Shown here: positions 1-64,000 of the stretch, one piece after another
Numbering within the stretch: the stretch's first letter is position 1
How the letters are laid out: each line of letters starts with the position of its first letter
DNA from: Escherichia coli
GTDB lineage: Bacteria; Pseudomonadota; Gammaproteobacteria; Enterobacterales; Enterobacteriaceae
DNA length: 64,000 nucleotides
NCBI RefSeq assembly: GCF_046105845.1
Contig: NZ_CP151004.1
Direction: 5' to 3' (one strand)
Made by a program: the position numbers and the translations under genes
Notes under the pieces: generated by a model
Told to the model about the DNA's origin: nothing
Seen by the model: only the letters and a program-made list of their open reading frames with translations
Databases searched by the model: none

Positions 1-1226
<1,226 letters not shown>

Positions 1227-1409
1227 TCACAACCCGAAGATGTTTCTTTCGATTCATCATCGTGTTGCGAAAATTTGAGAGACTCACGAACAACTTTCGT
1301 TGTTCAGTGTTTCAATTTTCAGCTTGATCCAGATTTTTAAAGAGCAAAACTTCGCAGTGAACCTTTGCAGGTACACTCTGAAGTATTTTTTATTTAATCA
1401 CTACAGAGA

Positions 1410-1485
1410 TGGTGGAGCTATGCGGGATCGAACCGCAGACCTCCTGCGTGCAAAGCAGGCGCTCTCCCAGCTGAGCTATAGCCCC
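1410..1485 (-). tRNA. alaT: tRNA-Ala (anticodon UGC), 16S-23S spacer tRNA
   Basis: Reverse complement reads GGGGCTATAGCTCAGCTGGGAGAGCGCCTGCTTTGCACGCAGGAGGTCTGCGGTTCGATCCCGCATAGCTCCACCA, 76 nt with CCA end. Confidence 0.95.
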
Positions 1486-1527
1486 ATAACATGTAGTTAA
1501 AACCTCTTCAAATTTGCGGTGCAAATT

Positions 1528-1604
<77 letters not shown>

Positions 1605-1672
1605 GTAGAGGTTTTACTGCTCATTTTCATCAGACAATCTGTGTGAGCACTGCAAAGTACGCTTCTTTAAGG

Positions 1673-3214
<1,542 letters not shown>

Positions 3215-3338
3215 AAAAGTTTGATGCTCAAAGAATTAAACTTCGTAATGAATTACGTGTTCACTCTTGAGACTTGGTATTCATTTTTCGTCTTGCGACG
3301 TTAAGAATCCGTATCTTCGAGTGCCCACACAGATTGTC

Positions 3339-3357
3339 TGATAAATTGTTAAAGAGC
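3339..3357 (-). promoter_or_regulatory. rrn leader boxA antitermination element
   Basis: Reverse complement GCTCTTTAACAATTTATCA matches the rrn leader boxA sequence; lies between P2 and the 16S 5' end. Confidence 0.8.
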
Positions 3358-3395
3358 AGTGCCGCCTCGCTTTTTCTCAGCGGCGCGGGGTGTGC

Positions 3396-3423
3396 ATAAT
3401 ACGCTTTCCCGCTACAGAGTCAA
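3396..3423 (-). promoter_or_regulatory. rrn P2 promoter (-35 TTGACT, -10 TATTAT)
   Basis: Reverse complement of 3396-3430 reads AAATGCTTGACTCTGTAGCGGGAAAGCGTATTAT, matching the rrn P2 core promoter as I recall it. Confidence 0.75.
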
Positions 3424-3514
3424 GCATTTATTTTTGCTTTCTCTGCCGGAATTCTCAGGAGAACCCCGCTGACCCGGCGGCGTGTTTGCCGTTGTTCCGT
3501 GTCAGTGGTGGCGC

Positions 3515-3566
3515 ATTATAGGGAGTTATTCCGGCCTGACAAGAGGAAATTTAAAATAATTTTCTG
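3515..3566 (-). promoter_or_regulatory. rrn P1 promoter with upstream AT-rich UP element (-35 TTGTCA, -10 TATAAT)
   Basis: Reverse complement reads CCTCTTGTCAGGCCGGAATAACTCCCTATAATGCGCCACCACTG, the classic rrn P1 core; AT-rich UP-element-like tract at 3547-3566 immediately upstream. Confidence 0.8.
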
Positions 3567-3591
3567 ACCGCGCATTTTTTATTCTTTATGC

Positions 3592-4137
3592 TTATTTCAG
3601 CGTCGGTTTGTCGGTTAAATGGGCGATTTCTCGGGCGAAATTCGCCACCTGCTCCCAATCGGTATAGACAACTTCTTTGCGCGTATCCGTTTCACCGCCT
3701 GACATCTTCATAATTAACTTGATCATAAAACGGTCGTACCAGCGATAACGTGGGTAACGCAGCGCCCCGGCAATGACCGCGCAGCGATCGGGACGCCATT
3801 GTGAACTCATCAGAAACTTCCGCGCGTAGCTGTTAGTCTGTGGAGTACGCTTCTCCGGTTTACGCGCCACCAGGTTTACGGAGTAAAAGGCGCTCGGCAT
3901 CGAATTCAGCCGCGTCGCATGCTTTTTAACAAATTCCTGGAACGCAGAGTGGTAGTGACCATAGCGAATAGAAGCACCAATGACCACACGGTCATAGTTT
4001 TCCCATTGTGGTTCTTCAATGCGGTGCACATTGGCGACATCCGCCTGGATCCCCAGTTCTTTCAGTTCCGAAGCCAGGTAGGAGGCAATCTCGCGCGTTT
4101 GTCCGTCCCTTGTTGAGAAAAGAATTAATGTTTTCAC
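3592..4137 (-). CDS. hemG: protoporphyrinogen IX dehydrogenase (menaquinone-dependent), flavodoxin-like
   Basis: 181-aa ORF; translation ([25 protein letters not shown]...) recognised as HemG; length matches reference. Confidence 0.93.
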
Positions 4138-4148
4138 GTATTACTCCA

Positions 4149-5600
4149 TCATTCACGCCAGAAAGTCGGGGTAAAGAGCACCAGCAATGTAAAGACCTCG
4201 AGACGACCAAACAGCATGTTGGCAATCAGGATCCATTTAGCCACCGGGTTCATACTGGTAAAGTTATCAGCAACCACGCCAAGCCCTGGCCCCAGGTTAT
4301 TCAATGTCGCAACAACTGAGGCAAAGGCAGAAAAGTCATCCACGCCCGTGGCGATAATCGCCAGCATACTGACAATAAACACCAATGCATAGGCGGAGAA
4401 AAATCCCCAAACGGCTTCGAGGATACGTTCCGGCAGTGCGCGATTCCCCAGCTTAATGCTATAGACGGCGTTCGGATGCACCAGTCGTTTCAGCTCACGG
4501 TTCCCCTGCTTAAACAGCAGCAGGATGCGGATCACTTTCAGGCCACCGCCCGTTGACCCGGCGCAACCGCCGATAAAAGCTGAACATAAAAGCAGTACCG
4601 GCAAAAAGAGCGGCCAGCGGGCAATGCTGTCAGTCGTAAACCCGGCGGTTGTCGCCATCGATACCACCTGGAAAAACGCCTGGTTAATTGTCATCAGCGC
4701 CGAACTGTAGACATTATGAAACCACAGTACGAGTGTACAAATAACCACCAGCGTAAACTGTACGCCGATAAACATGCGAAATTCCGGATCGCGCCAATAA
4801 ACCTTCAGACTACGCCCACTTAACAGTGAAAAGTGCAGACCGTAGTTACAGCCGGAGATCAGCAGGAAGATAGCAATGATAGTGTTAATAGTCGGGCTAT
4901 CGAAATAACCGATACTGGCATCATGTGTCGAGAAGCCGCCAATAGCGATAGTCGCAAAGCTATGGCCGATGGCATCAAAGGCATCCATTCCGGCAAACCA
5001 CAACGCCAGCGCACAGGCGACGGTCAGCAAGACATAAATCAACCACAGGGTTTTCGCCGTTTCCGCAATTCGCGGGCGCATTTTGTTATCTTTCAGCGGG
5101 CCGGGCATTTCTGCACGATAGAGCTGCATCCCACCCACGCCGAGGATAGGCAGTATCGCAACCGCTAACACGATGATCCCCATCCCGCCAAACCATTGCA
5201 GCATCTGGCGATAAAAGAGGATGGCATGAGGGAGCGAATCCAGCCCCACCAGCGTAGTGGCCCCGGTGGTGGTCAGGCCAGAGAAAGATTCAAAAAACGC
5301 ATCGGTAATCGTGAGGTTCGGGCTTTCCGAGAAGATAAAAGGGAGCGCACCGACACTACCCAGTACGGTCCAGAACAGCACCACTATCAGAAACCCCTCA
5401 CGGGATTTCAGTTCGCCCTTCTCTTTGCGGTTCGGCCACCACAGCATAGAGCCAATGGCGAGGGCGACAAAAAAGGTCTGGGTAAAAGCGCGGCCCGCTC
5501 CATCCCGGTAGATGAGTGCTACCAGCCCAGGGATAATCATGGTCCCTGAAAATAAGATGACCAGTAGTCCAACGATTCGGGTAATGGCGCGAAAATGCAT
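4149..5600 (-). CDS. trkH: Trk system potassium uptake protein
   Basis: 483-aa polytopic membrane ORF recognised as TrkH; conserved trkH-hemG arrangement. Confidence 0.93.
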   Translation of the reverse strand: MHFRAITRIVGLLVILFSGTMIIPGLVALIYRDGAGRAFTQTFFVALAIGSMLWWPNRKEKGELKSREGFLIVVLFWTVLGSVGALPFIFSESPNLTITDAFFESFSGLTTTGATTLVGLDSLPHAILFYRQMLQWFGGMGIIVLAVAILPILGVGGMQLYRAEMPGPLKDNKMRPRIAETAKTLWLIYVLLTVACALALWFAGMDAFDAIGHSFATIAIGGFSTHDASIGYFDSPTINTIIAIFLLISGCNYGLHFSLLSGRSLKVYWRDPEFRMFIGVQFTLVVICTLVLWFHNVYSSALMTINQAFFQVVSMATTAGFTTDSIARWPLFLPVLLLCSAFIGGCAGSTGGGLKVIRILLLFKQGNRELKRLVHPNAVYSIKLGNRALPERILEAVWGFFSAYALVFIVSMLAIIATGVDDFSAFASVVATLNNLGPGLGVVADNFTSMNPVAKWILIANMLFGRLEVFTLLVLFTPTFWRE

Positions 5601-5638
5601 CTCTGCCGCTTCCTTAGTTCTGCAAAACGAAGTGGGGA

Positions 5639-6253
5639 TTATTCTTCAATCGCTAACAATTGCAATGAACCACGGCTAAAATCCGCCAGCTTTGCGGAAA
5701 ATTCAGCCACTTTCGCCGCCGGAAGCGCCACCCGCAGCAGAACGAATGCCTGATAATCACTGTTGATAATTTTGCCGTCACACTGCCCCAGCAACGCTTC
5801 AATGCCGGTTAACTGACTATATTCACATTGCAAAGTATATTCGGTTAATGGCGTCTTGCGTTGGGTCGTTAGCTGGCGCAGCGCCTGATTCACTCCGCCG
5901 CCATACGCTTTCACTAACCCACCGGTACCAAGCAATATGCCGCCGTAGTAGCGCACCACCACAGCGGTAATTTCCCCGACGCCGCTGCCCATTAGTTGGG
6001 CGAGCATCGGTTTACCGGCCGTTCCCGCCGGTTCCCCGTCGTCAGAGAAACCGAGCTGTTGAGAATCATCCGGCGCACCCGCCACCCACGCCACGCAATG
6101 GTGGCGGGCATCGGGGTGTTCTGCCCGCACCGATTCAACAAACGCTTTCGCCGCCTCAACGCCATCGGTATGCGCCAACATCGTTATGAAGCGGCTCTTT
6201 TTGATCTCTTCAACGACCGTGACTGGTGCCGCAGGAATTAACCAGCTTTCCAT
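5639..6253 (-). CDS. yigZ: IMPACT-family protein YigZ
   Basis: Translation [22 protein letters not shown]... recognised; start placed at second Met of the track ORF to give 204 aa; start overlaps pepQ stop (ATGA). Confidence 0.88.
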   Translation of the reverse strand: MESWLIPAAPVTVVEEIKKSRFITMLAHTDGVEAAKAFVESVRAEHPDARHHCVAWVAGAPDDSQQLGFSDDGEPAGTAGKPMLAQLMGSGVGEITAVVVRYYGGILLGTGGLVKAYGGGVNQALRQLTTQRKTPLTEYTLQCEYSQLTGIEALLGQCDGKIINSDYQAFVLLRVALPAAKVAEFSAKLADFSRGSLQLLAIEE

Positions 6254-7584
6254 CACGCCAGTTTCAGATCCCGGGTCATGTTTTCCACGTTGTTTTCGTG
6301 GATCACCACGTTGTCTTCGATACGAATGCCGCCGAACGGTTTCAGTGCTTCAATTTTCTGCCAGTTGAAGTGCTTGCTGAACTGCCCTTCACGCCACGGT
6401 GCCAGCAGCGATTCAATGAAGTAAATACCCGGTTCGATGGTTAACACCATGCCCGGCTGGAGAATACGGGTGCAGCGCAGGTACGGATATTTTGCCGGTG
6501 CCGCGAGGTGCGTACCGCTATCATCTTGCATAAAGCCAGCTACGTCATGCACCTGCAGGCCCAGCGGATGACCGATACCGTGCGGCATAAACGGTCCGGT
6601 GAGATCGTTTTCGACCATCGCTTCTTCACTCATATCGGTGATGATTTGATGTTTACGCAGCAATTTGGCGATGCGCTGATGGAACTGGATGTGGTAATCC
6701 ACATAGCTGACGCCTGCTTTCATGGTGGCGATCAGCGCCAGTTGTTCATCATTTACGTCTTTCACCAGCTGTGCGTAGTCGTTATCGCTTTTTGCCGACC
6801 AGGTACGGGTCAGGTCAGCCGCATAGCCGTTATATTCGGCCCCGGCATCCAGCAGGAAGCTGCGCATCTCTTCCGGTGCCTGATGGTCCAGTTTGGTGTA
6901 ATGCAACACCGCAGCGTGTTCGTTAAGCGCCACAATGTTGCTGTAAGGTACGTCGGTATCACGATGACCGGTCGCGGTCAGATAGGCAATGTTGATATCG
7001 AACTCGCTCATGCCAGAACGGAACGCTTCTTCTGCCGCGCGATGACCGTTGACCGCCATTTTCTGCGCTTCACGCATACAGGCCAGTTCGTACTCGGTTT
7101 TGAAGGAGCGATAGTAATGCAGGTAGTCGATCACCCCTTTCGGGTTGATATTGCTGGCCTCAATACCCAGTTGCAGCGCACGTTCCGGCACCGGACCGAT
7201 ATAACCGATATTGCCGCGCGCAGCAGTCAACAGACTACCAATGCCATCGGCTTTCGGCAGCGCGATCACTTCCACGTCTTCAGTCCAGAAAGAGGTCGGC
7301 AGCGGTTCGACGTTGTGCCAGTAATCAACCGGCAGATAGAACCACAGTTTCGGCTTGTTCACGCCATCCACCAGCAGCCAGCAGTTTGGCACCTGAGTTA
7401 CCGGCACCCACGCTTTGAATTGCGGGTTCACTTTAAACGGATAGGGATGATCGTCGAGAAAAACGTTGAACAGTTCGCCGGAGTGAATAAGTAACGCATC
7501 CAGCTTGAAGCGCGCCAGCGCATCGCGAGTCCGTTCTTGTAAGGTAGCTATATGATTTTTATAGAGTGAGGCCAGTGATTCCAT
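6253..7584 (-). CDS. pepQ: Xaa-Pro dipeptidase (prolidase)
   Basis: 443-aa ORF recognised as PepQ (M24 metallopeptidase); length matches reference. Confidence 0.93.
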
Positions 7585-7731
7585 TTTTTACCCTTCTGTT
7601 TTTTTGACCTTAAGTCTCCGCATCTTAGCACATCGTTCATCCAGAGCGTGATTTCTGCCGAGCGTGATCAGATCGGCATTTCTTTAATCTTTTATTTGCA
7701 TATTTTTAACACAAAATACACACTTCGATGC

Positions 7732-7748
7732 ATCTGGTACGACCAGAT
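7732..7748 (+). promoter_or_regulatory. FadR operator in fadBA promoter
   Basis: ATCTGGTACGACCAGAT is a near-perfect palindrome matching the FadR consensus (AnCTGGTCnGACCaGnT), about 25 bp upstream of the fadB ATG. Confidence 0.6.
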
Positions 7749-7773
7749 CACCTTGCGGATTCAGGAGACTGAC

Positions 7774-9963
7774 ATGCTTTACAAAGGCGACACCCTGTAC
7801 CTTGACTGGCTGGAAGATGGCATTGCCGAACTGGTATTTGATGCCCCAGGTTCAGTTAATAAACTCGACACTGCCACCGTCGCCAGCCTCGGCGAGGCCA
7901 TCGGCGTGCTGGAACAGCAATCAGATCTAAAAGGGCTGCTGCTGCGTTCGAACAAAGCAGCCTTTATCGTCGGTGCTGATATCACCGAATTTTTGTCTCT
8001 GTTCCTCGTTCCTGAAGAACAGTTAAGTCAGTGGCTGCACTTTGCCAATAGCGTGTTTAATCGCCTGGAAGATCTGCCGGTGCCGACCATTGCTGCCGTC
8101 AACGGCTATGCGCTGGGCGGTGGCTGCGAATGCGTGCTGGCGACCGATTATCGTCTGGCGACGCCGGATCTGCGCATCGGTCTGCCGGAAACCAAACTGG
8201 GCATCATGCCGGGCTTTGGCGGTTCTGTACGTATGCCACGTATGCTGGGCGCTGACAGTGCGCTGGAAATCATTGCCGCCGGTAAAGATGTCGGCGCGGA
8301 TCAGGCGCTGAAAATCGGTCTGGTGGATGGTGTAGTCAAAGCAGAAAAACTGGTTGAAGGGGCGATGGCGATTTTACGCCAGGCCATTAACGGCGACCTC
8401 GACTGGAAGGCGAAACGTCAGCCGAAGCTGGAACCGCTAAAACTGAGCAAGATTGAAGCCACCATGAGTTTCACCATCGCTAAAGGGATGGTCGCACAAA
8501 CGGCGGGGAAACATTATCCGGCCCCCATCACCGCAGTAAAAACCATTGAAGCGGCGGCCAGTTTTGGTCGTGAAGAAGCCTTAAATCTGGAAAACAAAAG
8601 TTTTGTCCCGCTGGCGCATACCAACGAAGCTCGCGCACTGGTCGGCATTTTCCTTAACGATCAATATGTAAAAGGCAAAGCGAAGAAACTCACCAAAGAC
8701 GTTGAAACCCCGAAACAGGCCGCTGTGCTGGGCGCAGGCATTATGGGTGGCGGCATCGCTTACCAGTCTGCGTGGAAAGGCGTACCGGTTGTCATGAAAG
8801 ATATCAACGACAAGTCGTTAACCCTCGGCATGACCGAAGCCGCGAAACTGCTGAACAAGCAGCTTGAGCGCGGCAAGATCGATGGTCTGAAACTGGCTGG
8901 CGTGATCTCCACGATCCACCCAACGCTCGATTACTCTGGTTTTGACCGCGTGGATGTTGTGGTAGAAGCGGTTGTCGAAAACCCGAAAGTGAAAAAAGCC
9001 GTACTGGCAGAAACCGAGCAGAAAGTACGCCCGGATACCGTGCTGGCGTCTAACACTTCAACCATTCCTATCAGCGAACTGGCCAACGCGCTGGAGCGTC
9101 CGGAAAACTTCTGCGGGATGCACTTCTTTAACCCGGTCCACCGAATGCCGTTGGTAGAAATTATTCGCGGCGAGAAAAGCTCCGACGAAACCATCGCGAA
9201 AGTTGTCGCCTGGGCGAGCAAGATGGGCAAAACGCCGATTGTGGTTAACGACTGCCCCGGATTCTTCGTTAACCGCGTGCTGTTCCCCTACTTCGCGGGT
9301 TTCAGCCAGCTGCTGCGCGACGGCGCGGATTTCCGCAAGATCGACAAAGTGATGGAAAAACAGTTTGGCTGGCCTATGGGTCCGGCATATCTGCTGGACG
9401 TTGTGGGCATTGACACCGCGCATCATGCCCAGGCTGTCATGGCAGCAGGCTTCCCGCAGCGGATGCAGAAAGATTATCGCGATACCATCGACGCGCTGTT
9501 TGATGCCAACCGCTTTGGTCAGAAGAACGGCCTCGGTTTCTGGCGTTATAAAGAAGACAGCAAAGGTAAGCCGAAGAAAGAAGAAGACGCCGTCGTTGAC
9601 GACCTGCTGGCAGAAGTGAGCCAGCCGAAGCGCGATTTCAGCGAAGAAGAGATTATCGCCCGCATGATGATCCCGATGGTCAACGAAGTGGTGCGCTGTC
9701 TGGAAGAAGGCATTATCGCCACTCCGGCAGAAGCGGATATGGCGCTGGTCTACGGCCTGGGCTTCCCTCCGTTCCACGGCGGCGCGTTCCGCTGGCTGGA
9801 CACCCTCGGTAGCGCAAAATACCTCGATATGGCACAGCAATATCAGCACCTCGGCCCGCTGTATGAAGTGCCGGAAGGTCTGCGTAATAAAGCGCGTCAT
9901 AACGAACCGTACTATCCCCCGGTTGAGCCAGCCCGTCCGGTTGGCGACCTGAAAACGGCTTAA
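7774..9963 (+). CDS. fadB: fatty acid oxidation complex alpha subunit (enoyl-CoA hydratase / 3-hydroxyacyl-CoA dehydrogenase)
   Basis: Translation from [32 protein letters not shown]... recognised as FadB (729 aa); track ORF is N-terminally over-extended, start set at ATG 7774. Confidence 0.93.
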
Positions 9964-11136
<1,173 letters not shown>

Positions 11137-11142
11137 CCACTT

Positions 11143-11255
11143 GCCGGATGCGGCGTGAACGCCTTATCCGGTCTACCGATCCGGCACCAATGTAGGCCTG
11201 ATAAGACGCGCCAGCGTCGCATCAGGCATCGTGCACCAATTGCCGGATGCGACAT
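11143..11255. repeat. REP/BIME cluster (about three REP units)
   Basis: GCCGGATGCGGCGTGAACGCCTTATCCGGTCTAC, GTAGGCCTGATAAGACGCGCCAGCGTCGCATCAGGC and a further GCCGGATGCGACAT unit: canonical enterobacterial repetitive extragenic palindromes. Confidence 0.8.
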
Positions 11256-11296
11256 AGATCTAAATGCCACTGAATAAAGTTTTAGTTGCCGTTCTT

Positions 11297-11321
11297 CCCG
11301 CCTGTCAGGGGCGGGTTTTTT
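11297..11321 (+). terminator. rho-independent terminator (fadBA operon end)
   Basis: GC-rich hairpin CCCGCCTGTCAGGGGCGGG followed by TTTTTT on the + strand; lies just beyond the fre stop on the other strand. Confidence 0.6.
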
Positions 11322-11326
11322 ATATC

Positions 11327-12028
11327 TCAGATAAATGCAAACGCATCGCCAAACAGGCGATCTTCCCGCGCATTACGCTCACTGCAAAACAGGTCACGGG
11401 CAATTTTCGCCATCTCAAAACGTCCGGCAATATAGATATCATGCTCTGCCAGCGTACCGTGATCCTGCAATACCGCCGTTAACACAGTGCCAGTACGCCC
11501 ACGCCAGCCCGCTTCCGGTTGTTCAACCACCGGCACCACTTGCAGACCAGGATGCTTAAGCGAAAGCGCCTCAAGCTCGGAGAGATCATAAAGATGCTGC
11601 TCTTCACGCCCGCCCCAGTAAATGGTGATATCACGGTTTGGGTTACGCGCCAGCGCCGTCAGCAAAATCGAGCGCGCATAAGAGAACCCGGTGCCACCCG
11701 CAATCAAAATCATCGGACGTTCTTCATCATCGCGCAGCCATGCCTCACCGTGCGGAATATCGACCACGATTTGATGATCTTTAAGAATGCGGTCCATGAC
11801 TGCTTTCGCGTAAAGGTTGATTTCAGAAGCGCCAATATGCAGCTCGATGAAACCTTTTTCATCCGGCGTCGAAGCCATTGAGAACGGACGTTTGTCGCGC
11901 TCATCCATCACTACCATCAAATACTGACCAGCACGAAAAGAAAAGGCCGCGTCTGGTACGATTCGGACACGATATACGGTATCCGTGATAGCTTCTACCG
12001 AGGTCACTTTACAGCTTAAGGTTGTCAT
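11327..12028 (-). CDS. fre: NAD(P)H-flavin reductase
   Basis: Translation [40 protein letters not shown]... recognised as Fre (233 aa); start set at internal Met of the track ORF. Confidence 0.92.
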
Positions 12029-12073
12029 GCGCTTTCTCTGTCGGATCGATAAATAGGGCAAAACAAACGCGCA

Positions 12074-13567
12074 TCAGGCGCTTTTACCGTTGTTAAAAAT
12101 AGCCAGTTCATCCCAGATGGCGTCAATATGCGCGACAACATCCGGATCTTTTTTGATGGGACGTCCCCATTCACGCTGGGTTTCCCCTGGCCATTTATTC
12201 GTGGCATCCAGCCCCATTTTTGAACCCAGCCCGGACACAGGCGAGGCAAAATCCAGATAATCAATAGGCGTATTTTCGACCAACACCGTGTCCCGCGCCG
12301 GGTCCATACGGGTGGTAATCGCCCAAATCACATCGTTCCAGTCGCGTGCGTTGACGTCATCATCGCAAACGATCACAAATTTAGTGTACATAAACTGGCG
12401 TAAGAACGACCAGACGCCCATCATGACGCGCTTCGCGTGTCCGGCGTACTGTTTTTTGATCGTCACTACCGCCAGGCGATAAGAGCAGCCTTCCGGCGGC
12501 AGGTAAAAATCGACAATTTCCGGGAACTGTTTTTGCAGAATCGGCACAAACACTTCGTTCAGTGCGACACCCAGCACCGCAGGTTCATCCGGCGGACGCC
12601 CGGTATAGGTGGAATGATAAATCGCATCTTCACGCTGGGTAATATGCGTCACAGTAAATACCGGGAAACTATCGACTTCGTTATAGTAACCGGTGTGGTC
12701 GCCATACGGCCCTTCCGGCGCAGTTTCGCCTTGTTCGATATACCCTTCCAGCACAATCTCCGCACTGGCGGGCACTTCAAGGTCATTGGAGATACACTTC
12801 ACCACTTCGGTCTTGGTGCCGCGCAGCAATCCGGCAAACGCATACTCTGAAAGCGTATCTGGAACGGGGGTGACTGCACCGAGAATTGTGGCGGGATCAG
12901 CACCCAGCGCCACAGAAACCGGGAAACGTTCGCCCGGATGCGCCGCACACCACTCATGGAAATCCAGCGCGCCGCCGCGATGCGACAACCAGCGCATAAT
13001 CAGTTTGTTTTTACCAATTAGCTGTTGACGATAAATACCCAGATTCTGCCGCTCTTTATGCGGGCCACGCGTCACGGTCAACCCCCAGGTAATCAGCGGC
13101 GCGGCGTCTTCCGGCCAGCAGGTCATAATGGGAATGCGATTGAGATCGACGTCATCGCCAGAGACGATTTTTTGTTGGCAGGGCGCACCACGCAGTCGCT
13201 TTGTCGGCATGTTCAATACCTGCTTAAACTGCGGCAGTTTATCAAACAGGTCGCGAAAACCTTTTGGCGGTTCAGGTTCCTTGAGAAAGGCTAATAATTT
13301 ACCGACTTCACGCAGCGCAGAAACATCTTCCTGCCCCATGCCCATCGCCACGCGCTTTGGCGTACCGAACAGGTTGCACAGCACCGGCATCGAGTAGCCT
13401 TTAGGGTTTTCGAACAACAGCGCAGGCCCACCGGCACGCAAAGTACGGTCAGCAATTTCAGTGATTTCCAAATGCGGATCCACCGGGAGCGTGATACGTT
13501 TTAGCTCACCCTGCTGTTCAAGCAGCGTCAAGAAGTCGCGTAAATCGTTATATTTCATGGCGTCCAT
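12074..13567 (-). CDS. ubiD: 3-octaprenyl-4-hydroxybenzoate decarboxylase
   Basis: 497-aa ORF recognised as UbiD; length matches reference. Confidence 0.94.
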
Positions 13568-13688
13568 TGTAGCCTCTTAATCTGCGCCCATTATACGGCG
13601 TTCATCTTTGCGATGCTGTAAATTTGTTAAATTAGCGTGAACTCTGACGGTATAACGCAAACTGGGGAATATAATTAACTTAGCGTAA

Positions 13689-15001
<1,313 letters not shown>

Positions 15002-15042
15002 CCTGTACTCCATATGACAACCGCCCTGATGGGCGGTTGAAT

Positions 15043-15819
15043 TTATTCTTCAGTTTTTTCGCTTTCTGCTTCCGCGTCGTTTTCTTCTTCCCGGTTTCGA
15101 CCCTTACCAACGTAAAAGCGTGAGAAGAAGACACCGATTTCAAACAGACAGTACATCGGGATCGCCAATAGCGTTTGCGAGAAGACATCCGGCGGCGTCA
15201 GCAACATCCCGACAACGAATGCACCAACCAGCACATACGGGCGTTTTTTGCGTAAGTCTTCTGGCGAGGTAATCCCCATCCAGCACAGCAGCACAATTGC
15301 CACCGGCACTTCAAAGGAGACACCAAACGCCATAAACAGCGCCATAACGAAGCTTAAATAGCTGGCGATGTCGGTGGATACCTGCACCCCTTCCGGCGCG
15401 GTATTGGCAAGGAAGCCAAATGCCAGCGGAAAGACCACAAAGTAGGCGAATGCCATGCCGATATAAAACAGCAGAGAGCTGGAAACCAGCAGCGGCACCA
15501 CCAGGCGACGTTCATGCTTATACAGCGCTGGGGCGATAAATGCCCACACCTGATAGAGAATCACCGGCGCTGACAGAATCAGCGACACCATAAAGGTCAG
15601 CTTGATCGGCGTAAAGAACGGCGAGGCCACGTCGGTGGCGATCATCGTTGAACCTTGCGGCAACTGCTTGATCAATGGCGCGGATACCAGGTGATAGATG
15701 TCATTGGCGAAATAGACCAGACACAGGAATATCACGATCACCGCGATAATGCAGTTCAGCAGACGCTTACGCAGCTCAATTAGATGCGTGATAAGCGGTT
15801 GAGTATCTTCTACAGACAT
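15043..15819 (-). CDS. tatC: twin-arginine translocase subunit TatC
   Basis: 258-aa multi-pass membrane ORF recognised as TatC. Confidence 0.94.
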
Positions 15820-15821
15820 GT

Positions 15822-16337
15822 TTACGGTTTATCACTCGACGAAGGGGAAGGTGCAGCGGTTTTCGGTTCAGCGTCCGCAGCAGGTTTTACCACCGGCTCT
15901 GGCGTGGTTTCTGGCTTCTGTTCCGGCGAACTGGCCTGCGTTTGTGCAGCGGCAGGCGTTACGCCCTCATGCGCAGCTTCATTATCTTTCACCACCGGGT
16001 TATGGATGGTGTGCGCTTCATCGCTCGCCTTTTCTGGATCGTTTGCAACGTAGGAACGCTTCATCGACTCCGCGGCCTGGCGTAGTTCATCCATCGACGC
16101 TTTCAGTTCGGGCGTCAGGTTAGTGAGGCTCGCCTTTTCAACCTTTTTCAGACTGTCCTGAAACTCCTGGAGTTTTAACTCCTGGGTCAGTTCGTTCTGC
16201 ACCGTTGTCGCCAGTGAACGCAACGCGCGAATCCAGCCCGCTACCGTTTTTACCGCCACAGGCAGTCGTTGCGGCCCCAGAACGACGAGGCCGATGATGA
16301 ACACCAATAGCAGTTCGCTAAAACCGATATCAAACAC
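15822..16337 (-). CDS. tatB: twin-arginine translocase subunit TatB
   Basis: 171-aa [29 protein letters not shown]... recognised as TatB. Confidence 0.94.
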
Positions 16338-16340
16338 GGA

Positions 16341-16610
16341 TTACACCTGCTCTTTATCGTGGCGCTTCGCGTCTTCTGTTTTAGCCTGTTCCTGATTCGT
16401 ATCCGCCTGCTTATCGGCGATAGTTTTCGCAGTAAAATCAGCATCCTGACTGGTTTTATCCTGCTTTGGTTCATCATCGCTCATTGCTTTTTTAAAGCCT
16501 TTGATCGACGCACCAAGATCGGAACCGATGGAGCCGAGCTTTTTGGTGCCAAAAAGCAGTACAACGATGACGGCAATAATCAATAACTGCCAAATACTGA
16601 TACCACCCAT
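16341..16610 (-). CDS. tatA: twin-arginine translocase subunit TatA
   Basis: Translation [48 protein letters not shown]... (89 aa) recognised as TatA; start at internal Met of track ORF. Confidence 0.92.
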
Positions 16611-16688
16611 ACATGTTCCTCTGTGGTAGATGATGATTAAACAAAGCCGCATTATACGTTACACGGCCCGCCTTGAGCGATGAAAAAA

Positions 16689-18931
<2,243 letters not shown>

Positions 18932-18944
18932 TTCCGGTCTCCTG

Positions 18945-19700
18945 TCAGAACTTATAACCACGATGCAGCGCCACAACCCCTGCCGTCAGATTGTAGTAGT
19001 CGACACTTTCGAATCCGGCATCCTGCATCATGGCTTTCAGGGTATCCTGATCGGGATGCATACGGATGGATTCTGCCAGATAACGGTAGCTGTCGGCGTC
19101 GTTCGCGACCAATGAGCCAATACGCGGCAGCACATGGAAGGAGTATGCATCATAGGCTTTGCTCAGCGGCTCGATAATTGGCTTCGAGAACTCAAGCACC
19201 AGCAGGCGGCCGCCGGGTTTCAGCACGCGATACATTGAACGCAGTGCTTTATCTTTGTCGGTGACGTTACGCAGACCAAACGAAATGGTGATGCAATCAA
19301 AGGTGTTATCCGGGAACGGCAGCGCCTCAGCGTTCGCTTGAACATACTCAACGTTGCCAATCACACCGATATTACGCAGCTTCTCGCGTCCCATTTTGAG
19401 CATGGATTCATTGATATCAGCAAGGACCACTTTGCCAGTTTCTCCGACCAGGCGGGAGAATTTCGCTGTCAGGTCGCCGGTGCCACCAGCCAGATCCAGC
19501 ACGGTCTGCCCACGGCGTACGCCGCTGCAATCAATCGTGAATCGCTTCCACAAACGATGAATACCGAATGACATCAAATCATTCATGACATCGTATTTTG
19601 ATGCCACGGAATGGAAAACGTGAGCGACCATATCCGCTTTTTGTTCCTTCGCGACGGTCTGAAAACCAAAGTGCGTCGTTTCTTGTGACTTATCCACCAT
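18945..19700 (-). CDS. ubiE: ubiquinone/menaquinone biosynthesis C-methyltransferase
   Basis: 251-aa ORF recognised as UbiE (SAM-dependent methyltransferase). Confidence 0.94.
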
Positions 19701-19794
19701 CTCAATGCCTGCTCATCAAAAAATTGTTCCAGAAGTGTAACAGATTGGGCGTCGATGCCCTAGATTTCTACCCGGCTTAACTACCCCCAATGGG

Positions 19795-21222
19795 CTAGCG
19801 CGACTGCTGATTATATTCATCATCGCGTTGATAAGCTTCATCATTCGGCTGCTCCGGAACCGACCGCAGTCGATACTCTTCATCCTGGCTCACCGCCTGT
19901 TCAGCCAAATCCGGATTAATCTCGCGTTTAATTTCTACCCCTAAACCGCGAAACGCTTCTGCCTGCGCCAGCACATTTCCGCGACCTGAAGAGAGTTTTT
20001 TCATTGCCTGGCGGTAGTTATCCTGCGCTTTGTCGAGACTTTGACCAATCGCTGACATGTCATCGACGAACAAACGCATCTTGTCGTACAGCTTGCTGGC
20101 ACGATCGGCGATTTGCTGGGCGTTGCGGCTTTGATGCTCATAACGCCACAGGTTGGCGATAGTGCGCAGCGCCACCAGCAGCGTAGTCGGGCTAACCAGC
20201 ATGATATTGTTTTTCAACGCTTCGGTGATCAGCTCCGGCTGGCGGTCAAGCGCCAGTAAAAAAGCGGGTTCAACGGGAATAAACATCAGCACGTAATCCA
20301 GGGTTCGCAGCCCCGGCAGCTGTTGATAATCTTTGCGTCCCAGCAAACGGATATGGTTACGCACCGACGCGATATGTTCCTGTAGCGCGCTTTCGCGGGT
20401 GTAGTCATCTTCGGCGTTGAAATAGCGTTCATAGGCGACCAGCGTCATTTTGGCGTCGATCACCACATCTTTTCCCTGCGGCAACCGCACGATGACATCC
20501 GGCTGCATCCGCGAGCGGGCGTCATTTTCGATGCTGACCTGGGTTTCATATTCATACCCTTCACGCAGACCGGAAGCCTCCAGCACACGCGTCAATACTA
20601 CCTCGCCCCAGTTGCCCTGGGTTTTATTGTCGCCTTTCAGCGCGCGCGTCAGGTTGATCGCTTCCTGAGCCATTTGCGCGTTGAGCTGCTGGAGATTGCG
20701 AATTTCGTGGGTCAGGGTATGACGTTCCTGTGCTTCTTTACCGAAGCTGTCCTGAACCTGACGGCGGAAACCGTCCAGTTGTTCACGTAGCGGCGACAAC
20801 AGGCTGTTCAGACTCTGACGGTTTTGCTCATCAACCCGGCGATTGCTGTGCTCAAAAATACGGTTGGCGAGGTTTTCAAACTGCTCACTGAGGCGCTGCT
20901 CGCTGTTAATCATCTGGCGAATTTTATCGTCAGCATGTTGCTGTGCGGCTTCCATCCGCGTGGTTACTTCACGCAGATCGGCCTCCAGAGAGGTGTTAAT
21001 ACTTTGCAGGCTGCGCACTTCGTTATTGAGTAACTCGCACTCAGCGCGCCAGTGCTCGCTTTGGGTAATTTGTTGTTTTGCCGCGCTTAACTCCGCGACC
21101 ATCTCTTCACGTTCAGCTAATTGCTCGGCTTTTTGCTGCGCATGTTGATAACTGGCAAACAGCCAGCCAATTGCCACACCCACCAACGCAATAACTGCGT
21201 AAACCATGATTGAGAAATCCAC
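19795..21222 (-). CDS. rmuC: DNA recombination protein RmuC
   Basis: 475-aa ORF with N-terminal membrane anchor and long coiled-coil segment, recognised as RmuC (YigN). Confidence 0.92.
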   Translation of the reverse strand: MDFSIMVYAVIALVGVAIGWLFASYQHAQQKAEQLAEREEMVAELSAAKQQITQSEHWRAECELLNNEVRSLQSINTSLEADLREVTTRMEAAQQHADDKIRQMINSEQRLSEQFENLANRIFEHSNRRVDEQNRQSLNSLLSPLREQLDGFRRQVQDSFGKEAQERHTLTHEIRNLQQLNAQMAQEAINLTRALKGDNKTQGNWGEVVLTRVLEASGLREGYEYETQVSIENDARSRMQPDVIVRLPQGKDVVIDAKMTLVAYERYFNAEDDYTRESALQEHIASVRNHIRLLGRKDYQQLPGLRTLDYVLMFIPVEPAFLLALDRQPELITEALKNNIMLVSPTTLLVALRTIANLWRYEHQSRNAQQIADRASKLYDKMRLFVDDMSAIGQSLDKAQDNYRQAMKKLSSGRGNVLAQAEAFRGLGVEIKREINPDLAEQAVSQDEEYRLRSVPEQPNDEAYQRDDEYNQQSR

Positions 21223-21312
21223 AACGCCTCCTGACGCAACAACTTACCCGCACAAAATAGAATTGTGCTGTACAAACGTCCAGTTGGAAAGGCATTTCCT
21301 GCGAGGCGCTAC

Positions 21313-21343
21313 GCAAAAATACAAAAGGCCGAACGCGTCGGCC
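21313..21343 (-). terminator. rho-independent terminator downstream of udp
   Basis: On the minus strand, hairpin GGCCGACGCGTTCGGCC followed by TTTTGTATTTTT; located 20 bp after the udp stop. Confidence 0.55.
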
Positions 21344-21362
21344 TTCAGACAGGAGAAGAGGA

Positions 21363-22124
21363 TTACAGCAGACGACGCGCCGCTTCCACCACGATTTTCA
21401 CCGCTTGGCTTTCAGTTTGTTTCATCGTCTCAGCATTCGGGATCTCTTGCTGGGTGCGGTTAACGATAACACCCGCTACCATACCGGCACGCAGGCCCTG
21501 ACTTGCACACATGGTCAGCAGGGTTGCAGATTCCATTTCATAGTTCATTACGCCCATCGCCTGCCACTCTTCCATAGAACCTTTAAAGTGACGAACTACG
21601 CGACCAGAGTAAGTATCGTAACGTTCCTGGCCTGGGTAGAAGGTATCAGAAGAAGCCGTCACGCCAACGTGAGTCGTCGCGCCAATGGATTTCGCCGCTT
21701 CAACCAGCGCAGTCGTACATTCGAAATCAGCGACAGCCGGGAATTCCAGCGGTGCGAAGTGCAAGCTCGCGCCATCCAGACGAACAGACGCCGTGGTAAC
21801 CAGGACATCGCCAACATTAATATGCGGCTGAATAGCGCCCGTTGTACCGATACGCAGGAAGGTGCGAATGCCCAGCTGTGCCAGCTCTTCAACAGCAATA
21901 GAGGTAGACGGGCCGCCGATACCGGTAGAGCAGACGATAACAGGTTTACCATCCAGCTCTGCACGCCAGGTGGTGAATTCGCGGTGAGATGCCAGCTTAA
22001 CCGGCTTATCCATCAGCGCGGCGATCTTTTCCACACGATCCGGGTCGCCAGGGACGATGGCAAGCGTAGCCCCTTGTAAATCGTTTTTAGTGAGGCCGAG
22101 ATGAAAAACATCAGACTTGGACAT
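21363..22124 (-). CDS. udp: uridine phosphorylase
   Basis: Translation [41 protein letters not shown]... (253 aa) recognised as Udp. Confidence 0.94.
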
Positions 22125-22385
22125 ATACAACTCCTCTGTGAATCGGTTTAGTCAGAAGAAGCAAAAAGACACTTTACCGAAGGGTTTAACATTTTTTCGT
22201 GATACTCATCACCATGACGCAAATGCGTTGCATAAATTTACCCATCAAAAGTGATGCAAATCACATAAATCACTCTTCATTCTGCAGGACTGCATAAAAG
22301 ATGAGCCGATTCAGGCAATGTGATTTGTTGCATGCTGACTATAGTTAACATTGCGCAACATTTTTATAAGGGTACGGAGAATACC

Positions 22386-23201
22386 ATGGCAACAACACAA
22401 CAATCTGGATTTGCACCTGCTGCATCGCCTCTCGCTTCGACCATCGTTCAGACCCCGGACGACGCGATTGTGGCAGGCTTCACCTCTATCCCTTCACAAG
22501 GGGATAACATGCCTGCTTACCATGCCAGACCAAAGCAGAGCGATGGCCCACTGCCAGTGGTCATTGTAGTGCAGGAAATTTTTGGCGTGCATGAACATAT
22601 CCGCGACATTTGTCGCCGCCTGGCGCTGGAGGGGTATCTGGCTATTGCACCTGAACTTTACTTCCGCGAAGGCGATCCGAATGATTTTGCCGATATCCCC
22701 ACGTTGCTTAGCGGTCTGGTAGCAAAAGTGCCTGACTCGCAGGTGCTGGCCGATCTCGATCATGTCGCCAGTTGGGCTTCCCGCAACGGCGGCGATGTTC
22801 ATCGTTTAATGATCACCGGATTCTGCTGGGGTGGGCGCATCACCTGGCTGTATGCCGCGCATAATCCACAGCTAAAAGCCGCAGTGGCGTGGTACGGCAA
22901 ACTGACAGGCGATAAGTCGCTGAATTCACCGAAACAACCTGTTGATATCGCAACCGATCTTAACGCGCCGGTTCTCGGCTTATATGGCGGTCAGGATAAC
23001 AGCATTCCGCAGGAGAGCGTTGAAACCATGCGCCAGGCGCTGCGGGCTGCTAATGCGAAAGCAGAGATTATCGTCTACCCGGATGCCGGACATGCATTCA
23101 ACGCTGATTATCGCCCGAGCTATCATGCCGAATCTGCGAAAGACGGCTGGCAGCGTATGCTGGAGTGGTTTAAGCGGTATGGTGGGAAGAAGTCGCTGTA
23201 A
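22386..23201 (+). CDS. ysgA: putative carboxymethylenebutenolidase / dienelactone hydrolase family protein
   Basis: Translation from MATTQQSGFAPAASPLAST... (271 aa) recognised as YsgA; start at internal Met of track ORF. Confidence 0.85.
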   Translation: MATTQQSGFAPAASPLASTIVQTPDDAIVAGFTSIPSQGDNMPAYHARPKQSDGPLPVVIVVQEIFGVHEHIRDICRRLALEGYLAIAPELYFREGDPNDFADIPTLLSGLVAKVPDSQVLADLDHVASWASRNGGDVHRLMITGFCWGGRITWLYAAHNPQLKAAVAWYGKLTGDKSLNSPKQPVDIATDLNAPVLGLYGGQDNSIPQESVETMRQALRAANAKAEIIVYPDAGHAFNADYRPSYHAESAKDGWQRMLEWFKRYGGKKSL

Positions 23202-23239
23202 TGAGAAAAGACCGGGTGGTATTACCACCCGGTTTGGAT

Positions 23240-25501
23240 TTACCCCCGACGCAAATTCTGCGCCGCCTGCACCATGTTCGCCAGTGCCGCGCGGGTTTCT
23301 GGCCAGCCGCGCGTTTTCAGGCCACAGTCCGGGTTGACCCACAGACGCTCTGCCGGAATGCGTTTTGCCGCTTTCTTCAGCAGGGCTTCAATCCATTCCA
23401 CGCTCGGTACGTTTGGCGAGTGAATGTCATAGACGCCTGGACCAATTTCATTTGGATAATCAAACTCTTCAAACGACTCCAGCAACTCCATGTCGGAACG
23501 CGAGGTTTCGATGGTGATGACGTCTGCGTCCAGCGCCGCAATCGAATCCATGATGTCGTTGAACTCGCAGTAACACATGTGAGTGTGGATTTGTGTGTCA
23601 TCTTTCGCCACGGCGGCGTTGATACGGAAAGCCTCCACGCCCCACTGGAGATAGGCATCCCAGTCGCTGCGACGCAGCGGTAAACCTTCGCGCAGCGCCG
23701 GTTCATCAATCTGGATGATGCCAATTCCAGCGGCTTCCAGGTCCGCCACTTCATCACGCAGCGCCAGCGCAATTTGTTTGGCGATGGTTTCACGGCTGAC
23801 ATCTTCACGCGGGAATGACCAGCAGAGTATGGTTACCGGCCCCGTCAGCATCCCTTTCACCGGTTTGTCAGTCAGCGATTGTGCATATTTCGCCCACTCC
23901 ACGGTAATTGGTGCCGGGCGGCTAACGTCACCAATGACAATCGGCGGCTTCACGCAGCGGGAACCGTAGCTCTGTACCCAACCGTTTTGCGTAAAGACAA
24001 AACCGTCGAGATGCTCGCCAAAGTATTCCACCATGTCATTACGCTCGGCCTCGCCATGCACCAGCACATCCAGACCTAAACGTTCCTGCTCAACAATGGC
24101 CTGCTTGATATGTTCCGCAATGCCCGTGCGGTAGTTGTTGGCGTCGAGATTACCCTTTTTGAAATCCAGACGCAGGGTACGAATTTCCGTGGTTTGCGGG
24201 AAAGAACCAATCGTGGTGGTCGGCCACGCGGGCAGTTTAAAACGCGCACGCTGGGCTTCAGCACGCACTTCATAGACATTCGCACGCTGACTGTCCTGAG
24301 CGGTGATCGCCGCCAGACGCTTTTCTACTGCCGGATTATGTACGCGGGTTGAGTGACGACGCGCCTGAATCGGGGCGCTCCACTCTGCCAGAGCTGCCGT
24401 GTCACCACTGTTCAGCGCATCGCGCAGCAGTGACAGTTCATGGCATTTTTGTAGGGCGAAGGCAAACCAGCTTTTCACTTCTGCATCAAGACGCGTTTCC
24501 ACGCTCAGGTCGATGGGGCTGTGCAGCAACGAGCAGGAAGATGCCACCCACAAATCACGTTTGCCGACAATGTCCTTAATTTGCGCATATTTCTCGGTAA
24601 GATCGGCGCGCCAGACGTTACGACCATTGATAAGACCCGCAGACAGTAGCCAGTCTGAAGGCAGACGCTTGTGCAGTTCAGCAACGTCATCTTTACCATG
24701 TACAAGGTCCACATGCAGCCCCTGAACAGGCAGCGCAGTAATCGTGTCGAGGTTTGGCGTTACGCCTTCAAAATAGGTAGTCAGCAGCAGTTTCACCTGG
24801 CCCTGGAGCGCGTCGTAAGCGGGGTTGTATGCGTCCAGCCACGCCTGCGGTAGTTCCAGTACCAGCGCTGGTTCGTCGATCTGTACCCACTCAATGCCGC
24901 GTTTTGCCAGTTCTGCCAGTACTTGCTGATAAACCGGCAGAATGTCGTTTAGCAGGCTCAGGCGGTCAAACTGTTCACCTTTCACTTTCCCAAGCCATAG
25001 GTAGGTAACCGGCCCCAGCAGCACAGGTTTCACCTTGTGGCCCAGCGCCAGCGCCTCGTCCACTTCCTCCAGCAGCTGCGTCCAGGTCAGTTTGAACTGC
25101 TGGCCTTTAACGAACTCCGGCACCATGTAGTGATAGTTGGTGTTAAACCATTTGGTCATTTCCGCTGCCGCCGCAGGTTCGCCAGTCGGCGCACGTCCAC
25201 GACCAATACGGAACAGGGTGTCGATATCTACCGAACCATCTTTGTTCTGATGACGCGCTGGAACGTTACCCAGCAGCAGACTGGTGGTCAGGACATGATC
25301 GTACCAGGCAAAATCGCCCACCGGCAGCAGGTCGATACCCGCTTGCTTTTGTTGATCCCAGTGACGGGCACGCAGTTCACGCCCTACTGCCAGCAGTTCT
25401 TCACGCGTGGAGTTCCCCGCCCAATAACTCTCTTGCGCTTTTTTCAGCTCGCGACGCAGGCCAACGCGAGGGAAACCGAGGGTGTGATTCAATATTGTCA
25501 T
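23240..25501 (-). CDS. metE: cobalamin-independent methionine synthase
   Basis: 753-aa [33 protein letters not shown]... recognised as MetE. Confidence 0.95.
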
Positions 25502-25634
25502 TTTTCTTCCTCTAATTATATGTAAATCCTATGGATTTTGAATTTAGGGAAGGCGGCAAGTTTATTCATCCCCGGGAGCTTACTGAAGTAAGTGACCGGG
25601 GTGAAGAAACGCAGCCAACGCACCATAAATTTAA

Positions 25635-25680
25635 AAGACGAAGGATTTTAGCCGTCCAGATGTTTACACATCCATAATTG
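25635..25680. promoter_or_regulatory. putative MetJ operator (tandem degenerate met boxes) in metE-metR divergent control region
   Basis: Tandem 8-bp units resembling the AGACGTCT met box (AGACGAAG, AGCCGTCC, AGATGTTT) in the 235-bp metE/metR intergenic region. Exact register uncertain. Confidence 0.3.
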
Positions 25681-25736
25681 GCGGTTACTGTATATTCCTC
25701 AAGCGCAAATTATTCATGCCGAAGTGAAGGACTTTC

Positions 25737-26690
25737 ATGATCGAAGTAAAACATCTGAAAACGCTACAAGCGTTGCGGAACTGCGGCTCGCTCGCAGCCG
25801 CTGCGGCGACGTTGCATCAAACGCAATCCGCCCTGTCTCACCAGTTTAGCGATCTGGAACAACGCCTTGGCTTCCGGCTATTTGTGCGTAAGAGCCAGCC
25901 GCTACGCTTTACACCGCAGGGAGAAATCCTGTTACAACTGGCAAACCAAGTGCTGCCGCAAATTAGCCAGGCACTGCAAGCCTGCAATGAACCGCAGCAG
26001 ACGCGCCTGCGCATCGCCATTGAGTGCCATAGCTGTATTCAGTGGCTGACGCCCGCATTAGAAAACTTCCATAAGAACTGGCCGCAGGTAGAGATGGATT
26101 TTAAATCGGGCGTGACGTTTGACCCGCAGCCTGCGTTGCAACAGGGCGAGCTGGATCTGGTGATGACGTCCGATATTCTGCCGCGCAGTGGCCTGCATTA
26201 TTCGCCGATGTTCGACTATGAAGTGCGTCTGGTATTGGCACCTGACCATCCACTGGCGGCGAAAACGCGTATTACACCGGAAGATCTCGCCAGCGAGACG
26301 CTGTTGATTTATCCGGTGCAGCGTAGTCGACTGGATGTCTGGCGGCATTTTCTTCAGCCAGCAGGCATCAGCCCGTCACTGAAAAGCGTCGATAACACCT
26401 TATTGTTGATTCAGATGGTTGCCGCACGGATGGGTATTGCCGCACTACCGCATTGGGTGGTGGAGAGTTTTGAACGCCAGGGTCTGGTGGTGACCAAAAC
26501 CCTGGGCGAAGGCTTGTGGAGCCGACTGTACGCCGCCGTGCGTGATGGCGAGCAGCGTCAGCCGATTACAGAAGCGTTTATTCGCTCAGCGCGCAATCAC
26601 GCCTGCGATCATCTGCCGTTTGTGAAGAGCGCGGAGCGACCCACTTACGATGCACCCACAGTGAGGCCAGGATCACCAGCGCGCCTGTAA
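25737..26690 (+). CDS. metR: LysR-family transcriptional activator MetR
   Basis: 317-aa [48 protein letters not shown]... recognised as MetR. Confidence 0.94.
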
Positions 26691-27477
26691 TAAACGTTGG
26701 CCAGTGCGGCTGTTGGTGCCAGATAGCCAGGTTTACCAGCAGCCCTGCCGGAACGTGCATATTATTCATAATGCCCAGCGTTCCGGCGTCCACCTGCGTC
26801 GCGCCGTAGTTCCACATAAAGTAGCCAATCCCGGAAGCCACCACGCCAAGAAACACCAGAATGCCCCATTGCAGCGTGGTTTGTGGCATTTTCTGCGCAT
26901 TTCCCAGCAAGAACCATGCAATCACCGCCACCAGGAACGCGCCAAGATAGAACCACGCAAATGCGTTATGCTGCGGCATCGGGCGAGTTTCCATCAGACG
27001 TTTGTAACCCACCATGCCGATGGCAAAAGTGATATTGGAGAGCTGCACCAGCAGCAGGCCAGTCCAGAAGTGGTCGGTGACCTGATCATAGCGAATAATC
27101 CCGGCACCAATCACCGCCAACAAGGCGCTAAAAGCATAGCCCCAGCGCAGACGGCGCTGACTCATGATGTCATAAATCAACGTGATGTAGAGCGGCGTCA
27201 GTACGGTGAACAGCAGCAGCTCGGAGACCGTCAGGTAGAGATAGGCGCGAAAACTCAGCATATACATCACGCCGAGCTGCATCGCGCCCACCAGCATATA
27301 CAGGCCGACCGTTTTCAGGCTATTGCCACGGGTACGCAGAAACGGCAGAAAAACGAGTGCCGCCAGGCCAACGCGCACCAGCACCGCAAAATAGCTATCG
27401 ACGTGCCCCGCAAGGTACTCGCCATAAAAGCTAAAGGAGAAGGCCCACAGAATCGTGGTGATGATAAGTAGCGCCAC
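26578..27477 (-). CDS. yigM: DMT-family membrane transporter YigM (biotin transporter)
   Basis: 299-aa ten-helix-type membrane ORF recognised as YigM; its 3' end overlaps the metR 3' end. Confidence 0.88.
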
Positions 27478-27552
27478 AATGGAAAACTCTTTGATTAACG
27501 AGTATCCATTGTAGCGAAGTATCAGGTTGACAACTGACCAAATAAAGAACGA

Positions 27553-28353
27553 TTACGATAAATAGAGCTTACGCAGATAATGCGGCACTGCGTCCTCGGC
27601 GTTAGTACCAATCACTTCCAGCTCCGGATGCAGATCTTTCAGACGCTGGTGCGCACTGCCCATAATGCAGCCTTTCCCCGCCATCGACAGCATTTCGGCG
27701 TCGTTCATGCCATCGCCAAAGGCAATGCAATCTTGCAGGCTGTAGCCCAGTTTCTTCGCCACCGCTTCCAGCGCATGACCTTTCGACACGCCGCCCGCCA
27801 TCACTTCCAGACAGGTTAAGGTAGAGAAACTGACGTTGACGCGATCGCCCCAGCGAGCGTTGATCGCCTGCTCCAGCGGCAGAAGTTGTTCATGGGAATC
27901 GCAGGTGAAGAACACTTTGCTGACGCCTTCCGGCTCCAGTAATCCCGGCTCATACAGCGCATATTTGAACACCGCTTCTTTAAAAAAGCGCATCTCTTCC
28001 GGGCGATGGCGATTCATAAACCATTCGTCGTCGCGATAAACGTTAGTAATGATGTCCGGATTGTCGTTGACTACGCCAAACAGATCGCTGGCAATATCGC
28101 GATCCAGGTTATGAGCAAAAATCAGATTGCCATCCAGATCGTGAACGCGCGCGCCATTGGAGGTAATCATGTAAGACTTAATCTCCAGATTATCGCGAAT
28201 TTGCCCCACATCAACGTGGTGACGACCGGTCGCAAACACAAAGTTGATGCCGCGCGCGGTGAGCAGCTTCAGAGTTTCTTTGGCGTAAGGGGATAACGTA
28301 TGGTCGGGAGAAAGTAACGTGCCATCTAAATCAGACGCAACAACCTGGTACAT
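27553..28353 (-). CDS. yigL: HAD-family sugar/pyridoxal phosphate phosphatase YigL
   Basis: Translation MYQVVASDLDGTLLSPDHTLSPYAKETLKLL... (266 aa) recognised; start at internal Met of track ORF, 7 nt after pldB stop. Confidence 0.9.
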   Translation of the reverse strand: MYQVVASDLDGTLLSPDHTLSPYAKETLKLLTARGINFVFATGRHHVDVGQIRDNLEIKSYMITSNGARVHDLDGNLIFAHNLDRDIASDLFGVVNDNPDIITNVYRDDEWFMNRHRPEEMRFFKEAVFKYALYEPGLLEPEGVSKVFFTCDSHEQLLPLEQAINARWGDRVNVSFSTLTCLEVMAGGVSKGHALEAVAKKLGYSLQDCIAFGDGMNDAEMLSMAGKGCIMGSAHQRLKDLHPELEVIGTNAEDAVPHYLRKLYLS

Positions 28354-28360
28354 AAGAAAT

Positions 28361-29383
28361 TTAAACCTCTGTAGAGCGGTTTCCGCTGGGTGAGTTATGC
28401 CTGTTGAAAAAATCAACGATGGCGTGGAGCGCGACTGAGCGCATTGCGTCCTTTTCAAAAAGGATCTCATGGTACGCACCTTTAATTACCAACGGCCGTC
28501 CTCCTTCGACAAGATGGCCCGCGGCAGTGCGGAGTTCACAAAAACGGTCGTGCATGCGGTTATCCACCACGCGTTCCTCTTCAGCTTGTAAGAGAAGCGT
28601 TGGCGTGGCGTCATCACCCGCACCGGCTAACACCTGTTCGCCAGCCAGAATACTTTCGCGTACCCAATGGTAGGTCGGCCCACCGACGCGAATCGTTGGG
28701 TCATCAGCATAAAAGCGTAAGTTACGTCGATATCGCTGTCTGCTGTGGGTCAGTACGTTGATAGCAAACGGCAACGCGCGCCAGCGCCCGGTGCCTATTG
28801 CATAGCCATCGCGGAAACGTGGATGCGCTTCGGCCCAGTTGAGGATCTGCCGTGCCATAAATGACGGCATACGAATCACGATCCCAAACATTGGCGCAGT
28901 TAGCGCAATAGCGTCACATACACCTGGATGGCGTTGCAGAAATAATGTGGAGATCGCACCGCCCATCGAATGTGCCAGTATATAGCGTTTACGCCACGGA
29001 CCGGGCTGAACCTCCTGTTGCCAGAATGCCGCCAGATCATCAACATAATCATTAAAGCGATTAACATGCCCGAGATGCGGATCGGCTAACAGGCGACCGG
29101 AACGTCCCTGCCCGCGATGGTCGATGATTAAGACATCAAACCCCAAATGGAACAGGTCATAGGCCAGTTCCGCATATTTTACGTAGCTCTCAATACGCCC
29201 CGGGCAGATGACTACCACCCGGTCATGGTGCTGTGCGCGAAAACGGACAAAGCGCACCGGAATGTCATCCACACCAGTAAATTCTGCTTCATCACGCTGA
29301 CGCCAGAAATCAGTCAGCGGTCCCATGGTAAAAGCAGCAAACGCGTTTTCTCTTGTTTCCCAGTCTTTTTGCTGCTGAAACAT
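28361..29383 (-). CDS. pldB: lysophospholipase L2
   Basis: 340-aa ORF recognised as PldB (alpha/beta hydrolase). Confidence 0.93.
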   Translation of the reverse strand: MFQQQKDWETRENAFAAFTMGPLTDFWRQRDEAEFTGVDDIPVRFVRFRAQHHDRVVVICPGRIESYVKYAELAYDLFHLGFDVLIIDHRGQGRSGRLLADPHLGHVNRFNDYVDDLAAFWQQEVQPGPWRKRYILAHSMGGAISTLFLQRHPGVCDAIALTAPMFGIVIRMPSFMARQILNWAEAHPRFRDGYAIGTGRWRALPFAINVLTHSRQRYRRNLRFYADDPTIRVGGPTYHWVRESILAGEQVLAGAGDDATPTLLLQAEEERVVDNRMHDRFCELRTAAGHLVEGGRPLVIKGAYHEILFEKDAMRSVALHAIVDFFNRHNSPSGNRSTEV

Positions 29384-29493
29384 CGGGTAATCTGCCTCTT
29401 AAACCACGTAAAATCGTTTTTTTAAGCGTGCCTGACACAACGCTGCGACAGTAGCGTATTGTGGCACAAAAATAGACACACCGGGAGTTCATC

Positions 29494-30114
29494 ATGACCT
29501 TAGAATGGTGGTTTGCCTACCTGCTGACATCGATCATTTTAAGCCTGTCGCCAGGCTCTGGCGCAATCAACACCATGACCACCTCGCTCAACCACGGTTA
29601 TCGCGGCGCGGTGGCGTCTATTGCTGGGCTTCAGACCGGACTGGCGATTCATATTGTGCTGGTTGGCGTGGGGTTGGGGACGCTATTTTCCCGCTCAGTG
29701 ATTGCGTTTGAAGTGTTGAAGTGGGCAGGCGCAGCTTACTTGATTTGGCTGGGAATACAGCAATGGCGCGCCGCTGGTGCAATTGACCTTAAATCGCTAG
29801 CCTCTACTCAATCGCGCCGACATTTGTTCCAGCGCGCAGTGTTTGTGAATCTTACCAATCCCAAAAGTATTGTGTTTCTGGCGGCGCTATTTCCGCAATT
29901 CATCATGCCGCAACAGCCGCAGCTGATGCAGTATATCGTGCTCGGCGTCACGACTATTGTGGTCGATATTATTGTGATGATCGGTTACGCCACCCTTGCT
30001 CAACGGATTGCTCTATGGATTAAAGGACCAAAGCAGATGAAGGCGCTGAATAAGATTTTCGGCTCGTTGTTTATGTTGGTGGGAGCGCTGTTAGCATCGG
30101 CGAGGCATGCGTGA
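29494..30114 (+). CDS. rhtB: homoserine/homoserine lactone efflux protein (LysE family)
   Basis: 206-aa membrane ORF recognised as RhtB. Confidence 0.93.
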
Positions 30115-30122
30115 AAAATAAT

Positions 30123-30152
30123 GTCGGATGCGGCGTAAACGCCTTATCCGAC
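30123..30152. repeat. REP element
   Basis: GTCGGATGCGGCGTAAACGCCTTATCCGAC, canonical REP palindrome between convergent rhtB and rhtC. Confidence 0.8.
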
Positions 30153-30175
30153 TTACTCTGATGACGCGTCTGGCA

Positions 30176-30796
30176 TCAACGCGAAATAATCAAATGAATG
30201 CCAAATCCGGCAAATAACGCCCCGGCAAAACCATCAATCCACTTCGCCAGACGTTGATAACCACGGCGCATTTGCGGCAGGGCAAACAGGCTGGCAACGA
30301 CGGTAAACCACGCCAGTGTTTCGATAATAATCAACGCGAAAATGCCCCAGCGCTCAGTGGTGCCGACGTTATCGCCGACAAACAGCGAGAATACCGAACC
30401 AAAGTAGATAATCGCTTTCGGATTGGCGAGATTGGTCAGTAAGCCTTTCAGGAAACTGCGCCCGCTTTTTGCCAGCTCAACCTGTGGTGCAGGCGCAGAA
30501 ACCGCCTCTTTTTTCAGTGCACCGCGTAGCATCTGGTAACCCATCCAGCAGAGATACAGGCCACCGCCCACCATAATCAGCGTATGCAGCCAGGCCATTT
30601 TTTCGATAATCAAATGTAGGCCAAGCAACGCAATCCCAGCCCAAACCATTACGCCGCAGGTAATGCCCAGCACGCCCATCATCGCTTCTTTACGGGAACG
30701 ACTGACAGCGGTCTGAGAGACAAAAAAGAAATCGGGACCGGGGCTCATAAGCGCCACAATGTGCACCATGGCGACGGTGAGGAATAACATCAACAT
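30176..30796 (-). CDS. rhtC: threonine efflux protein (LysE family)
   Basis: 206-aa membrane ORF recognised as RhtC. Confidence 0.93.
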   Translation of the reverse strand: MLMLFLTVAMVHIVALMSPGPDFFFVSQTAVSRSRKEAMMGVLGITCGVMVWAGIALLGLHLIIEKMAWLHTLIMVGGGLYLCWMGYQMLRGALKKEAVSAPAPQVELAKSGRSFLKGLLTNLANPKAIIYFGSVFSLFVGDNVGTTERWGIFALIIIETLAWFTVVASLFALPQMRRGYQRLAKWIDGFAGALFAGFGIHLIISR

Positions 30797-30859
30797 ACAT
30801 TAGACTCGCGGGGGAAACGTTTACGAAGTCTTCATCCTGGCACTTTTTTATGCTGCTGA

Positions 30860-32689
30860 CTACTCTTCGTCGTCACCATCGACATGCGCACGAATCAGCG
30901 CCATAAACGGTTTGCCAAAGCGTTCCAGCTTGCGCATACCAACGCCGTTAACGCTGAGCATTTCGCTGGCGGTGATCGGCATCTGTTCAGCCATCTCAAT
31001 CAAGGTCGCGTCGTTAAACACCACGTACGGCGGGACATTGCTTTCATCGGCAATCGATTTACGCAGTTTGCGTAATTTGGCGAACAGTTTGCGATCGTAG
31101 TTGCCGCCGAAGGATTTCTGCATCGCTTTCGGTTTGAGTGCCACGATACGTGGCACGGCAAGTTGCAAAGAGGATTCGCCGCGCAGCACCGGACGCGCAG
31201 CCTCTGTCAGTTGTAGGGCAGAATGCTGGGCAATATTTTGCGTCACCAGGCCGAGGTGAATCAGCTGGCGGATCACGCTCACCCAATGTTCATGGCTTTT
31301 ATCACGGCCCATGCCATAGACTTTCAGTTTGTCATGACCATAGTCGCGGATACGCTGGTTATTAGCGCCACGAATCACTTCCACCACATAACCCATCCCA
31401 AACCGCTGATTCACACGACCAATGGTGGAAAGGGCAATCTGAGCATCGGTTGAACCATCGTATTGTTTCGGCGGATCGAGGCAGATATCGCAGTTCCCGC
31501 ACGGCTCCTGCCGCCCTTCGCCAAAGTAGTTCAGCAGCACCAGACGACGGCAAGTTTGCGCTTCGGCAAACGCGCCCATCGCATTGAGTTTATGGCGCTC
31601 GATATCCTGCAATTGCCCCTGCGGCTTCTCTTCCAGACAACGGCGTAGCCACGCCATATCGGCCGGATCGTAAAACAGCATCGCTTCCGCGGGCAGGCCA
31701 TCACGCCCGGCGCGACCGGTTTCCTGATAATAGGATTCGATATTGCGCGGAATATCAAAATGCACCACGAAGCGAACGTTAGGCTTGTTGATGCCCATGC
31801 CGAACGCCACCGTCGCCACCACAATTTGCAGGTCATCGCGCTGGAATTTCTCCTGCACGTCGGCGCGAATATTATTTTCCAGCCCGGCATGATAGGCCGC
31901 CGCGCTAATTCCCTTGCTTTGCAGGCGCGCAGCGGTGTCTTCTACTTTCGCCCGGCTGTTGCAGTAAATAATCCCCGACTTACCGCGTTGTTCCTGCACG
32001 TAGCGCATCAACTGATCGAGCGGTTTGAATTTCTCCATCAGCATGTAGCGAATATTCGGACGGTCAAAACTGCTGATTTGAATCAGCGGATCGTTCAGCC
32101 CCAGCAGGCGCACGATATCCTGCCGCGTGGTGTCGTCGGCTGTGGCGGTCAGCGCCATAAACGGCAGCGTCGGGAACCGCTGGCGCAACTGACCGAGCGC
32201 GGCATATTCCGGGCGGAAATCGTGGCCCCATTGGGAGATACAGTGCGCTTCATCAACGGCTAATAACACCGGATTCCAGTGCGCCAGATGCTCAAGAAAG
32301 TTATCCAGCATCAGGCGTTCCGGGGCGATATAAAGCAGACGAATTTGCCCGGTGCGGCAGCCTGTCATCACTTCAAGTTGCTGTTCGCGGGTTTGCGTCG
32401 AGTTAAGGCACGCCGCCGCCACGCCGTTGGCTTGCAGTTGATCCACCTGATCTTTCATCAACGAAATCAGCGGTGAAACAACCACGGTAAGGCCGTTTAG
32501 CAATAAGGCAGGAATTTGATAGCAAAGGGATTTTCCGCCACCGGTGGGCATGACGACCAGGCAATCGCGACCGGAAAGCACAGTGTCGATAATTTCTTCC
32601 TGGCCGGGGCGAAACTGTTGGTAGCCAAAGGTTTCTTGTAAAACCTGTTTAGCTCCGGACTCCAGATTCAACACTTCCGCCTGCGCCAC
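30860..32689 (-). CDS. recQ: ATP-dependent DNA helicase RecQ
   Basis: Superfamily-2 helicase motifs (PTGGGKS, DEAH), zinc-binding and HRDC regions; start placed at the GTG giving [30 protein letters not shown]... (609 aa as in reference from memory). Confidence 0.92.
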
Positions 32690-32707
32690 ATTCACCCCGA
32701 TTGCCTG

Positions 32708-32738
32708 AAATAAAAACAGGCGCTATTTTCAGCGCCTG
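32708..32738 (-). terminator. putative rho-independent terminator downstream of pldA
   Basis: On the minus strand, hairpin CAGGCGCTGAAAATAGCGCCTG followed by TTTTTATTT; about 75 bp after the pldA stop. Confidence 0.45.
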
Positions 32739-32813
32739 CGCGAGAAACTGCAATGCTTTTAGTCTCTGAGAGGGTAATCCTGGATGCTGGATTCCAGATT
32801 TGACAACCATTCA

Positions 32814-33683
32814 TCAAAACAGGTCGTTTAGCATAACTCCCACACCAACGCGGGTCTGGTTGAAGTTATAGTCGATGAGCGATTCGCCGTAACCACTGTA
32901 AACCTGAGTATAAAGGCGCACATGTTTGGTGATCGGGTAACTTAAGCCTAACTCCGCACCACCGTAACCGGTGTTCCAGTTGTACTGCCCTTTCGCGCTC
33001 AGTACCGCATCACTGAGGTGATAGCCGATTTTAAGCTGGTAATAGCCCATATATTTGGTGATGTCCGGGTTATCGTCCGTATTCCCCACCACATACCACG
33101 GCTTCACCTCTACCAGCCAGTTACCGTTTTCTGCCATCAGGCGGGTATAAAGGCGGTTCCAGCTGCGGGAAGTCGGGTCTGAACGCCCGTTTGAGTCGTG
33201 GTTATAACCCATCTCCACATCGCGCAGCGTCCAACCTGCAAAACGGTAATCGGTGGCAAAACCGAGGAACAATTGCGGTTCGTAGTTGGTTTCACGAAAC
33301 GGTGAAGACTCTTCGCTATTGGACAGTTGCCACCAGGATTTTTGCGTATAAGACGCACCCAATACCGAGTTCGGGCCTAAAATCCCACGCCACAGCGGAA
33401 ATGCCAGGCTCAACTGAAACTTTACTTCATCCTTACGCGCATTTTCCGCCCAGTCGTAACTGGCAATCGCTTCTTTGTTCAGATCGCTGGTTTGGGTGTA
33501 GATGAGGTAGTTGGTGTCATAAGGATAGAGCGTGAACGGATTGTCATGCTCCTGCAGCATATTGGCGATAATACTGCCACGCACCGCAGGCGCGTCATGC
33601 ACCTCTTTCACCGTTGCCTCTTGTGCATATACTGCCATAGGCAACATAAACACCGGCAACAACCAGCCCTGCAGAGTCCGCAT
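32814..33683 (-). CDS. pldA: outer membrane phospholipase A
   Basis: 289-aa ORF with signal peptide, beta-barrel-type sequence ending ...NDLF, recognised as PldA (OMPLA). Confidence 0.94.
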   Translation of the reverse strand: MRTLQGWLLPVFMLPMAVYAQEATVKEVHDAPAVRGSIIANMLQEHDNPFTLYPYDTNYLIYTQTSDLNKEAIASYDWAENARKDEVKFQLSLAFPLWRGILGPNSVLGASYTQKSWWQLSNSEESSPFRETNYEPQLFLGFATDYRFAGWTLRDVEMGYNHDSNGRSDPTSRSWNRLYTRLMAENGNWLVEVKPWYVVGNTDDNPDITKYMGYYQLKIGYHLSDAVLSAKGQYNWNTGYGGAELGLSYPITKHVRLYTQVYSGYGESLIDYNFNQTRVGVGVMLNDLF

Positions 33684-33847
33684 CGGTCGTGTTCTCCGTA
33701 ACGAATTATTGATAAGGTGAATATTTTTCTGCGGGCTATTTTACATACTTAACTCCATAGCCGTTAGTTATCCCTTCCTAAAGTAGAAACCAACAACAAA
33801 GAAGCATAAAATCAACATTTCATTAACTAATGAAGTGTAAGGATGAT

Positions 33848-34315
33848 ATGTCTGCCGTACTGACCGCTGAACAAGCCCTGAAATTAGTGGGTGAGATGTT
33901 TGTTTATCACATGCCATTTAACCGCGCATTGGGGATGGAACTGGAGCGTTACGAAAAAGAGTTCGCACAGCTGGCCTTTAAAAATCAGCCAATGATGGTG
34001 GGTAACTGGGCGCAAAGCATTTTGCACGGCGGAGTCATTGCGTCGGCGCTGGATGTCGCCGCCGGTCTGGTGTGCGTGGGAAGTACCTTAACCCGCCACG
34101 AAACCATCAGTGAAGATGAACTACGCCAGCGGCTATCGCGGATGGGGACCATTGATCTTCGCGTTGATTATCTGCGCCCAGGCAGGGGCGAGCGTTTTAC
34201 TGCTACCAGTAGTCTGTTGCGGGCAGGCAATAAAGTCGCCGTCGCCCGCGTTGAATTACACAATGAAGAACAGCTTTATATTGCCAGCGCTACAGCCACC
34301 TATATGGTAGGTTGA
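33848..34315 (+). CDS. yigI: PaaI/4HBT-type acyl-CoA thioesterase YigI
   Basis: Translation [36 protein letters not shown]... (155 aa) recognised; start at internal Met of track ORF. Confidence 0.88.
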
Positions 34316-34366
34316 TAACGTAAAAGCAGGTAAACTGCTGTTACCAATTAAAAATGAGTATTCCCG

Positions 34367-35257
34367 ATGGATGCAAAACAAACGCGGCAGGGCGTATTAC
34401 TCGCTCTTGCCGCTTATTTTATTTGGGGTATTGCGCCAGCGTACTTCAAGCTGATTTACTACGTGCCCGCCGATGAGATCCTGACGCATCGCGTGATCTG
34501 GTCGTTTTTCTTTATGGTGGTGCTGATGAGCATTTGCCGCCAGTGGTCCTATTTAAAAACGCTGATTCAGACGCCACAGAAAATTTTTATGCTGGCAGTC
34601 TCTGCCGTGCTGATTGGTGGCAACTGGCTACTGTTTATCTGGGCGGTGAACAATCACCATATGCTGGAAGCGAGCCTTGGTTACTTTATTAACCCGCTGG
34701 TGAACATTGTGCTGGGGATGATTTTCCTCGGCGAGCGATTCCGCCGGATGCAATGGCTGGCGGTGATTCTGGCAATATGTGGCGTGTTGGTTCAGTTGTG
34801 GACTTTTGGTTCACTGCCGATTATCGCGCTGGGGCTGGCGTTTAGTTTTGCCTTCTACGGCCTGGTACGCAAGAAGATTGCTGTTGAAGCGCAAACCGGC
34901 ATGTTAATCGAAACTATGTGGTTGCTGCCCGTGGCGGCGATTTACCTGTTTGCTATTGCCGACAGCTCAACCAGCCATATGGGGCAAAACCCGATGTCAC
35001 TGAATTTACTGCTGATCGCCGCCGGGATTGTCACTACCGTACCGCTGTTGTGTTTTACTGCGGCTGCGACACGCCTGCGTCTCTCAACGTTAGGCTTTTT
35101 TCAGTACATTGGCCCGACGCTGATGTTCCTGCTGGCTGTGACGTTTTATGGTGAAAAACCGGGTGCCGATAAGATGGTGACCTTCGCCTTTATTTGGGTG
35201 GCGCTGGCAATTTTTGTGATGGATGCGATTTATACGCAGCGTAGAACGTCCAAATAA
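34367..35257 (+). CDS. rarD: DMT-family permease RarD
   Basis: 296-aa membrane ORF recognised as RarD. Confidence 0.92.
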   Translation: MDAKQTRQGVLLALAAYFIWGIAPAYFKLIYYVPADEILTHRVIWSFFFMVVLMSICRQWSYLKTLIQTPQKIFMLAVSAVLIGGNWLLFIWAVNNHHMLEASLGYFINPLVNIVLGMIFLGERFRRMQWLAVILAICGVLVQLWTFGSLPIIALGLAFSFAFYGLVRKKIAVEAQTGMLIETMWLLPVAAIYLFAIADSSTSHMGQNPMSLNLLLIAAGIVTTVPLLCFTAAATRLRLSTLGFFQYIGPTLMFLLAVTFYGEKPGADKMVTFAFIWVALAIFVMDAIYTQRRTSK

Positions 35258-35315
35258 AAAATAAATATATTCTGAAAAAATATGCCGACTCTTGCATGAG
35301 AGTGGGCATATTGCC

Positions 35316-35693
35316 ATGCTGACAGGAGACTCACATAAGAAAGGCAGAATTTCCAGACGTCGTTGTATATTTTCATTTGCTTTAATAAATTTCATTTTTG
35401 CCTTTCTTATTATCTTTTTTAACGATGGGGACGCAGGTTTTCTTGTTATTGTCTCTACCAACGCACTCCATTATCTCGTCATCAACATAAATTGCCAACG
35501 ACTCCGTGATAGTGGTTTCATATATATAAAAACTTATGTTTTTGGTACATTAGCAGTATATATCATCTCTATCATCACAATGATAGCCGAACATTTTGAT
35601 TGTTCAGGCAATGGTTCGATGATTTTTTTGATTTGTTATTTTTCCACTTTCAGTATGCTAATGCTTGCACCTACTGATTCATCAAAACAATAG
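35316..35693 (+). CDS. yigG: small inner membrane protein YigG
   Basis: AT-rich ORF encoding a hydrophobic protein ([35 protein letters not shown]...); first ATG used because the track start at 35292 is a TTG. Start uncertain. Confidence 0.65.
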
Positions 35694-35706
35694 TTATGGA
35701 GTATTT

Positions 35707-36087
35707 ATGAGTAAGGAATATATGAACGATGGTTCATTAAGTGAAAAATGGAAATACCGATTTAATTTTTATGATCAACATGGCTTTCCTGGATTCTGGG
35801 GGGCAACACCAGAATATAAAGCAGCATTTAAAACATTAAAAGTAAGACAACGATTAACTATTCAAATGAATTTCATTGCTTTCTTCTGTTCCTGGATCTA
35901 TTTATTTGTTCTGGGATTATGGAAAAAAGCAATTATAGTTCTATTACTTGGCATTCTATCTCTATTTGTTGGTGCACTAATTGGCGTTAACATTCTGGGA
36001 ATTGCCGTAGCAGCCTATGTTGCTGTTAACACGAACAAATGGTTTTATGAGAAAGAGGTAAAAGGGTTAAATACCTGGAGCCTTTGA
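35707..36087 (+). CDS. yigF: small inner membrane protein YigF
   Basis: ATG with GGAG ribosome-binding site about 11 nt upstream; 126-aa hydrophobic protein MSKEYMNDGSLSEKWKYRFNFYDQHGFPGFWG... recognised as YigF. Confidence 0.75.
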   Translation: MSKEYMNDGSLSEKWKYRFNFYDQHGFPGFWGATPEYKAAFKTLKVRQRLTIQMNFIAFFCSWIYLFVLGLWKKAIIVLLLGILSLFVGALIGVNILGIAVAAYVAVNTNKWFYEKEVKGLNTWSL

Positions 36088-36093
36088 ATAACA

Positions 36094-36129
36094 GGTGGCT
36101 TAGCCAGGCTAAGCCACCGCCTTCTTTTT
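36094..36129 (+). terminator. hairpin terminator between convergent yigF and corA
   Basis: Stem-loop GGTGGCTTAGCCAGGCTAAGCCACC followed by GCCTTCTTTTT on the + strand; overlaps the corA stop codon. Confidence 0.5.
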
Positions 36130-37078
36130 ACAGCCAGTTCTTGCGCTTAAAGTACAGATACGGTGCCAGGCCCGCGAGGATCATAAAGATAATCGCGCCA
36201 GGGTAGCCGAAACTCCACTTCAGTTCCGGCATAAACTCAAAGTTCATCCCGTAGCTGGAAGCAACCAGCGTTGGCGGCAGGAACACGACGGATACCACCG
36301 AGAAGATTTTGATGATGCGGTTCTGCTCGATGTTGATAAAGCCCATCGCCGCCTGCATCAGGAAGTTCACCTTCTGGAACAGAGATTCGTTATGCGGCAG
36401 CAGGGATTCGATATCTCGCAGGATTTCACGCGCCTGCTCCAGCTGCCCGCCCGGTAAACGCGCCTTACGCACCAGGAAGTTGAGCGCACGCTGGGTATCC
36501 ATCAGACACAGGCGAACTTTCCAGCCGATATCTTCCAGTTCCGCCAGCGTGGAGAGCGCCTCGTCGTACTCATCGCCCTGATGCCCTTCCATAATTACCC
36601 GGCTCAACTGCTCCAGGTCGCTGTAGATATTTTCAATTTCATCTGCCAACTGTTCGATTTTGGTTTCGAACAGATCCAGCAGCAGCTCGTAGGCGTTACC
36701 GTCCACCATTGACTGGCTACGGGCACGCATACGATACAGACGGAATGCAGGCAGTTCACGCTCACGCAGAGTAAACAGACGACCATCACGGATGGTAAAT
36801 GCCACAGTGGAGTTACCGGCGTGATCTTCCGCATCTTCAAAGAAGAAGAAGGAGTGAATATGCAGGCCGTCATCGTCTTCAAAGAAACGTGCCGATGCTT
36901 CGATGTCTTCCAGTTCCGGGCGGGTTGCCAGGCTCTGACCAAGTTCAGATTGTACGCGCAGTCGCTCGTCGTCGTCCGGTTCGACAAGATCAATCCATAC
37001 TGCATTTACAAGGGGTTGTGACTCTTCGACTTCCAGCCGGGTCAGTCGGTTATTTTCCAGTTGAAATGCGCTCAGCAT
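36128..37078 (-). CDS. corA: magnesium/cobalt/nickel transporter CorA
   Basis: Translation [31 protein letters not shown]... ending ...[40 protein letters not shown] (316 aa) recognised as CorA, including GMN motif. Confidence 0.94.
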
Positions 37079-37447
37079 GACCGGGACTCCCAATGCTTAA
37101 AATATCGGACAGTTCGGTGGGCACACAGAAACAAATTGGGTTTCAGACCATTAAACAGCCTGACTCAGCGCGACGGGAAAAATTGAGGTCGCTGACAACC
37201 GCTAAGGCTATCAGCAAAAAGGGATAGCCTTAGGAGTTGATCCTGGATGACAGGATAGTGAGCCAGTATCTACTGGGTGTGTCCAAGGCGAATGTCCTCT
37301 TAGAGTGATCGTGCGCGCATGTTACGCCAGCAAAATTTTGCCGTCAACACGCAACAGAACACCACAGAACAATAGTTGAACTTCGCGCTTTTTGGTACTC
37401 GTCAAGGTCGCTAACAGGATAAAAAAATCCCACATCCAGGACCTATA

Positions 37448-38212
37448 ATGGCGCATCGGCTACTCATTGGTAAAGGAATGATCACCTTGAATCTCAAACG
37501 GATTTTTCTCACCCTCACCTTACTTCCCTTATTTGCTGTTGCCGCTGATGATTGCGCACTCTCAGATCCGGCGCTGACCGTACAGGCGTATACCGTTAAT
37601 CCTCAAACAGAGCGGGTGAAAATGTACTGGCAAAAAGCCAATGGCGAAGCGTGGGGAACGTTACATGCTCTGCTGGCGGATATTAATAGTCAGGGTCAGG
37701 TGCAGATGGCAATGAACGGCGGCATCTATGATGAAAGCTATGCGCCGCTCGGTTTGTACATCGAAAACGGTCAGCAGAAGGTGGCGTTAAATCTCGCTTC
37801 AGGTGAAGGGAATTTCTTTATTCGTCCTGGCGGCGTGTTTTATGTCGCGGGAGATAAAGTCGGCATCGTTCGTCTGGATGCCTTTAAAACCAGTAAAGAG
37901 ATTCAGTTTGCGGTGCAGTCAGGGCCAATGTTATTAGAAAACGGCGTAATTAATCCGCGTATTCATCCCAACGTCGCCTCACGTAAAATTCGTAACGGTG
38001 TTGGGATTAATAAACAAGGGAACGCCGTGTTTTTGTTGAGCCAGCAGGCGACAAATTTTTATGATTTTGCCTGTTATGCCAAAGCGAAACTGAACGTTGA
38101 GCAGTTGCTTTATCTTGATGGCACAATTTCACATATTTATATGAAAGGCGGGGCAATCCCGTGGCAACGCTATCCTTTTGTCACCATGATTTCCGTCGAG
38201 CGGAAAGGTTAA
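37448..38212 (+). CDS. yigE: DUF2233-family (phosphodiester glycosidase-like) protein YigE, predicted exported
   Basis: 254-aa ORF divergent from corA, with signal-peptide-like N-terminus; recognised as YigE. Domain assignment from memory. Confidence 0.8.
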   Translation: MAHRLLIGKGMITLNLKRIFLTLTLLPLFAVAADDCALSDPALTVQAYTVNPQTERVKMYWQKANGEAWGTLHALLADINSQGQVQMAMNGGIYDESYAPLGLYIENGQQKVALNLASGEGNFFIRPGGVFYVAGDKVGIVRLDAFKTSKEIQFAVQSGPMLLENGVINPRIHPNVASRKIRNGVGINKQGNAVFLLSQQATNFYDFACYAKAKLNVEQLLYLDGTISHIYMKGGAIPWQRYPFVTMISVERKG

Positions 38213-38294
38213 GCATTATACACTCGAGGAGGCCAGACAAACTGGGACTGGCTACACAGCTGGAAAATCATCAGATAAATGAAGGGAAACAAAA

Positions 38295-39197
38295 ATGAAA
38301 AAAACGCTCGCAACGTTATTTTTATTAACGTGTCTGGGATCATCATCCGCCTATGCGGATAACGCTTTGATTTTACAAACTGATTTTAGCCTGAAAGATG
38401 GTGCCGTCTCGGCGATGAAAGGGGTCGCATTCGGCGTTGACCATAATCTTAAAATCTTTGATTTAACACACGAAATTCCACCGTATAACATCTGGGAAGG
38501 CGCTTATCGCCTGTATCAGACTGCCAGTTACTGGCCGCAAGGTTCGGTGTTTGTTAGCGTGGTCGATCCGGGCGTAGGCACTGACCGTAAATCGGTAGTG
38601 CTGAAAACCAAAAACGGTCAGTACTTCGTTTCACCAGATAACGGTACGCTCACTTTGGTGGCACAAACTCTGGGTATTGATAGCGTCCGGGAAATCGACG
38701 AAAAAGCTAACCGCCTGAAAGGTTCTGAAAAGTCATATACCTTCCACGGTCGTGACGTGTATGCCTACACCGGTGCGCGTCTGGCTTCCGGGGCGATTAC
38801 GTTCGAACAGGTGGGGCCAGAGCTTCCTGCAAAAGTTGTCGAACTTTCTTATCAGAAAGCAAAAGCAACAAAAGGTGAAGTGAAGGGCAATATCCCGATT
38901 CTCGATATTCAGTACGGCAACGTCTGGAGCAATATCAGCGACGAGTTGCTGAATCAGGCAGGAATCAAACTCAACGACACGTTGTGTGTGACCATTTCCG
39001 AAGGTTCCCAGCAAAAATACGCAGGGAAAATGCCGTATGTCGCAAGTTTCGGCGATGTGCCGGAAGGCCAGCCGATGGTGTATCTGAACAGCTTATTGAA
39101 TGTTTCCGTGGCGCTGAATATGGATAATTTCGCGCAGAAACATCAGGTTGCATCTGGTGCTGACTGGAATATTGATGTGAAGAAGTGCGCTAAGTAA
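38295..39197 (+). CDS. SAM hydroxide adenosyltransferase family protein (DUF62; fluorinase/chlorinase-like fold) with N-terminal signal peptide
   Basis: 300-aa ORF with GAAGGGA ribosome-binding site 8 nt upstream of ATG. Signal peptide MKKTLATLFLLTCLGSSSAYA|DN, then family motifs LILQTDFSLKDGAVSAMKGV and FHGRDVYAY. Not part of the K-12 gene order as I recall it. Confidence 0.75.
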   Translation: MKKTLATLFLLTCLGSSSAYADNALILQTDFSLKDGAVSAMKGVAFGVDHNLKIFDLTHEIPPYNIWEGAYRLYQTASYWPQGSVFVSVVDPGVGTDRKSVVLKTKNGQYFVSPDNGTLTLVAQTLGIDSVREIDEKANRLKGSEKSYTFHGRDVYAYTGARLASGAITFEQVGPELPAKVVELSYQKAKATKGEVKGNIPILDIQYGNVWSNISDELLNQAGIKLNDTLCVTISEGSQQKYAGKMPYVASFGDVPEGQPMVYLNSLLNVSVALNMDNFAQKHQVASGADWNIDVKKCAK

Positions 39198-39206
39198 GGG
39201 GCTGAT

Positions 39207-39237
39207 GCGGAATGCGGTGTGGCGCACCGCATTCCGC
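39207..39237. other. perfect 13-bp inverted repeat (stem-loop) between convergent DUF62 gene and uvrD
   Basis: GCGGAATGCGGTG-tggcg-CACCGCATTCCGC; no flanking T-run on either strand. Confidence 0.6.
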
Positions 39238-39241
39238 AACG

Positions 39242-41404
39242 TCACACCGTCTCCAACCGGGCGTAAGCCGCCACCAGCCATTTAATACCCTGGCCCTGGA
39301 ACGCCACCTGCAAACGGCTATGCTCACCGCTGCCTTCCATATTGACGATGGTGCCTTCACCAAACTTAGCGTGGCGTACGCGCTGGCCGAGCTTGTAGCT
39401 GCTGTCGTTCTCGACCATCGGCGTACCCATCCGTTGATGGCTGACCGGGCGGCTTACCGTGGCGCGCAGGCGCACCTCTTCCACACACTCTTCCGGCAGC
39501 TCGCCGATAAAGCGCGACGGGCGATGGTAAACCTCTTTGCCATACAAACGGCGAGTTTCCGCGTAGGTCAGCGTCAGTTTCTGCATCGCGCGGGTTACGC
39601 CAACGTAGGCCAGACGGCGTTCTTCTTCCAGACGTCCGCCTTCATCCAGCGACATCTGGCTTGGGAACATGCCTTCTTCCATACCAACGATAAACACCTG
39701 CGGGAACTCCAGCCCTTTCGCCGAGTGTAGCGTCATCAACTGCACCGCATCCTGCCAGGTATCCGCCTGCCCCTCGCCCGCTTCCAGTGCCGCATGGGAG
39801 AGGAACGCCTGCAGCGGCATTAAATCTTCGTCTTCTTCGTTGTAGCTGAACTGGCGCGTCGCCGTCACCAGTTCCTCTAAGTTTTCGATACGCGTCTGTC
39901 CTTTTTCGCCCTTCTCCTGCTCGTACATGGTGCGCAGGCCGGAGTCTTTAATGACCCGGTCAGTCTGTACATGCAGCGGCATATCGGCAGTTTCCTGCGC
40001 TAAGGCGTCGATCAGTTCCATAAACCGTTGCAAGGCACTGGCAGCACGTCCGGCGAGGGCTTTTTCCTGCAACAGTTCACGACATGCCTGCCAGAGTGTT
40101 AACTGACGATCGCGCGATGTCTGACGTACCACGTCCAGCGTCCGGTCACCAATACCCCGCGTTGGCGTATTCACCACGCGCTCAAAGGCCGCGTCGTCGT
40201 TGCGGTTGGCAATCAGGCGCAGATATGAGAGCGCGTCTTTGATTTCCTGACGTTCGAAGAAGCGCATCCCGCCGTAAATACGGTACGGCATACTCGCCTG
40301 CAACAGTGCTTCTTCCAGCACGCGCGACTGGGCGTTGCTGCGGTAGAGAATGGCGCACTCGGCGAGCGCCCCGCCGTTGTCCTGCCAGGTCTTGATACGG
40401 TTAACCACAAAACGCGCTTCGTCGAGTTCGTTAAAAGCGCAATAGAGGGAAATCGGCTCACCGTCCGCGCCATCGGTCCACAGTTTTTTACCCAGACGCC
40501 CGTTGTTGTTTTCAATCAGGGCGTTAGCGGCGCTCAGAATATTGCTGGTAGAGCGGTAGTTTTGCTCCAGACGAATAGTTTCGGCACCGGGGAAATCATT
40601 AAGGAAACGCTGAATATTCTCCACCTGCGCCCCGCGCCAGCCGTAGATTGACTGGTCGTCATCGCCAACGATCATCACTTTGCCGGTGTCGCCCGCCAGC
40701 AGGCGGATCCACGCGTACTGAATGTTGTTGGTATCCTGGAATTCGTCCACCAGGATGTTAGTAAAACGTTCGCGGTAGTGTTGCAGGATATGCGGCTTGT
40801 TAAGCCACAACTCGTGAGCACGTAGCAGCAGCTCGGCGAAGTCCACCAGGCCCGCGCGGTCACACGCTTCCTGATACGCCTGATACACCTTCTGCCAGGT
40901 CTGCTCCACCGGATTACCGTAGCTTTGAATATGATGTGGACGCAGGCCTTCATCTTTCTGGCTGTTGATGTACCACATTGCCTGGCGCGGCGGCCACTGC
41001 TTCTCGTCGAGGTTCATCGCCTTGATTAGGCGTTTGAGCAGGCGTAGCTGGTCCTCGCTGTCGAGGATCTGAAAATCCTGCGGCAGATTGGCGTCCATAT
41101 GGTGCGCACGCAGCAGACGGTGCGCCAGCCCGTGGAAGGTGCCGACCCACATGCCGCCCTGGCTGGTGCCCATCAGCTGCCCGATACGATGACGCATCTC
41201 CGCCGCCGCTTTGTTGGTAAACGTTACCGCCATAATCGAGTATGGCGAGCAGTTTTCCACGCTCATCAGCCAGGCGATACGATGCACCAATACGCGCGTC
41301 TTACCACTGCCCGCGCCCGCCAGCACCAGAAGGTTGCTGCGTGGCGCGGCCACCGCTTCGCGCTGTTTGTCATTAAGGCTGTCGAGCAGGTAAGAAACGT
41401 CCAT
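39242..41404 (-). CDS. uvrD: DNA helicase II (UvrD)
   Basis: Translation from MDVSYLLDSLNDKQREAVAAPRSNLLVLAGAGSGKTRVLVHRIAWL... (720 aa) recognised as UvrD; track ORF is over-extended upstream by 62 codons. Confidence 0.94.
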   Translation of the reverse strand: MDVSYLLDSLNDKQREAVAAPRSNLLVLAGAGSGKTRVLVHRIAWLMSVENCSPYSIMAVTFTNKAAAEMRHRIGQLMGTSQGGMWVGTFHGLAHRLLRAHHMDANLPQDFQILDSEDQLRLLKRLIKAMNLDEKQWPPRQAMWYINSQKDEGLRPHHIQSYGNPVEQTWQKVYQAYQEACDRAGLVDFAELLLRAHELWLNKPHILQHYRERFTNILVDEFQDTNNIQYAWIRLLAGDTGKVMIVGDDDQSIYGWRGAQVENIQRFLNDFPGAETIRLEQNYRSTSNILSAANALIENNNGRLGKKLWTDGADGEPISLYCAFNELDEARFVVNRIKTWQDNGGALAECAILYRSNAQSRVLEEALLQASMPYRIYGGMRFFERQEIKDALSYLRLIANRNDDAAFERVVNTPTRGIGDRTLDVVRQTSRDRQLTLWQACRELLQEKALAGRAASALQRFMELIDALAQETADMPLHVQTDRVIKDSGLRTMYEQEKGEKGQTRIENLEELVTATRQFSYNEEDEDLMPLQAFLSHAALEAGEGQADTWQDAVQLMTLHSAKGLEFPQVFIVGMEEGMFPSQMSLDEGGRLEEERRLAYVGVTRAMQKLTLTYAETRRLYGKEVYHRPSRFIGELPEECVEEVRLRATVSRPVSHQRMGTPMVENDSSYKLGQRVRHAKFGEGTIVNMEGSGEHSRLQVAFQGQGIKWLVAAYARLETV

Positions 41405-41462
41405 TGGCACCGCCGCGTAAAAATAGGTTGGGCGGAGAAGCGCAACGCCCTCCGCCAAAAAG

Positions 41463-41478
41463 CTGGGTATATATACAG
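41463..41478 (-). promoter_or_regulatory. LexA (SOS) box in uvrD promoter
   Basis: Reverse complement CTGTATATATACCCAG matches the CTGT-N8-ACAG LexA consensus; about 60 bp upstream of the uvrD start, just downstream of the yigB stop. Confidence 0.65.
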
Positions 41479-41487
41479 ATTTGCTGA

Positions 41488-42204
41488 TTATATCAGCGAG
41501 GTCAGAGATGCCAACCGGGAAATTTCCAGATGCGGGAGTAAACGGCTGTCCCAGGTTTGCATCAGATCGCCATTTTCCGGTCTGATCCAACAGGCCTGCA
41601 TTCCGCTGCGAATTGCCCCACCCACGTCAGTGGTGAGATCATCCCCGACATGTAAGATCTCGCCGATCGGCACGTTGAGTTTTTCCGCCGCCAGGAAGTA
41701 CATATCGCTGAACGGTTTTGAGCGCCCGTGCGGGCCAGCACGCAGCACAAACTCAAAATAATCCCCCAAACCAAACAGTTCCGGCTGGGCGTTACCGTTG
41801 GTGATCGCCACCAGCGGCCATTTCTTCGCCAGCTGTTTTAAGGTGTCGTGGGTTTGCTGCGGGACATCGATTCGGCTGCGCCATTTGGCAAAGTTGATCA
41901 TTGCTGCGTGTGCGCCTGCACTGGCTTCTTCGGCACTCAGCCCGGCGTCGAGCATGGCTTGTTCAATCGAACGAAAACGCCAGCGCGTCACGTCGTGATA
42001 AATCTCGGGTTCCGCTTCCCGTACCGCCTGGCGCAGGCGTTGCAGATCTTCATTCTGGAAGCTGCGCAGCGCCGGATGATAATTTTGCACAAAGGTAAGC
42101 GCCTCTCGCTCGGTGCGCAAAATCACCGGACGGTTATCGTAAAGGGTATCATCCAGGTCAAAGGTGAGCGCCGAGATGCGCCTCAAAGGCCGGTAAAAAC
42201 GCAT
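41488..42204 (-). CDS. yigB: HAD-family phosphatase YigB (5-amino-6-(5-phospho-D-ribitylamino)uracil phosphatase)
   Basis: 238-aa ORF with HAD motifs (DLDDTL near N-terminus) recognised as YigB. Confidence 0.9.
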
Positions 42205-43100
42205 TATTTCCCCCGTTTGGCGCGTGGATGCGCCGCATCGTACACCGAGGCAAGGTGTTGAAAATCAAGATGAGTATAGATTTGCGTGGTGGAGAGGTTG
42301 GCATGACCCAGCAGCTCCTGCACACCACGAAGTTCGCCGCTCGACTCCAGCATATGCGTAGCGAACGAGTGACGTAATTTATGCGGGTGAACGTGATTAT
42401 TCAGCCCTTGTTTGATGCCCCATTCGGCAAAGCGTTTCTGCACATTACGCGCGGAGATACGCTTGCCCAGTTTCGACAGAAAAAGCGCGTCGTCTTCGCT
42501 ACCAAACAGGTCGCGCAAATCAAGCCAGTGCTCAATCCACGCCACAGCGTTGCGACCAATCGGCAGGCGGCGCTCTTTGCTGCCTTTTCCCATCACCCAC
42601 ACTTCACCAGACTCCAGGTCGAGGTGTTTGATATCGAGCCCCACCAGTTCGGAAAGACGCAGACCCGCGCCGTACATCACTTCCAGCATTGCCCGATCGC
42701 GCACGGCGAGGGGATCGTTGATATCAATATCCAGCAGCCGATTCATATCATCGACGTCGATGTTTTTCGGCAGATGACGCGGCGCTTTCGGTGCCGAAAC
42801 ACCTTTCGCCGGGTTGGCTTTGAGTTCGTTCTGGCTGACCAGCCAGTCAAAAAAGCTACGTAGCGCAGAAAGCCGTAACGCCAGACTTGCAGCTCCCAGC
42901 CCTTTACGGCGACTGCGTACAGCGAAATTGCGCACCATCGTCACATCACATTGCTGCCAGCTTTGCAGGCCGTTTTCACTGGCAAAATTGATGATCGCCT
43001 CAAGCTGACGCTGATAGTTAAGCAGGGTTATCGGGCTAAGCTGACGCTCCACGCTCAGATAACGTAGGTAGCGTTCTACATCGGTGTGTAAATCGGTCAT
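42204..43100 (-). CDS. xerC: tyrosine site-specific recombinase XerC (chromosome dimer resolution)
   Basis: 298-aa ORF with tyrosine recombinase motifs (...[40 protein letters not shown]...) recognised as XerC; conserved dapF-yigA-xerC-yigB context. Confidence 0.94.
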
Positions 43101-43804
43101 ACGCGTTCAATCCAACGCTCCAGAAGCTCCGGCAACATCAGCGCAATTTCATGAAGTAACTGCGTTCCCTGCCCTTGTTGATAGTGACTGGCATCGCGAC
43201 TAGTAAACAGCACAACACCCAAATCAGCATCGCTTCCCAGCATCGACATCGCCACCGATCCCACCGCTTTCGCTTCCGGTAGCACCACCAGAAGCTCCGG
43301 TCCGTTAAGCGGCCCCAGATAGTGCTGTTCCTGCCCCAGACGCTGAATACGCAGCGGTTCGAAAGACTGACGGCTTAATGCCAGATAAGTGTGGTTCGAC
43401 GGCGCACCTAAGCGCCAGCGATCCGGAAACAGGCGCAGACTCGCACCTGCCAGCCCTAAATCACGCGCCCAGCGATGGAAACGCATCAGCATATCGTCGA
43501 GACTACTGGCGGCGGTGAGACTGCGCTGCAGGTAGAGTAGACGATAAAACAGGCCTTCGTTGGCGATTGCCTGTTCCATCAACAGCGCCATGTTCTCTTC
43601 CAGAACATGAATATGATTACGTGCGCGGGCCATGTGCCACTCGACCAACGAAACGGTGCCGCGTACCGGATGCGGCACACGTATCGCTTCTACTGCGCGC
43701 GCATTGCGGATAAAAAACTCAGGATTTTTAATCAGATAATCGACAACCGCCCGGTCATCAAGCTCCGTGAGTGTTTCCTGCAGTTCTTCCCCTGGTTGCT
43801 TCAT
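43097..43804 (-). CDS. yigA: DUF484-family protein YigA
   Basis: 235-aa ORF recognised as YigA; overlaps dapF stop and xerC start (operon). Confidence 0.9.
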
Positions 43805-44625
43805 AGATGAATAAATCCGTCGTAGACATGTACCGCCGGGCCAGTCATATATAACGGGTGACCCGGACCTTTCCAGGCGATATCAAGACGACCGCCAGGG
43901 AGTTCCACGCGTACTTCTTCGGCCAGCAAACCTTGCTGAATCCCTACCGCCACCGCCGCACACGCGCCGCTGCCGCAGGCCTGGGTTTCTCCTGCCCCAC
44001 GCTCATAAACGCGTAAACGAATATGCTCGCGCTTAACCACTTGCATAAAACCGATATTGGCGCGCTCCGGAAAACGCTCGTGGCTTTCCAGAACAGGACC
44101 AAGCGTTTCTACCGCCGCGGTATCGACATCATCGACCTGAATCACGCAATGCGGATTTCCCATCGACACCACGCCGCATAAGATTGTCTGCTCGGCGGCG
44201 CGCATAATATAGGTCTTTTCCGCTTTGTTAGCGCGAAACGGCACGGCGGAAGGTTCGAAGTTGGGCTCGCCCATGTTTACGCGAACCAGATCATCATCGG
44301 TGACGGTCAGAACCATCCGCCCGTTGGCGGTGCTGACGCGGATATCGCGCTTATTGGTCAGCCCTTTCAGGCGCACAAAACGGGCAAAGCAGCGTGCGCC
44401 GTTGCCGCACTGCGCCACTTCACTGCCATCAGCATTGAAAATGCGATAGTGAAAATCCAGTTCAGGATCATACGGTGGCTCAACCACCAGCAGTTGGTCA
44501 AACCCTACCCCCAGGTGCCGATCCGCCAGGCGACGAATCAGCTCCGGTGAAAAAAAGACATTCTGCGTTACCGCGTCGACGACCATAAAATCGTTGCCAA
44601 GGCCATGCATTTTCGAGAACTGCAT
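43801..44625 (-). CDS. dapF: diaminopimelate epimerase
   Basis: Translation [46 protein letters not shown]... (274 aa) recognised as DapF. Confidence 0.94.
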
Positions 44626-44661
44626 CATTTACTCCAATCACGCGGGTACAGAAACTGACTT

Positions 44662-44865
44662 TTAGTAATTCACCTGGGATGGACCATCGCCAGTGGCGCG
44701 GTCGTTTTTATCCGGCACTGTGGATTGCGTTTGCGTCTCTACCGATTTGGTCGGCGGCGGTGCGTTTTTATCTGCAGGCGGGAAATAGAGCGGACCTTTC
44801 AGACCGCAGCCCGTCAGGCTGAAGAGAGTAAGTAATACAGTGAGTGCCTTAAACACGTTTTTCAT
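44662..44865 (-). CDS. yifL: small lipoprotein YifL
   Basis: 67-aa ORF with lipoprotein signal (LTLFSLTGC lipobox) recognised as YifL. Confidence 0.85.
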   Translation of the reverse strand: MKNVFKALTVLLTLFSLTGCGLKGPLYFPPADKNAPPPTKSVETQTQSTVPDKNDRATGDGPSQVNY

Positions 44866-45053
44866 TATGGATTGCCTGTAAAGTTCATCGCTTTCTGCTT
44901 TCTATCATCGCAGGAGAAGGCGTAAAAGCAAGCGTTTAGCGACTCTTTATGAAGTCTGAAAAATGAGGAAATACTGCGAGTATAACGCTTACACGTGGCG
45001 ATTTATGTTTTGCTGGTAGTTTCGTGATCGTCACCTCGCGCCAGGATGGCTTT

Positions 45054-45287
45054 ATGCACTATCGCAATGTGATTTCTTTGTTGGCTTGTTCGTTGTTTTT
45101 ATCGTCGGCATGGGGATGTCGGCTTGATGAGCCTGAACATAATATTTACCAGAAACAGGGAAAAGGCGTGGTGTATTTGCACCCTTATGAAAAGACCAAT
45201 CTTTCGCTATATAGAGACATTATTATTCCGTTGACAGATGAATCATGCCGGAACGCAGCCGCAGAGGTGCAAACTTTGAAGCCCTGA
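45054..45287 (+). CDS. hypothetical small exported/lipoprotein-like protein (possibly the reference yzcX)
   Basis: 77-codon ORF with AGGA ribosome-binding site about 8 nt upstream of ATG; N-terminus MHYRNVISLLACSLFLSSAWGC resembles a signal/lipoprotein peptide. Real-gene status unverified. Confidence 0.35.
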   Translation: MHYRNVISLLACSLFLSSAWGCRLDEPEHNIYQKQGKGVVYLHPYEKTNLSLYRDIIIPLTDESCRNAAAEVQTLKP

Positions 45288-45334
45288 CCCCATGCCGCTA
45301 TACTGCCGCCATCACTTAAAAACAGGATACAACA

Positions 45335-45655
45335 ATGAACGACAGTGAATTTCATCGCCTGGCTGATCAACTCTGGCTGACCATTGAAGAGCGTCTGGAC
45401 GACTGGGATGGCGATAGCGATATCGACTGCGAAATCAACGGCGGTGTACTGACCATTACCTTTGAGAACGGTAGCAAAATCATTATCAACCGTCAGGAAC
45501 CGCTGCACCAGGTGTGGCTGGCAACCAAACAGGGCGGCTACCATTTTGATATGAAAGGCGATGAGTGGATTTGCGATCGTAGCGGCGAAACCTTCTGGGA
45601 TTTGCTGGAACAGGCGGCAACGCAGCAAGCGGGTGAAACAGTCAGTTTCCGCTAA
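45335..45655 (+). CDS. cyaY: frataxin homologue CyaY
   Basis: 106-aa [59 protein letters not shown]... recognised as CyaY. Confidence 0.94.
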
Positions 45656-45694
45656 TATTACATGCCGGATAAGCTTCGCTTTCCGGCACGCTCA

Positions 45695-48241
45695 TCACGA
45701 AAAATACTGCTGTAATAGCGGCGTATCGTGATCCTGATTGGCAGGCGGCATGTTGCCAATCGATTTGGTGCGGAACGGAATCACCTGTTCACGACCATCA
45801 ACCTTCACAATCTGATAGAACTGCGGCAGGTTGAAGTTGATGAAGCTTGAGCCGTAGGTAAAACGGTCGTGCGATGACGAGTAGAAGCGACTGACGTCAC
45901 GCACCAGCTCCTCTTTGCTGCCTTCGCAGTGGTGATACACCTCAACCCGGTTGCTTTCGTCGAGAATGTAGATATTAAAGCCATTCTCGTCTTGCGTTTC
46001 TTCGAAGAAGAACTGGATGATCCCTTCGCTGGCAAAGCCGTCCACCACCGCCGGTAATTTGACGTGATTGGTTTCAACCTGCACTGACAGGCCGTGCAGT
46101 TTGTTATGCGAAATAGCGCCATAAAACTCGATGGCATTTTCTAGTTTCTGTACCGATACATTCAGGCGCTCGAAGAATAAGCCCCAGGTTTGACCAGAAA
46201 CGCGCAGCGCCTTGAAGCGCCCGGTTTCATGGCGGGTGCTGGAAAGACGCAGTTCAATGCACTCAGAAACCAGTTGCTGCACGCGAGTACGGATTAATCC
46301 GCGCAGATGCTGGCTGTAGCAGAAGACTTCCACGCTATCTGGCGGTGCGGCGTCCTGATGCATTTTACCGAGAATGGTTTTCAGGGCTTCGATCATCGAC
46401 TGCTCGCCGTTGAAGTGCAACGTACGCACTTCGTTCCACGAGTTGCGGTACAGCAGGTCCACGCTACCTACCAGGCAATTTTGATTCTCGCCAAAGCTGA
46501 AGACGTCCAGCTTACGGAAATCAAAATGCACCACCTGATTGCGGAACGCAGCTGTCGGGTCATATTCCAGGTTAACGATAATCGCCAGATGGCGAATTTC
46601 ACACGGGCTGTAGAGCGCTTTTGGCGTCGGTGCAGGCAGGCGCAGCGGGAAATGGTGTGACACATCGGCGACCATCTCCTGCAACTTAGGCAAATCGACA
46701 ATGCCGTTGCCTTTAATATACAAGCGGGTACGCGAGGTCAGCAGGCCGTTAAACCATGCCCACGCCACCAGTTTATTCAGGTAACGGTTATATTCCAGCG
46801 GCTGATGGCTGATGATCGACTCAATATTTGGCGCGCGGTTATACAGATACCAACCTGAACGGTTAGCCCGGCCCGGCGGCACATAAATAAAGGTCAGATT
46901 CGGTTCCGAGAGATCGGGTGAAATCTGCGGGTTTACCAGCGTCACTTTACCCGGCAATGCTTCAAACGCGGCATACAGCTTACGCGTCAGCACGCCGATA
47001 TCCTGCGGACTGGCGGAGACGCTAAGGTTATTGCGGCGCGCAAAGCGAATCAGATTACGGTAGCTCTGCATCATCGCGTCGAGCAACTCGTTGTGCGCCT
47101 CACGTACCTGATCAATCTTCCAGTTAGCGCGGTTATCGAGCATTGCCAGACGAGCATCGTCCCATTCCCACTCTTTCACTAACTGGGTTAGCACTTCACG
47201 ACGCCAGCCTACGCAGGCGCGTTCACGGCTGAGTTTTTCGCACACTTTTAAATAGAAGCAGCGGCGTACTAAATCCAGACGGGTGAAATCTTCAATCGCC
47301 GTCAGGTATTCAGTAACACGCTCCAGCATCATGCAGTAAGGATCGAGGCCAAACGACACAATCTCGCCGTCGTGCAAACGCTGTTTGATATCTTTCGCCA
47401 GCAGACGTGGGTTCGGGTATTCCCAGGAATAGGCTTCCAGCAGCAGTGTTTTCAGCACCGCTTTGTATGGGGAATCGATACTCTTGTAGAGCTGCCAAAG
47501 GCTGGCACCAAAGTACTCTTCAGCAGAAAGCGAGCTTAAGCCACCGAGATCCAGCCATTCATTTGGCGTCAGCACGCCCTGCGCGTAAAGCGTCATCACA
47601 TAGTCGTCGTAATGCTCTTCTTCGTCGCACGGCACCATATTCCACAGAATACGCTTACCAGCGAGACGCACGGCGGTACGGTAAAATTCGTCAAGCAGCA
47701 GTATATGCTGGGTGGAGCCACAATCTTCGCCCCCCAGGCTGCCGCTTTCATTATGACGGAAGCGGTTTTCATCAATCAGGAAGAAGCTAACTTCCACGCC
47801 CAGCGAGGCGGCCCAGCTTTCCAGCAGGCTGCATTTACGTTGTAGTAACTGGCGCTCTTCGCTATCAAGCCAGGATTGATGACAGACCCAGATATCCAGG
47901 TCAGAGGAACAACTTTGCCCTACGGACGAGGTGCTGCCCATGGTGTATACACCAGTAATTGGAAGCTCACCTTTCGGCGGATCCTGTACTGACATTCCAC
48001 GATACAGTTCAAGCTCGTTCAGGTAGTGGCGTTGAGTTTCATCAGGCGTGTAAAGGCAAATGCCTTTGGGAACGTTACCATCAAGGTAACCCGGCATTAG
48101 CGGATGGTGATAGTGCAACAATGTCGGCAGTAGACTGTAGACCTGTTGGAATGCAGGCCCCATAGCAGCAAGCGCGCGATCCACACGCAATTGATTTATG
48201 GCATCCAGTCTCTGTTTCAGAGTCTCAATATAGAGGTACAA
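45695..48241 (-). CDS. cyaA: adenylate cyclase (class I)
   Basis: 848-aa ORF recognised as CyaA; initiation codon at 48239-48241 is TTG on the coding strand, as known for E. coli cyaA. Confidence 0.94.
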
Positions 48242-48627
48242 GACGTATCGCCTGATTTGCTACCCGTCATGACTGTGATTCCGCCAACATCAACGGTAAC
48301 ACGCGGCATTCGGGATATTTCGTATGTCAAAGGTAACCGTTACCACTTTTCGCGCCTGGTTTTTTTAGTTTCACGACGAAAAAATGGTCTAAAACGTGAT
48401 CAATTTAACACCTTGCTGATTGACCGTAAAGAAAGATGCGCTACATACAAGTGTAGCACCGTTTATTCTCTGTAAATTCCTTATTACGACGGCGTGAAAC
48501 GCCTGTCAGGATCCACTGCCAGACCTCATTTTACGGTTTGCGCAGGCGTCTACGTTTCACCACAACACTGACATCGCTCTGGCAAGGATGTTAGGATGGA
48601 CCACGGATGATAATGACGGTAACAAGC

Positions 48628-49569
48628 ATGTTAGACAATGTTTTAAGAATTGCCACACGCCAAAGCCCACTTGCACTCTGGCAGGCACACTATGTCAAAG
48701 ACAAGTTGATGGCGAGCCATCCGGGCCTGGTCATTGAACTGGTACCGATGGTGACGCGCGGCGATGTGATTCTTGATACGCCGCTGGCGAAAGTAGGCGG
48801 AAAAGGCTTATTTGTAAAAGAGCTGGAAGTCGCGCTCCTCGAAAATCGCGCCGATATCGCCGTACATTCAATGAAAGATGTGCCGGTTGAATTCCCGCAA
48901 GGTCTGGGGCTGGTCACTATTTGCGAGCGTGAAGATCCTCGCGATGCCTTTGTGTCCAATAACTATGACAGTCTGGATGCGTTACCGGCAGGCAGTATCG
49001 TCGGGACGTCCAGTTTACGTCGCCAGTGCCAACTGGCTGAACGCCGCCCGGATCTGATTATCCGCTCCCTGCGCGGCAACGTCGGCACTCGCCTGAGCAA
49101 ACTGGATAACGGCGAATACGATGCCATCATTCTTGCCGTAGCCGGACTAAAACGTTTAGGTCTGGAGTCACGCATTCGCGCCGCGTTGCCACCCGAGATT
49201 TCTCTTCCGGCGGTAGGACAAGGTGCGGTGGGCATTGAATGCCGCCTTGATGATACACGCACTCGCGAGCTGCTTGCCGCGCTGAATCACCACGAAACTG
49301 CACTGCGCGTTACCGCAGAACGCGCCATGAATACCCGTCTCGAAGGCGGATGTCAGGTGCCAATTGGTAGCTACGCCGAGCTTATTGATGGCGAAATCTG
49401 GCTGCGTGCGCTGGTCGGCGCGCCGGACGGTTCGCAGATTATTCGCGGTGAACGCCGCGGTGCGCCGCAAGATGCCGAACAAATGGGGATTTCGCTGGCA
49501 GAAGAGCTACTGAATAACGGCGCGCGCGAGATCCTTGCTGAAGTCTATAACGGAGACGCCCCGGCATGA
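48628..49569 (+). CDS. hemC: porphobilinogen deaminase (hydroxymethylbilane synthase)
   Basis: Translation [35 protein letters not shown]... (313 aa) recognised; start at internal Met of track ORF. Confidence 0.93.
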
Positions 49570-50306
49570 GTATCCTGGTCACCCGCCCGTCTCCCGCTGG
49601 AGAAGAGTTAGTGAGCCGTCTGCGCACACTGGGGCAGGTGGCCTGGCATTTTCCGCTGATTGAGTTTTCTCCGGGTCGACAATTACCGCAACTTGCTGAT
49701 CAACTGGCAGCGCTGGGGGAGAGGGATCTGTTGTTTGCCCTCTCGCAACACGCGGTTGCTTTTGCCCAATCACAGCTGCATCAGCAAGATCGTAAATGGC
49801 CCCGACTACCTGATTATTTCGCCATTGGACGCACCACCGCACTGGCGCTACATACCGTAAGCGGACAGAAGATTCTCTACCCACAGGATCGGGAAATCAG
49901 CGAAGTCTTGCTACAATTACCTGAATTACAAAATATTGCGGGCAAACGTGCGCTGATATTACGTGGCAATGGCGGTCGTGAGCTAATTGGGGATACCCTG
50001 ACGGCGCGCGGTGCTGAGGTCACTTTTTGTGAATGTTATCAACGATGCGCAATCCATTACGATGGTGCAGAAGAAGCGATGCGCTGGCAATCCCGCGAGG
50101 TGACGACGGTCGTTGTTACCAGCGGTGAAATGTTGCAGCAACTCTGGTCGCTGATCCCACAATGGTATCGTGAGCACTGGTTACTACGCTGTCGACTATT
50201 GGTCGTCAGTGAGCGTTTGGCGAAACTCGCCCGGGAACTGGGCTGGCAAGACATTAAGGTCGCCGATAACGCTGACAACGATGCGCTTTTACGGGCATTA
50301 CAATAA
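49566..50306 (+). CDS. hemD: uroporphyrinogen-III synthase
   Basis: 246-aa ORF recognised as HemD; start overlaps hemC stop (ATGA). Confidence 0.93.
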
Positions 50307-50327
50307 CTCTCATAACAGGAAGCCATA

Positions 50328-51527
50328 ATGACGGAACAAGAAAAAACCTCCGCCGTGGTTGAAGAGACCAGGGAGGCCGTGGACACCACGTCACAACCTG
50401 TCGCAACAGAAAAAAAGAGTAAGAACAATACCGCATTGATTCTCAGCGCGGTGGCTATCGCTATTGCTCTGGCGGCGGGCGTCGGTTTGTATGGCTGGGG
50501 TAAACAACAGGCCGTCAATCAGACCGCCACCAGCGATGCCCTGGCTAACCAACTTACGGCACTGCAAAAAGCCCAGGAGAGCCAAAAAGCCGAGCTGGAA
50601 GGCATTATCAAGCAACAAGCTGTACAGCTTGAGCAGGCGAATCGTCAGCAAGAAACGCTGGCAAAACAGCTGGATGAAGTCCAACAAAAGGTCGCGACTA
50701 TTTCCGGCAGCGATGCTAAAACCTGGCTGCTGGCTCAGGCTGATTTCCTGGTGAAACTCGCCGGACGGAAGCTGTGGAGCGATCAGGACGTCACGACCGC
50801 TGCAGCGTTGCTGAAAAGTGCAGACGCCAGCCTGGCGGATATGAATGACCCGAGTCTGATTACCGTTCGTCGGGCAATTACCGATGATATCGCCAGCCTT
50901 TCTGCGGTATCGCAGGTGGATTATGACGGCATCATCCTTAAGCTTAATCAGCTTTCAAATCAGGTAGATAACCTGCGTCTGGCTGATAATGACAGCGATG
51001 GTTCGCCGATGGATTCCGACGGTGAAGAGCTTTCCAGTTCCATCAGCGAATGGCGTATCAATCTGCAAAAAAGCTGGCAGAACTTTATGGACAACTTCAT
51101 TACGATTCGCCGTCGTGATGACACCGCCGTACCACTGTTAGCGCCGAATCAGGATATCTATCTGCGCGAAAATATTCGCTCCCGCCTGCTGGTCGCGGCA
51201 CAAGCCGTACCGCGTCATCAGGAAGAGACTTATCGCCAGGCGCTGGAGAATGTCTCCACTTGGGTACGTGCTTACTACGATACTGATGATGCCACCACCA
51301 AAGCGTTCCTCGACGAGGTGGACCAGTTAAGCCAGCAAAATATCTCGATGGATCTCCCGGAAACCCTGCAAAGCCAGGCGATGCTGGAAAAACTGATGCA
51401 GACTCGCGTGCGTAACCTGCTGGCACAACCGGCAGCGGGGACAACGGAAGCTAAACCTGCACCTGCACCTGCACCTGCACCTGCACCGCAAGCTGATACT
51501 CCGGCAGCCGCGCCGCAAGGAGAATAA
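50328..51527 (+). CDS. hemX: HemX, membrane-anchored coiled-coil protein (putative uroporphyrinogen-III C-methyltransferase annotation)
   Basis: 399-aa ORF recognised as HemX; contains a (Pro-Ala) repeat near the C-terminus encoded by a hexanucleotide tandem repeat. Confidence 0.92.
51456..51485 (+). repeat. hexanucleotide tandem repeat (CCTGCA)x5 inside hemX
   Basis: Five perfect CCTGCA copies at 51456-51485 followed by a degenerate CCGCAA; encodes [11 protein letters not shown]. Confidence 0.9.
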
Positions 51528-51529
51528 CC

Positions 51530-52726
51530 ATGCTAAAAGTGTTATTGCTCTTTGTGTTGCTGATTGCGGGGATAGTGGTTGGCCCGATGATTGCCGGACA
51601 CCAGGGTTACGTGCTGATCCAGACCGACAACTACAATATTGAAACCAGCGTCACTGGCCTGGCGATTATTTTGATTCTGGCAATGGTAGTGCTGTTTGCC
51701 ATTGAGTGGCTACTGCGGCGGATCTTCCGCACAGGCGCACACACCCGTGGGTGGTTTGTCGGACGTAAGCGTCGCCGTGCGCGTAAGCAGACCGAACAGG
51801 CGCTGCTGAAACTAGCGGAAGGCGATTATCAGCAAGTTGAAAAGCTGATGGCGAAAAATGCCGATCACGCGGAACAACCGGTGGTGAACTATTTGCTGGC
51901 TGCCGAAGCCGCGCAACAACGTGGTGATGAAGCACGCGCCAACCAACATCTGGAACGCGCAGCGGAGCTGGCCGGCAATGACACCATTCCGGTAGAAATC
52001 ACCCGTGTACGTCTGCAACTGGCCCGTAATGAAAACCATGCTGCACGCCACGGCGTGGATAAGCTGCTGGAAGTTACGCCACGCCATCCAGAAGTATTAC
52101 GTCTGGCGGAACAGGCGTATATCCGCACAGGTGCATGGAGTTCGCTGCTGGATATCATCCCATCAATGGCGAAAGCCCATGTTGGTGATGAAGAACATCG
52201 TGCAATGCTGGAACAACAGGCATGGATTGGCCTGATGGATCAGGCGCGTGCCGATAACGGTAGCGAAGGTTTGCGTAACTGGTGGAAAAACCAAAGCCGG
52301 AAAACGCGTCATCAGGTGGCGTTGCAGGTGGCAATGGCGGAACATCTTATTGAATGTGACGATCATGATACTGCCCAGCAAATTATCATCGACGGCCTGA
52401 AACGCCAGTATGACGATCGCCTACTGCTGCCGATCCCGCGTCTGAAAACCAATAACCCGGAACAGCTGGAAAAAGTGCTGCGCCAACAGATCAAAAACGT
52501 GGGCGATCGCCCGCTGTTGTGGAGCACACTGGGTCAGTCGCTGATGAAGCACGGAGAATGGCAGGAAGCATCGCTCGCCTTCCGCGCAGCGCTGAAACAA
52601 CGTCCGGACGCCTACGATTACGCATGGCTTGCCGACGCGCTGGACAGACTGCACAAACCAGAAGAAGCTGCAGCGATGCGCCGCGACGGTTTGATGTTAA
52701 CGTTGCAGAACAACCCGCCACAGTAG
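51530..52726 (+). CDS. hemY: HemY, TPR-repeat inner membrane protein of the hem operon
   Basis: 398-aa ORF recognised as HemY; starts 3 bp after hemX stop. Confidence 0.93.
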   Translation: MLKVLLLFVLLIAGIVVGPMIAGHQGYVLIQTDNYNIETSVTGLAIILILAMVVLFAIEWLLRRIFRTGAHTRGWFVGRKRRRARKQTEQALLKLAEGDYQQVEKLMAKNADHAEQPVVNYLLAAEAAQQRGDEARANQHLERAAELAGNDTIPVEITRVRLQLARNENHAARHGVDKLLEVTPRHPEVLRLAEQAYIRTGAWSSLLDIIPSMAKAHVGDEEHRAMLEQQAWIGLMDQARADNGSEGLRNWWKNQSRKTRHQVALQVAMAEHLIECDDHDTAQQIIIDGLKRQYDDRLLLPIPRLKTNNPEQLEKVLRQQIKNVGDRPLLWSTLGQSLMKHGEWQEASLAFRAALKQRPDAYDYAWLADALDRLHKPEEAAAMRRDGLMLTLQNNPPQ

Positions 52727-52736
52727 TTCTTTCTCA

Positions 52737-52758
52737 CCCGGAGGCAAGCACCTCCGGG
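52737..52758 (+). terminator. putative hairpin terminator after hemY
   Basis: CCCGGAGGCAAGCACCTCCGGG stem-loop 10 bp after the hemY stop; weak T-tract (ACCTTTCTG), so efficiency uncertain. Confidence 0.35.
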
Positions 52759-52773
52759 ACCTTTCTGATACAT

Positions 52774-52980
52774 AAAAAAACGCCTGCTCTTATTACGGAG
52801 CAGGCGTTAAAACAGGTCTGTATGACAACAAGTGGGTGCTTCACTCAACGTTGTGTCCATGGTGTCTGATGAGGCATAAGCGACATCTGTCAGTGGACGA
52901 TAAGCACCGTAAACGGCTCTGCGTCATTCCGGAGTTTATGAGGCACTAAGGCGAACATAAGAGATGGAATGAGCATCTAC
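52774..52980 (-). ncRNA. glmZ: GlmZ small regulatory RNA (SraJ/RyiA), activator of glmS translation
   Basis: Minus-strand sequence from GTAGATGCTCATTCCATCTCTTATGTTCGCC... to the terminator hairpin AACGCCTGCTCCGTAATAAGAGCAGGCGTTTTTTT matches GlmZ as I recall it; lies in the hemY-aslA intergenic region where glmZ is known to map. Confidence 0.85.
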
Positions 52981-52986
52981 TCGTTT

Positions 52987-52992
52987 ATTATG
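52987..52992 (-). promoter_or_regulatory. candidate -10 element of glmZ promoter
   Basis: Reverse complement CATAAT sits 7-12 nt upstream of the GlmZ 5' end. Confidence 0.35.
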
Positions 52993-53404
52993 CCACAGAG
53001 AACCGGGAAATAACATCCCTTAACACTTGTTATGAGATAATTCTGTAATCCTCTTTGCTTCCTGAGTAATAACTTCCTGAGTGAATATTTCTCCTGCGCA
53101 CGATTCTACACATATATATAATGAATAATAAAAGTCATTCAATTAATAACATATATATTAATTGCCGTTAAAACTAAAAACAGCATCAATAATCAACGCG
53201 ATATAACATCACCGCCTTACATATCACCTGCGCCAGAGGTAGGATTGAAAACGCTCTCCTGATTTTCCAATTCATTTTCTGGATAAATAAATAATTTATT
53301 TTTATCACTATTATTTATGCAATCATCCTGTCAGGGAGAGGGATCTCAATTATCAATGCTTAATTACGTCAACATTTTGACGACATGAAACCGGAGCATT
53401 TTGC

Positions 53405-55060
53405 ATGGAATTTTCGTTTTCACCCAAACTTCTTGTTGTGGCTGTCGCCGCCGCTCTTCCACTCATGGCCAACGCAGCAGATACCCCGTCAACCGCCACC
53501 GCACGCAAAGGCTTTGCCGGATACGATCACCCAAACCAGTATCTGGTTAAACCGGCGACCACTATTGCCGACAACATGATGCCGGTGATGCAGCATCCTG
53601 CACAAGACAAAGAAACCCAGCAGAAGCTGGCAGAACTTGAGAAAAAAACCGGTAAGAAACCGAACGTGGTTGTTTTCTTGCTGGATGATGTGGGCTGGAT
53701 GGATGTTGGCTTTAACGGCGGCGGCGTGGCGGTGGGTAACCCTACACCAGATATCGACGCCGTTGCCAGCCAGGGGCTGATTTTAACTTCGGCGTATTCT
53801 CAACCGAGTTCTTCCCCAACCCGCGCCACGATTCTTACCGGGCAATACTCCATCCACCACGGCATTCTGATGCCGCCAATGTACGGGCAACCGGGCGGTC
53901 TGCAAGGGTTAACCACTCTGCCGCAGTTGCTGCACGATCAGGGCTACGTCACTCAGGCCATCGGGAAATGGCATATGGGGGAAAACAAAGAGTCGCAGCC
54001 GCAGAACGTTGGCTTTGATGATTTCCGCGGTTTTAACTCGGTATCCGATATGTATACCGAATGGCGTGATGTTCACGTCAACCCGGAAGTCGCCCTGAGC
54101 CCGGATCGTTCTGAATACATCCAAAAACTGCCGTTCAGCAAAGATGACGTTCATGCCGTGCGCGGCGGTGAACAGGAAGCCATTGCCGACATTACGCCGA
54201 AATATATGGAAGACCTGGATCAACGCTGGATGGAATATGGCGTTAAGTTCCTCGACAAGATGGCGAAGAGCGATAAGCCTTTCTTCCTCTACTACGGCAC
54301 TCGCGGCTGTCACTTCGATAACTACCCAAATGCGAAATATGCGGGTAGCTCTCCGGCGCGCACCTCTTACGGCGACTGCATGGTGGAGATGAACGATATC
54401 TTCGCCAATCTGTATAAAGCACTGGAGAAAAACGGTCAGCTTGATAACACGCTGATTGTGTTCACCTCTGATAACGGTCCGGAAGCCGAAGTTCCGCCGC
54501 ACGGTCGCACACCGTTCCGCGGTGCGAAAGGTTCTACATGGGAAGGCGGCGTTCGTGTGCCAACCTTCGTTTACTGGAAAGGCATGATCCAACCGCGTAA
54601 ATCTGACGGTATTGTCGATCTGGCGGATCTCTTCCCAACCGCGCTGGATCTGGCGGGGCATCCTGGAGCGAAAGTGGCGAATTTAGTGCCGAAAACCACC
54701 TTTATCGATGGTGTGGACCAGACATCCTTCTTCCTGGGAACAAATGGTCAGTCTAACCGTAAGGCCGAGCACTACTTCCTCAACGGCAAACTTTCTGCTG
54801 TGCGTATGGATGAGTTCAAGTATCACGTCCTGATCCAGCAACCGTACGCGTATACCCAGAGCGGGTATCAGGGTGGATTCACCGGTACAGTAATGCAAAC
54901 GGCGGGATCGTCGGTGTTTAACCTGTACACCGATCCGCAGGAAAGCGACTCCATCGGCGTGCGCCATATCCCAATGGGTGTACCGCTACAGACCGAAATG
55001 CATGCGTATATGGAGATCCTGAAAAAATATCCACCACGCGCGCAGATTAAATCTGATTAA
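53405..55060 (+). CDS. aslA: arylsulfatase-family sulfatase AslA
   Basis: 551-aa ORF with signal peptide and sulfatase signature ([19 protein letters not shown]-x-P-x-R type motif), recognised as AslA. Confidence 0.93.
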
Positions 55061-55096
55061 GCCGGCGCTATCGCTACATCGGGCCACACTGACCTT

Positions 55097-55126
55097 GCCG
55101 GATGCGGCGTGAACGCCTTATCCGGC
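55097..55126. repeat. REP element
   Basis: GCCGGATGCGGCGTGAACGCCTTATCCGGC between convergent aslA and aslB. Confidence 0.8.
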
Positions 55127-55138
55127 AATCAACCGCAG

Positions 55139-55163
55139 GCGGCCACAAAATGGCCGCTTTTTT
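55139..55163 (+). terminator. rho-independent terminator after aslA (overlaps aslB stop)
   Basis: Hairpin GCGGCCACAAAATGGCCGC followed by TTTTTT. Confidence 0.55.
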
Positions 55164-56397
55164 ACTTATTCACCACCATCAAATGCGCCTGCATAATGTC
55201 GCTGGCCGGACGACCGTGCGCCAGCAAATCAGCCATTGCTTTAAGATATGGCGGTAGATGGCGGAAATAACGCTGATACCCGGCACACAAATAATTCAGC
55301 CCAGGTTTGCCGCTGGCATCGAGCATAAAGCGGTGTTTCGGACAGCCTCCCCAGCACGCTTTTAACACGTTGCAACTGCGACACTGCGCCGGTAACTGCT
55401 TAAATTTATCTTCACCAAACACCTGCTGTTGCGGGGAGTCTACCATTTCTGCAATTGTCTGCTGAAGCATATTCCCCAGTCGATATTGCGGATAAACATA
55501 GTGATCGCAGGCGTAAACGTCGCCGTTGTGTTCAACAATCACCGAGCGCCCACAGGTTGGCTGATGATGGCAAACCGCTCCTGGCGCACCGACAAAATTG
55601 GCAAACGCCCATTCGATATTCATCACGAAAATCTTGCCGACGTCGCGTTTGATCCAGTGGTCGAATATCGCCACCAAAAATTCACCGAACTCCTCGGGGT
55701 GTACCGACCATTCCGTCAGTTTGCCCTGAATATCGCCGGGAGCATGTAGCTTAAGTCCAGCATGAACAGCCGTTTCATCAGCCAGGCGTTCGACCACAGG
55801 AATAAACTGGATAAACTCAACGCCTGCATCACACAGAAAATCATAGATTTGCAAAGGTTGTAACGCACAGGTGCGATTAACGCAGACCAGCACGTTATAG
55901 TCGACATGATGTTTTTGCAGGAGCATCAGGGCACGCATCACCAGCTTATGCGTTGGTCTGCCGCCTTTGGTCACGCGATATTGATTGTGGATCTCAGCCG
56001 GACCATCCAGCGATAACCCAACAAGAAAATGATTTTCTGCCAGAAATGCACACCATTCGTCATCAAGCAGCACGCCATTAGTCTGGAAGCTGTTACTTAT
56101 CTTCCTGCCAGCACCATATTTCGCCTGTAGCGCCACGGCACGGCGGTAAAAATCCAGCCCGAGTAACGTTGGTTCGCCACCCTGCCAGGTAAAAGCCACT
56201 TCGTTTTGGGTTTCGCTGGCAGCGATATAGTGACGGACATACGCTTCCAGCGTGTCATCGTCCATATGCGTGACTGGCTTTTCGCTGTAAAGGGATTGTT
56301 TTTCGAGATAAAAACAGTAGTCACAGTTCAGATTACAATCGGAACCGCTCGGTTTCGCCATCACATGAAAAGCACGCGTTGGAACCTGTTGCAGCAT
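55162..56397 (-). CDS. aslB: anaerobic sulfatase-maturating enzyme homologue (radical SAM)
   Basis: Translation MLQQVPTRAFHVMAKPSGSDCNLNCDYCFYLEK... (411 aa) with CxxxCxxC radical-SAM motif recognised as AslB; start at internal Met of track ORF. Confidence 0.9.
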   Translation of the reverse strand: MLQQVPTRAFHVMAKPSGSDCNLNCDYCFYLEKQSLYSEKPVTHMDDDTLEAYVRHYIAASETQNEVAFTWQGGEPTLLGLDFYRRAVALQAKYGAGRKISNSFQTNGVLLDDEWCAFLAENHFLVGLSLDGPAEIHNQYRVTKGGRPTHKLVMRALMLLQKHHVDYNVLVCVNRTCALQPLQIYDFLCDAGVEFIQFIPVVERLADETAVHAGLKLHAPGDIQGKLTEWSVHPEEFGEFLVAIFDHWIKRDVGKIFVMNIEWAFANFVGAPGAVCHHQPTCGRSVIVEHNGDVYACDHYVYPQYRLGNMLQQTIAEMVDSPQQQVFGEDKFKQLPAQCRSCNVLKACWGGCPKHRFMLDASGKPGLNYLCAGYQRYFRHLPPYLKAMADLLAHGRPASDIMQAHLMVVNK

Positions 56398-56542
56398 GGT
56401 CGCTCCTTGCCTGAAGTCATCCTTCAATAAGTTAAGGGCGAAATCATACCGTGGCGCAATGAGTTATTACGGGCGTTTATTGCGAAGGGAAGTGACGAAA
56501 TGCACAGAAAACAAAAAACCCCGCCGAAGCGGGGTTCAAAAT

Positions 56543-56619
56543 TGGTCGGCGAGAGAGGATTCGAACCTCCGACCCACTGGTCCCAAACCAGTTGCGCTAC
56601 CAAGCTGCGCTACTCGCCG
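56543..56619 (-). tRNA. proM: tRNA-Pro (anticodon UGG)
   Basis: Reverse complement CGGCGAGTAGCGCAGCTTGGTAGCGCAACTGGTTTGGGACCAGTGGGTCGGAGGTTCGAATCCTCTCTCGCCGACCA. Confidence 0.93.
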
Positions 56620-56661
56620 AAATACTGCTTTTTGAATTTTTAGTTCAATTCTTTAAAGTCG

Positions 56662-56748
56662 TGGTGCGAGGGGGGGGACTTGAACCCCCACGTCCGTAAG
56701 GACACTAACACCTGAAGCTAGCGCGTCTACCAATTCCGCCACCTTCGC
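56662..56748 (-). tRNA. leuT: tRNA-Leu (anticodon CAG)
   Basis: Reverse complement GCGAAGGTGGCGGAATTGGTAGACGCGCTAGCTTCAGGTGTTAGTGTCCTTACGGACGTGGGGGTTCAAGTCCCCCCCCTCGCACCA, 87 nt class II tRNA. Confidence 0.93.
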
Positions 56749-56768
56749 ATTGTCACAACTTCTAATAA

Positions 56769-56845
56769 TGGGGTGGCTAATGGGATTCGAACCCACGACA
56801 ACTGGAATCACAATCCAGGGCTCTACCAACTGAGCTATAGCCACC
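56769..56845 (-). tRNA. hisR: tRNA-His (anticodon GUG)
   Basis: Reverse complement GGTGGCTATAGCTCAGTTGGTAGAGCCCTGGATTGTGATTCCAGTTGTCGTGGGTTCGAATCCCATTAGCCACCCCA, includes the extra 5' G typical of tRNA-His. Confidence 0.93.
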
Positions 56846-56902
56846 ACTACAAATCTTGTTACGCGGTATTACTACCACCGCAGCTCAAGCGCCGGGACTA
56901 AA

Positions 56903-56979
<77 letters not shown>

Positions 56980-57081
56980 TTAGCGCCGTTGCGGGGGTGG
57001 ATAATACGGACTTCCCACCCCTCTGTCTAGTCCCTTTTTAAATAAATTGCGCGTTTGGTTACGGTTTGTGCGTTTTGCTGC

Positions 57082-58467
57082 TTATTCCTCCAGTTTATGC
57101 GCTTTACCGTGGCGATTAAGCCCAAAAACTTTATAAATCGCCGTCACCGCCAGCATAAAGATGATGCCGACAAACAGCGACATACGCGTATCTTCATTAA
57201 AGTACATGCCGATCAAAACGCAAATCAGGAATGCCATTGTTACGTAGTTGGCCCACGGGAACAGGATTGAGCGGAACGGATGGCTGGCAATCGCCGCTTT
57301 ATGCGCACGACGAAAACGCAGCTGGCTTATCAATATCACAAACCATGGCACCATCCCCGGAAGCACGCTGGCACTGTAGACGTAGACAAACACACGCTGC
57401 GGATTGGGAATGACGTAGTTCAGGCATGAGCCAATTAACAGGATAGCAATAGATACTGCCACACCCGCAACCGGTACGCCGTGACGGGAAACTTTCGCCA
57501 TCGCCGCCGGTAACTGACGGTTTTTCGCCAGTGCGTAGAGCATACGTCCGCAACTGTACATGCCGCTGTTACAGCCAGAGAGCGCAGCCGTCAGCACCAC
57601 AAAGTTGATTATGCCCGCCGCTGCGGTAATGCCGATTTTGGCGAAAGTCAGTACGAACGGGCTACCGTTGCTGCCTATTTCATTCCACGGGAAGATAGTA
57701 ACGATAACGAAAATCGCGCCTACGTAGAAAATCAGGATCCTCCACAGCACTTTGCCTACTGCACTGCGCAGCGTCACCTGCGGATTCTTCGCTTCACCGG
57801 CCGTAATGCCAATCAGCTCCACGCCCTGGTAGGACGCCACCACAATACACAGAGCGGTCAGGAACCCTTTCCAGCCACCCGCAAAGAAACCGCCATGCTC
57901 TGTGAGATTGCTAAAACCAATCGACTGCCCGCCATTGCCAAAGCCAAAGAAAATCACGCCCAGGCCAATGACAATCATCACGATAATCGTGGTGACTTTG
58001 ATCATCGCGAACCAGAACTCGATTTCGCCGTACAACCTCACCGCAGCCAGATTCGCCAACGCCACCAGCGCCACCGCGATCAATGCGGGTATCCACTGCG
58101 CCATCTCCGGGAACCAGAACTGGACATAAACGCCAATGGCGGTGATTTCTGAGATCCCCACCGCCATCCACATAAACCAGTAAGACCAGGCGGTGAGATA
58201 GCCAAAAAACGGGCTCATATAACGATGCGCATAAACGGCGAACGAACCGGTAACCGGTTCGAGGAACAACATTTCGCCCATTGAACGCATGATGAAAAAG
58301 ACGAACAGCCCGGCGATGATATAGGCCAACAATACGGATGGCCCGGCCCATTTCAGGGTACTGGCGGCCCCCATAAACAGGCCGACGCCAATGGTGCCCC
58401 CCAGGGCGATGAGTTCGATATGTCGAGCTTCCAGCCCACGCTGTAGCTCTGGTTTGTTATCTGCCAT
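57082..58467 (-). CDS. yifK: APC-family amino acid permease YifK
   Basis: 461-aa twelve-helix-type permease ORF recognised as YifK. Confidence 0.92.
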
Positions 58468-58601
58468 AAATCCTCGTGTTGTGTTTGCATGCTTTCCGGT
58501 GTTACCGGTTATCGTTATGGGTACATCGAGTGTTGCGAATGTTTTCGTAATTCAGGAGAAATGGCAAATAAAGCATTAAAAATTTGAATGCTTTGTGTAA
58601 T

Positions 58602-58639
58602 AAAAAAGCAGGAAGGCGACGAAGTGACCACTTCGTCGC
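58602..58639 (-). terminator. putative terminator at the end of the wec (ECA) operon
   Basis: On the minus strand, hairpin GCGACGAAGTGGTCACTTCGTCGC followed after 8 nt by TTTTTTATT; about 20 bp downstream of the wecG stop. Confidence 0.4.
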
Positions 58640-58657
58640 TTTACAGAGAGAGGAAAA

Positions 58658-59398
58658 TCAGAGGTTGCCGGTGTAATGCCAGCGTAAATAACGCAGCAAA
58701 CGAAGCTGACGCTTAATGCGGCTCGGCTGCGAAAGCAGGCGGTAGAGCCACTCCAGCCCCAGCGTTTGCCAGATTTTCGGTGCACGTTTTACGTGACCGG
58801 TGAAAACATCATAAGTCCCGCCAACGCCCATATACAGCGCATCTGGATGCACCAGACGGCAGTCGCGCATGAAGATCTCCTGCTTTGGCGATCCCATCGC
58901 AACGGTGACGATTTGCGCTCCGCTGGCATGAATGCGTTCAAACAGCATCTGACGCTGCTCGGGTTTAAAATAACCATCCTGACTGCCAACGATATTCACA
59001 TTCCACTGGTTGCGTAGTTTAGCTTCAGTTTGCGCCAGCACTTCAGGTTTACCGCCCACAAGAAATACCGGTGTCCCTTCTTTGCCTGCGCGCGCCATCA
59101 GCTCTTCCCAGAGATCGGCCCCTGCAACGCGGGAAACCTGCGCCTGCGGGTACTTTTTACGTACTGAACGTACAACGCTGATGCCATCCGCATATTTAAA
59201 TTCGGCAGCGTTAATTAACTCCCGGACCTCGGCGTTATCTTCAATGGTCAGCATTTTTTCGGCATTAATGGCAACCAGCGTTCCCTGCTTAAGCTGCCCG
59301 TCAGCGAACAGATAATCGAGGGCGTGCTGCATATCACGCCAACCAATCAACTGTAAGCCACGCAGCGTATAGGTCGGTGCCGTGGTGTTGTTATTCAT
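58658..59398 (-). CDS. wecG: UDP-N-acetyl-D-mannosaminuronic acid transferase (ECA biosynthesis)
   Basis: 246-aa ORF recognised as WecG (RffM). Confidence 0.92.
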
Positions 59399-59400
59399 TG

Positions 59401-60753
59401 TTATCCTTCAACCTGCGTCCGGAGCGATGATTTTGTTCGTTTATGAATGAGTCCGGCGCTTTCAAAAAGCCAGTACAACAGTTTTGCGATCATCAGACAT
59501 GCGCCGAAGACCACGATAAAAAAGACTACGCGTGAGACAAACGAATCCAGCCCTTCACGCGCCAGCACGATCATATTGAAGATCGCCCCAAAGCAGAAAC
59601 TATGCAATATCGCAGCCTTATAGCGATTAGTCTCGCGGTTGCCCAGCTCATACAGCCAGTCGAACCATTTGATGATCAGGCCAACCACAATCGCCCCGAG
59701 CGGGATGAACAACGCGCCGCCCATCACCACCAGTGAGCCTATAAGCGTAGGCGAGATCGCCAGCCCGGAGTGGTTATTCAGCACTTCCCAGGTAAAGTAG
59801 TTGGCGGAGTTCAGTACCATACTCGGGCGACCCGGCCACAGCCAGGAAGGGATAAAGACATAGAAATCGCGGACAATGGGAGCCAGACCCTGGAAGTCGA
59901 TGTTGTCGTAGTTCTGCAACAGCAATGCCAGATTCTCCCACGGCGAAAAGGTATCGCGGGTGAGATAGAGAAACGTATAGAACGCTTCATCGCCGCTCAC
60001 ATTCATTCCATAACGTTTTAGCGCCAGCCAGAACATGCCCACAATCCCCAGCACGCCCGCCGCCGCCAGCATCCACAACGAAATCCAGCCGCGAATAATG
60101 CCAATAAACAGGAAGATAGCGAATGCGATGATGATATTGGCGCGAGTGCCGCCGACAATCATATAAGTCAGCAAGCCAAAGGCGACCGTGCTGACGAGGA
60201 AAAACAGCCACGCTTTGCTGTCCTGGCGCAGAAAGTAGACCACCAGCATCGCCGGGATGAAAAAGTAAAAGAAGCGTTTTAACGCCACGCCGGAGACTTC
60301 ACTGGAGAAGATCTGACTGTAGGAGTTAAGCCGGAACAGCAAAAAGCCGTTGTGCATGAAGAAGATGCCGACGCTTACCAGCGCGATGCCCATCAGGATC
60401 ACCCACGTAAGATTGGTCTCCACGCGGTTCATGGTAAACAGCGGACGGCGCGGTACATCAGCAACGCGTTTGCGTAGGCGGGTTTTGTAGGTGACATAGT
60501 AAACCGCGTAGAAACAGCCCGCAGAAAGCAACGCCTGCAACAAGATTTCTGGCGGCGCGACACCAACATCAAAGCGAAATACCAGCACGCTGGTCAGCGG
60601 GAAGCCGAAGAAAAAGGTGAGCAAAAACAGCAATGAAAAGAAGACATTGAAGTTAAAACGCACACGGCGAAACTCAAACCAGGTCAGCGTGGCAATAAAC
60701 AGCGTGCAGAGCAGCCAGACAACAAACAGGCCACTGAATTGCAGCAGACTCAT
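59401..60753 (-). CDS. wzyE: enterobacterial common antigen polymerase
   Basis: 450-aa polytopic membrane ORF recognised as WzyE. Confidence 0.92.
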
Positions 60754-61829
60754 GCAACCTCCCCGGCGGCAATAGCCAACGCCCGCTGCCAGCCTTGCAG
60801 ATAGTTCGGGCTAAAGAAGGCAATGGTGTTTTTATCCACCGACGCCAACTGGCGCTGCGCTTCACGCACAATATCCTCGTTGAGATCGTCGGTAGTAAAC
60901 AGCACCGGTAAATGCTGTTCCGTCATATCCTGCCAGAACGGATTTTCCCGGTTAAGCACACAAGGAATGCCCGCCTGAATCAGTAAGCACAGCGTACCAA
61001 TGCCCTGCTGGCGGGCAAAAATAAAGTAACCAAGATCGCACTGACGAAGTAACGTCAGATAGGCGTCAAATTCCAGTTTTTCGCTCAAAACTTGCAGATT
61101 TTCTTCGCTGAATAACTCCAGCCCCGCCTGACGAACGTCCTCGATGTACGCTTCGTTATTAGGCGGATATCCCATCGGCACCACCACTTTTACCGTATCG
61201 CCAAATTGCTGATGAACGGCGCGCAAGGCAGCAATATGCTCATTGCTGCGGTCGCCGGAGTTCCCCACCAGAATGGTCATTTTCCCTTCACGTTGCCGAT
61301 CGTTCGCCATCGTATTGAGAGAAGGATCCATCCGCGTCGGGAAGTACAGCAGTTCGCCCCGCACCTTTGGGTGCGTTTTGGCAAAAAAGCTCAAATCACC
61401 GCGGGTGGCAAATACACAGCCGACTCGCTTTTGCGCCAGGCGACGTAGTGGGTAAAAAAGCTTATATCTCAAGCCACTGGAAAGCTCGTACAGGTCTGCC
61501 CCCCAGATATGCCAGTAAAACTGGCTGGGCTTAATGCCACCACTCAGCAGAGCCAGCCACAGTGTGGGATTGAACTGACCGTGGAAGAAAAAACGCTGCT
61601 GACGGTTAGCTTTTGCTTTCGCGATGACCGCTTCCGCCAGCGATTTTTTCCCAGGGAAAAATTGCACAGAAAGCGTCGGACAGCTATCACTTAAGCCGTC
61701 GTCCTTGCCAACAACCATAAACTCGCGCGCGTGCTCGCTCGTCGCGGCCAGCGCGTCATTGAAAAACCGCAAAACGGTTCGGTTATGGTGAGGGATATCC
61801 GATCCCAGTACGTGAATCAGTACAGTCAT
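60750..61829 (-). CDS. wecF: TDP-N-acetylfucosamine:lipid II N-acetylfucosaminyltransferase
   Basis: 359-aa ORF recognised as WecF; overlaps wzyE start and wzxE stop. Confidence 0.92.
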
Positions 61830-63076
61830 GCCCGCCTACGCCAGAGTAAAAACACGCCACAACAAAGAGAAAAATAGACGATATAGGTTGCCATATAGGC
61901 CTGCGCCGCGCCCAGTGCACCATGCGCAGGGATTAGCCAGTGGGCAAATACCATCAATAAAGTGAACTGGCTGACTTCCGCCAGAATATAAAACCGCAGT
62001 GACGCTTTGGCGATCACCAGATAACCAAAGACATAAGCGCCCACTTTTAACACATCACCCACTAACTGCCAGGCAAAGAGATCGCGCATAGCGGTAAATT
62101 TATTCGACAACAGCAGCCAGATAGCAAAATCACGCAGCAACCAGACGGTAAAACTCGCCGCCGCCACTGCCGGTAAGACGAATTTCAGCGATTTAACCAC
62201 TTCCCGGGTGATATCGCGCTTTTCCGTTAGCCGCGACAACGTGGGCAGCAAATATACGCTGAACGATGCCGTAATAAATTGCAGGTAGGCATCGGAAATA
62301 CTGCTCACCCCTTGCCAGATCCCCACCTCATCCCAGCTATACTGCGCCGCCAGCAGTTTACGCATCATGATGTAAGCAACAGGCAAGGTCACCGACGTAA
62401 TCAACGCCATGAGCGTAAATTTGCTCAACTGCCCTGCCAGACCGTTATCCCAGCTGGGTTTCAGATAGCTTAACGGGATGACACCACGTTTGATCAACAT
62501 GATGGCGGCAGGAATTACCACCAGCGCGGGAATCAGCGCCAGACCCAGCAACGCCCCTTTATAACCGCCCAAACGGTAACTGACGTAGTACGCGAGAACG
62601 CCAATCAGGCTGCCAACAATCAGAGATAACGCATTACCTGCGGCATCGCGAAAGCCTTTCATCAACGCCAGTAACAGGTTGCCCCAGGCGATCCCCATTT
62701 GCACCAACGCCACTAAACGTACCAGTCCCTGATAGTCGGTATTACCAAACAATCCCTGGCTGATTGGCGCTGCTGCCAGCACAAAAACCAGCGCCATCAG
62801 CGTAGAGAAGCCAAGTACCATCGCTGATGAAGTGCCGACCACGCGGCGCAGCTGCTGCGGATTATCATGGTACTGAGCAACGTATTTGGTTACGCCATTA
62901 AAGATGCCCGCCCCGGCAAGCACGCCGAGCACGGTAATCAACTGGCGGAAATTTGCCGCCAGCCCAAGCCCCGCCGGACCAAATGACACCGCCAGCAACT
63001 TACCGACCAGTAACCCGGCACCAATCTTGACCAGTGTACTGGCCGCCGTCCACAAGGACGCTTTTGCCAACGACAT
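61826..63076 (-). CDS. wzxE: ECA lipid III flippase
   Basis: 416-aa polytopic membrane ORF recognised as WzxE. Confidence 0.92.
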
Positions 63077-63077
63077 A

Positions 63078-64000
63078 TCAGGAGAAGTAGTTCAACAAAG
63101 TCGCAATTACCGTACGCTGATTGACGGGCGACAGGTTGTAGAACAGCGGCAGGCGCAGCAGGCGCTCGCTCTCTTTGGTGGTGTAGCGATCTTCACCGTG
63201 GAACTCACCAAAGCGTTCCCCCGCAGGGCAACCGTGCAGCGGAATGTAATGGAACACCGCCATGATTTCCGCTTCTTTCAGAAAGTTAATCAACGCGCTC
63301 CGGTCATCAATATCCCGCAGTTTAATGTAGAACATATGCGCGTTCTGCACGCAGCCATCGGGAATCGACGGCAGCTCGATACGCCCGGCTTTCGCCAGAG
63401 GTGCTAACGCATCGTAGTAGTTTTGCCACAGCGCCAGACGTTGCTGATTGATACGATCCGCTGCTTCCAGTTGCGCCCACAGGTACGCAGCTTGCAGATC
63501 GGACATCAAATAGCTGGAGCCAATATCGCGCCAGGTATATTTATCGACCTGACCACGGAAGAACTGGCTGCGGTTTGTGCCTTTTTCACGGATGATCTCG
63601 GCTCGTTCGATCAACGCTTTATCGTTAATCAGCGTCGCGCCGCCTTCACCGCCCGCCGTGTAGTTTTTGGTTTCATGGAAGCTAAAGCAGCCAATATGAC
63701 CAATGGTTCCCAGTGCACGCCCTTTGTAAGTGGACATCACGCCCTGAGCGGCATCTTCTACCACAAACAGATTATGCTTTTTCGCCAACGCCATAATGGT
63801 GTCCATTTCGCAGGCCACGCCCGCGTAATGCACCGGCACGATAACGCGCGTTTTGTCGGTGATCGCCGCTTCAATCAACGTTTCGTCGATGTTCATGGTG
63901 TCCGGGCGAACATCCACAAAGACGATTTTTGCGCCACGCAGCACAAAGGCATTGGCGGTGGAGACAAAGGTGTAGCTCGGCATGATCACTTCATCGCCAG
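63078..64000 (-). CDS. wecE: TDP-4-oxo-6-deoxy-D-glucose transaminase, 3' (C-terminal) part; 5' end lies beyond the window
   Basis: Open frame runs to the window edge; translation (...VHYAGVACEMDTIMALAKKHNLFVVEDAAQGVMSTYKGRALGTIGHIGCFSFHETKNYTAGGEGGA...) recognised as the DegT/aminotransferase WecE. Confidence 0.9.
   Translation of the reverse strand, partial: GDEVIMPSYTFVSTANAFVLRGAKIVFVDVRPDTMNIDETLIEAAITDKTRVIVPVHYAGVACEMDTIMALAKKHNLFVVEDAAQGVMSTYKGRALGTIGHIGCFSFHETKNYTAGGEGGATLINDKALIERAEIIREKGTNRSQFFRGQVDKYTWRDIGSSYLMSDLQAAYLWAQLEAADRINQQRLALWQNYYDALAPLAKAGRIELPSIPDGCVQNAHMFYIKLRDIDDRSALINFLKEAEIMAVFHYIPLHGCPAGERFGEFHGEDRYTTKESERLLRLPLFYNLSPVNQRTVIATLLNYFS

Follow-up and report, generated by a model that had tools for sequence, protein, structure and literature searches.

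The window analyzed here is the whole stretch of Escherichia coli DNA under study, 64 kb in length, in which the gene for a SAM hydroxide adenosyltransferase (the DUF62 gene, with the SAM_HAT_N and SAM_HAT_C domains; 38295-39197, + strand, TAA stop codon) converges on uvrD, the gene for DNA helicase II (39242-41404, - strand, TGA stop codon at 39242-39244), with yigE and corA lying further to the left of the DUF62 gene. The 3′ end of the DUF62 gene faces a hairpin. According to the original prediction, these two convergent genes are separated by a perfect palindrome at 39207-39237 with a 13-bp stem and a 5-nt loop, and direct reading of the window, which gives GCGGAATGCGGTG-TGGCG-CACCGCATTCCGC, showed this to be exact, with the addition that an extra outermost pair, T39206-A39238, extends the perfect stem to 14 bp (39206-39219 and 39225-39238). 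All 14 pairs of the window hairpin are of the Watson-Crick type, and a stem mismatch is absent. The left arm (TGCGGAATGCGGTG, 39206-39219), the loop (TGGCG, 39220-39224) and the right arm (CACCGCATTCCGCA, 39225-39238) are preceded by a spacer of 8 nt from the DUF62 stop codon to the stem (39198-39205, + strand), which contains the conserved REP-flanking CTGA, and followed by a spacer of 3 nt from the stem to the uvrD stop codon (39239-39241, - strand), and the uvrD mRNA would carry the hairpin 3 nt past its stop codon. The G at 39200 in the former spacer is a single-nucleotide polymorphism private to the window, T being present in every other copy read.

The window contains no perfect hairpin longer than this one. 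The chance expectation per window, for loops of 3-8 nt, was 0.006 perfect 13-bp stems and 0.0015 perfect 14-bp stems (approximately 0.001-0.006), and in 30 dinucleotide shuffles the longest stem was mostly 8-10 bp, a stem of 13 bp being present in 1 shuffle. The folding energy calculation, which had been suggested as a check, indicated a stable structure in both orientations, with -32.5 kcal/mol (z -4.5) for the + strand and -31.2 kcal/mol (z -4.1) for the - strand of the 66-nt region, and with approximately -28 kcal/mol in the core of the G+C-rich hairpin. An Rfam scan of 38000-40500 with E values up to 10 returned only chance microRNA and snoRNA matches, which were far under the gathering scores, and the hairpin is, therefore, not assigned to any known RNA family.

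The DUF62 gene is present at this site in 2412 of the 5426 complete E. coli genomes. The segment that is missing from K-12-like genomes, consisting of the yigE-DUF62 spacer and the DUF62 ORF, extends approximately from 38213 to 39190 (+ strand), the boundary being approximate because it is based on short alignments, and its right edge lies about 16 nt to the left of the hairpin. The distribution of the DUF62/SAM_HAT gene is patchy: among the best 80 loci, close relatives were found in Escherichia only, the next ones were in Aeromonas (about 72-76% at the amino acid level), Edwardsiella, Thorsellia and Pasteurellaceae, and none was in other Enterobacteriaceae. A contig labelled Helicobacter pylori SA213A carries an 88%-identical DUF62 copy in an AT-rich context without a REP, which could represent horizontal transfer or contamination. 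For the part of the window at 30000-48000, the top match among the 5426 complete E. coli genomes was 98.5% over 18 kb and none reached 99%; therefore, the window comes from a lineage, in E. coli or adjacent to it, that has been poorly sampled. Another inverted repeat, with 17-nt arms that are 88% complementary, is located at 37196-37239 between corA and yigE, near the small ORF ysgD. An RNA 3′ end has been mapped inside its K-12 homologue at 4,001,272 (PMC7815308 supplementary file 1) and, therefore, this repeat is probably in the corA leader.

The origin of the hairpin became apparent from the comparison with the homologous spacers of other Escherichia genomes. The yigE-uvrD spacer of K-12 contains REP1 (GATGCCGGATGCGGCG-TAAA-CGCCCTATCCGGCCTAC), a linker of approximately 40 nt, and an inverted REP2 (TAGGCCAAATAAGGTG-CGCAG-CACCGCATCCGGCAACG), which is followed directly by the uvrD stop codon, and the same arrangement of REP1, linker and inverted REP2 is present between yigE and uvrD in CRE10, WP5-W18, EC42405 and Combat11I9. 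The two outer arms of this REP pair (BIME) could be aligned to the two arms of the window hairpin. In this alignment, the left arm and the adjoining CTGAT are homologous to the 5′ "head" arm of the ancestral REP1 (GATGCCGGATGCGGCG), the T at position 12 of this arm having come from the inner arm of REP2. The homologue of the right arm and the adjoining CAACG is the other arm of the inverted REP2, its outer "head" arm (CACCGCATCCGGCA), which abuts the uvrD stop codon in K-12. The flanks, CTGAT... on the left and ...CAACGTTA on the right, are common to both forms. The similarity to REPs was demonstrated by this direct reading and alignment; a search with a strict 37-nt REP consensus, allowing 3 mismatches and a fixed 5-nt loop, was too rigid, missing even the genuine REPs of the window, and the K-12 reference record, which has no repeat features annotated over 49 kb, was uninformative with respect to REP annotation.

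A comparison of the uvrD 3′ flank between genomes with and without the DUF62 gene had been proposed, under which the same palindrome in genomes lacking the gene would make it simply the uvrD 3′ structure. The outcome was divided: both arms are indeed present downstream of uvrD in the DUF62-lacking genomes, located approximately 95 nt apart as the outer arms of the BIME, but the contiguous palindrome was seen in DUF62-carrying E. coli only. This collapsed form was found in all of the 30 evenly sampled DUF62-carrying complete E. coli genomes, with a span of 161 or 171 nt. A full BIME between the DUF62 stop codon and uvrD was found in E. coli SCPM-O-B-8794 (L005) and Escherichia sp. MOD1-EC7003 (L006), which are the most divergent in the set, with identities to the window of 90-94.5% in yigE, DUF62 and uvrD, compared with 96-99% for E. 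coli proper. Because these most divergent lineages carry both elements, the ancestral state was the DUF62 gene with a full BIME, in the order, as shown by comparison, of DUF62 stop codon, REP1, linker, inverted REP2 and uvrD stop codon. In K-12-like genomes, the DUF62 gene was lost and the BIME was kept, and in window-like genomes, the DUF62 gene was kept and the BIME collapsed. Thus, the suggestion that the palindrome could be REP-like was borne out by the alignment to the BIMEs of K-12, L005 and L006, although in the form of descent, the hairpin being, on this comparison, the collapsed remnant of a REP pair downstream of uvrD.

The same alignments bear on another suggestion of the original prediction, that the variable segment might have its junction marked by the palindrome. 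It could, for instance, be a recombination or attachment site at the edge of the gained or lost DUF62 segment. The megablast match of the DUF62-lacking genomes resumes inside the hairpin (query 320-325), which is within approximately 16 nt of the right edge of the segment, and REPs are known as hot spots for recombination and IS insertion, in agreement with such a role. However, the spacers of the DUF62-lacking genomes can be aligned to the DUF62-carrying flank from approximately 39190 rightwards, so that an alignment of the left arm with its flank (CTAAGTAAGG..GCTGATGC) is possible even where the DUF62 gene is absent, and the alignments place the hairpin in shared sequence, approximately 16 nt outside the boundary of the DUF62 indel. 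The break inside the hairpin is explained by the interior of the BIME and not by the DUF62 indel. Furthermore, the full BIME exists both with the DUF62 gene (L005 and L006) and without it (K-12), and no matching repeat is present where the segment begins on the left, directly behind the yigE stop codon. The junction proposal was, therefore, not upheld, and we regard it as most unlikely.

Two other kinds of variation were observed at this site. A third architecture is present in the DUF62-lacking strains EA2 (L003, 2400-2500) and Eco_24-2013 (L100), in which REP1 is followed by a different short linker and the outer arm of REP2 is lost, the inverted REP2 ending after its loop; this site, therefore, seems to be a hot spot for REP-associated rearrangement. 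In addition, a segment of approximately 10 nt (GAGTTGTAAAT, ATAATCGTAAAT or TGATCGTAAAT) separates the uvrD stop codon from the hairpin or REP2 in some genomes (for example, at 2826-2846 of L004, 3945-3960 of L005 and 2480-2500 of L003) and is absent from others, and it shifts the stem from 3 nt to 13 nt off the uvrD stop codon. It was found both with and without the DUF62 gene, and next to full BIMEs as well as collapsed hairpins; this scattering implies either repeated indels or recombination over a distance of a few tens of bases.

With respect to the mechanism of the collapse, the hairpin could have been formed by a deletion between imperfect direct repeats, namely GCCGGATGCGGCG, the 5′ arm of REP1, and GCCGGATAAGGTG, the inner one of the two arms of the inverted REP2. 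A crossover after the GC/AA site would have removed the 3′ half of REP1, the linker and both GTAG/CTAC feet, with a product in which a chimeric left arm (GCCGGATGCGGTG) is placed opposite the REP2 outer arm (CACCGCATCCGGC). Because both of the remaining arms are "head" arms, they would pair perfectly, with the usual stem mismatch of REPs gone. The founder predicted from this model, GCCGGATGCGGTG-TGGCG-CACCGCATCCGGC, was found exactly in strain XJ34, and deletions by REP-REP recombination have been documented experimentally (PMC4872102). The loop is at variance with the model, since the collapsed copies have loops of the TGGCG type (with small variants in L087 and L089), whereas all full BIMEs seen have CGCAG, so that 3 of the 5 positions differ. 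A search for a full BIME with a TGGCG loop found none, the best matches being DUF62-lacking genomes with a CGCAG loop at 95.4% identity. Therefore, for a single deletion to account for the collapse, additional changes or an ancestor outside the sample have to be assumed. Inversion of the loop, which would give CTGCG, was considered as the source of TGGCG and was rejected because it does not account for the difference.

We then compared the hairpin with the defining features of REPs. The E. coli REP has been described by Ton-Hoang et al. as an extragenic imperfect palindrome of 30-40 nt with a GTAG foot and a two-base mismatch in the stem, and TnpA_REP requires both the foot and the stem mismatch, a perfectly palindromic REP mutant being neither bound nor cut (PMC3333891). 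The hairpin is in agreement with this description in that it is an extragenic palindromic stem-loop of 33 nt (39206-39238) between two stop codons. However, no GTAG/CTAC foot is present on either strand (the flanks being GGGGCTGA and ACGTCACA on the two sides of the stem); where a full BIME is present, CTAC and GTAG are located on the linker side of the REPs, and they disappeared together with the linker. Neither the two-base mismatch nor the GC/TTA asymmetry that is seen in the REPs at 11143-11176 and 55097-55127 of the window is present, and only one hairpin is left at a site where K-12, L005 and L006 have the complete REP-linker-inverted REP. Therefore, with the foot and the mismatch gone, the hairpin is predicted to be no longer a substrate of TnpA_REP.

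In terms of the y-type classification (Gilson, Bachellier and Ton-Hoang nomenclature), the hairpin shares with REPs and BIMEs its location as the positional homologue of the BIME after uvrD in K-12 and other Escherichia, its arms derived from head arms, its extragenic and G+C-rich nature, its length of approximately 33 nt and its position between convergent genes, and it differs in being a single-copy, perfect head-arm palindrome without the foot, the two-base mismatch, the linker and the partner REP. The reading of the homologous sites thus classifies the window hairpin as a descendant of a BIME and not as a canonical REP or BIME. That it might still be an active REP, recognized by TnpA_REP, gyrase or IHF and mobile or recombining like other REPs, could be argued from its size, composition and extragenic location and from the closeness of its arm to the head of y-type REPs (GATGCCGGATGCGG), to which 10 of the 13 positions are matched in the window arms and 12 of the 13 in the founder XJ34. 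Nevertheless, the two features required for binding and cleavage are both missing, and the linker has been deleted together with any IHF site that it might possibly have contained, IHF sites being typical of BIME-1 L linkers (PMC3333891). The sequence is, moreover, single-copy (median of 1 place per genome), and no second head-arm/head-arm palindrome was found in the 113 kb examined. Retention of REP activity is, thus, very improbable.

Genuine REPs were observed elsewhere in the window. A canonical BIME is present at 11143-11240, consisting of a y-type REP (GCCGGATGCGGCGTGAACGCCTTATCCGGTCTAC, 11143-11176), a 16-nt linker, an inverted z1-type REP (GTAGGCCTGATAAGACGCGCCAGCGTCGCATCAGGCA) and a partial REP head, and a lone y-type REP without the CTAC foot is present at 55097-55127. 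Located 11 nt past the latter is a classic intrinsic-terminator hairpin with a T-run, GCGGCCA-CAAAA-TGGCCGC-TTTTTT, at 55139-55163.

To characterize the hairpin in the population, 17 collapsed copies were read, 13 from complete genomes and 4 from metagenomes, the latter being all the loci obtained by a metagenome scan anchored on the DUF62 3′ end, which were used for variants only as they are too few for a census. The perfect 14-bp stem was present in 5 copies (the window, XJ34, THO-008, A8 and AS19); the loop-closing pair was lost in 2 (FDAARGOS_536, which is L089, and L087), one internal mismatch or wobble was present in 7 (L002, L090, L091, L085, L094, L095 and L097), and two mismatches were present in 3 (L004, L086 and L088). 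At least 12 of the 14 pairs were thus kept in every one of the 17 copies. The loop was identical in 15 of them, L089 and L087 being different at or beside it, and the inner 8 pairs were invariant except for the loop-closing pair in these two, the changes clustering in the old CCGG core. Position 3 of the stem was C-G in XJ34, C.C in O157:H7, O145 and L085, G-C in THO-008, A8, Z1323 and the window, C.T in EC200461, and A-T in AS19; position 5 was G-C, A.C in Z1323, strain 104 and Z0117 (which corresponds to G.U on the uvrD mRNA strand), or A-T in the window. The shortest path to the window allele involves G to C in the right arm, C to G in the left arm, G to A in the left arm and C to T in the right arm, which represent two rounds of disruption and repair and end in GCGGAAT/ATTCCGC. 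Thus, the haplotype series is consistent with positions 3 and 5 having been altered on one side and then on the other.

In an analysis of covariation with 9 distinct haplotypes, 96% of the cells were paired, 2 pairs were changed on both sides, and only 2 of 500 column shuffles reached the observed score, although the sample is small, the haplotypes were chosen by identity class within one species, and relatedness inflates statistics of this type. The covariation signal at positions 3 and 5 is, accordingly, suggestive only. The symmetry may have been held by selection on pairing or by hairpin-templated correction, in which template switching during replication turns quasipalindromes into perfect ones (PMC7202029, PMC5941160). 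In this respect, the stem resembles the quasipalindrome hot spots for template switching (Ripley 1982; the thyA and lacZ QP reporters of the Lovett lab) in having a short inverted repeat with a small loop and in that, after one arm has acquired a mismatch, the matching change arises in the opposite arm and the palindrome becomes perfect again, and it is different in that the series comes from a natural population and not from a reporter assay.

As to the role of the hairpin, the original prediction had stated that it is not a canonical intrinsic terminator, and this was corroborated. An intrinsic terminator should have a U-rich tract of 7-8 nt after a G+C-rich stem; the stem is present here, but a T-run is absent on both strands, the first 10 nt after the stem being ACGTCACACC (+) and TCAGCCCCTT (-), and the terminator scan gave no match at this site. 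A bidirectional, Rho-independent terminator might be supposed from the strength of the stem and its location between convergent genes, but because no U-tract follows it, and because the termination past uvrD at the K-12 homologue is sensitive to bicyclomycin (PMC7815308), such a function is scarcely conceivable.

In the 100 nt downstream of the hairpin, there are 42 C and 20 G on the + strand, and 32 C and 16 G on the - strand. Such a C-rich, G-poor composition is typical of Rho utilisation sites. In K-12, a 3′ end of uvrD-sense RNA is located at 4,000,258/9, with the distal REP stem (4,000,222-252) ending 7 nt before it, and the bicyclomycin-sensitive region of Rho termination peaks at 4,000,389, with a Rho score of 3.5 and a p of 3e-10 (PMC7815308 supplementary files 1 and 2). 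As a general rule, the 3′ ends of Rho-dependent transcripts are located at stem-loops without a U-tract, which act as a block to PNPase and RNase II (PMC6061677), and the window allele shows the sequence features of such a 3′ stem-loop, namely a stable stem, no U-tract and an excess of C over G downstream. The 3′-end role is carried over from the BIME of K-12, where the mapped end follows the distal REP and not a collapsed hairpin. In the window, there is no stable structure other than the collapsed hairpin between the DUF62 and uvrD stop codons, and the hairpin is, therefore, predicted to take this role for both mRNAs.

The likeliest role is, therefore, by analogy with K-12, that of an RNA 3′-end hairpin shared by the convergent uvrD and DUF62 mRNAs in both directions. 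From the K-12 homologue and the literature on REPs, the hairpin, transcribed both ways, would form the stable 3′-terminal structure of the two mRNAs: Rho would end transcription further downstream, in the C-rich, G-poor antisense sequence, and 3′-5′ exonucleases would trim the transcripts back to the hairpin, which would shield both messages. The stabilization of both convergent mRNAs, which was among the functions originally suggested, is the best supported by this analogy, in view of the K-12 3′ end lying 7 nt past the REP. The hairpin may also slow terminating ribosomes, since it is located 3 and 8 nt from the stop codons, which is inside the range of less than 16 nt in which REPs have been reported to lower translation (Liang 2015, as summarised in PMC12306157). 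According to a recent preprint, REPs are found in about 30% of convergent intergenic regions, and those between convergent genes are associated with higher expression of both, in favor of such a role; the absence of a uniform effect of REPs on mRNA half-life, found in the same work, speaks against it (bioRxiv 10.64898/2026.03.23.713779).

Compared with the U-less 3′-terminal stem-loops of Rho-dependent transcripts (Dar and Sorek 2018), the hairpin is alike in being a stable stem-loop right after a coding region, with C-rich, G-poor sequence next to it, and in having a K-12 homologue with a mapped 3′ end and a downstream Rho region. It is different in that one hairpin would serve two convergent genes and in that it is located near enough to both stop codons to meet the terminating ribosome.

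It could alternatively be supposed that the hairpin is a neutral fossil, left over from the deletion of the BIME without any function of its own, in which symmetry was restored by template switching and not by selection. The mismatched haplotypes, with 1-2 mismatches, appear to be common, including O157:H7 and O145 (C.C), strain 104 and Z0117 (A.C) and the EC200461 type (two mismatches), whose exact sequence was found in three sources, and perfect pairing is, therefore, clearly not required; template switching can perfect inverted repeats without selection, and K-12-like genomes cope with a different structure and EA2-like ones with a truncated REP2. On the other hand, the retention of most pairs in all of the collapsed copies and the near invariance of the inner 8 pairs argue against a structure free to decay, and so do the coincidence of the homologous K-12 element with a mapped RNA 3′ end and the generality of U-less stable hairpins at the ends of Rho-terminated genes. 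We consider a mere fossil to be rather unlikely. This explanation concerns the origin and maintenance of the hairpin and is compatible with an incidental 3′-end role.

Taken together, we consider it likely that the palindrome is a hairpin derived from a BIME by a single-deletion collapse, with later symmetric changes in the stem, a bidirectional role at the 3′ ends of the two mRNAs, and recognition by TnpA_REP lost. A more general possibility, which we put forward only tentatively and consider less likely than not, is that BIME collapse represents a general route to retire a REP pair, in which the perfect palindrome escapes TnpA_REP and keeps the bidirectional 3′-end role, with its symmetry actively kept. 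If this were the case, there would be at least three double pair-restoring changes in one species, two at position 3 and one at position 5, with mismatched intermediates segregating, and this locus would document, in a natural and datable form, either selection on a 3′ hairpin common to two genes or template-switch correction in the wild.

The feature described here is tidy but ordinary, being a derivative of a very well known type of element. Its practical value is mostly for annotation: a striking palindrome located beside a variable gene proves to be a REP pair that has decayed and not a new signal or an insertion scar, and the breakpoint that seems to lie within the hairpin results from aligning across the interior of the BIME. 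What remains most curious is the series of changes that restored pairing in a single species. With about 2400 E. coli genomes carrying one 14-bp stem in at least 8 pairing states and with a recognisable founder, this locus represents a small natural experiment. It could be used to examine whether the loss of the foot and the mismatch removes a REP from the reach of the transposase and to ask whether it is selection for pairing or simply template switching that maintains the symmetry of 3′-end hairpins shared by convergent genes.

Follow-up and report, generated by a model that had tools for sequence, protein, structure and literature searches.

The LexA operator (SOS box) of the Escherichia coli DNA helicase II gene uvrD begins within a few base pairs of the stop codon of the preceding gene, yigB. 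This locus raises the question of why a LexA operator should lie so close to the end of an unrelated gene, and whether LexA bound there could also influence transcription arriving from the operon to which yigB belongs. The SOS operator and control region of uvrD are already known: Easton and Kushner, Finch and Emmerson, and Arthur and Eastlake (1983-84) reportedly described the LexA box, a single promoter and a leader attenuator in strain K-12. Here the junction was analysed in an E. coli sequence of 64,000 nt (referred to as the window), in which the relevant genes all lie on the minus strand. Gene anatomy, motif scores and conservation were computed in this work, and LexA dependence and induction were taken from the literature.

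Genes of the yigB-uvrD locus

yigB is the last gene of the dapF-yigA-xerC-yigB cluster (Table 1). The four genes overlap by 4, 4 and 1 bp (43801-43804, 43097-43100 and 42204) and, judged from these overlaps, look co-transcribed as one transcription unit. The intergenic gap between yigB and uvrD is 83 bp, the same as in K-12, and the sequence from the -35 element to the uvrD start codon matches K-12 MG1655 at 100%. There is thus no difference in sequence from the described K-12 control region; what is added here is a comparative view, in which the yigB stop codon lies inside the -10 element in Enterobacterales and Orbaceae. A region of 601 bp around the junction has matches, annotated as yigB and uvrD, in 5425 of 5426 complete E. 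coli genomes; the one other genome has no match, and one of the copies is carried by a plasmid record. Nothing notable is seen on the plus strand of the junction, where terminator-like matches (antisense of uvrD and of yigB) are at chance level, with 2 found and 1.5 expected.

Table 1. Features of the dapF-yigA-xerC-yigB-uvrD region in the window
Feature	Position	Strand	Basis
dapF	44628..43801	-	ORF list and K-12 comparison
yigA	43804..43097	-	ORF list and K-12 comparison
xerC	43100..42204	-	ORF list and K-12 comparison
yigB (5-amino-6-(5-phospho-D-ribitylamino)uracil phosphatase)	41488..42204	-	ORF list and RefSeq annotation of matching E. coli genomes and K-12
uvrD -35 hexamer TTGGCA, also Leu-Ala codons of the YigB C-terminus	41509..41514	-	promoter scan
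Extended -10 element TGaTATAAT of uvrD (hexamer 41492..41487)	41487..41495	-	promoter scan
yigB stop codon TAA	41490..41488	-	sequence
Predicted uvrD transcription start, A residues 6-7 nt past the -10 hexamer	41480..41481	-	inferred from promoter geometry
LexA operator (SOS box) of uvrD, 20-mer ATCTGTATATATACCCAGCT	41461..41480	-	HI score and conservation
16-mer core CTGTATATATACCCAG of the operator (plus strand ctgggtatatatacag)	41478..41463	-	sequence
Leader hairpin GGCGGAGGGCG-TTG-CGCTTCTCCGCC	41431..41456	-	RNA fold
Run of 5 T (U in RNA)	41419..41423	-	sequence
uvrD (DNA helicase II), ATG 41404..41402, N-terminus MDVSYLLDSLNDKQ...	39242..41404	-	ORF list and annotation

The LexA operator of uvrD

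The original prediction placed a minus-strand LexA box about 10 bp past the yigB stop codon and assigned it to uvrD. The sequence bears out the position, with exactly 9 bp (41487..41479) between the TAA and the 16-mer core and 7 bp between the TAA and the full 20-mer. The 20-mer fits the form of an SOS box, being an imperfect palindrome with CTG and CAG 10 bp apart and an AT-rich centre; the published consensus is TACTG(TA)5CAGTA. The window contains 4 matches to the bare pattern CTGTN9CAG, with 6.2 expected, so the pattern shows no enrichment and is uninformative by itself; scoring of the full 20-mer is needed. The heterology index (HI) of Berg-von Hippel/Lewis was therefore calculated from 27 E. 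coli LexA boxes that did not include uvrD; the score that this matrix gives for uvrD agrees with published values. With this leave-one-out matrix the uvrD 20-mer has an HI of 7.08, the top value among the 127,962 20-mers of the window, and far under the usual cut-off for LexA boxes of ~15. The same 20-mer appears in SOS-box tables, and the published HI values for the uvrD box are 8.5 and 8.46. Together with the identity of the junction to K-12, these scores uphold the assignment to uvrD and, as judged by the index, the box is a genuine operator of moderate strength.

Published expression data show that uvrD is induced 2.1-fold by AZT, with a lexA dependence of 1.7-fold, and that its log2 fold change after ciprofloxacin reaches up to ~2.2. 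A uvrD promoter-GFP fusion responds to UV, and in Salmonella nalidixic acid induces uvrD 13.9-fold.

Two other LexA-like sites in the window were noted. The first is a second known SOS box, AACTGGACGTTTGTACAGCA (21266..21285, minus strand; K-12 4017270-4017289), 44 bp upstream of rmuC (yigN); its HI by our own matrix is 8.8, a value to be read with the site's membership of the matrix training set in mind. The second, TACTGTATATTCCTCAAGCG (25686..25705, plus strand; K-12 4012848-4012867), has a perfect left LexA half-site and no right CAG, and with an HI of 9.5 it ranks third in the window. This site, between metR and metE and 32-51 bp ahead of the metR start, is probably a chance half-site.

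A uvrD promoter embedded in the end of yigB

A minus-strand promoter scan covering 1.2 kb found one sigma-70 site with 11 of 12 consensus matches, a 16-bp spacer and a TG extension, against 0.6 such sites expected. Its -35 hexamer and extended -10 element are contained in the last nine codons of yigB. The hexamer TATAAT is composed of TA from the last yigB codon, ATA, of the stop codon TAA as bases 3-5, and of the T that follows. The 16-mer starts 8 bp past this hexamer, so that the predicted LexA footprint overlaps the promoter and start region; counted from the predicted start, the operator would cover about +1 to +20.

The 16-mer is thus, with high probability, the core of the uvrD LexA operator, which covers roughly positions +1 to +20 of an embedded, near-consensus sigma-70 promoter. 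The closeness of the operator to the yigB stop codon follows from its placement relative to this promoter, whose elements form part of the yigB 3' end. The proximity noticed in the original prediction is therefore real, but it does not reflect a relation between stop codon and operator as such, and we consider it very probable that it is a by-product of the embedded promoter. In undamaged cells bound LexA would hinder RNA polymerase at the uvrD promoter, presumably by steric exclusion. DNA damage would then lead to LexA cleavage and to a modest rise in uvrD expression.

Conservation across species

The comparative set consisted of one genome per species with YigB, giving 80 loci. uvrD lies directly after yigB in 63 of these, which comprise all sampled families of Enterobacterales and four Orbaceae; the other 17 loci, in which uvrD is not adjacent (16 Vibrionaceae and one reduced symbiont), served as a control set.

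Across the 63 adjacent loci the intergenic distance between yigB and uvrD ranges from 39 to 224 bp, and the box stands 11 to 196 bp ahead of the uvrD ATG. The -10 hexamer is TATAAT in 59 loci and TATAAA in 2 more, the yigB stop codon is TAA in 62, and 61 loci have TG at -15/-14. In 61/63 loci the last yigB codon is NTA though the residue varies (Ile, Leu or Val), because this codon supplies the first two bases of the -10 hexamer; at 41491..41493 it is ATA, and in other species ATA, TTA, CTA or GTA. The -35 element is TTGGCA in 37 loci and TTGGCT in 14 (together 51), and the spacer is 16 bp in 55. By comparison, TATAAT at the yigB stop codon occurs in 0 of the 17 loci without adjacent uvrD, where the regularities of stop codon, last codon and TG do not hold either and the stops are mixed (7 TAA, 6 TAG and 4 TGA); the 16 Vibrionaceae loci accordingly have neither the adjacency nor the motif.

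The operator is conserved together with the promoter. In 62 of 63 cases the box at the yigB-uvrD junction outscores every other LexA-like 20-mer in the entire locus of ~6.7 kb; it begins 1-15 bp past the yigB stop codon in 61, and has an HI of 12 or less in 60. Within E. coli, identity of 99% or more is found in 5401 of 5425 genomes for a control region of 116 bp, but in only 302 of 5425 for the surrounding 601 bp. By this comparison, the promoter-in-gene arrangement is old and under selection at the nucleotide level, and dates back to the ancestor shared by Enterobacterales and Orbaceae. The conserved spacing between stop codon and box follows from the conserved arrangement.

Several loci depart from the common pattern. 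In Serratia oryzae (locus L033) and Proteus penneri (L060), the two loci that lack the embedded promoter, the box is found 123 and 100 bp past the yigB stop codon, respectively, and in S. oryzae a separate TATAAT is found 12 bp upstream of the box; an insertion has evidently moved the uvrD promoter out of yigB in these two, as far as the sequences tell. In Xenorhabdus ehlersii (L050) the TATAAT and stop codon are kept and the LexA box is degraded, with a best HI of 16.4, and in X. mauleonii (L059), where they are also kept, the right LexA arm is CAC instead of CAG. These two sequences suggest that LexA control of uvrD has been lost or weakened in Xenorhabdus. In Photorhabdus asymbiotica (L043) the right arm is TAG instead of CAG.

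The 12 bases before the uvrD ATG (41405..41416), GCGGCGGTGCCA in E. coli and ...ACGGTGCCT in many others, are also conserved across Enterobacterales (L002-L061), and the leader outside them is not. They presumably form the ribosome-binding region, with an unusual GGTG core.

Leader hairpin and candidate attenuator

The hairpin in the uvrD leader starts six bases past the LexA box and is followed by CAACCTA (7 bases) and then TTTTT, so that the T run begins 8 nt after the hairpin. No other terminator-like structure is present between yigB and uvrD, and this one lies downstream of the operator. The original prediction had the xerC-yigB operon end at the LexA operator; there is no sign of such an end, since the only candidate structure stands in the uvrD leader beyond the box.

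By the definition of an intrinsic terminator as a hairpin followed directly by a U tract, the terminator scan makes no call at the E. coli leader hairpin, because the T run is too far from the stem. Nor is the fold of the E. coli leader more stable than those of dinucleotide shuffles (z +0.4 to +0.6), and the idea that it is a statistically exceptional structure was rejected on these values. By sequence criteria the hairpin is a weak terminator. The title of Easton and Kushner's 1983 paper is said to state that uvrD is controlled by attenuation, and the leader hairpin is probably the reported attenuator. Within the 76-nt leader the hairpin, past the operator, would be the likeliest site at which both the transcripts from the uvrD promoter and the read-through from dapF-yigA-xerC-yigB are curtailed.

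The leaders of 50 species, which are not independent samples, have a mean z of -1.3 relative to dinucleotide shuffles. Hairpins homologous to that of E. coli occur in E. albertii, Citrobacter and Pluralibacter, and in other lineages the corresponding position is taken by hairpins of unrelated sequence; among Enterobacteriaceae, Yersiniaceae and Pectobacteriaceae such unrelated hairpins begin 0-6 nt past the box, most of them with poor T tails. Canonical terminators are present in a few leaders (L011, L016/17, L035 and L064), and lineages with short leaders have no leader hairpin. These observations suggest, though no more than that, a tendency of the leaders to be structured across species.

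In the leaders of seven Yersiniaceae and Pectobacteriaceae loci (L023, L024, L029, L031, L032, L033 and L036), the hairpin base TGGAA...TTCCC is conserved and the inner stem and loop are wholly different. From the sequences this looks like selection for structure at the mRNA 5' end, and the hairpin may serve as an attenuator or as a 5' stabiliser. The leaders of L012, L013 and L021, with box-to-ATG distances of 109-112 bp, contain extra REP-like palindromes, for example GTAGGCCCGGTAAGCGAAGCGCCACCGGGC, after the first hairpin. The Salmonella uvrD box has been reported at 105 bp from the ATG, and this spacing may represent the same kind of expansion. Canonical REP elements (palindromic units) are found in the window at 11143..11227, 30125..30150 and 55097..55126. 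The E. coli leader hairpin has no similarity to these copies, and its derivation from a decayed REP was therefore set aside. An Rfam search of the leader region returned no family, the only match being a chance one to isrG (E = 0.87).

Transcription arriving from the upstream operon

Since transcription of the upstream operon is directed straight at the uvrD promoter and operator, it could act on uvrD: it might displace LexA or occlude the uvrD promoter, and supply a LexA-independent basal level of uvrD mRNA. Basal uvrD expression is indeed substantial and LexA-independent, the fraction of uvrD::gfp-expressing cells in undamaged Salmonella being unchanged in lexA(Ind-) and recA strains, and induction in E. 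coli is only ~2-fold. The dislodgement of repressors by elongating polymerase is, moreover, a part of the published roadblock model, in which queued polymerases dislodge fast-exchanging repressors. A strong promoter combined with a moderate operator would, however, explain the basal expression equally well. The RNA levels in uninduced Salmonella (57 for yigA and 19 for uvrD) also point to no more than about a third of upstream transcription reaching uvrD. We regard such an effect of upstream transcription on uvrD as possible, if somewhat doubtful.

Influence in the opposite direction was raised in the original prediction. LexA at the box would act as a roadblock to polymerase coming from dapF-yigA-xerC-yigB, making read-through into uvrD, and perhaps the completion of yigB transcripts, dependent on the SOS state. 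A strong terminator ahead of the box would speak against this; in the 9 bp that follow the yigB stop codon the scan finds none. The apparent co-transcription of the four overlapping upstream genes is consistent with a roadblock, as is the inclusion of LexA in a published list of natural transcriptional roadblocks. The same Salmonella RNA levels imply that most upstream transcription stops short of uvrD. The leader hairpin alone could explain this drop, however, and in fact the hairpin, RNA decay or LexA could each be sufficient. The conserved spacing of 1-15 bp between stop codon and box, which might be read as a sign of a roadblock, is fully explained by the embedded promoter. The operator itself is only moderate by its published HI of 8.5, and uvrD is among the 'early' SOS promoters, peak timing being known to track the LexA-operator half-life; repressors that exchange fast are poor roadblocks. 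Basal expression of uvrD in Salmonella, being independent of LexA, also argues against a roadblock. Taken together, LexA-dependent read-through is unlikely to operate here, and a strong effect would be unlikely in particular; the evidence suggests an effect that is geometrically possible and weak at most.

The Frontiers 2024 RNA-seq study of SOS induction shows no significant change of yigA, xerC or yigB at the two time points presented, and in a Salmonella SOS RNA table yigA, at 2.1-fold, is the sole gene of the cluster among the rows listed.

A further consequence of a roadblock would concern yigB itself. An elongating RNA polymerase extends about 18-20 bp ahead of its active site, so a polymerase halted by LexA at 41480 would sit 3-5 codons before the yigB stop codon. 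LexA-stalled polymerases might then release stop-less yigB messages as substrates for tmRNA, and the SOS state would govern both the output of YigB and the passage of transcription into uvrD. We consider this improbable. A literature search combining yigB and tmRNA gave top-ranked matches in which yigB is not named, the query being too broad.

Finally, the notion that the box is a chance AT-rich palindrome beside a stop codon, with no regulatory role, is compatible with the lack of enrichment of the bare CTGTN9CAG pattern but is almost certainly wrong and was dropped, since no other 20-mer in the window scores as well as the box, the control region hardly varies across 5401 E. coli genomes and, above all, its position is kept in 62 of 63 species and LexA-dependent induction has been published.

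Comparison with known systems

In its basic design the uvrD operator, as part of the embedded promoter described above, resembles other SOS operators located at or just after the transcription start, such as the start-overlapping boxes of Salmonella: a CTG-N10-CAG palindrome lies in the region contacted by polymerase, where it would act by steric exclusion. It differs from them in that the promoter is inside the end of an unrelated upstream gene, whose operon transcribes into the operator, and in that the operator is moderate and the induction small.

A likeness in layout also exists to the lacI/lac operator and CcpA-cre systems, in which, according to the account in PMC3985003, roadblocks cut short the message of the upstream gene and lead to tmRNA tagging (Abo et al. 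2000; Ujiie et al. 2009). There, as at yigB, a repressor site stands at or just past the 3' end of a gene, in its own transcription path and with no terminator before it. The resemblance is in layout only, as truncated transcripts or tagged protein have not been reported for yigB and LexA. LexA at the uvrD operator probably exchanges fast, whereas LacI exchanges slowly and is a strong roadblock.

Implications

Gating of read-through by LexA, if it occurred, would tie xerC operon expression to the SOS state; and if stop-less yigB messages were released, the spacing of 1-15 bp in 61 of 63 species would make their release a general property of this locus in Enterobacterales. For the embedded promoter, the only addition of this work to the known control region is that the yigB stop codon doubles as a part of the uvrD -10 element across a bacterial order. 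The locus is a clean example of a promoter that is dual-coded with the end of an upstream gene: as parts of the uvrD -10 hexamer, the stop codon and the last codon of yigB have to be TAA and NTA, respectively. This dual coding constrains the C-terminus of YigB and in E. coli forces the use of ATA, the rarest isoleucine codon of this organism. A practical consequence is that deletion or tagging of the 3' end of yigB would damage the uvrD promoter, from which an accidental mutator or UV-sensitive phenotype may follow, and such damage is relevant to the yigB phenotypes that have been reported from knockout collections.

What the first reader, a model, noticed from the sequence alone, without database searches (positions are those of the whole stretch)
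48239..48241. cyaA initiates at a TTG codon
The long cyaA frame begins with TTG on the coding strand (CAA on the + strand at 48239-48241), giving the recognised N-terminus [17 protein letters not shown]. This weak start codon is a known translational control feature of adenylate cyclase.
Basis: partly seen in the sequence, partly recalled or inferred. Interest (0 to 1): 0.12.

Follow-up and report, generated by a model that had tools for sequence, protein, structure and literature searches.

The report
cyaA's well-known TTG start codon
The adenylate cyclase gene cyaA in this E. coli window does begin with the weak start codon TTG, a textbook feature shown in 1985 to limit how much enzyme is made, so the finding is correct but ordinary.

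Summary
Confirmed and already known. The 848-codon cyaA frame (window 45695-48241, minus strand) begins with TTG at 48241-48239. An in-frame TAG lies 7 codons upstream, with no ATG, GTG or TTG between them. The next in-frame GTG is codon 20 and the next ATG is codon 27. RefSeq annotates the same start. The window is base-for-base identical to E. coli K-12 MG1655 from -246 to +247 around the start. The published K-12 result therefore applies directly: UUG:GUG:AUG gives adenylate cyclase at 1:2:6 (Reddy et al. 1985, as cited in PMC5499595). An SD-like AGGCGA lies 9 nt upstream but pairs weakly with the anti-SD (-2.9 kcal/mol). The TTG is invariant in 79/79 Enterobacteriaceae species loci. The 81 nt around it match at 99% or better in 5417/5425 complete E. 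coli genomes. Six of 10 distant homologues (46-64% identity) also have a called TTG start. About -15 to +20 is nearly invariant, including synonymous sites, while the rest of the leader diverges. Side observation: an out-of-frame 17-codon ATG uORF overlaps the start. Its frame is not conserved and I found no record of its translation. Interest is low.

The parts
48239..48241 (-). TTG initiation codon of cyaA
   Evidence: Sequence read. ORF list. RefSeq start in E. coli C and MG1655. Invariant in 79/79 Enterobacteriaceae loci.
45695..48241 (-). cyaA coding sequence, 848 codons plus stop (class I adenylate cyclase)
   Evidence: Pfam PF12633 and PF01295. Annotated as cyaA in 5425 E. coli genomes.
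48248..48253 (-). Shine-Dalgarno-like AGGCGA. The AGG core is 9 nt from the TTG. Predicted pairing is weak.
   Evidence: Sequence. Duplex with anti-SD ACCUCCUUA is -2.9 kcal/mol. AUCAGGCGAUA is conserved in 79/79 loci. AUCAGG/CAAGG-like motifs lie at similar spacing in distant homologues.
48260..48262 (-). In-frame TAG stop 7 codons upstream of the TTG, which closes the frame
48221..48256 (-). Nearly invariant translation-initiation region (about -15 to +20), including synonymous third positions of codons 1-6
   Evidence: Column conservation over 73 distinct sequences from 79 species. Upstream of about -18 conservation falls to 30-40%.
48161..48163 (-). First in-frame ATG (codon 27), the rejected alternative start
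   Evidence: SD duplex -3.1 kcal/mol. Residues 1-26 are identical in 79 species. The Pfam N-domain match begins at residue 5.
48217..48270 (-). Out-of-frame 17-codon ATG ORF ([17 protein letters not shown]) that overlaps the cyaA SD and TTG. It is a candidate uORF and its translation is unproven.
   Evidence: SD-like GGCGGA, -4.8 kcal/mol. The same ATG is in frame with cyaA in Citrobacter and Salmonella because of a 1-nt indel, and it is absent in most other genera. It is not annotated in MG1655 and not found in the held small-ORF supplement.
48395..48410 (-). CRP-site-like TGTTAAATTGATCACG, about 155-170 nt upstream of the TTG. It probably marks the main (P2) promoter/operator and so the 5' end of the leader.
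   Evidence: Sequence. Present with at most 2 substitutions in 77/77 loci, at a variable distance of 108-179 nt from the TTG. Its identification with the P2/CRP operator rests on my recollection of Aiba 1985 and was not verified here.

Best explanation
This is the native start of E. coli cyaA. Ribosomes initiate at UUG, which mispairs at its first position with the CAU anticodon of initiator tRNA. The codon is preceded by a weak Shine-Dalgarno element (AGGCGA, 9 nt spacing). Together these make a deliberately inefficient initiation region that keeps adenylate cyclase scarce. Shown: the position of the start, the absence of any alternative that keeps the conserved N-terminus, the weak predicted SD pairing, and strong purifying selection on the codon and on about 35 nt around it. 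Taken from the literature: replacing UUG with GUG or AUG raises synthesis 2- and 6-fold, and cyaA transcripts undergo Rho-dependent termination inside the coding sequence. Inferred: infrequent initiation leaves the early cyaA mRNA poorly covered by ribosomes, so the weak start also lowers full-length mRNA through Rho. Selection keeps UUG because excess cyclase/cAMP is harmful.
For: Start and frame. Upstream in-frame stop with no other start. Same start in RefSeq for E. coli C and MG1655. Window identical to MG1655 from -246 to +247. TTG in 79/79 Enterobacteriaceae loci. TTG is the only possible canonical start in 40/79. The 81 nt around the start match at 99% or better in 5417/5425 complete E. 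coli genomes. Called starts in 10 distant homologues are TTG 6, GTG 2, ATG 2. All 5 whose N-terminus aligns position-for-position use a non-ATG codon (4 TTG, 1 GTG). Weak SD. TIR conservation including synonymous sites. Published 1:2:6 ratio and phylogenetic conservation of UUG in cyaA: PMC5499595. Rho-dependent termination within the cyaA ORF, linked by the authors to regulated translation initiation: PMC7815308.
Against: Nothing contradicts the start assignment. Three caveats apply. I could not read the primary papers, so the 1:2:6 figure is second-hand. No proteomic N-terminus for CyaA was found in the held N-terminomics supplement. The link between weak initiation and Rho termination is an inference, not tested for cyaA specifically. 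Starts in the 10 distant homologues are gene-caller calls, not experimental.
Confidence: 0.95

Rival explanations
1. The weak codon is only part of the story. The invariant -15..+20 block and the overlapping out-of-frame AUG form a second layer of translational control. In E. coli this AUG is the 17-codon uORF from 48270. In about half of the other genera it is an AUG at -5. Ribosomes starting at either AUG would read across and occlude the cyaA SD and UUG, then stop at UGA 48219-48217. Alternatively, a trans-acting RNA or protein binds the invariant block.
For: The uORF ATG has an SD-like element that pairs better than cyaA's own (-4.8 vs -2.9 kcal/mol). 38 of 78 species loci have ATG at -5 in the same +1 frame, and it ends at the same TGA. 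Synonymous sites of codons 1-6 are invariant, and conservation stops abruptly upstream of -18.
Against: The E. coli uORF ATG is in frame with cyaA in Citrobacter and Salmonella and is absent from Enterobacter, Klebsiella and Kosakonia, so no uORF is conserved as such. The -5 position alternates C/T, ACG in 38 loci and ATG in 38, which looks like a tolerated polymorphism. The TGA follows from the Leu-Lys coding sequence. No uORF is annotated in MG1655 or listed in the held Ribo-seq small-ORF supplement. The leader shows no fold signal (z -0.65). A 35-nt invariant stretch is about the size of a ribosome footprint on an initiation region, so it needs no extra factor.
Confidence: 0.15
2. The true start is a downstream in-frame codon (GTG codon 20 at 48184 or ATG codon 27 at 48163), and the TTG-proximal codons are untranslated leader.
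For: ATG is the commoner start codon. The SD scores of these sites are no worse than that of the TTG for codon 27 (-3.1).
Against: Residues 1-17 are identical in all 79 species while the nucleotides just upstream of -18 diverge. The Pfam N-terminal domain aligns from residue 5. Distant homologues align from residue 1-2. Codon 20 is not GTG in 25 of 79 loci, and GTG 48184 has no SD (+1.6). Published mutagenesis of the UUG changes the protein yield.
Confidence: 0.02
3. TTG is a neutral accident with no selective value, simply a start codon that happens to work well enough.
For: TTG is accepted by IF3 as a canonical start and occurs at about 8% of bacterial genes.
Against: It is invariant in 79 species although nearby synonymous sites vary. 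A single T-to-A change would give ATG, yet it is never seen. TTG or GTG sits at the homologous position in all 5 distant homologues that share the N-terminus. The published 6-fold expression difference makes the change far from neutral.
Confidence: 0.03

Closest known systems
E. coli K-12 cyaA (b3806) UUG initiation codon (Roy, Haziza & Danchin 1983; Reddy, Peterkofsky & McKenney 1985)
   Same: It is the same locus. The window is identical to MG1655 from -246 to +247 around the start and has the same annotated start.
   Different: Nothing of substance. There are two substitutions further upstream, at -247 and -335.
infC (IF3) AUU start codon
   Same: A conserved non-AUG start that limits expression of a regulatory protein.
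   Different: AUU is non-canonical and IF3 discriminates against it, which gives autoregulation. UUG is treated as canonical by IF3, and no factor-specific feedback is known for cyaA (PMC5499595).
Other gammaproteobacterial genes with conserved non-AUG starts (spoT UUG, hupB GUG, tufA/fus GUG) listed in PMC5499595 Table 1
   Same: Phylogenetically conserved weak start on a regulator of the nutritional-stress response.
   Different: These are different genes, and I did not examine them here.
mdtU uORF / Rho-dependent control of mdtJI (PMC7815308)
   Same: A long 5' leader, Rho-dependent premature termination, and translation initiation as the likely determinant. cyaA was studied in the same paper.
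   Different: For cyaA the Rho effect maps inside the ORF, not the leader. No translated uORF has been shown, and the candidate here is not conserved.

Membership tests
Class I adenylate cyclase (CyaA) | Adenyl_cycl_N (PF12633) plus Adenylate_cycl class-I (PF01295) domains | tested here: met
   E 1.2e-82 (residues 5-200) and E 2e-258 (residues 228-825).
Class I adenylate cyclase (CyaA) | Enterobacterial synteny: hemC divergent upstream, cyaY convergent downstream | tested here: met
   RefSeq annotation of the identical region in E. coli C. hemC and cyaY also neighbour distant homologues.
Genes initiating at UUG (weak-start throttle) | TTG is the first canonical start after the upstream in-frame stop, and no alternative preserves the conserved N-terminus | tested here: met
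   The same holds in 40/79 species.
Genes initiating at UUG (weak-start throttle) | Shine-Dalgarno element at functional spacing | tested here: met
   AGGCGA, with the AGG core 9 nt from the TTG, conserved in 79/79 loci. It is weak, -2.9 kcal/mol.
Genes initiating at UUG (weak-start throttle) | Start codon conserved by selection across species | tested here: met
   79/79 Enterobacteriaceae loci. 6 TTG and 2 GTG among 10 distant homologues.
Genes initiating at UUG (weak-start throttle) | Changing UUG to AUG raises protein output | not testable with these tools
   Literature only: 1:2:6 for UUG:GUG:AUG, cited in PMC5499595. The primary paper is not held.
Genes initiating at UUG (weak-start throttle) | Protein N-terminus determined experimentally | not testable with these tools
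   No CyaA entry in the held N-terminomics supplement. No solved structure in the PDB.
uORF-mediated translational control | The upstream ORF is conserved in position and frame among relatives | tested here: not met
   The ATG is out of frame in Escherichia, in frame in Citrobacter and Salmonella, and absent in most other genera.
uORF-mediated translational control | The upstream ORF is translated | not testable with these tools
   Not annotated in MG1655. Coordinate 3991124 is absent from the held small-ORF supplement.
Structured 5' leader / riboswitch | Stable or conserved secondary structure, or an Rfam match in the leader | tested here: not met
   No Rfam hit in 48242-48606. The MFE z-score of the 210-nt leader plus start is -0.65. 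Leader length and sequence vary between genera.

The most novel reading that the evidence does not exclude
The near-invariant 35-nt initiation region, including silent sites of codons 1-6, and the out-of-frame AUGs that overlap it reflect an undescribed second control on cyaA translation beyond the weak codon. These AUGs are the 17-codon uORF at 48270 in E. coli and an AUG at -5 in half of the other Enterobacteriaceae. The control could be decoy initiation that occludes the UUG, or a trans-acting RNA or protein that binds this block. Either might couple to the Rho-dependent termination reported inside cyaA.
Probability: 0.12. Interest if true: 0.35.

Novelty: already known. Interest (0 to 1): 0.07.

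Why it matters
It matters little as a discovery. The UUG start of cyaA has been in the literature since 1983-85 and is in every annotation. Its use here is as a positive control: the first-stage reader located and interpreted a non-ATG start correctly from raw sequence. The comparative data add modest quantitative support for selection on the weak start and its surrounding 35 nt. The start is invariant in 79 species and the region is essentially fixed in about 5400 E. coli genomes. The data also flag an untested overlapping out-of-frame AUG.

Tried and rejected
- **Primary papers.** I tried to read Reddy 1985 (PMC390610), Roy 1983 (PMC555187) and Hecht 2017 (PMC5397182). None is held, so the experimental numbers are quoted from PMC5499595.
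- **Literature search.** A search for 'cyaA' plus 'UUG start codon' found nothing.
- **Promoter scan.** The sigma-70 consensus scan of 48100-48700 did not pick up the cyaA promoter. My placement of P2 at the CRP-like site rests on sequence inspection and memory.
- **Leader folding.** Folding the 210-nt leader plus start gave no more stability than shuffles (z -0.65). I dropped the idea that the UUG is sequestered in structure.
- **Rfam.** There is no family match in the leader.
- **PDB.** No solved class I cyclase sequence was found to show an experimental N-terminus.
- **Supplements.** No cyaA uORF coordinate (3991124) was found in the Stringer et al. supplement, and no CyaA N-terminal peptide in the TRAINSPOTTER supplement. 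Absence from held text files is weak evidence.
- **ATC at 48256.** I considered this in-frame, non-canonical codon as a start. I rejected it because upstream residues are not conserved and ATC is a very poor initiator.
- **CsrA site.** I considered a CsrA site over the SD. The GGA core is absent (the sequence is GGC), so I did not pursue it.

Full report
**Observation.** Read on the minus strand, window bases 48241-48239 are TTG. The following codons give [16 protein letters not shown]. The ORF listing reports one long frame, 45695..48241 (minus), 848 aa, start TTG. The in-frame codons upstream are TAG (48262-48260) CAA ATC AGG CGA TAC GTC. The frame is therefore closed 7 codons before the TTG, with no ATG, GTG or TTG in between.

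**Identity.** The product matches Pfam Adenyl_cycl_N (residues 5-200, E 1e-82) and class I Adenylate_cycl (residues 228-825, E 2e-258). The 801 bases around the start occur in 5425 of 5426 complete E. coli genomes, annotated as cyaA with hemC divergent upstream. In E. coli C the RefSeq CDS begins at the base that corresponds to window 48241. In MG1655 the CDS is 3991153..3993699. The window is identical to MG1655 from -246 to +247 relative to the TTG. The window is an E. coli chromosome segment. It also carries an rrn operon, GlmZ and a tRNA cluster.

**Alternatives.**
- The next in-frame GTG is codon 20 (48184), which has no SD (+1.6 kcal/mol).
- The next in-frame ATG is codon 27 (48163), with an SD duplex of -3.1 kcal/mol. 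That is no better than the -2.9 kcal/mol upstream of the TTG.
- Either alternative would remove residues that are identical in all 79 species examined and that align from position 1-2 in distant homologues.

**Ribosome-binding site.** AGGCGA (48253-48248) places an AGG core 9 nt from the TTG. Predicted pairing with the anti-SD is weak. The start codon and the SD are thus both sub-optimal.

**Comparative evidence.**
- One scan of species-representative genomes returned 80 Enterobacteriaceae loci with 93-100% protein identity.
- In all 79 usable loci the homologous codon is TTG, preceded by AUCAGGCGAUAYGUC.
- Over 73 distinct sequences, about -18 to +20 is 90-100% conserved. This includes the third positions of codons 1-6. 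Conservation further upstream is 30-40%, and later synonymous sites vary normally.
- In 40 of the 79 loci the TTG is the only canonical start between the upstream in-frame stop and the conserved N-terminus.
- Within E. coli, the 81 nt centred on the start match at 99% or better in 5417 of 5425 genomes. The one variant I inspected differs outside the TTG.
- A search of cluster representatives followed by DNA look-up for 10 homologues at 46-64% identity gave called starts of TTG 6, GTG 2 and ATG 2. The five whose N-termini align position-for-position with E. coli use TTG (4) or GTG (1). Several carry an AUCAGG- or CAAGG-like motif at similar spacing.
- Background use of UUG is about 8% of bacterial starts (PMC5499595).

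**Literature.**
- PMC5499595 reports that mutagenesis of the cyaA UUG gave adenylate cyclase at relative levels 1:2:6 for UUG, GUG and AUG (its reference 28, Reddy et al. 1985).
- The same paper reports that UUG at cyaA is conserved in many Enterobacterales and other gammaproteobacteria. It proposes that UUG mRNAs are relatively insensitive to nutritional stress.
- PMC7815308 shows Rho-dependent premature termination that maps within the cyaA coding sequence. The authors attribute such events to regulated translation initiation.
- The primary 1983/1985 papers are not held.

**Mechanism.**
- Shown here: where translation must begin, that the initiation signals are weak, and that they are under strong purifying selection.
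- From the literature: the codon limits output 6-fold relative to AUG.
- Inferred: sparse initiation also exposes the nascent transcript to Rho, which compounds the reduction. Selection maintains this because excess cyclase is deleterious. The toxicity of cya overexpression is from my own recollection and was not checked here.

**Side observations.**
- An ATG at 48270 opens a 17-codon ORF in the +1 frame. It runs across the cyaA SD and TTG and ends at TGA 48219-48217. Its SD-like element pairs better than cyaA's (-4.8 kcal/mol).
- In Citrobacter and Salmonella a 1-nt indel puts the same ATG in frame with cyaA, 10 codons upstream. In most other genera the ATG is absent.
- 38 of 78 loci instead have an ATG at -5 in the same +1 frame. 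E. coli has ACG there.
- The lack of frame conservation argues against a conserved uORF. The uORF is not annotated in MG1655 and was not found in a held Ribo-seq supplement.
- The leader shows no significant fold and no Rfam match.
- A CRP-site-like TGTTAAATTGATCACG (48410-48395) is present in 77/77 loci at 108-179 nt from the TTG. This fits a promoter-operator followed by a leader of variable length, of which only the last 15-18 nt are constrained.

**Verdict.** Interest is low.

Noticed in passing
window 48217-48270 (minus strand): A 17-codon ATG ORF ([17 protein letters not shown]) in the +1 frame overlaps the cyaA SD and TTG. Its SD-like GGCGGA pairs better (-4.8 kcal/mol) than cyaA's own SD. 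It is not annotated in MG1655 and not found in a held small-ORF supplement.
   Followed up: partly
L005, L017 and other Citrobacter/Salmonella loci, positions 1471-1503: The same upstream ATG is in frame with cyaA (10 codons upstream, no stop) because of a 1-nt indel (AACATC vs AAATC in E. coli). These genera could in principle make a 10-residue-longer CyaA.
   Followed up: partly
window 48244-48246 (ACG here); loci L021-L081 at -5..-3: 38 of 78 Enterobacteriaceae loci have ATG instead of ACG 5 nt upstream of the TTG. It is out of frame and opens a 9-codon ORF (MSCTSILRL*) that ends at the same TGA.
   Followed up: partly
window 48221-48256 (minus strand): Synonymous third positions of cyaA codons 1-6 and 10-14 are invariant or nearly so across 79 species. 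Later codons vary normally. This points to nucleotide-level constraint on the initiation region.
   Followed up: partly
window 48395-48410 (minus strand): A CRP-site-like TGTTAAATTGATCACG is conserved in 77/77 loci, but its distance from the TTG varies from 108 to 179 nt. It is probably the cAMP-CRP operator at the main cyaA promoter (identification from memory).
   Followed up: partly
window 48304-48331 (minus strand): The leader block TTTGACATACG...TATCCCGAATG is conserved between Escherichia, Salmonella and Citrobacter, and partly in some other genera. Its function is not identified.
   Followed up: partly
window 48438-48459: A perfect-looking palindrome (GTGCTACACTTGTATGTAGCGC) in the hemC-cyaA intergenic region scored as terminator-like on both strands.
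   Followed up: no
window 48607 vs 48628 (plus strand): The longest hemC ORF starts at ATG 48607 (320 aa), but RefSeq annotates a 313-aa product starting 21 nt downstream. The hemC start assignment is therefore ambiguous from sequence alone.
   Followed up: no
window 45024-45209 (plus strand): In the matching region of E. coli C, RefSeq marks an incomplete 'DKNYY family protein' pseudogene fragment just beyond cyaY.
   Followed up: no
window 1-3214, 18326-18577, 52774-52980, 56546-56979 (all minus strand): Rfam gathering-level hits: part of an rrn operon (16S, two tRNAs, 5' part of 23S, StyR-44), an Erse sRNA element, GlmZ, and a cluster of four tRNAs.
   Followed up: no
E. coli genome collection: One of 5426 complete E. 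coli genomes lacks the hemC-cyaA intergenic region. One genome carries an extra copy on a plasmid.
   Followed up: no
L088 positions 261-300: In a distant homologue (47% identity, hemC neighbour) the motif ATTGATCACGTTTT, like the E. coli CRP-like half-site, lies only about 30-40 nt upstream of its TTG start. That suggests a much shorter leader.
   Followed up: no

Follow-up and report, generated by a model that had tools for sequence, protein, structure and literature searches.

The CCTGCA array at the 3′ end of Escherichia coli hemX is the MLVA typing locus CVN014 and varies in whole units within the reading frame

Does a short tandem repeat inside the coding sequence of hemX vary in length among strains of Escherichia coli, and, if so, does the variation act as a switch, as a tuned trait, or as a fast molecular clock? 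The question is raised by five mismatch-free copies of CCTGCA that are read directly from the plus strand at positions 51456-51485 of the 64,000-nucleotide stretch of E. coli DNA analyzed here (the window). The array is preceded by AAA and followed by CCG CAA (positions 51453-51491 for the whole context), and Tandem Repeats Finder delimits it to positions 51455-51487, with a period of 6, 5.5 copies, 100% matches, and zero indels. The head-to-tail arrangement of a short unit, by which a variable-number tandem repeat (VNTR) is recognized, is therefore present in hemX. Both the sequence and Tandem Repeats Finder confirm the original prediction, which was made from the sequence alone and which had described five perfect, in-frame copies at this location. 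The prediction had also counted one degenerate copy; the hexamer CCGCAA is indeed found at the 3′ edge of the array (51486-51491, plus strand), but it is merely a partial unit, CC plus GCA, from which the T is missing. This hexamer encodes Pro-Gln, provides the last Pro of the tract, and is constant in all alleles that we read.

By simple arithmetic, such an array is not expected by chance. In a perfect run of 33 bases with a period of 6, 27 positions are fixed, which gives an expectation of about 4^−27 per site, or ~1e−11 per 64-kb random sequence. Across the whole 64-kb window, Tandem Repeats Finder detected no second array that exceeds about 2 copies. The program reported three weak two-copy repeats at positions 23286-23324, 53058-53087, and 53680-53711 (periods of 19, 15, and 15, respectively), of which the second falls in the intergenic region between hemY and aslA and the third within aslA.

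The array is held in frame by a coding sequence of 399 amino acids on the plus strand (positions 50328-51527). That this gene is hemX, as had been proposed, is supported by a match to the Pfam HemX family PF04375 over residues 130-363 (E = 3.8e−108; 361 bits versus a cut-off of 25.9) and agrees with the RefSeq annotation of the closest genome. The open reading frames and the annotation of the closest genome identify hemC, hemD, and hemY, and then aslA, as neighbors of the gene, and the position within a hemC-hemD-hemX-hemY operon is the context expected for HemX. The encoded protein consists of an N-terminal transmembrane helix, a coiled region, the PF04375 domain, and an Ala/Pro-rich tail (residues 364-399). 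Within this tail, the five units encode (Pro-Ala)5 at residues 377-386, and the complete (Pro-Ala)5-Pro tract occupies residues 377-387, outside PF04375 and beyond the last predicted helix. An AlphaFold2 model based on a 20-sequence alignment, whose mean pLDDT of 42.8 is too low to establish disorder in the tail, has no secondary structure past residue 365. HemX is a poorly characterized inner-membrane protein, and its “methyltransferase” name is historical (PMC2704936). It has also been described as a distant relative of Mic60 that has no mitofilin domain (bioRxiv 10.1101/2022.06.14.496148).

The number of units differs widely among strains. A 441-base query (window positions 51250-51690) matched the locus in 5,425 of the 5,426 complete E. 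coli genomes. Across the 5,426 genomes, perfect units range in number from 1 to 25, and one genome has a deletion of the whole array. The original prediction had inferred a length-variable array; the counts bear this out, and the unit number is clearly not identical everywhere. In a first systematic sample of 60 rows from the matches to the 441-base query, matched lengths differ from the query by multiples of six only, from −18 to +54 bases. In the 13 sequences that we read base by base, eleven of them taken from these matches (2, 3, 4, 5, 7, 8, 9, 10, 13, 14, and 25 units across the 13), the number of CCTGCA copies is the only difference, and the flanks are near-identical while the number of units changes among strains.

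Examples of individual alleles cover much of this range. There are 2 units in K-12 MG1655, 3 in strain 4621, and 4 in O157:H7 strain Xuzhou21. The window has 5 units, as do O157:H7 strain NE1169-1 and O169:H41, the latter being the closest relative of the window at the array among the matches listed. Longer arrays are present in WP9-S17 (7 units), CFT073 (8 units), strain 1428 (9 units), O6:H16 (10 units), O157:H7 strain Z1504 (13 units), and MB06234 (14 units). The proposal that HemX of K-12 has about 393 amino acids and differs from the window’s protein by repeat units proved accurate: HemX of MG1655 has 393 amino acids and 2 units versus 399 amino acids and 5 units in the window.

An evenly stepped sample of 58 inner rows contains 10 genomes with 2 units, 2 with 3, 4 with 4, 9 with 5, 9 with 6, 6 with 7, 5 with 8, 4 with 9, 3 with 10, 3 with 11, and 1 each with 12, 13, and 15 units. 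The median of this sample is 6 units, in agreement with the first sample and with the 41% of genomes found to have at least 7 units; these figures describe two systematic samples of ~59 rows each, plus targeted searches, and not a full count, and they are drawn from complete genomes, among which laboratory derivatives of K-12 (2 units) and outbreak clones are over-represented.

The upper end of the distribution was obtained with a synthetic 59-unit query, which sorts the records by their number of units. BLAST queries built with 0 or 30 units give no such order, since two-piece alignments reach full coverage. The maximum is 25 perfect units, verified in the sequence of strain SD134209, whose HemX has 439 amino acids. 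Below this maximum, the ranking continues with 23, 22, 21 (5 genomes), 20 (4 genomes), 19 (7 genomes), 18 (6 genomes), 17 (21 genomes), and 16 units (at least 14 genomes). At the lower end, a junction-specific 39-mer identified a single unit in 44 genomes, strain HS among them, and a junction-specific search of the complete E. coli genomes for the 0-unit junction matched no genome. The sole complete genome found without any unit is that of NCTC11023, in which an in-frame deletion of 27 bp (L013, 447-460) removes the whole array together with the next five codons (PQADT), joins AAA to CCGGCAGCC, and leaves a HemX of 384 amino acids.

An E. coli-like HemX from an ENA metagenome (P0001, 485 amino acids) has an interrupted array (PAPAPAPTPAPAPAP) with one Ala-to-Thr replacement. 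This protein is called ~86 amino acids longer than usual, probably owing to an upstream start call. Such interruptions of the array appear to be rare.

Variation is also found among close relatives. O157:H7 genomes have 4, 5, 7, 13, 15, 16, or 17 units, which is variation within one clone, and the nearest relatives of the window at the array, among the matches listed, have 5, 6, and 8 units. Over the 441 bp, the genomes nearest to the window among the matches listed are those of an O169:H41 pig isolate, of ST2747 strains, and of strain 042. Only 3 of the 5,425 genomes are at least 99% identical to the window over this region, and most are 93 to 98% identical, with repeat gaps counted; the window therefore belongs to an E. 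coli lineage that has been sequenced less often.

The locus itself was already known, because the hemX CCTGCA array is the long-established MLVA typing marker CVN014. A generic E. coli MLVA scheme that includes CVN014 (GECM-7 / GECM-10) was reportedly put forward by Lindstedt and colleagues in 2007. CVN014 primer R (GCAGCRGGGACAACGGAAGC) matches the plus strand of the window at positions 51432-51451, and primer F (TCCCCGCAATCAGCAAMACAAAGA) matches the minus strand at positions 51549-51572, inside the start of hemY, both with 0 mismatches (primer sequences from Table 1 of PMC8143711). The two primers converge on the array, of which (CCTGCA)5 is the variable part, and delimit an amplicon of 141 bp (51432-51572). 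Under the sizing formula of the same paper, (product size − 111)/6, this amplicon corresponds to allele 5, an integer that equals the unit count of the window. CVN014 and the hemX array have the same 6-bp unit, the same primer sites, and the same offset, and nothing in substance distinguishes them.

Published typing data for CVN014 describe the same kind of variability. CVN014 is the most variable locus of its scheme in the typing literature, with which PMC5217547 agrees, and its alleles in published typing range from ~1 to 12. Isolates of ST131 differ mainly at CVN014, where they have alleles 2 to 11 (PMC3407997, Table 2). Allele numbers are off by one between some papers, with ST131 being assigned 4 in PMC3407997 versus 5 or 6 elsewhere. 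We found no open-access paper that names hemX alongside a VNTR or MLVA marker and no open-access typing paper that refers to the Pro-Ala tract, and the link between gene and marker came from primer matching and not from the literature.

The PCR-based typing data also bear on whether the variation could be an artifact of sequencing or assembly, in which unit numbers differ through errors in resolving the repeat. Long-read assemblies can miscount short repeats; however, the differences are always whole units of perfect sequence, three assemblies of one strain agree with each other, and PCR fragment sizing by independent laboratories has produced the same range since 2007. On these three grounds we exclude an artifact, to which we assign a negligible probability.

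What, then, changes the number of units? Pure arrays, whole-unit changes, and a wide, skewed range are together the signature of slipped-strand mispairing, and replication slippage is the most likely source of the copy-number change. We hold it very probable that CVN014 at the 3′ end of hemX is a slippage-driven, in-frame, and near-neutral VNTR that acts as a fast clock and not as a switch. Under this model, slipped-strand mispairing on the pure CCTGCA array at replication would lead to the gain or loss of units, and each change would leave the reading frame intact because the unit has 6 bp. At the level of the product, the sole effect would be that the inner-membrane protein HemX has a longer or shorter Pro-Ala run in its C-terminal tail.

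The unit itself may contribute to slippage. CCTGCA contains the palindrome TGCA, and, when folded with DNA parameters, single strands of the array can form quasi-hairpins. For 13 units, the predicted energy is −14.9 kcal/mol for the coding strand (z = −5.5) and −18.1 kcal/mol for the other strand (z = −2.5). Such TGCA folds could stabilize slipped intermediates.

A known parallel is provided by the hexamer loci of O157:H7 MLVA (O157-3, -9, -10, -17, -19, -25, and -37), which are 6-bp VNTRs as well and likewise change in whole units. Like them, the hemX array is strongly variable in O157:H7 (4 to 17 units). Presumably, it is none of the eight PulseNet O157 loci, whose primers, in the form compared here, have no match in the window, and we do not claim that it is O157-3. 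The published O157-3 allele of EDL933 is 13, and some O157:H7 genomes have 13 units in hemX, which we take to be a coincidence. Upon serial passage, the O157 hexamer loci change at ~1e−4 to 1e−3 per generation, within limits of 4e−5 to 2e−3, and nearly all of these changes are in whole units (PMC3777172).

Slipped-strand mispairing on short repeats would likewise be common to the hemX array and the contingency loci of Neisseria, Haemophilus, and Campylobacter, and one could ask whether hemX is itself a phase-variable contingency locus, with repeat changes switching the gene on and off. The array is a simple sequence repeat within a coding sequence, and the bacterium has further hypermutable loci, both of which would be consistent with such a role. 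However, the contingency loci of these three genera shift the reading frame or the promoter spacing and are thereby turned on or off, whereas the 6-bp unit of hemX never shifts the frame. Every allele that we read, whether with 1 to 25 units or with the 27-bp deletion, stays in frame and ends at the same stop codon, in line with the expectation that length changes would not break the frame, and RefSeq annotates hemX as intact in each of the rows listed. The preserved frame excludes on/off phase variation, to which we give practically no chance.

Could array length instead act on the downstream gene? The ATG of hemY is at position 51530, 2 nt past the hemX stop codon, and its Shine-Dalgarno sequence, AAGGAG, is inside the last hemX codons, CAA GGA GAA TAA (positions 51517-51532 for the end of hemX and the start of hemY, plus strand). 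The array stops 44 nt before the hemY ATG, and the 2-nt spacing of stop and start suggests translational coupling. If the array altered mRNA structure or ribosome traffic, HemY levels could change with unit number, and the predicted minimum free energy of the RNA does change from −55 to −117 kcal/mol between 0 and 25 units. Nevertheless, the predicted pairing of the hemY Shine-Dalgarno sequence and AUG in the RNA fold is identical from 0 to 25 units. The distance from the 3′ edge of the array to the Shine-Dalgarno sequence is constant in all alleles read, as are the 44 nt to the ATG. Furthermore, Pro-Ala repeats are not known as a strong stalling motif. We regard a regulatory effect on hemY as very unlikely.

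The HemX tail of related genera shows how the array may have arisen. The tail of Salmonella HemX (L017) has no array and one proto-unit. In Citrobacter gillenii, the 3′ end of hemX (L015, ~1440-1475) has 4 perfect CCTGCA units after ACTGCA. Given the array of C. gillenii and the proto-unit of Salmonella, the CCTGCA array either predates E. coli or arose repeatedly from the proto-unit, as far as can be read from these sequences. In Citrobacter sedlakii, an array of the 9-bp unit GCACCTGCC, encoding Pro-Ala-Ala, is found at the same position of the tail (L016, ~1440-1480). Three C. sedlakii proteins (P0029, P0021, and P0009) have 394, 397, and 400 amino acids, each one unit apart, and the 9-bp array seems to be a further, independent VNTR in the HemX tail.

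These comparisons are relevant to an adaptive alternative, according to which the length of the Pro-Ala tract is a tuning knob for how far the periplasmic end of HemX reaches or how stiff it is, and is selected by lineage or niche. Alternation of Pro and Ala is known from semi-rigid spacers, and the X-Pro region of TonB, the hinge of OmpA, and the Ala-Pro linkers of the E2 subunits of 2-oxo acid dehydrogenases are spacers that join two functional domains. The HemX tract resembles these spacers in its alternation of Pro with a small residue and in its location in an envelope protein, where it is probably periplasmic. Unlike these spacers, it has no partner domain. The tract (residues 377-387) comes after the end of PF04375 at residue 363 and is followed by only 12 residues, and, therefore, we rejected an inter-domain Pro-rich linker and regard the region as a tail. 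For the same reason, the tract cannot set the distance between two folded domains, which counts against tuning.

In favor of tuning, the 12 residues past the tract (..PAAAPQGE) are conserved in three genera, and 20 sequences from these genera all end in PQGE. The CCTGCA array of C. gillenii could indicate long retention of the tract, and HemX, as a distant Mic60 homologue, may form contacts within the envelope (bioRxiv 10.1101/2022.06.14.496148). However, the PQGE codons contain the hemY Shine-Dalgarno sequence, which explains the conservation of PQGE at least as well; this conservation need not reflect HemX function, and it may serve the translation of hemY instead. The tract is also missing in Salmonella and deleted in NCTC11023, and the wide spread of unit numbers inside single clones is what drift at a fast locus predicts. 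Taken together, these points make adaptive tuning improbable, and no observation made here favors it specifically. Marginally less probable still is the specific proposal that the Pro-Ala length is functional by setting the periplasmic reach of the conserved C-terminal end of a Mic60-like protein. If it were true, slippage would provide E. coli lineages with a heritable, quickly adjustable envelope trait, and the arrays of Citrobacter (CCTGCA in C. gillenii and the 9-bp unit in C. sedlakii) would be parallel solutions.

The comparisons suggest instead that the length changes have little effect. E. coli tolerates 0 to 25 Pro-Ala pairs, the tract is lost in NCTC11023, and it is absent in Salmonella, all of which point to near-neutrality. 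Because the tail is not part of the conserved HemX domain and is not the same from genus to genus, changes in its length are most probably near-neutral, and we suggest that they are neutral or nearly so.

As a hypervariable repeat, the feature is ordinary and was known before. It offers little new biology, and the analysis is mainly a clean validation, in that a hypervariable locus was correctly predicted from raw sequence alone. What is added here is the explicit link between CVN014 and the Pro-Ala tail of HemX, an allele range widened to 0-25 units, and the arrays that related genera have of their own. With this link, the CVN014 allele (5 in the window) can be taken directly from an assembly, which connects genomes to more than 15 years of MLVA data. 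Differences in hemX length between strains should not be counted as annotation errors. Finally, HemX accommodates both the loss of the tract and a tract of as many as 25 Pro-Ala pairs, which usefully constrains studies of this uncharacterized protein.

Follow-up and report, generated by a model that had tools for sequence, protein, structure and literature searches.

The glmZ small RNA gene in the hemY-aslA spacer of Escherichia coli

The locus described here lies within a 64,000-nucleotide stretch of Escherichia coli DNA (NCBI RefSeq assembly GCF_046105845.1, contig NZ_CP151004.1), the whole of which is referred to as the window. The genes hemY and aslA are separated by a spacer of 678 bp, on the minus strand of which the gene for the small RNA GlmZ was identified, in opposite orientation to the adjoining hemCDXY operon and with aslA on its upstream side. 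The location of glmZ beside hemCDXY, to which it runs antiparallel, is conserved, and the region on its upstream side is variable (PMC3045617). The features of the locus are as follows, with nucleotides (nt) of the RNA numbered from its 5' end.

51530..52726, plus strand: hemY, named from identical RefSeq records
52774..52778, minus strand: U-tail (nt 203-207) and 3' end of the primary transcript; all 83 homologues keep the T-run unchanged
52779..52808, minus strand: stem-loop III, the intrinsic terminator (nt 173-202), an 11-bp stem with arms 100% complementary and an 8-nt loop
52809..52834, minus strand: single-stranded linker (nt 147-172) with the glmS-pairing site and, at about nt 152/153 (window about 52828-52829), the position cut by RNase E, placed by duplex scan and from the literature
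52835..52908, minus strand: stem-loop II, central (nt 73-146), the RapZ/RNase E recognition element, placed by the pairing of helices 5-7 and from PMC9841335
52916..52980, minus strand: stem-loop I (nt 1-65), from the Rfam consensus structure and the MFE fold
52980, minus strand: transcription start (+1, G), first position of the Rfam model, the start site being taken from the K-12 literature
52987..52995, minus strand: TGG of the extended -10 (TGn, -15 to -13, 52995..52993) and the -10 hexamer CATAAT (-12 to -7, 52992..52987)
53011..53016, minus strand: -35 hexamer ATGTTA (-36 to -31), from the sequence and the published string
53405..55060, plus strand: aslA, named from identical RefSeq records

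Comparison of the whole window to Rfam 15 using cmscan showed a match to the GlmZ_SraJ family (RF00083) at 52774..52980 on the minus strand, covering model positions 1-214 of 214 with a score of 218.4 bits, 3.6 times the gathering score of 60 (E-value of 3.4e-56 for the whole window). The GlmZ covariance model was the check put forward with the original prediction of a minus-strand GlmZ gene between hemY and aslA, and its full-length match falls on exactly the positions predicted, well outside what chance would give. A local, more permissive Rfam search returned the same match (E-value of 4.2e-58) and no other notable match at the locus; sub-gathering matches to ncr1175, SNORA68 and Thr_leader (E-values of 0.2-0.9), consisting of the terminator hairpin only, were ignored. 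Read from 52980 to 52774, the minus strand is GTAGATGCTCATTCC...GAGCAGGCGTTTTTTT, and base-by-base alignment showed all 207 nt to be 100% identical to glmZ of K-12 MG1655 (b4456), which is annotated as an ncRNA in the same spacer of that strain. The extent of 207 nt agrees with both Rfam and the literature, while the K-12 RefSeq feature (NC_000913.3, 3986432..3986603) is only 172 nt long, its end falling immediately ahead of the terminator hairpin. It is practically certain that minus-strand positions 52774..52980 are E. coli glmZ (sraJ, ryiA; K-12 b4456) with its known GlmZ mechanism, and no evidence contradicting this assignment was found in the analysis.

A paralogue of GlmZ is a potential source of confusion. 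GlmY (SroF/Tke1) has common sequence and structure with GlmZ, including homologous stem-loops I and II and the binding of RapZ, and is placed in the same Rfam clan (CL00011); moreover, one weaker overlapping match from this clan was dropped by cmscan at the glmZ site. Were the window RNA GlmY or a GlmY-like copy, it would be a paralogous decoy acting by sequestration of RapZ and not by pairing with glmS. GlmZ was found to be the top-scoring member of the clan, however, with full coverage of its model, and the linker complementary to glmS, which is missing from GlmY, is present in the window RNA. The genomic context differs also, with glmY always situated upstream of glrK-yfhG-glrR and the window RNA adjoining hemCDXY; neither the glrK-yfhG-glrR context nor the lack of a pairing site expected of GlmY_tke1 was found here, where hemY and aslA flank the RNA and the pairing site is in place. 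Identity over the entire RNA to K-12 glmZ, together with synteny, already refutes a GlmY assignment, which is considered extremely improbable.

Upstream of the glmZ 5' end, the original prediction had noted a CATAAT resembling a -10 hexamer. This was located at 52992..52987, that is at -12 to -7 relative to the G at 52980, and corresponds to the -10 that experiments have validated for the E. coli glmZ sigma-70 promoter (PMC3045617). Two further elements that had gone unmentioned, the -35 hexamer ATGTTA and the TGn of an extended -10, complete the promoter, which matches the published string ATGTTA-N15-tggCATAAT exactly and has a spacing of 18 nt between the -35 and -10 hexamers. In Escherichia this string has been described as a single constitutive sigma-70 promoter by means of 5' deletion and point mutation; expression in K-12 was drastically lowered by mutating the -35 and lost altogether when the -10 was mutated in its right half, and sequence upstream of -40 was dispensable (PMC3045617). 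The ATGTTA hexamer is kept in all Escherichia loci compared. With only three of the six consensus positions matched by its -35, this promoter escaped a generic sigma-70 scan, and the negative result of that tool is therefore uninformative here.

Motifs for GlrR, IHF and sigma-54 are reported to be absent from the glmZ promoter of Escherichia (PMC3045617). In agreement with this, no GlrR-type site (TGTCN10GACA, allowing at most one mismatch) was found in 52981..53404, and a sigma-54 core (TGGCAC-N5-TTGCW) could not be fitted, with at least five of 11 positions mismatched in every register. One base of the promoter spacer, at -23 (window 53003), is G in the window and A in K-12. The possibility that this G allele creates the GG...GC dinucleotides of a sigma-54 promoter was considered and rejected, as no register contains both dinucleotides and their spacing is off by one.

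A tandem direct repeat of 15 nt (CTTCCTGAGTAATAA / CTTCCTGAGTGAATA) was observed at 53058..53087 in the spacer between aslA and glmZ, identical in K-12. On the glmZ strand it reads as ACTCAGGAAG twice, at -78 to -107 of glmZ. Since published deletions show that glmZ can dispense with sequence beyond -40, the repeat may have a putative role in the regulation of aslA.

Homologues of the RNA were collected with one DNA-pattern scan of a species-representative genome collection, giving 102 loci, 92 of which could be delimited by the 5' end, the pairing site and the T-run. The motif GTAGAT(G/A)CTCATTC was found to start all 92 at +1. The structure was scored over 83 distinct homologues from approximately 20 enterobacterial genera, with the Rfam consensus projected through the row of the window. 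Standard pairs were formed in 89.0% of cells in the Rfam register, versus 32-39% when partners were slid by one to three columns; with the MFE register used for the apex of stem-loop I, 94.8% of cells were paired, with slid controls at 32-42% overall. Compensatory changes were identified at 10-11 pairs, and the resulting covariation score was reached by none of 500 column shuffles. The window RNA itself folds at -60.8 kcal/mol, versus -46.9 +/- 4.2 kcal/mol for dinucleotide shuffles (z = -3.3). Many of the structural pairs are invariant and hence carry no information on structure. Likewise, invariance at nt 132-140, 152-158 and 163-167 does not count as independent evidence, because the pattern used in the scan forces conservation of these positions.

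The three stem-loops contribute unequally to this result. Most of the covariation derives from the terminator, whose arms (AACGCCTGCTC / GAGCAGGCGTT) form a perfect 11-bp stem followed by the T-run; 96% of its cells are paired across the homologues and eight of its 11 pairs show compensatory changes. Stem-loop II is nearly invariant, with helices 5-7 paired in 98-100% of cells and one swap between UA and CG in nine sequences. The basal helices of stem-loop I are 90-100% paired across the 83 homologues. At the apex of stem-loop I, the Rfam register is 25-62% paired and the MFE register 97% paired, and neither register is proven, since the former is poorly paired and the latter is almost invariant. 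Taken across genera, conservation and covariation support the three predicted stem-loops (I, II and the terminator III). The RNA had been predicted to run from its 5' end through a terminator hairpin and U-tail, and these were found at 52980, 52779..52808 and 52774..52778, respectively.

With respect to coding potential, only spurious short frames had been noted at the locus, and this was borne out, the overlapping ORFs being of 36, 37 and 51 amino acids with an additional out-of-frame GTG frame of 116 amino acids that extends out of the hemY end. That the locus is a small-protein gene with an incidental match to an RNA family would have to rely on such frames, among them two of 28 amino acids in the sense orientation, which are the longest of that orientation, and one of 37 amino acids in antisense. 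The frame that opens with the AUG at nt 5 varies in length across the 83 homologues because of indels, from 9 to 69 amino acids, and its AUG lacks a Shine-Dalgarno context, as just 4 nt separate it from the 5' end. The three codon positions have similar numbers of variable columns (10/13/12) and thus show no third-position excess, whereas conservation tracks base-paired helices with compensatory changes. No coding signature was detected in any reading frame of the 83 homologues. A protein-coding origin for the conservation of this locus is thought very improbable, and the reading of the locus as the RNA gene glmZ is retained.

Within E. coli, homologous sequence was found in 5425 of 5426 complete genomes, and for the 207-nt RNA alone 5424 of the 5426 show an identity of 99% or more. 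A 771-bp piece that includes the flanks is just 95-99% identical in 4336 genomes, and the RNA is thus under stronger constraint than its surroundings. The spacer and flanks of the window are 100% identical to those of several E. coli chromosomes, such as that of strain ST2747. Compared to K-12, the 207 nt, the -35 ATGTTA, the TGG, the -10 CATAAT, the terminator and the position between aslA and hemY are all the same. Besides the base at -23, approximately 20 substitutions occur in the aslA-proximal spacer and three downstream of the terminator, with none in the RNA or the promoter hexamers. Most of the substitutions that distinguish the 678-bp spacer from that of K-12 fall in an AT-rich stretch at 53090..53215, between the glmZ promoter and aslA.

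These data also bear on whether the sequence could be a non-functional spacer, or the terminator region of hemCDXY, conserved merely by linkage. The 3' end of the RNA is just 47 nt from the stop codon of hemY, and a separate GC-rich hairpin at 52737..52758 lies between the two, both of which would suit such an explanation. On the other hand, conservation within E. coli is markedly higher in the 207 nt than in the remaining spacer, recognisable homologues with compensatory pair changes extend from Escherichia as far as Pectobacterium and Brenneria, and the locus has its own validated promoter. The terminator at 52779..52808 serves glmZ and not hemY, as the T-run follows the hairpin on the minus strand only. 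Passive conservation is already contradicted by the covariation across genera and by published genetics, and it was given next to no weight, leaving glmZ as the preferred assignment.

The separate hairpin (CCCGGAGG-TGCTTG-CCTCCGGG), which is situated between the hemY stop (52726) and the glmZ 3' end (52774), is probably the terminator of the hemCDXY operon. It was not called by the terminator scan because of the weak T-run on the plus strand.

The pairing of GlmZ with its target was investigated using the glmS leader of K-12, since glmS lies outside of the window; of 5426 E. coli genomes, 5424 contain this leader. Using sliding windows of 24 nt, the best duplex was obtained between GlmZ nt 146-169 and glmS -41 to -22, at -20.9 kcal/mol, with non-overlapping windows of GlmZ being weaker (mean of -11.6 and best of -16.2 kcal/mol). 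As 14 of 60 shuffled GlmZ sequences had an equal or better best-window energy, the duplex energy is not significant alone. The best complementarity coincides with the published site, a stretch of 15 nt between stem-loops II and III that pairs with glmS -41 to -19 and for which compensatory mutations have been published (PMC4152352), which fits the mechanism without proving it. An unrestricted RNAduplex comparison of the entire 207-nt RNA to the 211-nt leader produced a meaningless full-length duplex, bettered by 279 of 300 shuffles, and was discarded in favour of local windows.

Much is established on the K-12 RNA to which the window RNA is identical. The primary transcript is 207 nt and the processed form approximately 151 nt; Hfq is required for the action of GlmZ, and RapZ binds to it (PMC4152352). 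The central stem-loop ends at nt 146, with RNase E cutting 6-7 nt downstream irrespective of sequence (PMC6602413). Cryo-EM of the identical K-12 RNA has described a RapZ tetramer that grips stem-loops I and II and offers the linker to RNase E, with stem-loop I bound by one dimer of the RapZ C-terminal domain and RNase E recognition decided by stem-loop II (PMC9841335). The boundaries mapped for stem-loop II (nt 73-146) and the linker (nt 147-172) in the window agree with those published.

By analogy with this identical RNA, we infer that the window gene would be expressed and processed in the same manner. Transcription would start from the G at 52980 on the minus strand, driven by the constitutive sigma-70 promoter (ATGTTA-18 nt-CATAAT with TGn). 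With the intrinsic terminator ending transcription at 52774, the product would be an RNA of 207 nt that folds into three stem-loops. Under scarcity of glucosamine-6-phosphate, the linker of full-length GlmZ would pair with the glmS leader with the aid of Hfq, opening a hairpin that hides the ribosome-binding site, such that GlmS, an enzyme of cell-wall precursor synthesis, would be made. When glucosamine-6-phosphate is plentiful, the adaptor RapZ would bind stem-loops I and II and present the linker to RNase E, with the resulting cut approximately 6-7 nt past stem-loop II removing the pairing site. The homologous decoy GlmY would counteract this cleavage by sequestering RapZ. The physiological role of GlmZ in this strain is likewise expected to be that known from K-12.

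Control of glmZ transcription is known to differ among the enterobacteria. The glmZ of the Salmonella, Enterobacter, Citrobacter, Yersinia and Pectobacterium type belongs to the same RNA family as that of the window and shares its 5' end, three stem-loops, glmS-pairing linker and hemCDXY neighbourhood. Those genes are controlled by sigma-54 and GlrR, having a core of TGGCAC-N5-TGTGCA (-27 to -12) and two to four upstream TGTCN10GACA sites, whereas the window has neither and relies on sigma-70 only. A sigma-70-only glmZ promoter has been published for Escherichia and Klebsiella (PMC3045617).

The 102 loci of the scan include the genera Escherichia, Salmonella, Citrobacter, Enterobacter, Klebsiella, Raoultella, Pectobacterium, Brenneria and Franconibacter, among others, and 88 of the delimitable ones had sufficient upstream sequence for their promoters to be classed. 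A canonical sigma-54 core at -27 to -12 with at least two GlrR-like sites was found in 58 of the 88. Neither the core nor GlrR sites were found in 19, which include every Escherichia locus as well as Klebsiella and Raoultella loci. The remaining loci possess the sigma-54 core without GlrR sites (eight) or GlrR-like sites without the core (three). As judged from these motifs, the survey independently reproduces the published grouping and places the window in the sigma-70-only group.

Genes for glmZ that lack GlrR-like sites, some of them lacking the sigma-54 core too, were observed at eight loci of Citrobacter, two of Superficieibacter and two of Pseudocitrobacter. Alignment between the promoter groups remains possible from about -17 to +1. 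A tentative suggestion, held with somewhat less than even confidence, is that the Escherichia promoter may retain an ancestral core from about -17 to +1 (TGTG-NN-ATAAT and the start), with the upstream sequence, including the -24 element and the GlrR sites, having been replaced, and that similar losses of sigma-54/GlrR control possibly extend beyond the Escherichia/Klebsiella group described in 2010, with several Citrobacter, Superficieibacter and Pseudocitrobacter loci as candidates. This survey of promoter types is only a mildly new by-product that concerns other genomes and not the window.

Other RNA genes were identified elsewhere in the window. A full-length match to the Rfam family 'Erse' (RF02757) was found at 18326..18577 on the minus strand, scoring 319.5 bits (gathering score, 138), and corresponds to the K-12 ncRNA esrE (b4707). 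It lies wholly within the 3' end of the ubiJ frame (ORF 18326..18976, minus strand), ending at the ubiJ stop codon. The window begins within an rRNA operon, of which positions 1..3214 (minus strand) hold the 16S gene, two tRNAs and the 5' part of the 23S gene, with a StyR-44 match at 1234..1342 (minus strand) just upstream of the 23S match. A cluster of four tRNAs was found at 56546..56979 (minus strand), downstream of aslB. From their positions relative to glmZ, the rRNA operon is presumably rrnA of K-12 and the tRNA cluster argX-hisR-leuT-proM.

Annotation of the glmZ locus was examined in 25 RefSeq records sampled across the ranking of E. coli matches, in 22 of which no feature was present under the match, with a hypothetical protein present in the other three. 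The gene had been predicted to be invisible to ORF-based annotation, and a PGAP record 100% identical to the window indeed carries no feature between aslA and hemY. That 'hypothetical protein' represents a miscall over glmZ was considered and rejected in the one record inspected, in which it is a separate downstream gene of 196 amino acids that is absent from the window. In this record, of strain CUVET20-PYO1 (NZ_CP115390.1; locus 806..1396), the hypothetical protein gene (WP_001260226.1) lies directly downstream of glmZ with an overlap of 2 nt. The hemY-proximal spacer of the window sits where this gene lies in some E. coli strains. The missing glmZ features in RefSeq/PGAP records look like a systematic annotation gap.

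The glmZ of the window is an already known gene, found at its established location and with the promoter type known for Escherichia, and the RNA itself offers no novelty. GlmZ is a well-characterized regulator of cell-envelope precursor synthesis, to the biology of which nothing new is added here. The practical value of the finding is for annotation, as a scan based on ORFs or on standard annotation would see the 678-bp spacer between hemY and aslA as empty.

Follow-up and report, generated by a model that had tools for sequence, protein, structure and literature searches.

The 424-bp spacer that separates the small RNA gene glmZ from the arylsulfatase gene aslA in Escherichia coli is probably a divergent regulatory region composed of two independent halves: a σ70-only promoter for glmZ, and a control region for aslA in which a candidate promoter is flanked by AT-rich tracts suited to H-NS/StpA. 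The spacer lies in a 64,000-nt stretch of E. coli DNA (contig NZ_CP151004.1), hereafter called the window. Both of its ends are fixed by the flanking genes. On the minus strand, glmZ (52774–52980) is matched over its full length by the Rfam model RF00083 (GlmZ_SraJ, 218.4 bits, E = 1e-57), which places its 5′ end (+1) at 52980; on the plus strand, the open reading frame of aslA (53405–55060; "arylsulfatase AslA" in RefSeq) encodes a putative arylsulfatase of 551 aa. With the Rfam end at 52980 and the open reading frame starting at 53405, the spacer therefore covers 52981–53404, or 424 bp. A preliminary description of this DNA had drawn exactly these limits, from the GlmZ 5′ end to the aslA start, and had reported no assigned feature between them; the RefSeq records indeed annotate none under the spacer. 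The local gene order is hemX, hemY (plus strand), glmZ (minus), spacer, aslA (plus) and aslB (minus), an arrangement identical to that of K-12, where the counterpart of the spacer (3986008–3986431) has the same length. Among 5426 complete E. coli genomes, 5422 contain the spacer, and the present allele is 100% identical to that of strain 2012C-4221. The gene most likely controlled by this DNA is aslA.

The composition of the spacer is extreme for its surroundings. Its GC content is 0.337 and that of the window 0.525; among the 424-bp segments of the whole window, only 0.6% are as GC-poor, and the minimum over 200-bp segments of the spacer is 0.28. A pure A/T run of 23 nt occupies 53283–53305, and the A/T string quoted in the preliminary description is found at 53111–53164, so that its picture of a markedly AT-rich region with long A/T runs is confirmed. 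AT-rich block I (53100–53210, GC ~0.24) is situated upstream of the candidate aslA promoter described below and is a putative nucleation tract for H-NS/StpA; its AT-rich character is kept in 11 spacers from three genera. The 100-bp segment with the highest TpA density of the entire 64 kb (53107–53206, 18 TpA steps) falls here. AT-rich block II (53270–53320, GC 0.157) is situated downstream of the candidate promoter and holds the 23-nt run. The sole other AT-rich trough of comparable depth in the window is at 35205–36074, where GC content falls to 0.295 over 200 bp; an A/T run of 20 nt is found there at 35252, and predicted curvature peaks at 35536.

The glmZ half of the spacer is compact. Within 40 bp of the start site, the minus strand reads ATGTTA-N15-TGGCATAAT-N6-G(+1) (52987–53016). 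It consists of a σ70-type −10 element with a TG extension (TGGCATAAT, 52987–52995), of which CATAAT occupies −12 to −7, and, N15 apart, the −35 element ATGTTA (53011–53016). The identical string ATGTTA-N15-TGGCATAAT has been given as the Escherichia glmZ promoter by Göpel et al. (2011; NAR 39:1294, PMC3045617), and the expectation of the preliminary description that the glmZ promoter would be found inside the tract on the other strand is thereby borne out. The glmZ gene is 100% identical to that of K-12, the −10 element is unvarying in five E. coli alleles, and a single SNP is found in the promoter spacer of the present allele. A generic promoter scan returned only two matches on the minus strand, both ~330–340 bp from glmZ and not above shuffled sequences. 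The present locus fits a σ70-only glmZ promoter of Göpel group III (Escherichia/Klebsiella), with the form ATGTTA-N15-tggCATAAT and CATAAT at −12 to −7.

In most Enterobacteriaceae, as in Salmonella and Yersinia, glmZ is preceded by an enhancer module with GlrR, σ54 and IHF elements, and the preliminary description had held that the tract must contain such upstream activator sites. Searching for GlrR sites (TGTC-N10-GACA), as that description had proposed, yielded none at up to two mismatches in the 424-bp spacer (mean of 1.4 in shuffled sequences). No σ54 promoter (TGGCAC-N5-TTGCA) was matched at up to three mismatches between −40 and −1 of glmZ, nor did the IHF consensus WATCARNNNNTTR match anywhere within 52981–53404. 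The same searches succeeded on positive controls from other genera (Salmonella, Citrobacter koseri and Enterobacter cloacae), each of which gave three GlrR sites near −150, −215 and −247 and a σ54 promoter TGGCAC at −27 with one or two mismatches. Published experiments on the K-12 locus concur: a −424 to +32 fragment was not bound by GlrR in EMSA, its expression in lacZ fusions was unaffected by ΔglrR and ΔrpoN, and the DNA upstream of −40 was dispensable, while a −10 mutation, a −35 mutation or deletion to −20 abolished expression (PMC3045617). An enhancer module in the present tract therefore has next to no likelihood left, being refuted by the sequence searches together with the negative results on the K-12 fragment of identical length. 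By analogy with the K-12 experiments, the present glmZ allele would likewise be independent of GlrR and RpoN, and the 40 bp adjoining glmZ would act as a constitutive, σ70-only promoter free of any GlrR/σ54/IHF enhancer.

Comparison with K-12 indicates where the remainder of the spacer may be under selection. The two alleles are 94.6% identical and differ at 23 sites, 18 of which are confined to 53091–53152, which is hypervariable, and 53207–53227; the intervening segment, 53153–53206, is identical. Elsewhere in the spacer at most 2.3% of positions differ, compared with 15% at third codon positions of aslA; the comparison implies, as far as sequence divergence can indicate, that most of the AT-rich DNA is under constraint. 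An elevated divergence of the spacer as a whole was considered and rejected, because its identity to K-12 matches that of aslA itself (94.4%) and the differences lie in two small patches. The aslA gene is in its own right unusually divergent from K-12, with this identity of 94.4%, the 15% difference at third positions and nine amino acid changes; hemY is 96.8% identical with no amino acid change. In E. coli FDAARGOS_401 (locus L006, 824–961), all that is left of aslA is a 138-bp stretch with a pseudogene annotation, directly followed by aslB, showing that aslA is dispensable in some strains.

On the aslA side, phylogenetic footprinting of 11 aligned aslA–glmZ spacers from Escherichia, Pseudocitrobacter and Kluyvera, which are barely alignable outside Escherichia, revealed one motif with fixed spacing, (C/T)TTACA-N18-TA(A/G)GAT, in 11 of 11. 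It is situated 101–159 nt ahead of the aslA ATG, and composition-matched shuffles contain it at a rate of about 5e-4 per spacer. In the present allele the motif reads CTTACA-N18-TAGGAT on the plus strand (53216–53245; CTTACA at 53216–53221, TAGGAT at 53240–53245), and each hexamer matches the σ70 consensus at four of six positions across an 18-bp spacer. Among E. coli alleles, both hexamers stay identical inside a patch that otherwise varies. The motif core is relatively GC-rich (0.37–0.47) in all 11 spacers, and the AT-rich flanks are kept on both sides (0.19–0.32 upstream and 0.23–0.37 downstream). We take CTTACA-N18-TAGGAT as the most promising candidate promoter of aslA. The segment just after the −10 hexamer, TGAAAACGCTCTCCTGAT (53246–53263, plus strand), is invariant or has one change in seven Escherichia sequences and is presumed to be the initial transcribed region. 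The predicted start of aslA is about 53251, with a leader of ~153 nt; the supplements of Kim 2012 contain no entry for an aslA start site. In E. coli FLI21 (locus L005, 2288–2985; equivalent to about 53264–53272 of the window), an IS1 element interrupts the spacer shortly after the candidate promoter and cuts aslA off from the greater part of its control region.

Under this model, aslA transcription would begin near 53251 and produce a leader of ~150 nt in which a small hairpin precedes the Shine-Dalgarno sequence. The proximal part of the leader (53327–53404, plus strand) is conserved. It includes the hairpin or palindrome CGTCAAcattTTGACG (53367–53382), which as a whole spans 53367–53384, 21–38 nt ahead of the aslA ATG, and the Shine-Dalgarno sequence GGAG (53393–53396), which precedes the ATG by 8 nt. 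The palindrome persists across other Escherichia, both arms being changed (GTCATCA/TGATGAC in K-12, GACATCA/TGATGTC in E. albertii), and its register in the window allele is shifted relative to K-12 (CGTCAA/TTGACG). For the putative leader RNA as a whole the structure statistics are weak, with a minimum free energy z-score of −1.34 against shuffles and an alifold covariation term of +0.2. A long-range stem that would pair 53252–53263 with 53330–53341 either does not vary or is disrupted by changes on one side, and the small leader hairpin alone shows one two-sided change, a weak support by covariation. Separately, the octamer TGAAAACG (53246–53253), after the candidate −10 hexamer, is perfectly complementary to CGTTTTCA (53415–53422) in aslA codons 4–6; this 8-nt complementarity is conserved in Escherichia, and the two segments may or may not share one transcript.

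Two other readings of this half place function elsewhere. The block just beyond −40 of glmZ (53017–53050) is near-invariant in Escherichia alignments even though it is dispensable for glmZ, and contains promoter-like motifs directed toward aslA: TTAACA (53020–53025), 18 bp, TGTAAT (53044–53049), and an extended −10-like TGaGATAAT (53033–53041). The first of these was the predicted aslA promoter of Shimada 2014 (PMC3946193), being the best match under a peak of RpoD holoenzyme in genomic SELEX. If aslA were transcribed from this distal site (53020–53049), back to back with the glmZ promoter, the AT-rich tract would become a ~355-nt leader that controls elongation through Rho/H-NS-type termination or RNA structure. 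However, the assignment was made computationally beneath a peak of low resolution, and the glmZ promoter listed in the same table is ~340 bp off the true one. In addition, the −10 hexamer has a G at its critical second position and decays in other Escherichia (TGTACC, TGCAAC), and the block is not conserved in Kluyvera or Pseudocitrobacter, where the proximal motif is kept. Transcription from the distal site is accordingly unlikely, without being negligible. Far less probable still is a hidden gene for a small protein or sRNA, a reading encouraged by strong conservation in parts of the spacer and by two 40-codon open reading frames on the minus strand (53020–53142 and 53186–53308). These frames start with TTG or GTG and cross hypervariable and indel-bearing parts of the Escherichia alignment, Rfam gives no match other than GlmZ at E ≤ 1, and the predicted RNA structure is not better than that of shuffled sequences by the z-score given above. 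Between the conserved distal block and the hypervariable patch lies a 15-bp tandem duplication, CTTCCTGAGTAATAA/CTTCCTGAGTGAATA (53058–53087), that is peculiar to E. coli and unvarying among its alleles. It contains a perfect 9-bp direct repeat, TTCCTGAGT, with a 15-bp period. The repeat was considered as a regulator site and rejected, as it is a product of this E. coli-specific duplication and other Escherichia species lack it.

The proximal candidate, CTTACA-N18-TAGGAT, is thus a relatively GC-rich σ70-like core that would be set between two AT- and TpA-rich tracts (53100–53210 and 53270–53320), and the preliminary description had suggested that the region is of a curved or H-NS-silenced type. 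Curvature was calculated with our own wedge-model script, using Bolshoy/Trifonov wedge parameters; control sequences gave 14 deg/turn for phased A-tracts and 2.7 for unphased ones. For the spacer the mean is 3.2 deg/turn and the window median is 2.75, which places the spacer at the 31st percentile with no excess over shuffles; the AA/TT signal at 10.5 bp has less than average power. No A-tract phasing is thus seen, and the idea of a curved promoter is not supported. A scan with the 10-mer H-NS consensus (tCGATAAATT-like), the other prediction called for in that description, found its best match (8/10) at 53280–53289 in block II, and the density of matches in the spacer does not exceed that of composition-matched shuffles, which means that composition alone accounts for it. 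In composition the spacer fits an H-NS-silenced region: GC content is 0.337 overall and falls to 0.24 in block I and 0.157 in block II, and the top TpA density of the window lies here. We infer that its AT-richness would act through composition and minor-groove character and not through intrinsic curvature.

Published data bear on H-NS-type silencing from both sides. In genomic SELEX, the aslA–glmZ spacer was scored both as an RpoD-holoenzyme site and as an "HNS" site (Shimada 2014; PMC3946193, Table 1). An RNA-seq study compared wild type, Δhns, ΔstpA, Δhns ΔstpA and netropsin-treated samples (Nature 2025, PMC12460168). Its row for aslA consists of five groups of five counts at about 98, 157, 76, 627 and 588, with log2 fold changes of 0.71, −0.26, 2.78 and 2.68 and adjusted P-values down to 6e-144. 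Given this list of samples, the two ~7-fold rises (2.78 and 2.68) therefore most likely belong to the Δhns ΔstpA double mutant and to netropsin, the columns being assigned from the order in the text and the count ratios. On the other side, Δhns alone changed aslA by a logFC of 0.48 (P = 0.13, not significant; glmZ, 0.10), the genes listed as "H-NS bound" in the same study do not include aslA (Forrest 2022; PMC8894471), and the basal aslA transcript level is measurable. Nothing relevant to binding of H-NS or StpA at the spacer was found in Higashi 2016 or Srinivasan 2015. As a separate observation, a substitution in aslA, L507F (K-12 3982512 in that paper's coordinates), is listed among mutations of evolved Δhns ΔstpA populations (supplement of Srinivasan et al., 2015). 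The silencing proposed in the preliminary description thus survives in part: in vitro binding and the rise in the samples assigned to H-NS/StpA removal or displacement speak for it, and the Δhns result, the published list and the basal transcript weaken it. Redundant silencing of aslA by H-NS and StpA is plausible, its directness unproven, and the derepression in Δhns ΔstpA or with netropsin could be indirect. Mechanistically, H-NS/StpA bound on either side would bridge or coat the aslA promoter and keep basal aslA expression low, as suggested by the in vitro SELEX signal together with the ~7-fold derepression.

The same data can be read with H-NS playing no specific part. The AT-richness would then be ordinary promoter or UP-element-like composition, aslA would answer to specific regulators that respond, for example, to sulfur, envelope stress or host signals, and its rise would be an indirect effect. 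Such a reading accommodates the non-significant change in Δhns and the absence from the bound list (PMC8894471), the lack of curvature and of any excess of consensus matches, the indirect response of aslA to RpoE/LL-37 in E. coli K1, and the finding that genes that were not horizontally transferred went up and down in about equal numbers (Nature 2025, PMC12460168). It sits less well with the in vitro binding of H-NS (PMC3946193), with a GC content of 0.16–0.25 over two tracts and a TpA peak that is the highest of 64 kb, far beyond typical intergenic composition, and with two independent removals of H-NS/StpA, by the column assignment given above, that led to the same rise of aslA. On balance this reading seems rather improbable, and a candidate promoter between putative H-NS/StpA tracts is preferred.

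The relation between the two halves was followed across genera in a survey in which the 5′ 20-mer of glmZ was scanned through one genome per species, giving 95 loci. A divergent aslA 402–436 bp from the glmZ +1 was found only in Escherichia (four species-level genomes), Pseudocitrobacter and Kluyvera. In these loci the upstream 300 bp have a GC content of 0.25–0.36 and contain neither GlrR sites nor a σ54 promoter. Most other genera have TGGCACnnnnnGTGCAATAAT with two or three GlrR sites and a GC content of 0.41–0.50. Where aslBA is absent, the upstream neighbor of glmZ is a gene for a 461-aa permease, which from its sequence and position we take to be yifK. Escherichia, Kluyvera and Pseudocitrobacter have the aslB–aslA pair between yifK and glmZ, and in all three the glmZ enhancer is missing.

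Other lineages in the survey show further arrangements. In Klebsiella and Raoultella (L031, L054, L055, L065, L079, L086, L087, L090) no aslA is found beside glmZ, and in the two checked, K. pneumoniae and R. ornithinolytica, the upstream neighbor is the permease gene taken as yifK. Their glmZ promoter, GATGCAATTTCCnCGGAnCCTGTGCGATAAT, is of the σ70 type, resembles those of Escherichia and Kluyvera, and has no GlrR sites; the resemblance hints at a shared origin that may have been followed by loss of aslBA. Loci like those of the Citrobacter freundii complex (L007, L012, L022, L026, L045, L047, L069, L075) keep a σ54-like core, TGGCAT/CCGCAT...GTGCAATAAT, and no TGTC-N10-GACA was found in their upstream 300 bp at up to one mismatch. 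One locus (L098) from a contig labeled Chryseobacterium sp. 18061 has an enterobacterial glmZ with a Citrobacter-like promoter and probably comes from a mislabeled or contaminated assembly.

A tentative scenario, which we regard as possible and no better than that, would join these observations. In the ancestor of Escherichia, and likewise in Kluyvera and Pseudocitrobacter, the aslB–aslA pair would have been placed together with its AT-rich spacer between yifK and glmZ; this would have removed the GlrR/σ54 enhancer of glmZ and left the old −12/−10 core as a constitutive σ70 promoter, thereby rewiring the GlmY/GlmZ cascade. The sandwich of AT tract, promoter and AT tract would then serve as a facultative H-NS/StpA silencer of aslA that a host-responsive counter-silencer opens. 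If true, the silencer sandwich would be relevant to the role reported for aslA in invasion by E. coli K1. aslA often appears among the virulence factors listed for meningitis-associated E. coli.

The spacer is in itself ordinary, and its main features are already in the literature. In particular, the region explains why glmZ of E. coli is constitutive, unlike glmY and unlike glmZ of Salmonella and Yersinia, a point already published. Two points are added here, both of which we infer: a conserved candidate promoter for aslA between AT-rich tracts, and a correlation in which loci with aslBA beside glmZ lack the glmZ enhancer. The former offers a candidate promoter and a silencing architecture for a poorly understood sulfatase gene, and the latter would be a modest evolutionary footnote.

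The closest known system is the K-12 aslA–glmZ region dissected by Göpel et al. (PMC3045617). It is the same locus, with the same length of 424 bp, 94.6% identity and an identical glmZ promoter string, and GlrR, σ54 and IHF elements are missing there as they are here. The present spacer differs from it as a distinct allele with 23 substitutions clustered in the two patches at 53091–53152 and 53207–53227, and the published dissection did not address the aslA side. The group I/II glmZ promoters of Yersinia and Salmonella occupy the same position by a near-identical glmZ and have a homologous −10/−12 area (GTGnnATAAT). However, they combine a σ54 promoter with three GlrR sites and IHF, and all DNA upstream of about −17 is unrelated to that of the present locus.

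For the aslA half, the relevant parallels are H-NS-silenced promoters with both upstream and downstream silencer tracts, namely the bgl operon and proU with its URE and DRE. Compared with these, the aslA tracts are short (~110 and ~50 bp) and aslA itself is of normal composition, a single hns mutation hardly affects aslA, its basal expression is above zero, and no counter-silencer is known for it. Silencing is putative at aslA, where binding is known from SELEX in vitro. As at bgl and proU, a weak σ70 promoter, here the candidate, would lie between AT-rich tracts, H-NS binds the DNA in vitro, and expression of aslA goes up once H-NS and StpA are absent or netropsin displaces them, by the column assignment given above.

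Follow-up and report, generated by a model that had tools for sequence, protein, structure and literature searches.

What role, if any, is played by a short palindrome that lies between wecG and yifK in Escherichia coli? We addressed this question in a stretch of 64,000 nucleotides of E. coli DNA, referred to here as the window. The original prediction described an 8-bp inverted repeat with a 9-bp AT spacer, located about 100 bp upstream of the yifK start codon. The repeat, AAAGCATT-aaaaatttg-AATGCTTT, was present at exactly 58570-58594 and occurred once in the 64-kb window, and its near edge was measured at 103 bp upstream of the yifK ATG, with its center at 115 bp. On the yifK strand it reads AAAGCATT CAAATTTTT AATGCTTT, consisting of a promoter-distal arm (58587-58594, minus strand), a spacer with A or T at eight of its nine positions (58578-58586, minus strand), and a promoter-proximal arm (58570-58577, minus strand). 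Because the inner AAA of the spacer pairs with TTT, the whole 25-mer is complementary at 11 of 12 pairs around position 58582, making it a near-perfect palindrome that is assigned to neither strand.

The palindrome is flanked by two genes in the same orientation. yifK, also named thrP (57082-58467, minus strand), encodes a threonine/serine APC permease of 461 aa according to its open reading frame and annotation, and it was recently identified as a high-affinity threonine/serine permease (PMC10070963). Upstream lies wecG, or rffM (58658-59398, minus strand), with which the ECA cluster ends, and the argX-hisR-leuT-proM tRNA genes are located downstream of yifK. Over 321 bp, the region was 100% identical to E. 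coli strain 2012C-4502 and 97.5% identical to K-12. wecG is followed by a hairpin, GCGACGAAGU-GGUC-ACUUCGUCGC (58616-58639, minus strand), with paired stem differences among Escherichia strains (GAAGTG/CACTTC versus GGAGTG/CACTCC). A T-run at 58604-58609 follows this hairpin, which was not called in our terminator scan because the T-run is displaced by 8 nt from the stem. A CTGCT..TTTATTG motif around the T-run is kept across genera, even where the hairpin is absent. The palindrome starts approximately 10 bp downstream of the T-run and is probably outside the wec transcript. Genomic SELEX performed with minor-sigma holoenzymes gave a weak peak, with an intensity of 4.0, in the rffM-yifK spacer (Shimada et al. 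2017; PMC5493296).

The promoter coordinates used for E. coli were transferred by homology from the Salmonella map (PMC3879156). Primer extension in Salmonella placed the 5' end of the yifK mRNA 64 nt before the AUG (Yang, Figueroa-Bossi and Bossi; PMC3879156), and this start is supported by an up-mutation, C to A at -33, which creates TTGACA and increases expression more than 10-fold (PMC3879156). Four bases of the Salmonella map, namely C at -33, U at +21 (AU-rich tract), G at +27 (CCGG stem), and G at +59 (SD), all land on matching E. coli bases, and the distance from the -35 to the ATG is equal in the two genera. Homology with Salmonella thus puts the yifK transcription start at 58531 (minus strand), 64 nt upstream of the AUG. 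The -35 hexamer is TTGCCA (58562-58567, minus strand), in which the C at 58564 is equivalent to Salmonella -33, and it is invariant in 68 orthologous regions. The -10 region, assigned from the position of the start, is AACATT (58538-58543, minus strand), which is ACCATT in most genera and lies inside the highly conserved AAACCATTCGC. With the Salmonella map transferred to the window, the palindrome extends from -63 to -39, has its center at -51, and stops two bases short of the -35 hexamer. The distal arm then occupies -63 to -56, the spacer -55 to -47, and the proximal arm -46 to -39, and the whole is 80% A/T.

The yifK core promoter is weak, with TTGCCA as its -35 and AACATT as its -10. A core block, TTTGCCATTT-N5-AATT-N3-AAACCATTCGC (58537-58570, minus strand), was almost invariant among 68 distinct orthologous regions from the Enterobacteriaceae; in the orthologous loci (L001-L079) it precedes the conserved leader by about 35-70 nt. 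Since the match to sigma-70 is poor, with ACCATT or AACATT as the -10, yet the block is more conserved than a weak promoter needs, this suggests that a factor binds over the core promoter, and a real Lrp site may possibly be located there. Sigma-54, sigma-32, sigma-E, and sigma-28 were considered by eye as alternative readers of the conserved block and were rejected, given that spacings and key bases did not fit.

Several observations were also made in the yifK 5'UTR (58468-58530, minus strand), which contains an AU-rich putative Hfq site, a CCGG hairpin, the GcvB target, and the SD. Its conserved GATGTACCCATAA holds a mini-ORF of three codons (ATG TAC CCA TAA; 58514-58525, minus strand), which overlaps the AU-rich segment suggested as a possible Hfq binder (PMC3879156). 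E. coli PM4, a pig isolate (L082), has a 7-bp deletion of TAACCGG at the equivalent of approximately 58503-58509, and half of the CCGG hairpin is gone. In Salmonella, G27A in the region of this hairpin raised yifK expression (PMC3879156). Many genera carry a conserved insert of approximately 70 nt in the 5'UTR (CATTGCAGTGCCGTGGTGTTTTTGCGCC ... GCATGGCCTGTTATG), found in loci L005-L012, L017, L019, L034, L046, L051, L053, L062, and L073 at about 1340-1440 in each locus, and absent from E. coli, Salmonella, and the E. cloacae complex. The insert had no match in Rfam, its predicted consensus structure was modest (-11.4 kcal/mol, with little covariation), and it may contain a short upstream ORF (MACY...) whose length varies.

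How unusual is the symmetry itself? In the form given by the original prediction, it is unremarkable, since 8-bp inverted repeats are frequent: perfect repeats of this length with a spacer of 0-20 bp had 40 distinct centers in the 64-kb window, compared to 20.7 +/- 4.9 in Markov simulations. Palindromes of 24 or 25 bp with at least 11 of 12 pairs were much rarer, and five were seen in the window where 0.13 were expected. At least 11 of 12 pairs were reached in 0.16-0.2% of sequences simulated from the local AT-rich composition, corresponding to a local P of approximately 0.002. The other four such palindromes in the window are GC-rich hairpins, three at gene ends beside an opposite-strand ORF and one after wecG; the yifK palindrome alone is AT-rich, and it alone lies at a promoter. 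The three at gene ends (23210-23234, 36094-36118, and 39210-39234), with 11-12 of 12 pairs, are probably bidirectional intrinsic terminators. When the window was searched for additional copies of the dyad, allowing three mismatches at most, 5 matches were obtained versus 3.9 expected and, therefore, no regulon signal. Nor did the palindrome behave as a dispersed repeat of the REP, ERIC, or IRU type, having a median of one place per genome across 5424 E. coli genomes.

Conservation was compared at two scales. Within E. coli, a 40-mer spanning both the palindrome and the -35 box was identical in 5418 of 5424 complete genomes (99.9%) and is single-copy. For comparison, in the same genome set the 40-mer of the adjacent hairpin was identical in 4 genomes, and the one covering the spacer, -10, and start in 4047. 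A rare E. coli variant changes AAAGCATT to AAAACATT. Within Escherichia, only E. albertii differs in the palindrome, by two changes. For the wider comparison, 80 orthologous loci were retrieved, 71 were anchored on the -35 box, 68 of the regions were distinct, and 27 taxa could be aligned over the palindrome. The number of dyad pairs at -51, out of 12, was 11 in E. coli and the cryptic Escherichia clades, 9 in E. albertii, one Citrobacter sp., and the E. cloacae complex, 6-8 in other Enterobacter and Citrobacter, 4-7 in Klebsiella, and 3-4 in Salmonella. In distant genera the count was at background, and the region was unrecognizable. Footprinting of yifK upstream regions across species thus gave a divided answer: the dyad, as the consensus CATT-N9-AATG, is kept in Escherichia and in some Citrobacter and Enterobacter, but the distal arm is lost in Salmonella and Klebsiella, and farther off nothing of the region can be recognized. 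Species of the E. cloacae complex have a perfect repeat of their own, AATGCATT-N9-AATGCATT.

The alignment also revealed which bases are constrained. A-63, A-62, T-57, A-45, T-44, C-42, and T-40 were nearly invariant in the 27 alignable taxa, and the consensus of these taxa is itself a dyad, AATnCATT ... AATGCTTT. Of the bases in the proximal arm, A-45 and T-40 did not vary at all among these taxa. Across the orthologous regions, the T-tract at -52 to -47, A-45, and T-40 were moderately conserved and the distal arm poorly, with -60 to -58 variable among genera and the register lost in Salmonella and Klebsiella. The part of the T-tract at -51 to -47 was the most widely conserved portion of the palindrome in the 68 regions. 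Relative to an ancestral state derived from Citrobacter, Enterobacter, and Salmonella, the Escherichia lineage has acquired three substitutions, T-61A, T-53A, and T-52A, each of which adds a complementary pair and which together take the dyad from 8 to 11 pairs. Symmetry is added by 8 of the 75 possible single changes, and the naive probability for three of three is approximately 0.001, a value computed after the fact that also hinges on the guessed ancestor. The direction of these changes points to selection in the Escherichia lineage that may have acted on symmetry or on the A3T5 tract. As a separate observation, in Kluyvera and relatives (L022, L023, L028, and L031) the E. coli-type dyad is replaced by another perfect inverted repeat, of 12 bp, approximately 30-60 nt upstream of the -35. 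In L022 this repeat is ATGCATCACGCA-N5-TGCGTGATGCAT, and it shares the TGCATTCA motif.

If the two arms had been maintained as a paired stem, compensatory changes would be anticipated, and none were detected. In the 27-taxon alignment, 64.0% of the cells at the 11 pairs were paired, compared to 64.4% in column shuffles and 23-53% in slid registers, and the covariation score equaled the shuffle mean, with 247 of 500 shuffles reaching the observed value. Pairing at the shuffle level indicates that the symmetry belongs to the consensus and is not kept up by compensatory change. Two independently constrained half-sites would be the expected pattern if a protein recognized each of them. One apparent compensatory swap, between AAAGCATT/AATGCTTT in E. 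coli and AATGCATT/AATGCATT in Enterobacter at arm position 3, was not significant, as 14 of the 27 taxa are unpaired there. The lack of covariation, together with the weakness of the RNA hairpin (-5.3 kcal/mol), argues that the palindrome acts as DNA and not as a hairpin.

The explanation that we prefer, to which we give a probability of roughly 40%, is that selection maintains the palindrome as part of the yifK/thrP promoter, most likely as an operator-type protein site abutting the -35. Both the binding of a protein and its identity are inferred. A symmetric dimeric or oligomeric transcription regulator would dock on the palindrome with its center at about -51, would occupy the stretch where the C-terminal domains of the RNA polymerase alpha subunits normally sit, and could in this way modulate recruitment of polymerase to the weak yifK promoter. 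The original prediction described the symmetry and spacing of the dyad as typical of a dimeric regulator site, and such a protein is plausible. Its position at -63 to -39, symmetry beyond chance, near-invariance in E. coli, a consensus dyad without hairpin covariation, and the substitutions that raised the symmetry are all consistent with that claim. Weighing on the other side, none of the factor consensus sequences tried was matched above chance, and the distal arm is not retained in Klebsiella or in Salmonella, the one organism in which control of yifK transcription by Lrp was demonstrated. The better conservation across genera of the T-tract and proximal arm, compared to the distal arm, also stands against an operator and would suit UP-like DNA equally well. 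In Salmonella, two hunts for cis mutants gave only the -33 change and two 5'UTR changes, and nothing upstream of the -35 (PMC3879156). A more specific version is that the dyad is the operator of a regulator new to yifK/thrP, for example an uncharacterized LysR-type or other dimeric factor. It would form a dedicated switch in Escherichia and the E. cloacae complex, sharpened by the three Escherichia substitutions and separate from the Lrp and GcvB controls; we regard this version as rather unlikely.

The strongest competitor, which we hold to be possible but doubtful, is that the palindrome is UP-element-like or A-tract DNA. Here the T-tract and flanking A/T at -54 to -44 would be contacted by the alpha C-terminal domains, or would be bent, to boost the weak core promoter, and the dyad would be a by-product of an A3T5 tract between similar bases. 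The palindrome sits at the location of UP elements, -60 to -40, the A3T5 tract of its spacer is at the position of the distal subsite, and the T bases at -51 to -47 coincide with the T-run of that subsite. The consensus of UP elements reportedly runs nnAAAWWTWTTTTnnnAAAnnn from -59 to -38 (Estrem et al. 1998). When the palindrome was placed in register with this consensus, the T-run at -51 to -47 fit and the A-runs did not; the full consensus was matched at 7 of 14 specified positions, and the best match in the scan was out of register. The wide conservation of the T-tract in the 68 regions agrees with UP-like DNA, but A/T-richness leaves the conserved C-42, the C-59/G-43 pair, and the distal AA at -63 and -62 unexplained, and T-61A added symmetry even though it lies outside the A-tract. 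In genomic SELEX, the rffM-yifK spacer was selected by RpoD holoenzyme alone (PMC3946193), and the core promoter is weak, with no yifK mRNA detected from the wild-type promoter in Salmonella (PMC3879156); both findings favor UP-like DNA. The two explanations are not exclusive, as a regulator bound at -51 would cover the alpha C-terminal-domain surface.

Another possible explanation is that the symmetry has no function and arose by chance in the AT-rich spacer between the wecG hairpin and the yifK -35, with its conservation in E. coli due to promoter adjacency alone. Inverted repeats of 8 bp are common, the perfect form is confined to Escherichia, one Citrobacter, and the E. cloacae complex, and the finding was selected post hoc, with no factor motif match and no significant covariation. 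Chance accounts poorly for the local P of 11 of 12 pairs, for the invariance in 99.9% of E. coli genomes of a segment whose neighboring intergenic stretches vary, and for the directional substitutions in the Escherichia lineage. In addition, mean dyad pairing over the 68 regions was highest at -51 among the centers upstream of the -35, while the center at -25 was higher overall. Taken together, we consider a functionless palindrome improbable.

Less probable still is a second sigma-70 promoter, ATTACA-15-TTTAAT, which the palindrome would simply overlap and whose -10 would lie inside the palindrome. The proposed -10, TTTAAT (58575-58580, minus strand), is widely conserved as part of TTTTTAATGC, but it has T and not A at hexamer position 2 (-11). 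The A at -11 is the most critical base of a -10 element. The 15-bp spacer also falls outside the 16-18 bp range of our promoter scan, which called 0 promoters. From RpoD holoenzyme SELEX, exactly ATTACA (58596-58601, minus strand) and TTTAAT were proposed for the rffM-yifK spacer (Shimada et al. 2014; PMC3946193), but these hexamers were chosen by best match, without a mapped start (PMC3946193), and the start mapped in Salmonella, 64 nt upstream of the AUG, is approximately 40 bp further downstream (PMC3879156).

The palindrome was also considered as an intrinsic terminator or structured RNA and rejected on account of its energy, its two G-C pairs, its 9-nt loop, and the absent covariation. 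An Rfam scan of the intergenic region returned only a sub-threshold match to isrF (E = 0.55), and the terminator scan left the palindrome uncalled. It is thus very improbable that it works as a nucleic-acid hairpin, whether as a back-up terminator or stabilizer for read-through RNA of the wec operon or as a cruciform: it folds in silico on both strands (z-scores of -2.8 and -3.4) and is followed by UUUAUUU on the yifK strand, but to the points already given must be added its place downstream of the T-run that follows the wecG hairpin.

To return to the preferred protein site, which regulators could bind it? Consensus sequences were scanned for Lrp, IHF, CRP, ArgR, TyrR, MetR, Nac, Fis, the NsrR half-site, and the UP element, with shuffle controls for Lrp and IHF only. 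None of the factors tried, including Lrp, ArgR, and CRP, gave a convincing match to these consensus sequences. CRP, ArgR, TyrR, MetR, Nac, Fis, and the NsrR half-site gave nothing convincing over the palindrome region, and the IHF consensus was matched at 8 of 9 positions, which is at chance level in shuffles. The best match to the 15-bp Lrp SELEX consensus, YAGHAWATTWTDCTR, was 11 of 15, a score of at least 11 being reached in 91% of local shuffles and by 441 sites in the window. Lrp is nevertheless the first candidate because it is the only regulator genetically implicated in yifK transcription, although nothing found here favors Lrp specifically. Salmonella keeps yifK silent in minimal medium, and a yifK-lacZ fusion is derepressed when lrp carries an insertion or leucine is supplied (PMC3879156). 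A paper on genomic SELEX with E. coli Lrp names oppA and livJ, but yifK, rffM, and wecG were not found in its text or accessible supplement; the accessible supplements of a 2023 Lrp paper likewise do not mention yifK. None of the retrieved papers that mention yifK assigns a factor to the palindrome, and no operator is reported to have been mapped for the Lrp-dependent silencing.

Should the palindrome prove to be the Lrp operator or to bind some other factor, our view of how a transporter at the junction of the Lrp and GcvB networks is regulated would be completed, and a handle for the engineering of threonine-production strains would be gained. If it is merely UP-like DNA, it represents routine promoter architecture. 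It is an ordinary element of a well-known class in an already characterized promoter.

Comparison with known systems places the palindrome near several of them. CytR recognizes the octamer GTTGCATT, and the NsrR half-site is AAnATGCATTT. The Enterobacter arms, AATGCATT, share a TGCATT/ATGCATT core with these and match the NsrR half-site at 7-8 of 10 positions, but the E. coli arms lack ATGCAT, and the cores are 17 bp apart compared to about 10-11. The palindrome also lacks flanking CRP sites, and there is no functional link to the nucleoside or NO regulons. LysR-type boxes have T-N11-A in an imperfect dyad, usually centered at about -65 and commonly beside a divergent regulator gene. T-57 and A-45, which are among the best conserved bases of the palindrome, form T-N11-A inside CATT-N9-AATG, although this pattern is generic. 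The center at -51 differs from the usual position, and there is no divergent LysR-type gene nearby, since the upstream wecG shares the orientation of yifK.

Lrp operators, such as those of ilvIH and oppA, resemble the palindrome in having an AT-rich center and terminal inverted repeats (YAGHAWATTWTDCTR) in the promoter of an amino-acid transporter, and the Salmonella orthologue is repressed by Lrp and derepressed by leucine. They differ in that the palindrome's arms are 17 bp apart from center to center, with AG..CT at N17 compared to N9 for Lrp, its 11 of 15 consensus match is at chance, and the dyad is missing in Salmonella. Salmonella yifK is still repressed by Lrp without the distal arm, which rules out the dyad as a conserved Lrp operator. 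The likeness to UP elements of the rrnB P1 type lies in the location directly upstream of the -35, the T-run, and the binding by holoenzyme alone in SELEX. The palindrome departs from them in matching their consensus only in part and in carrying conserved G/C positions and a dyad symmetry, which UP elements do not need.
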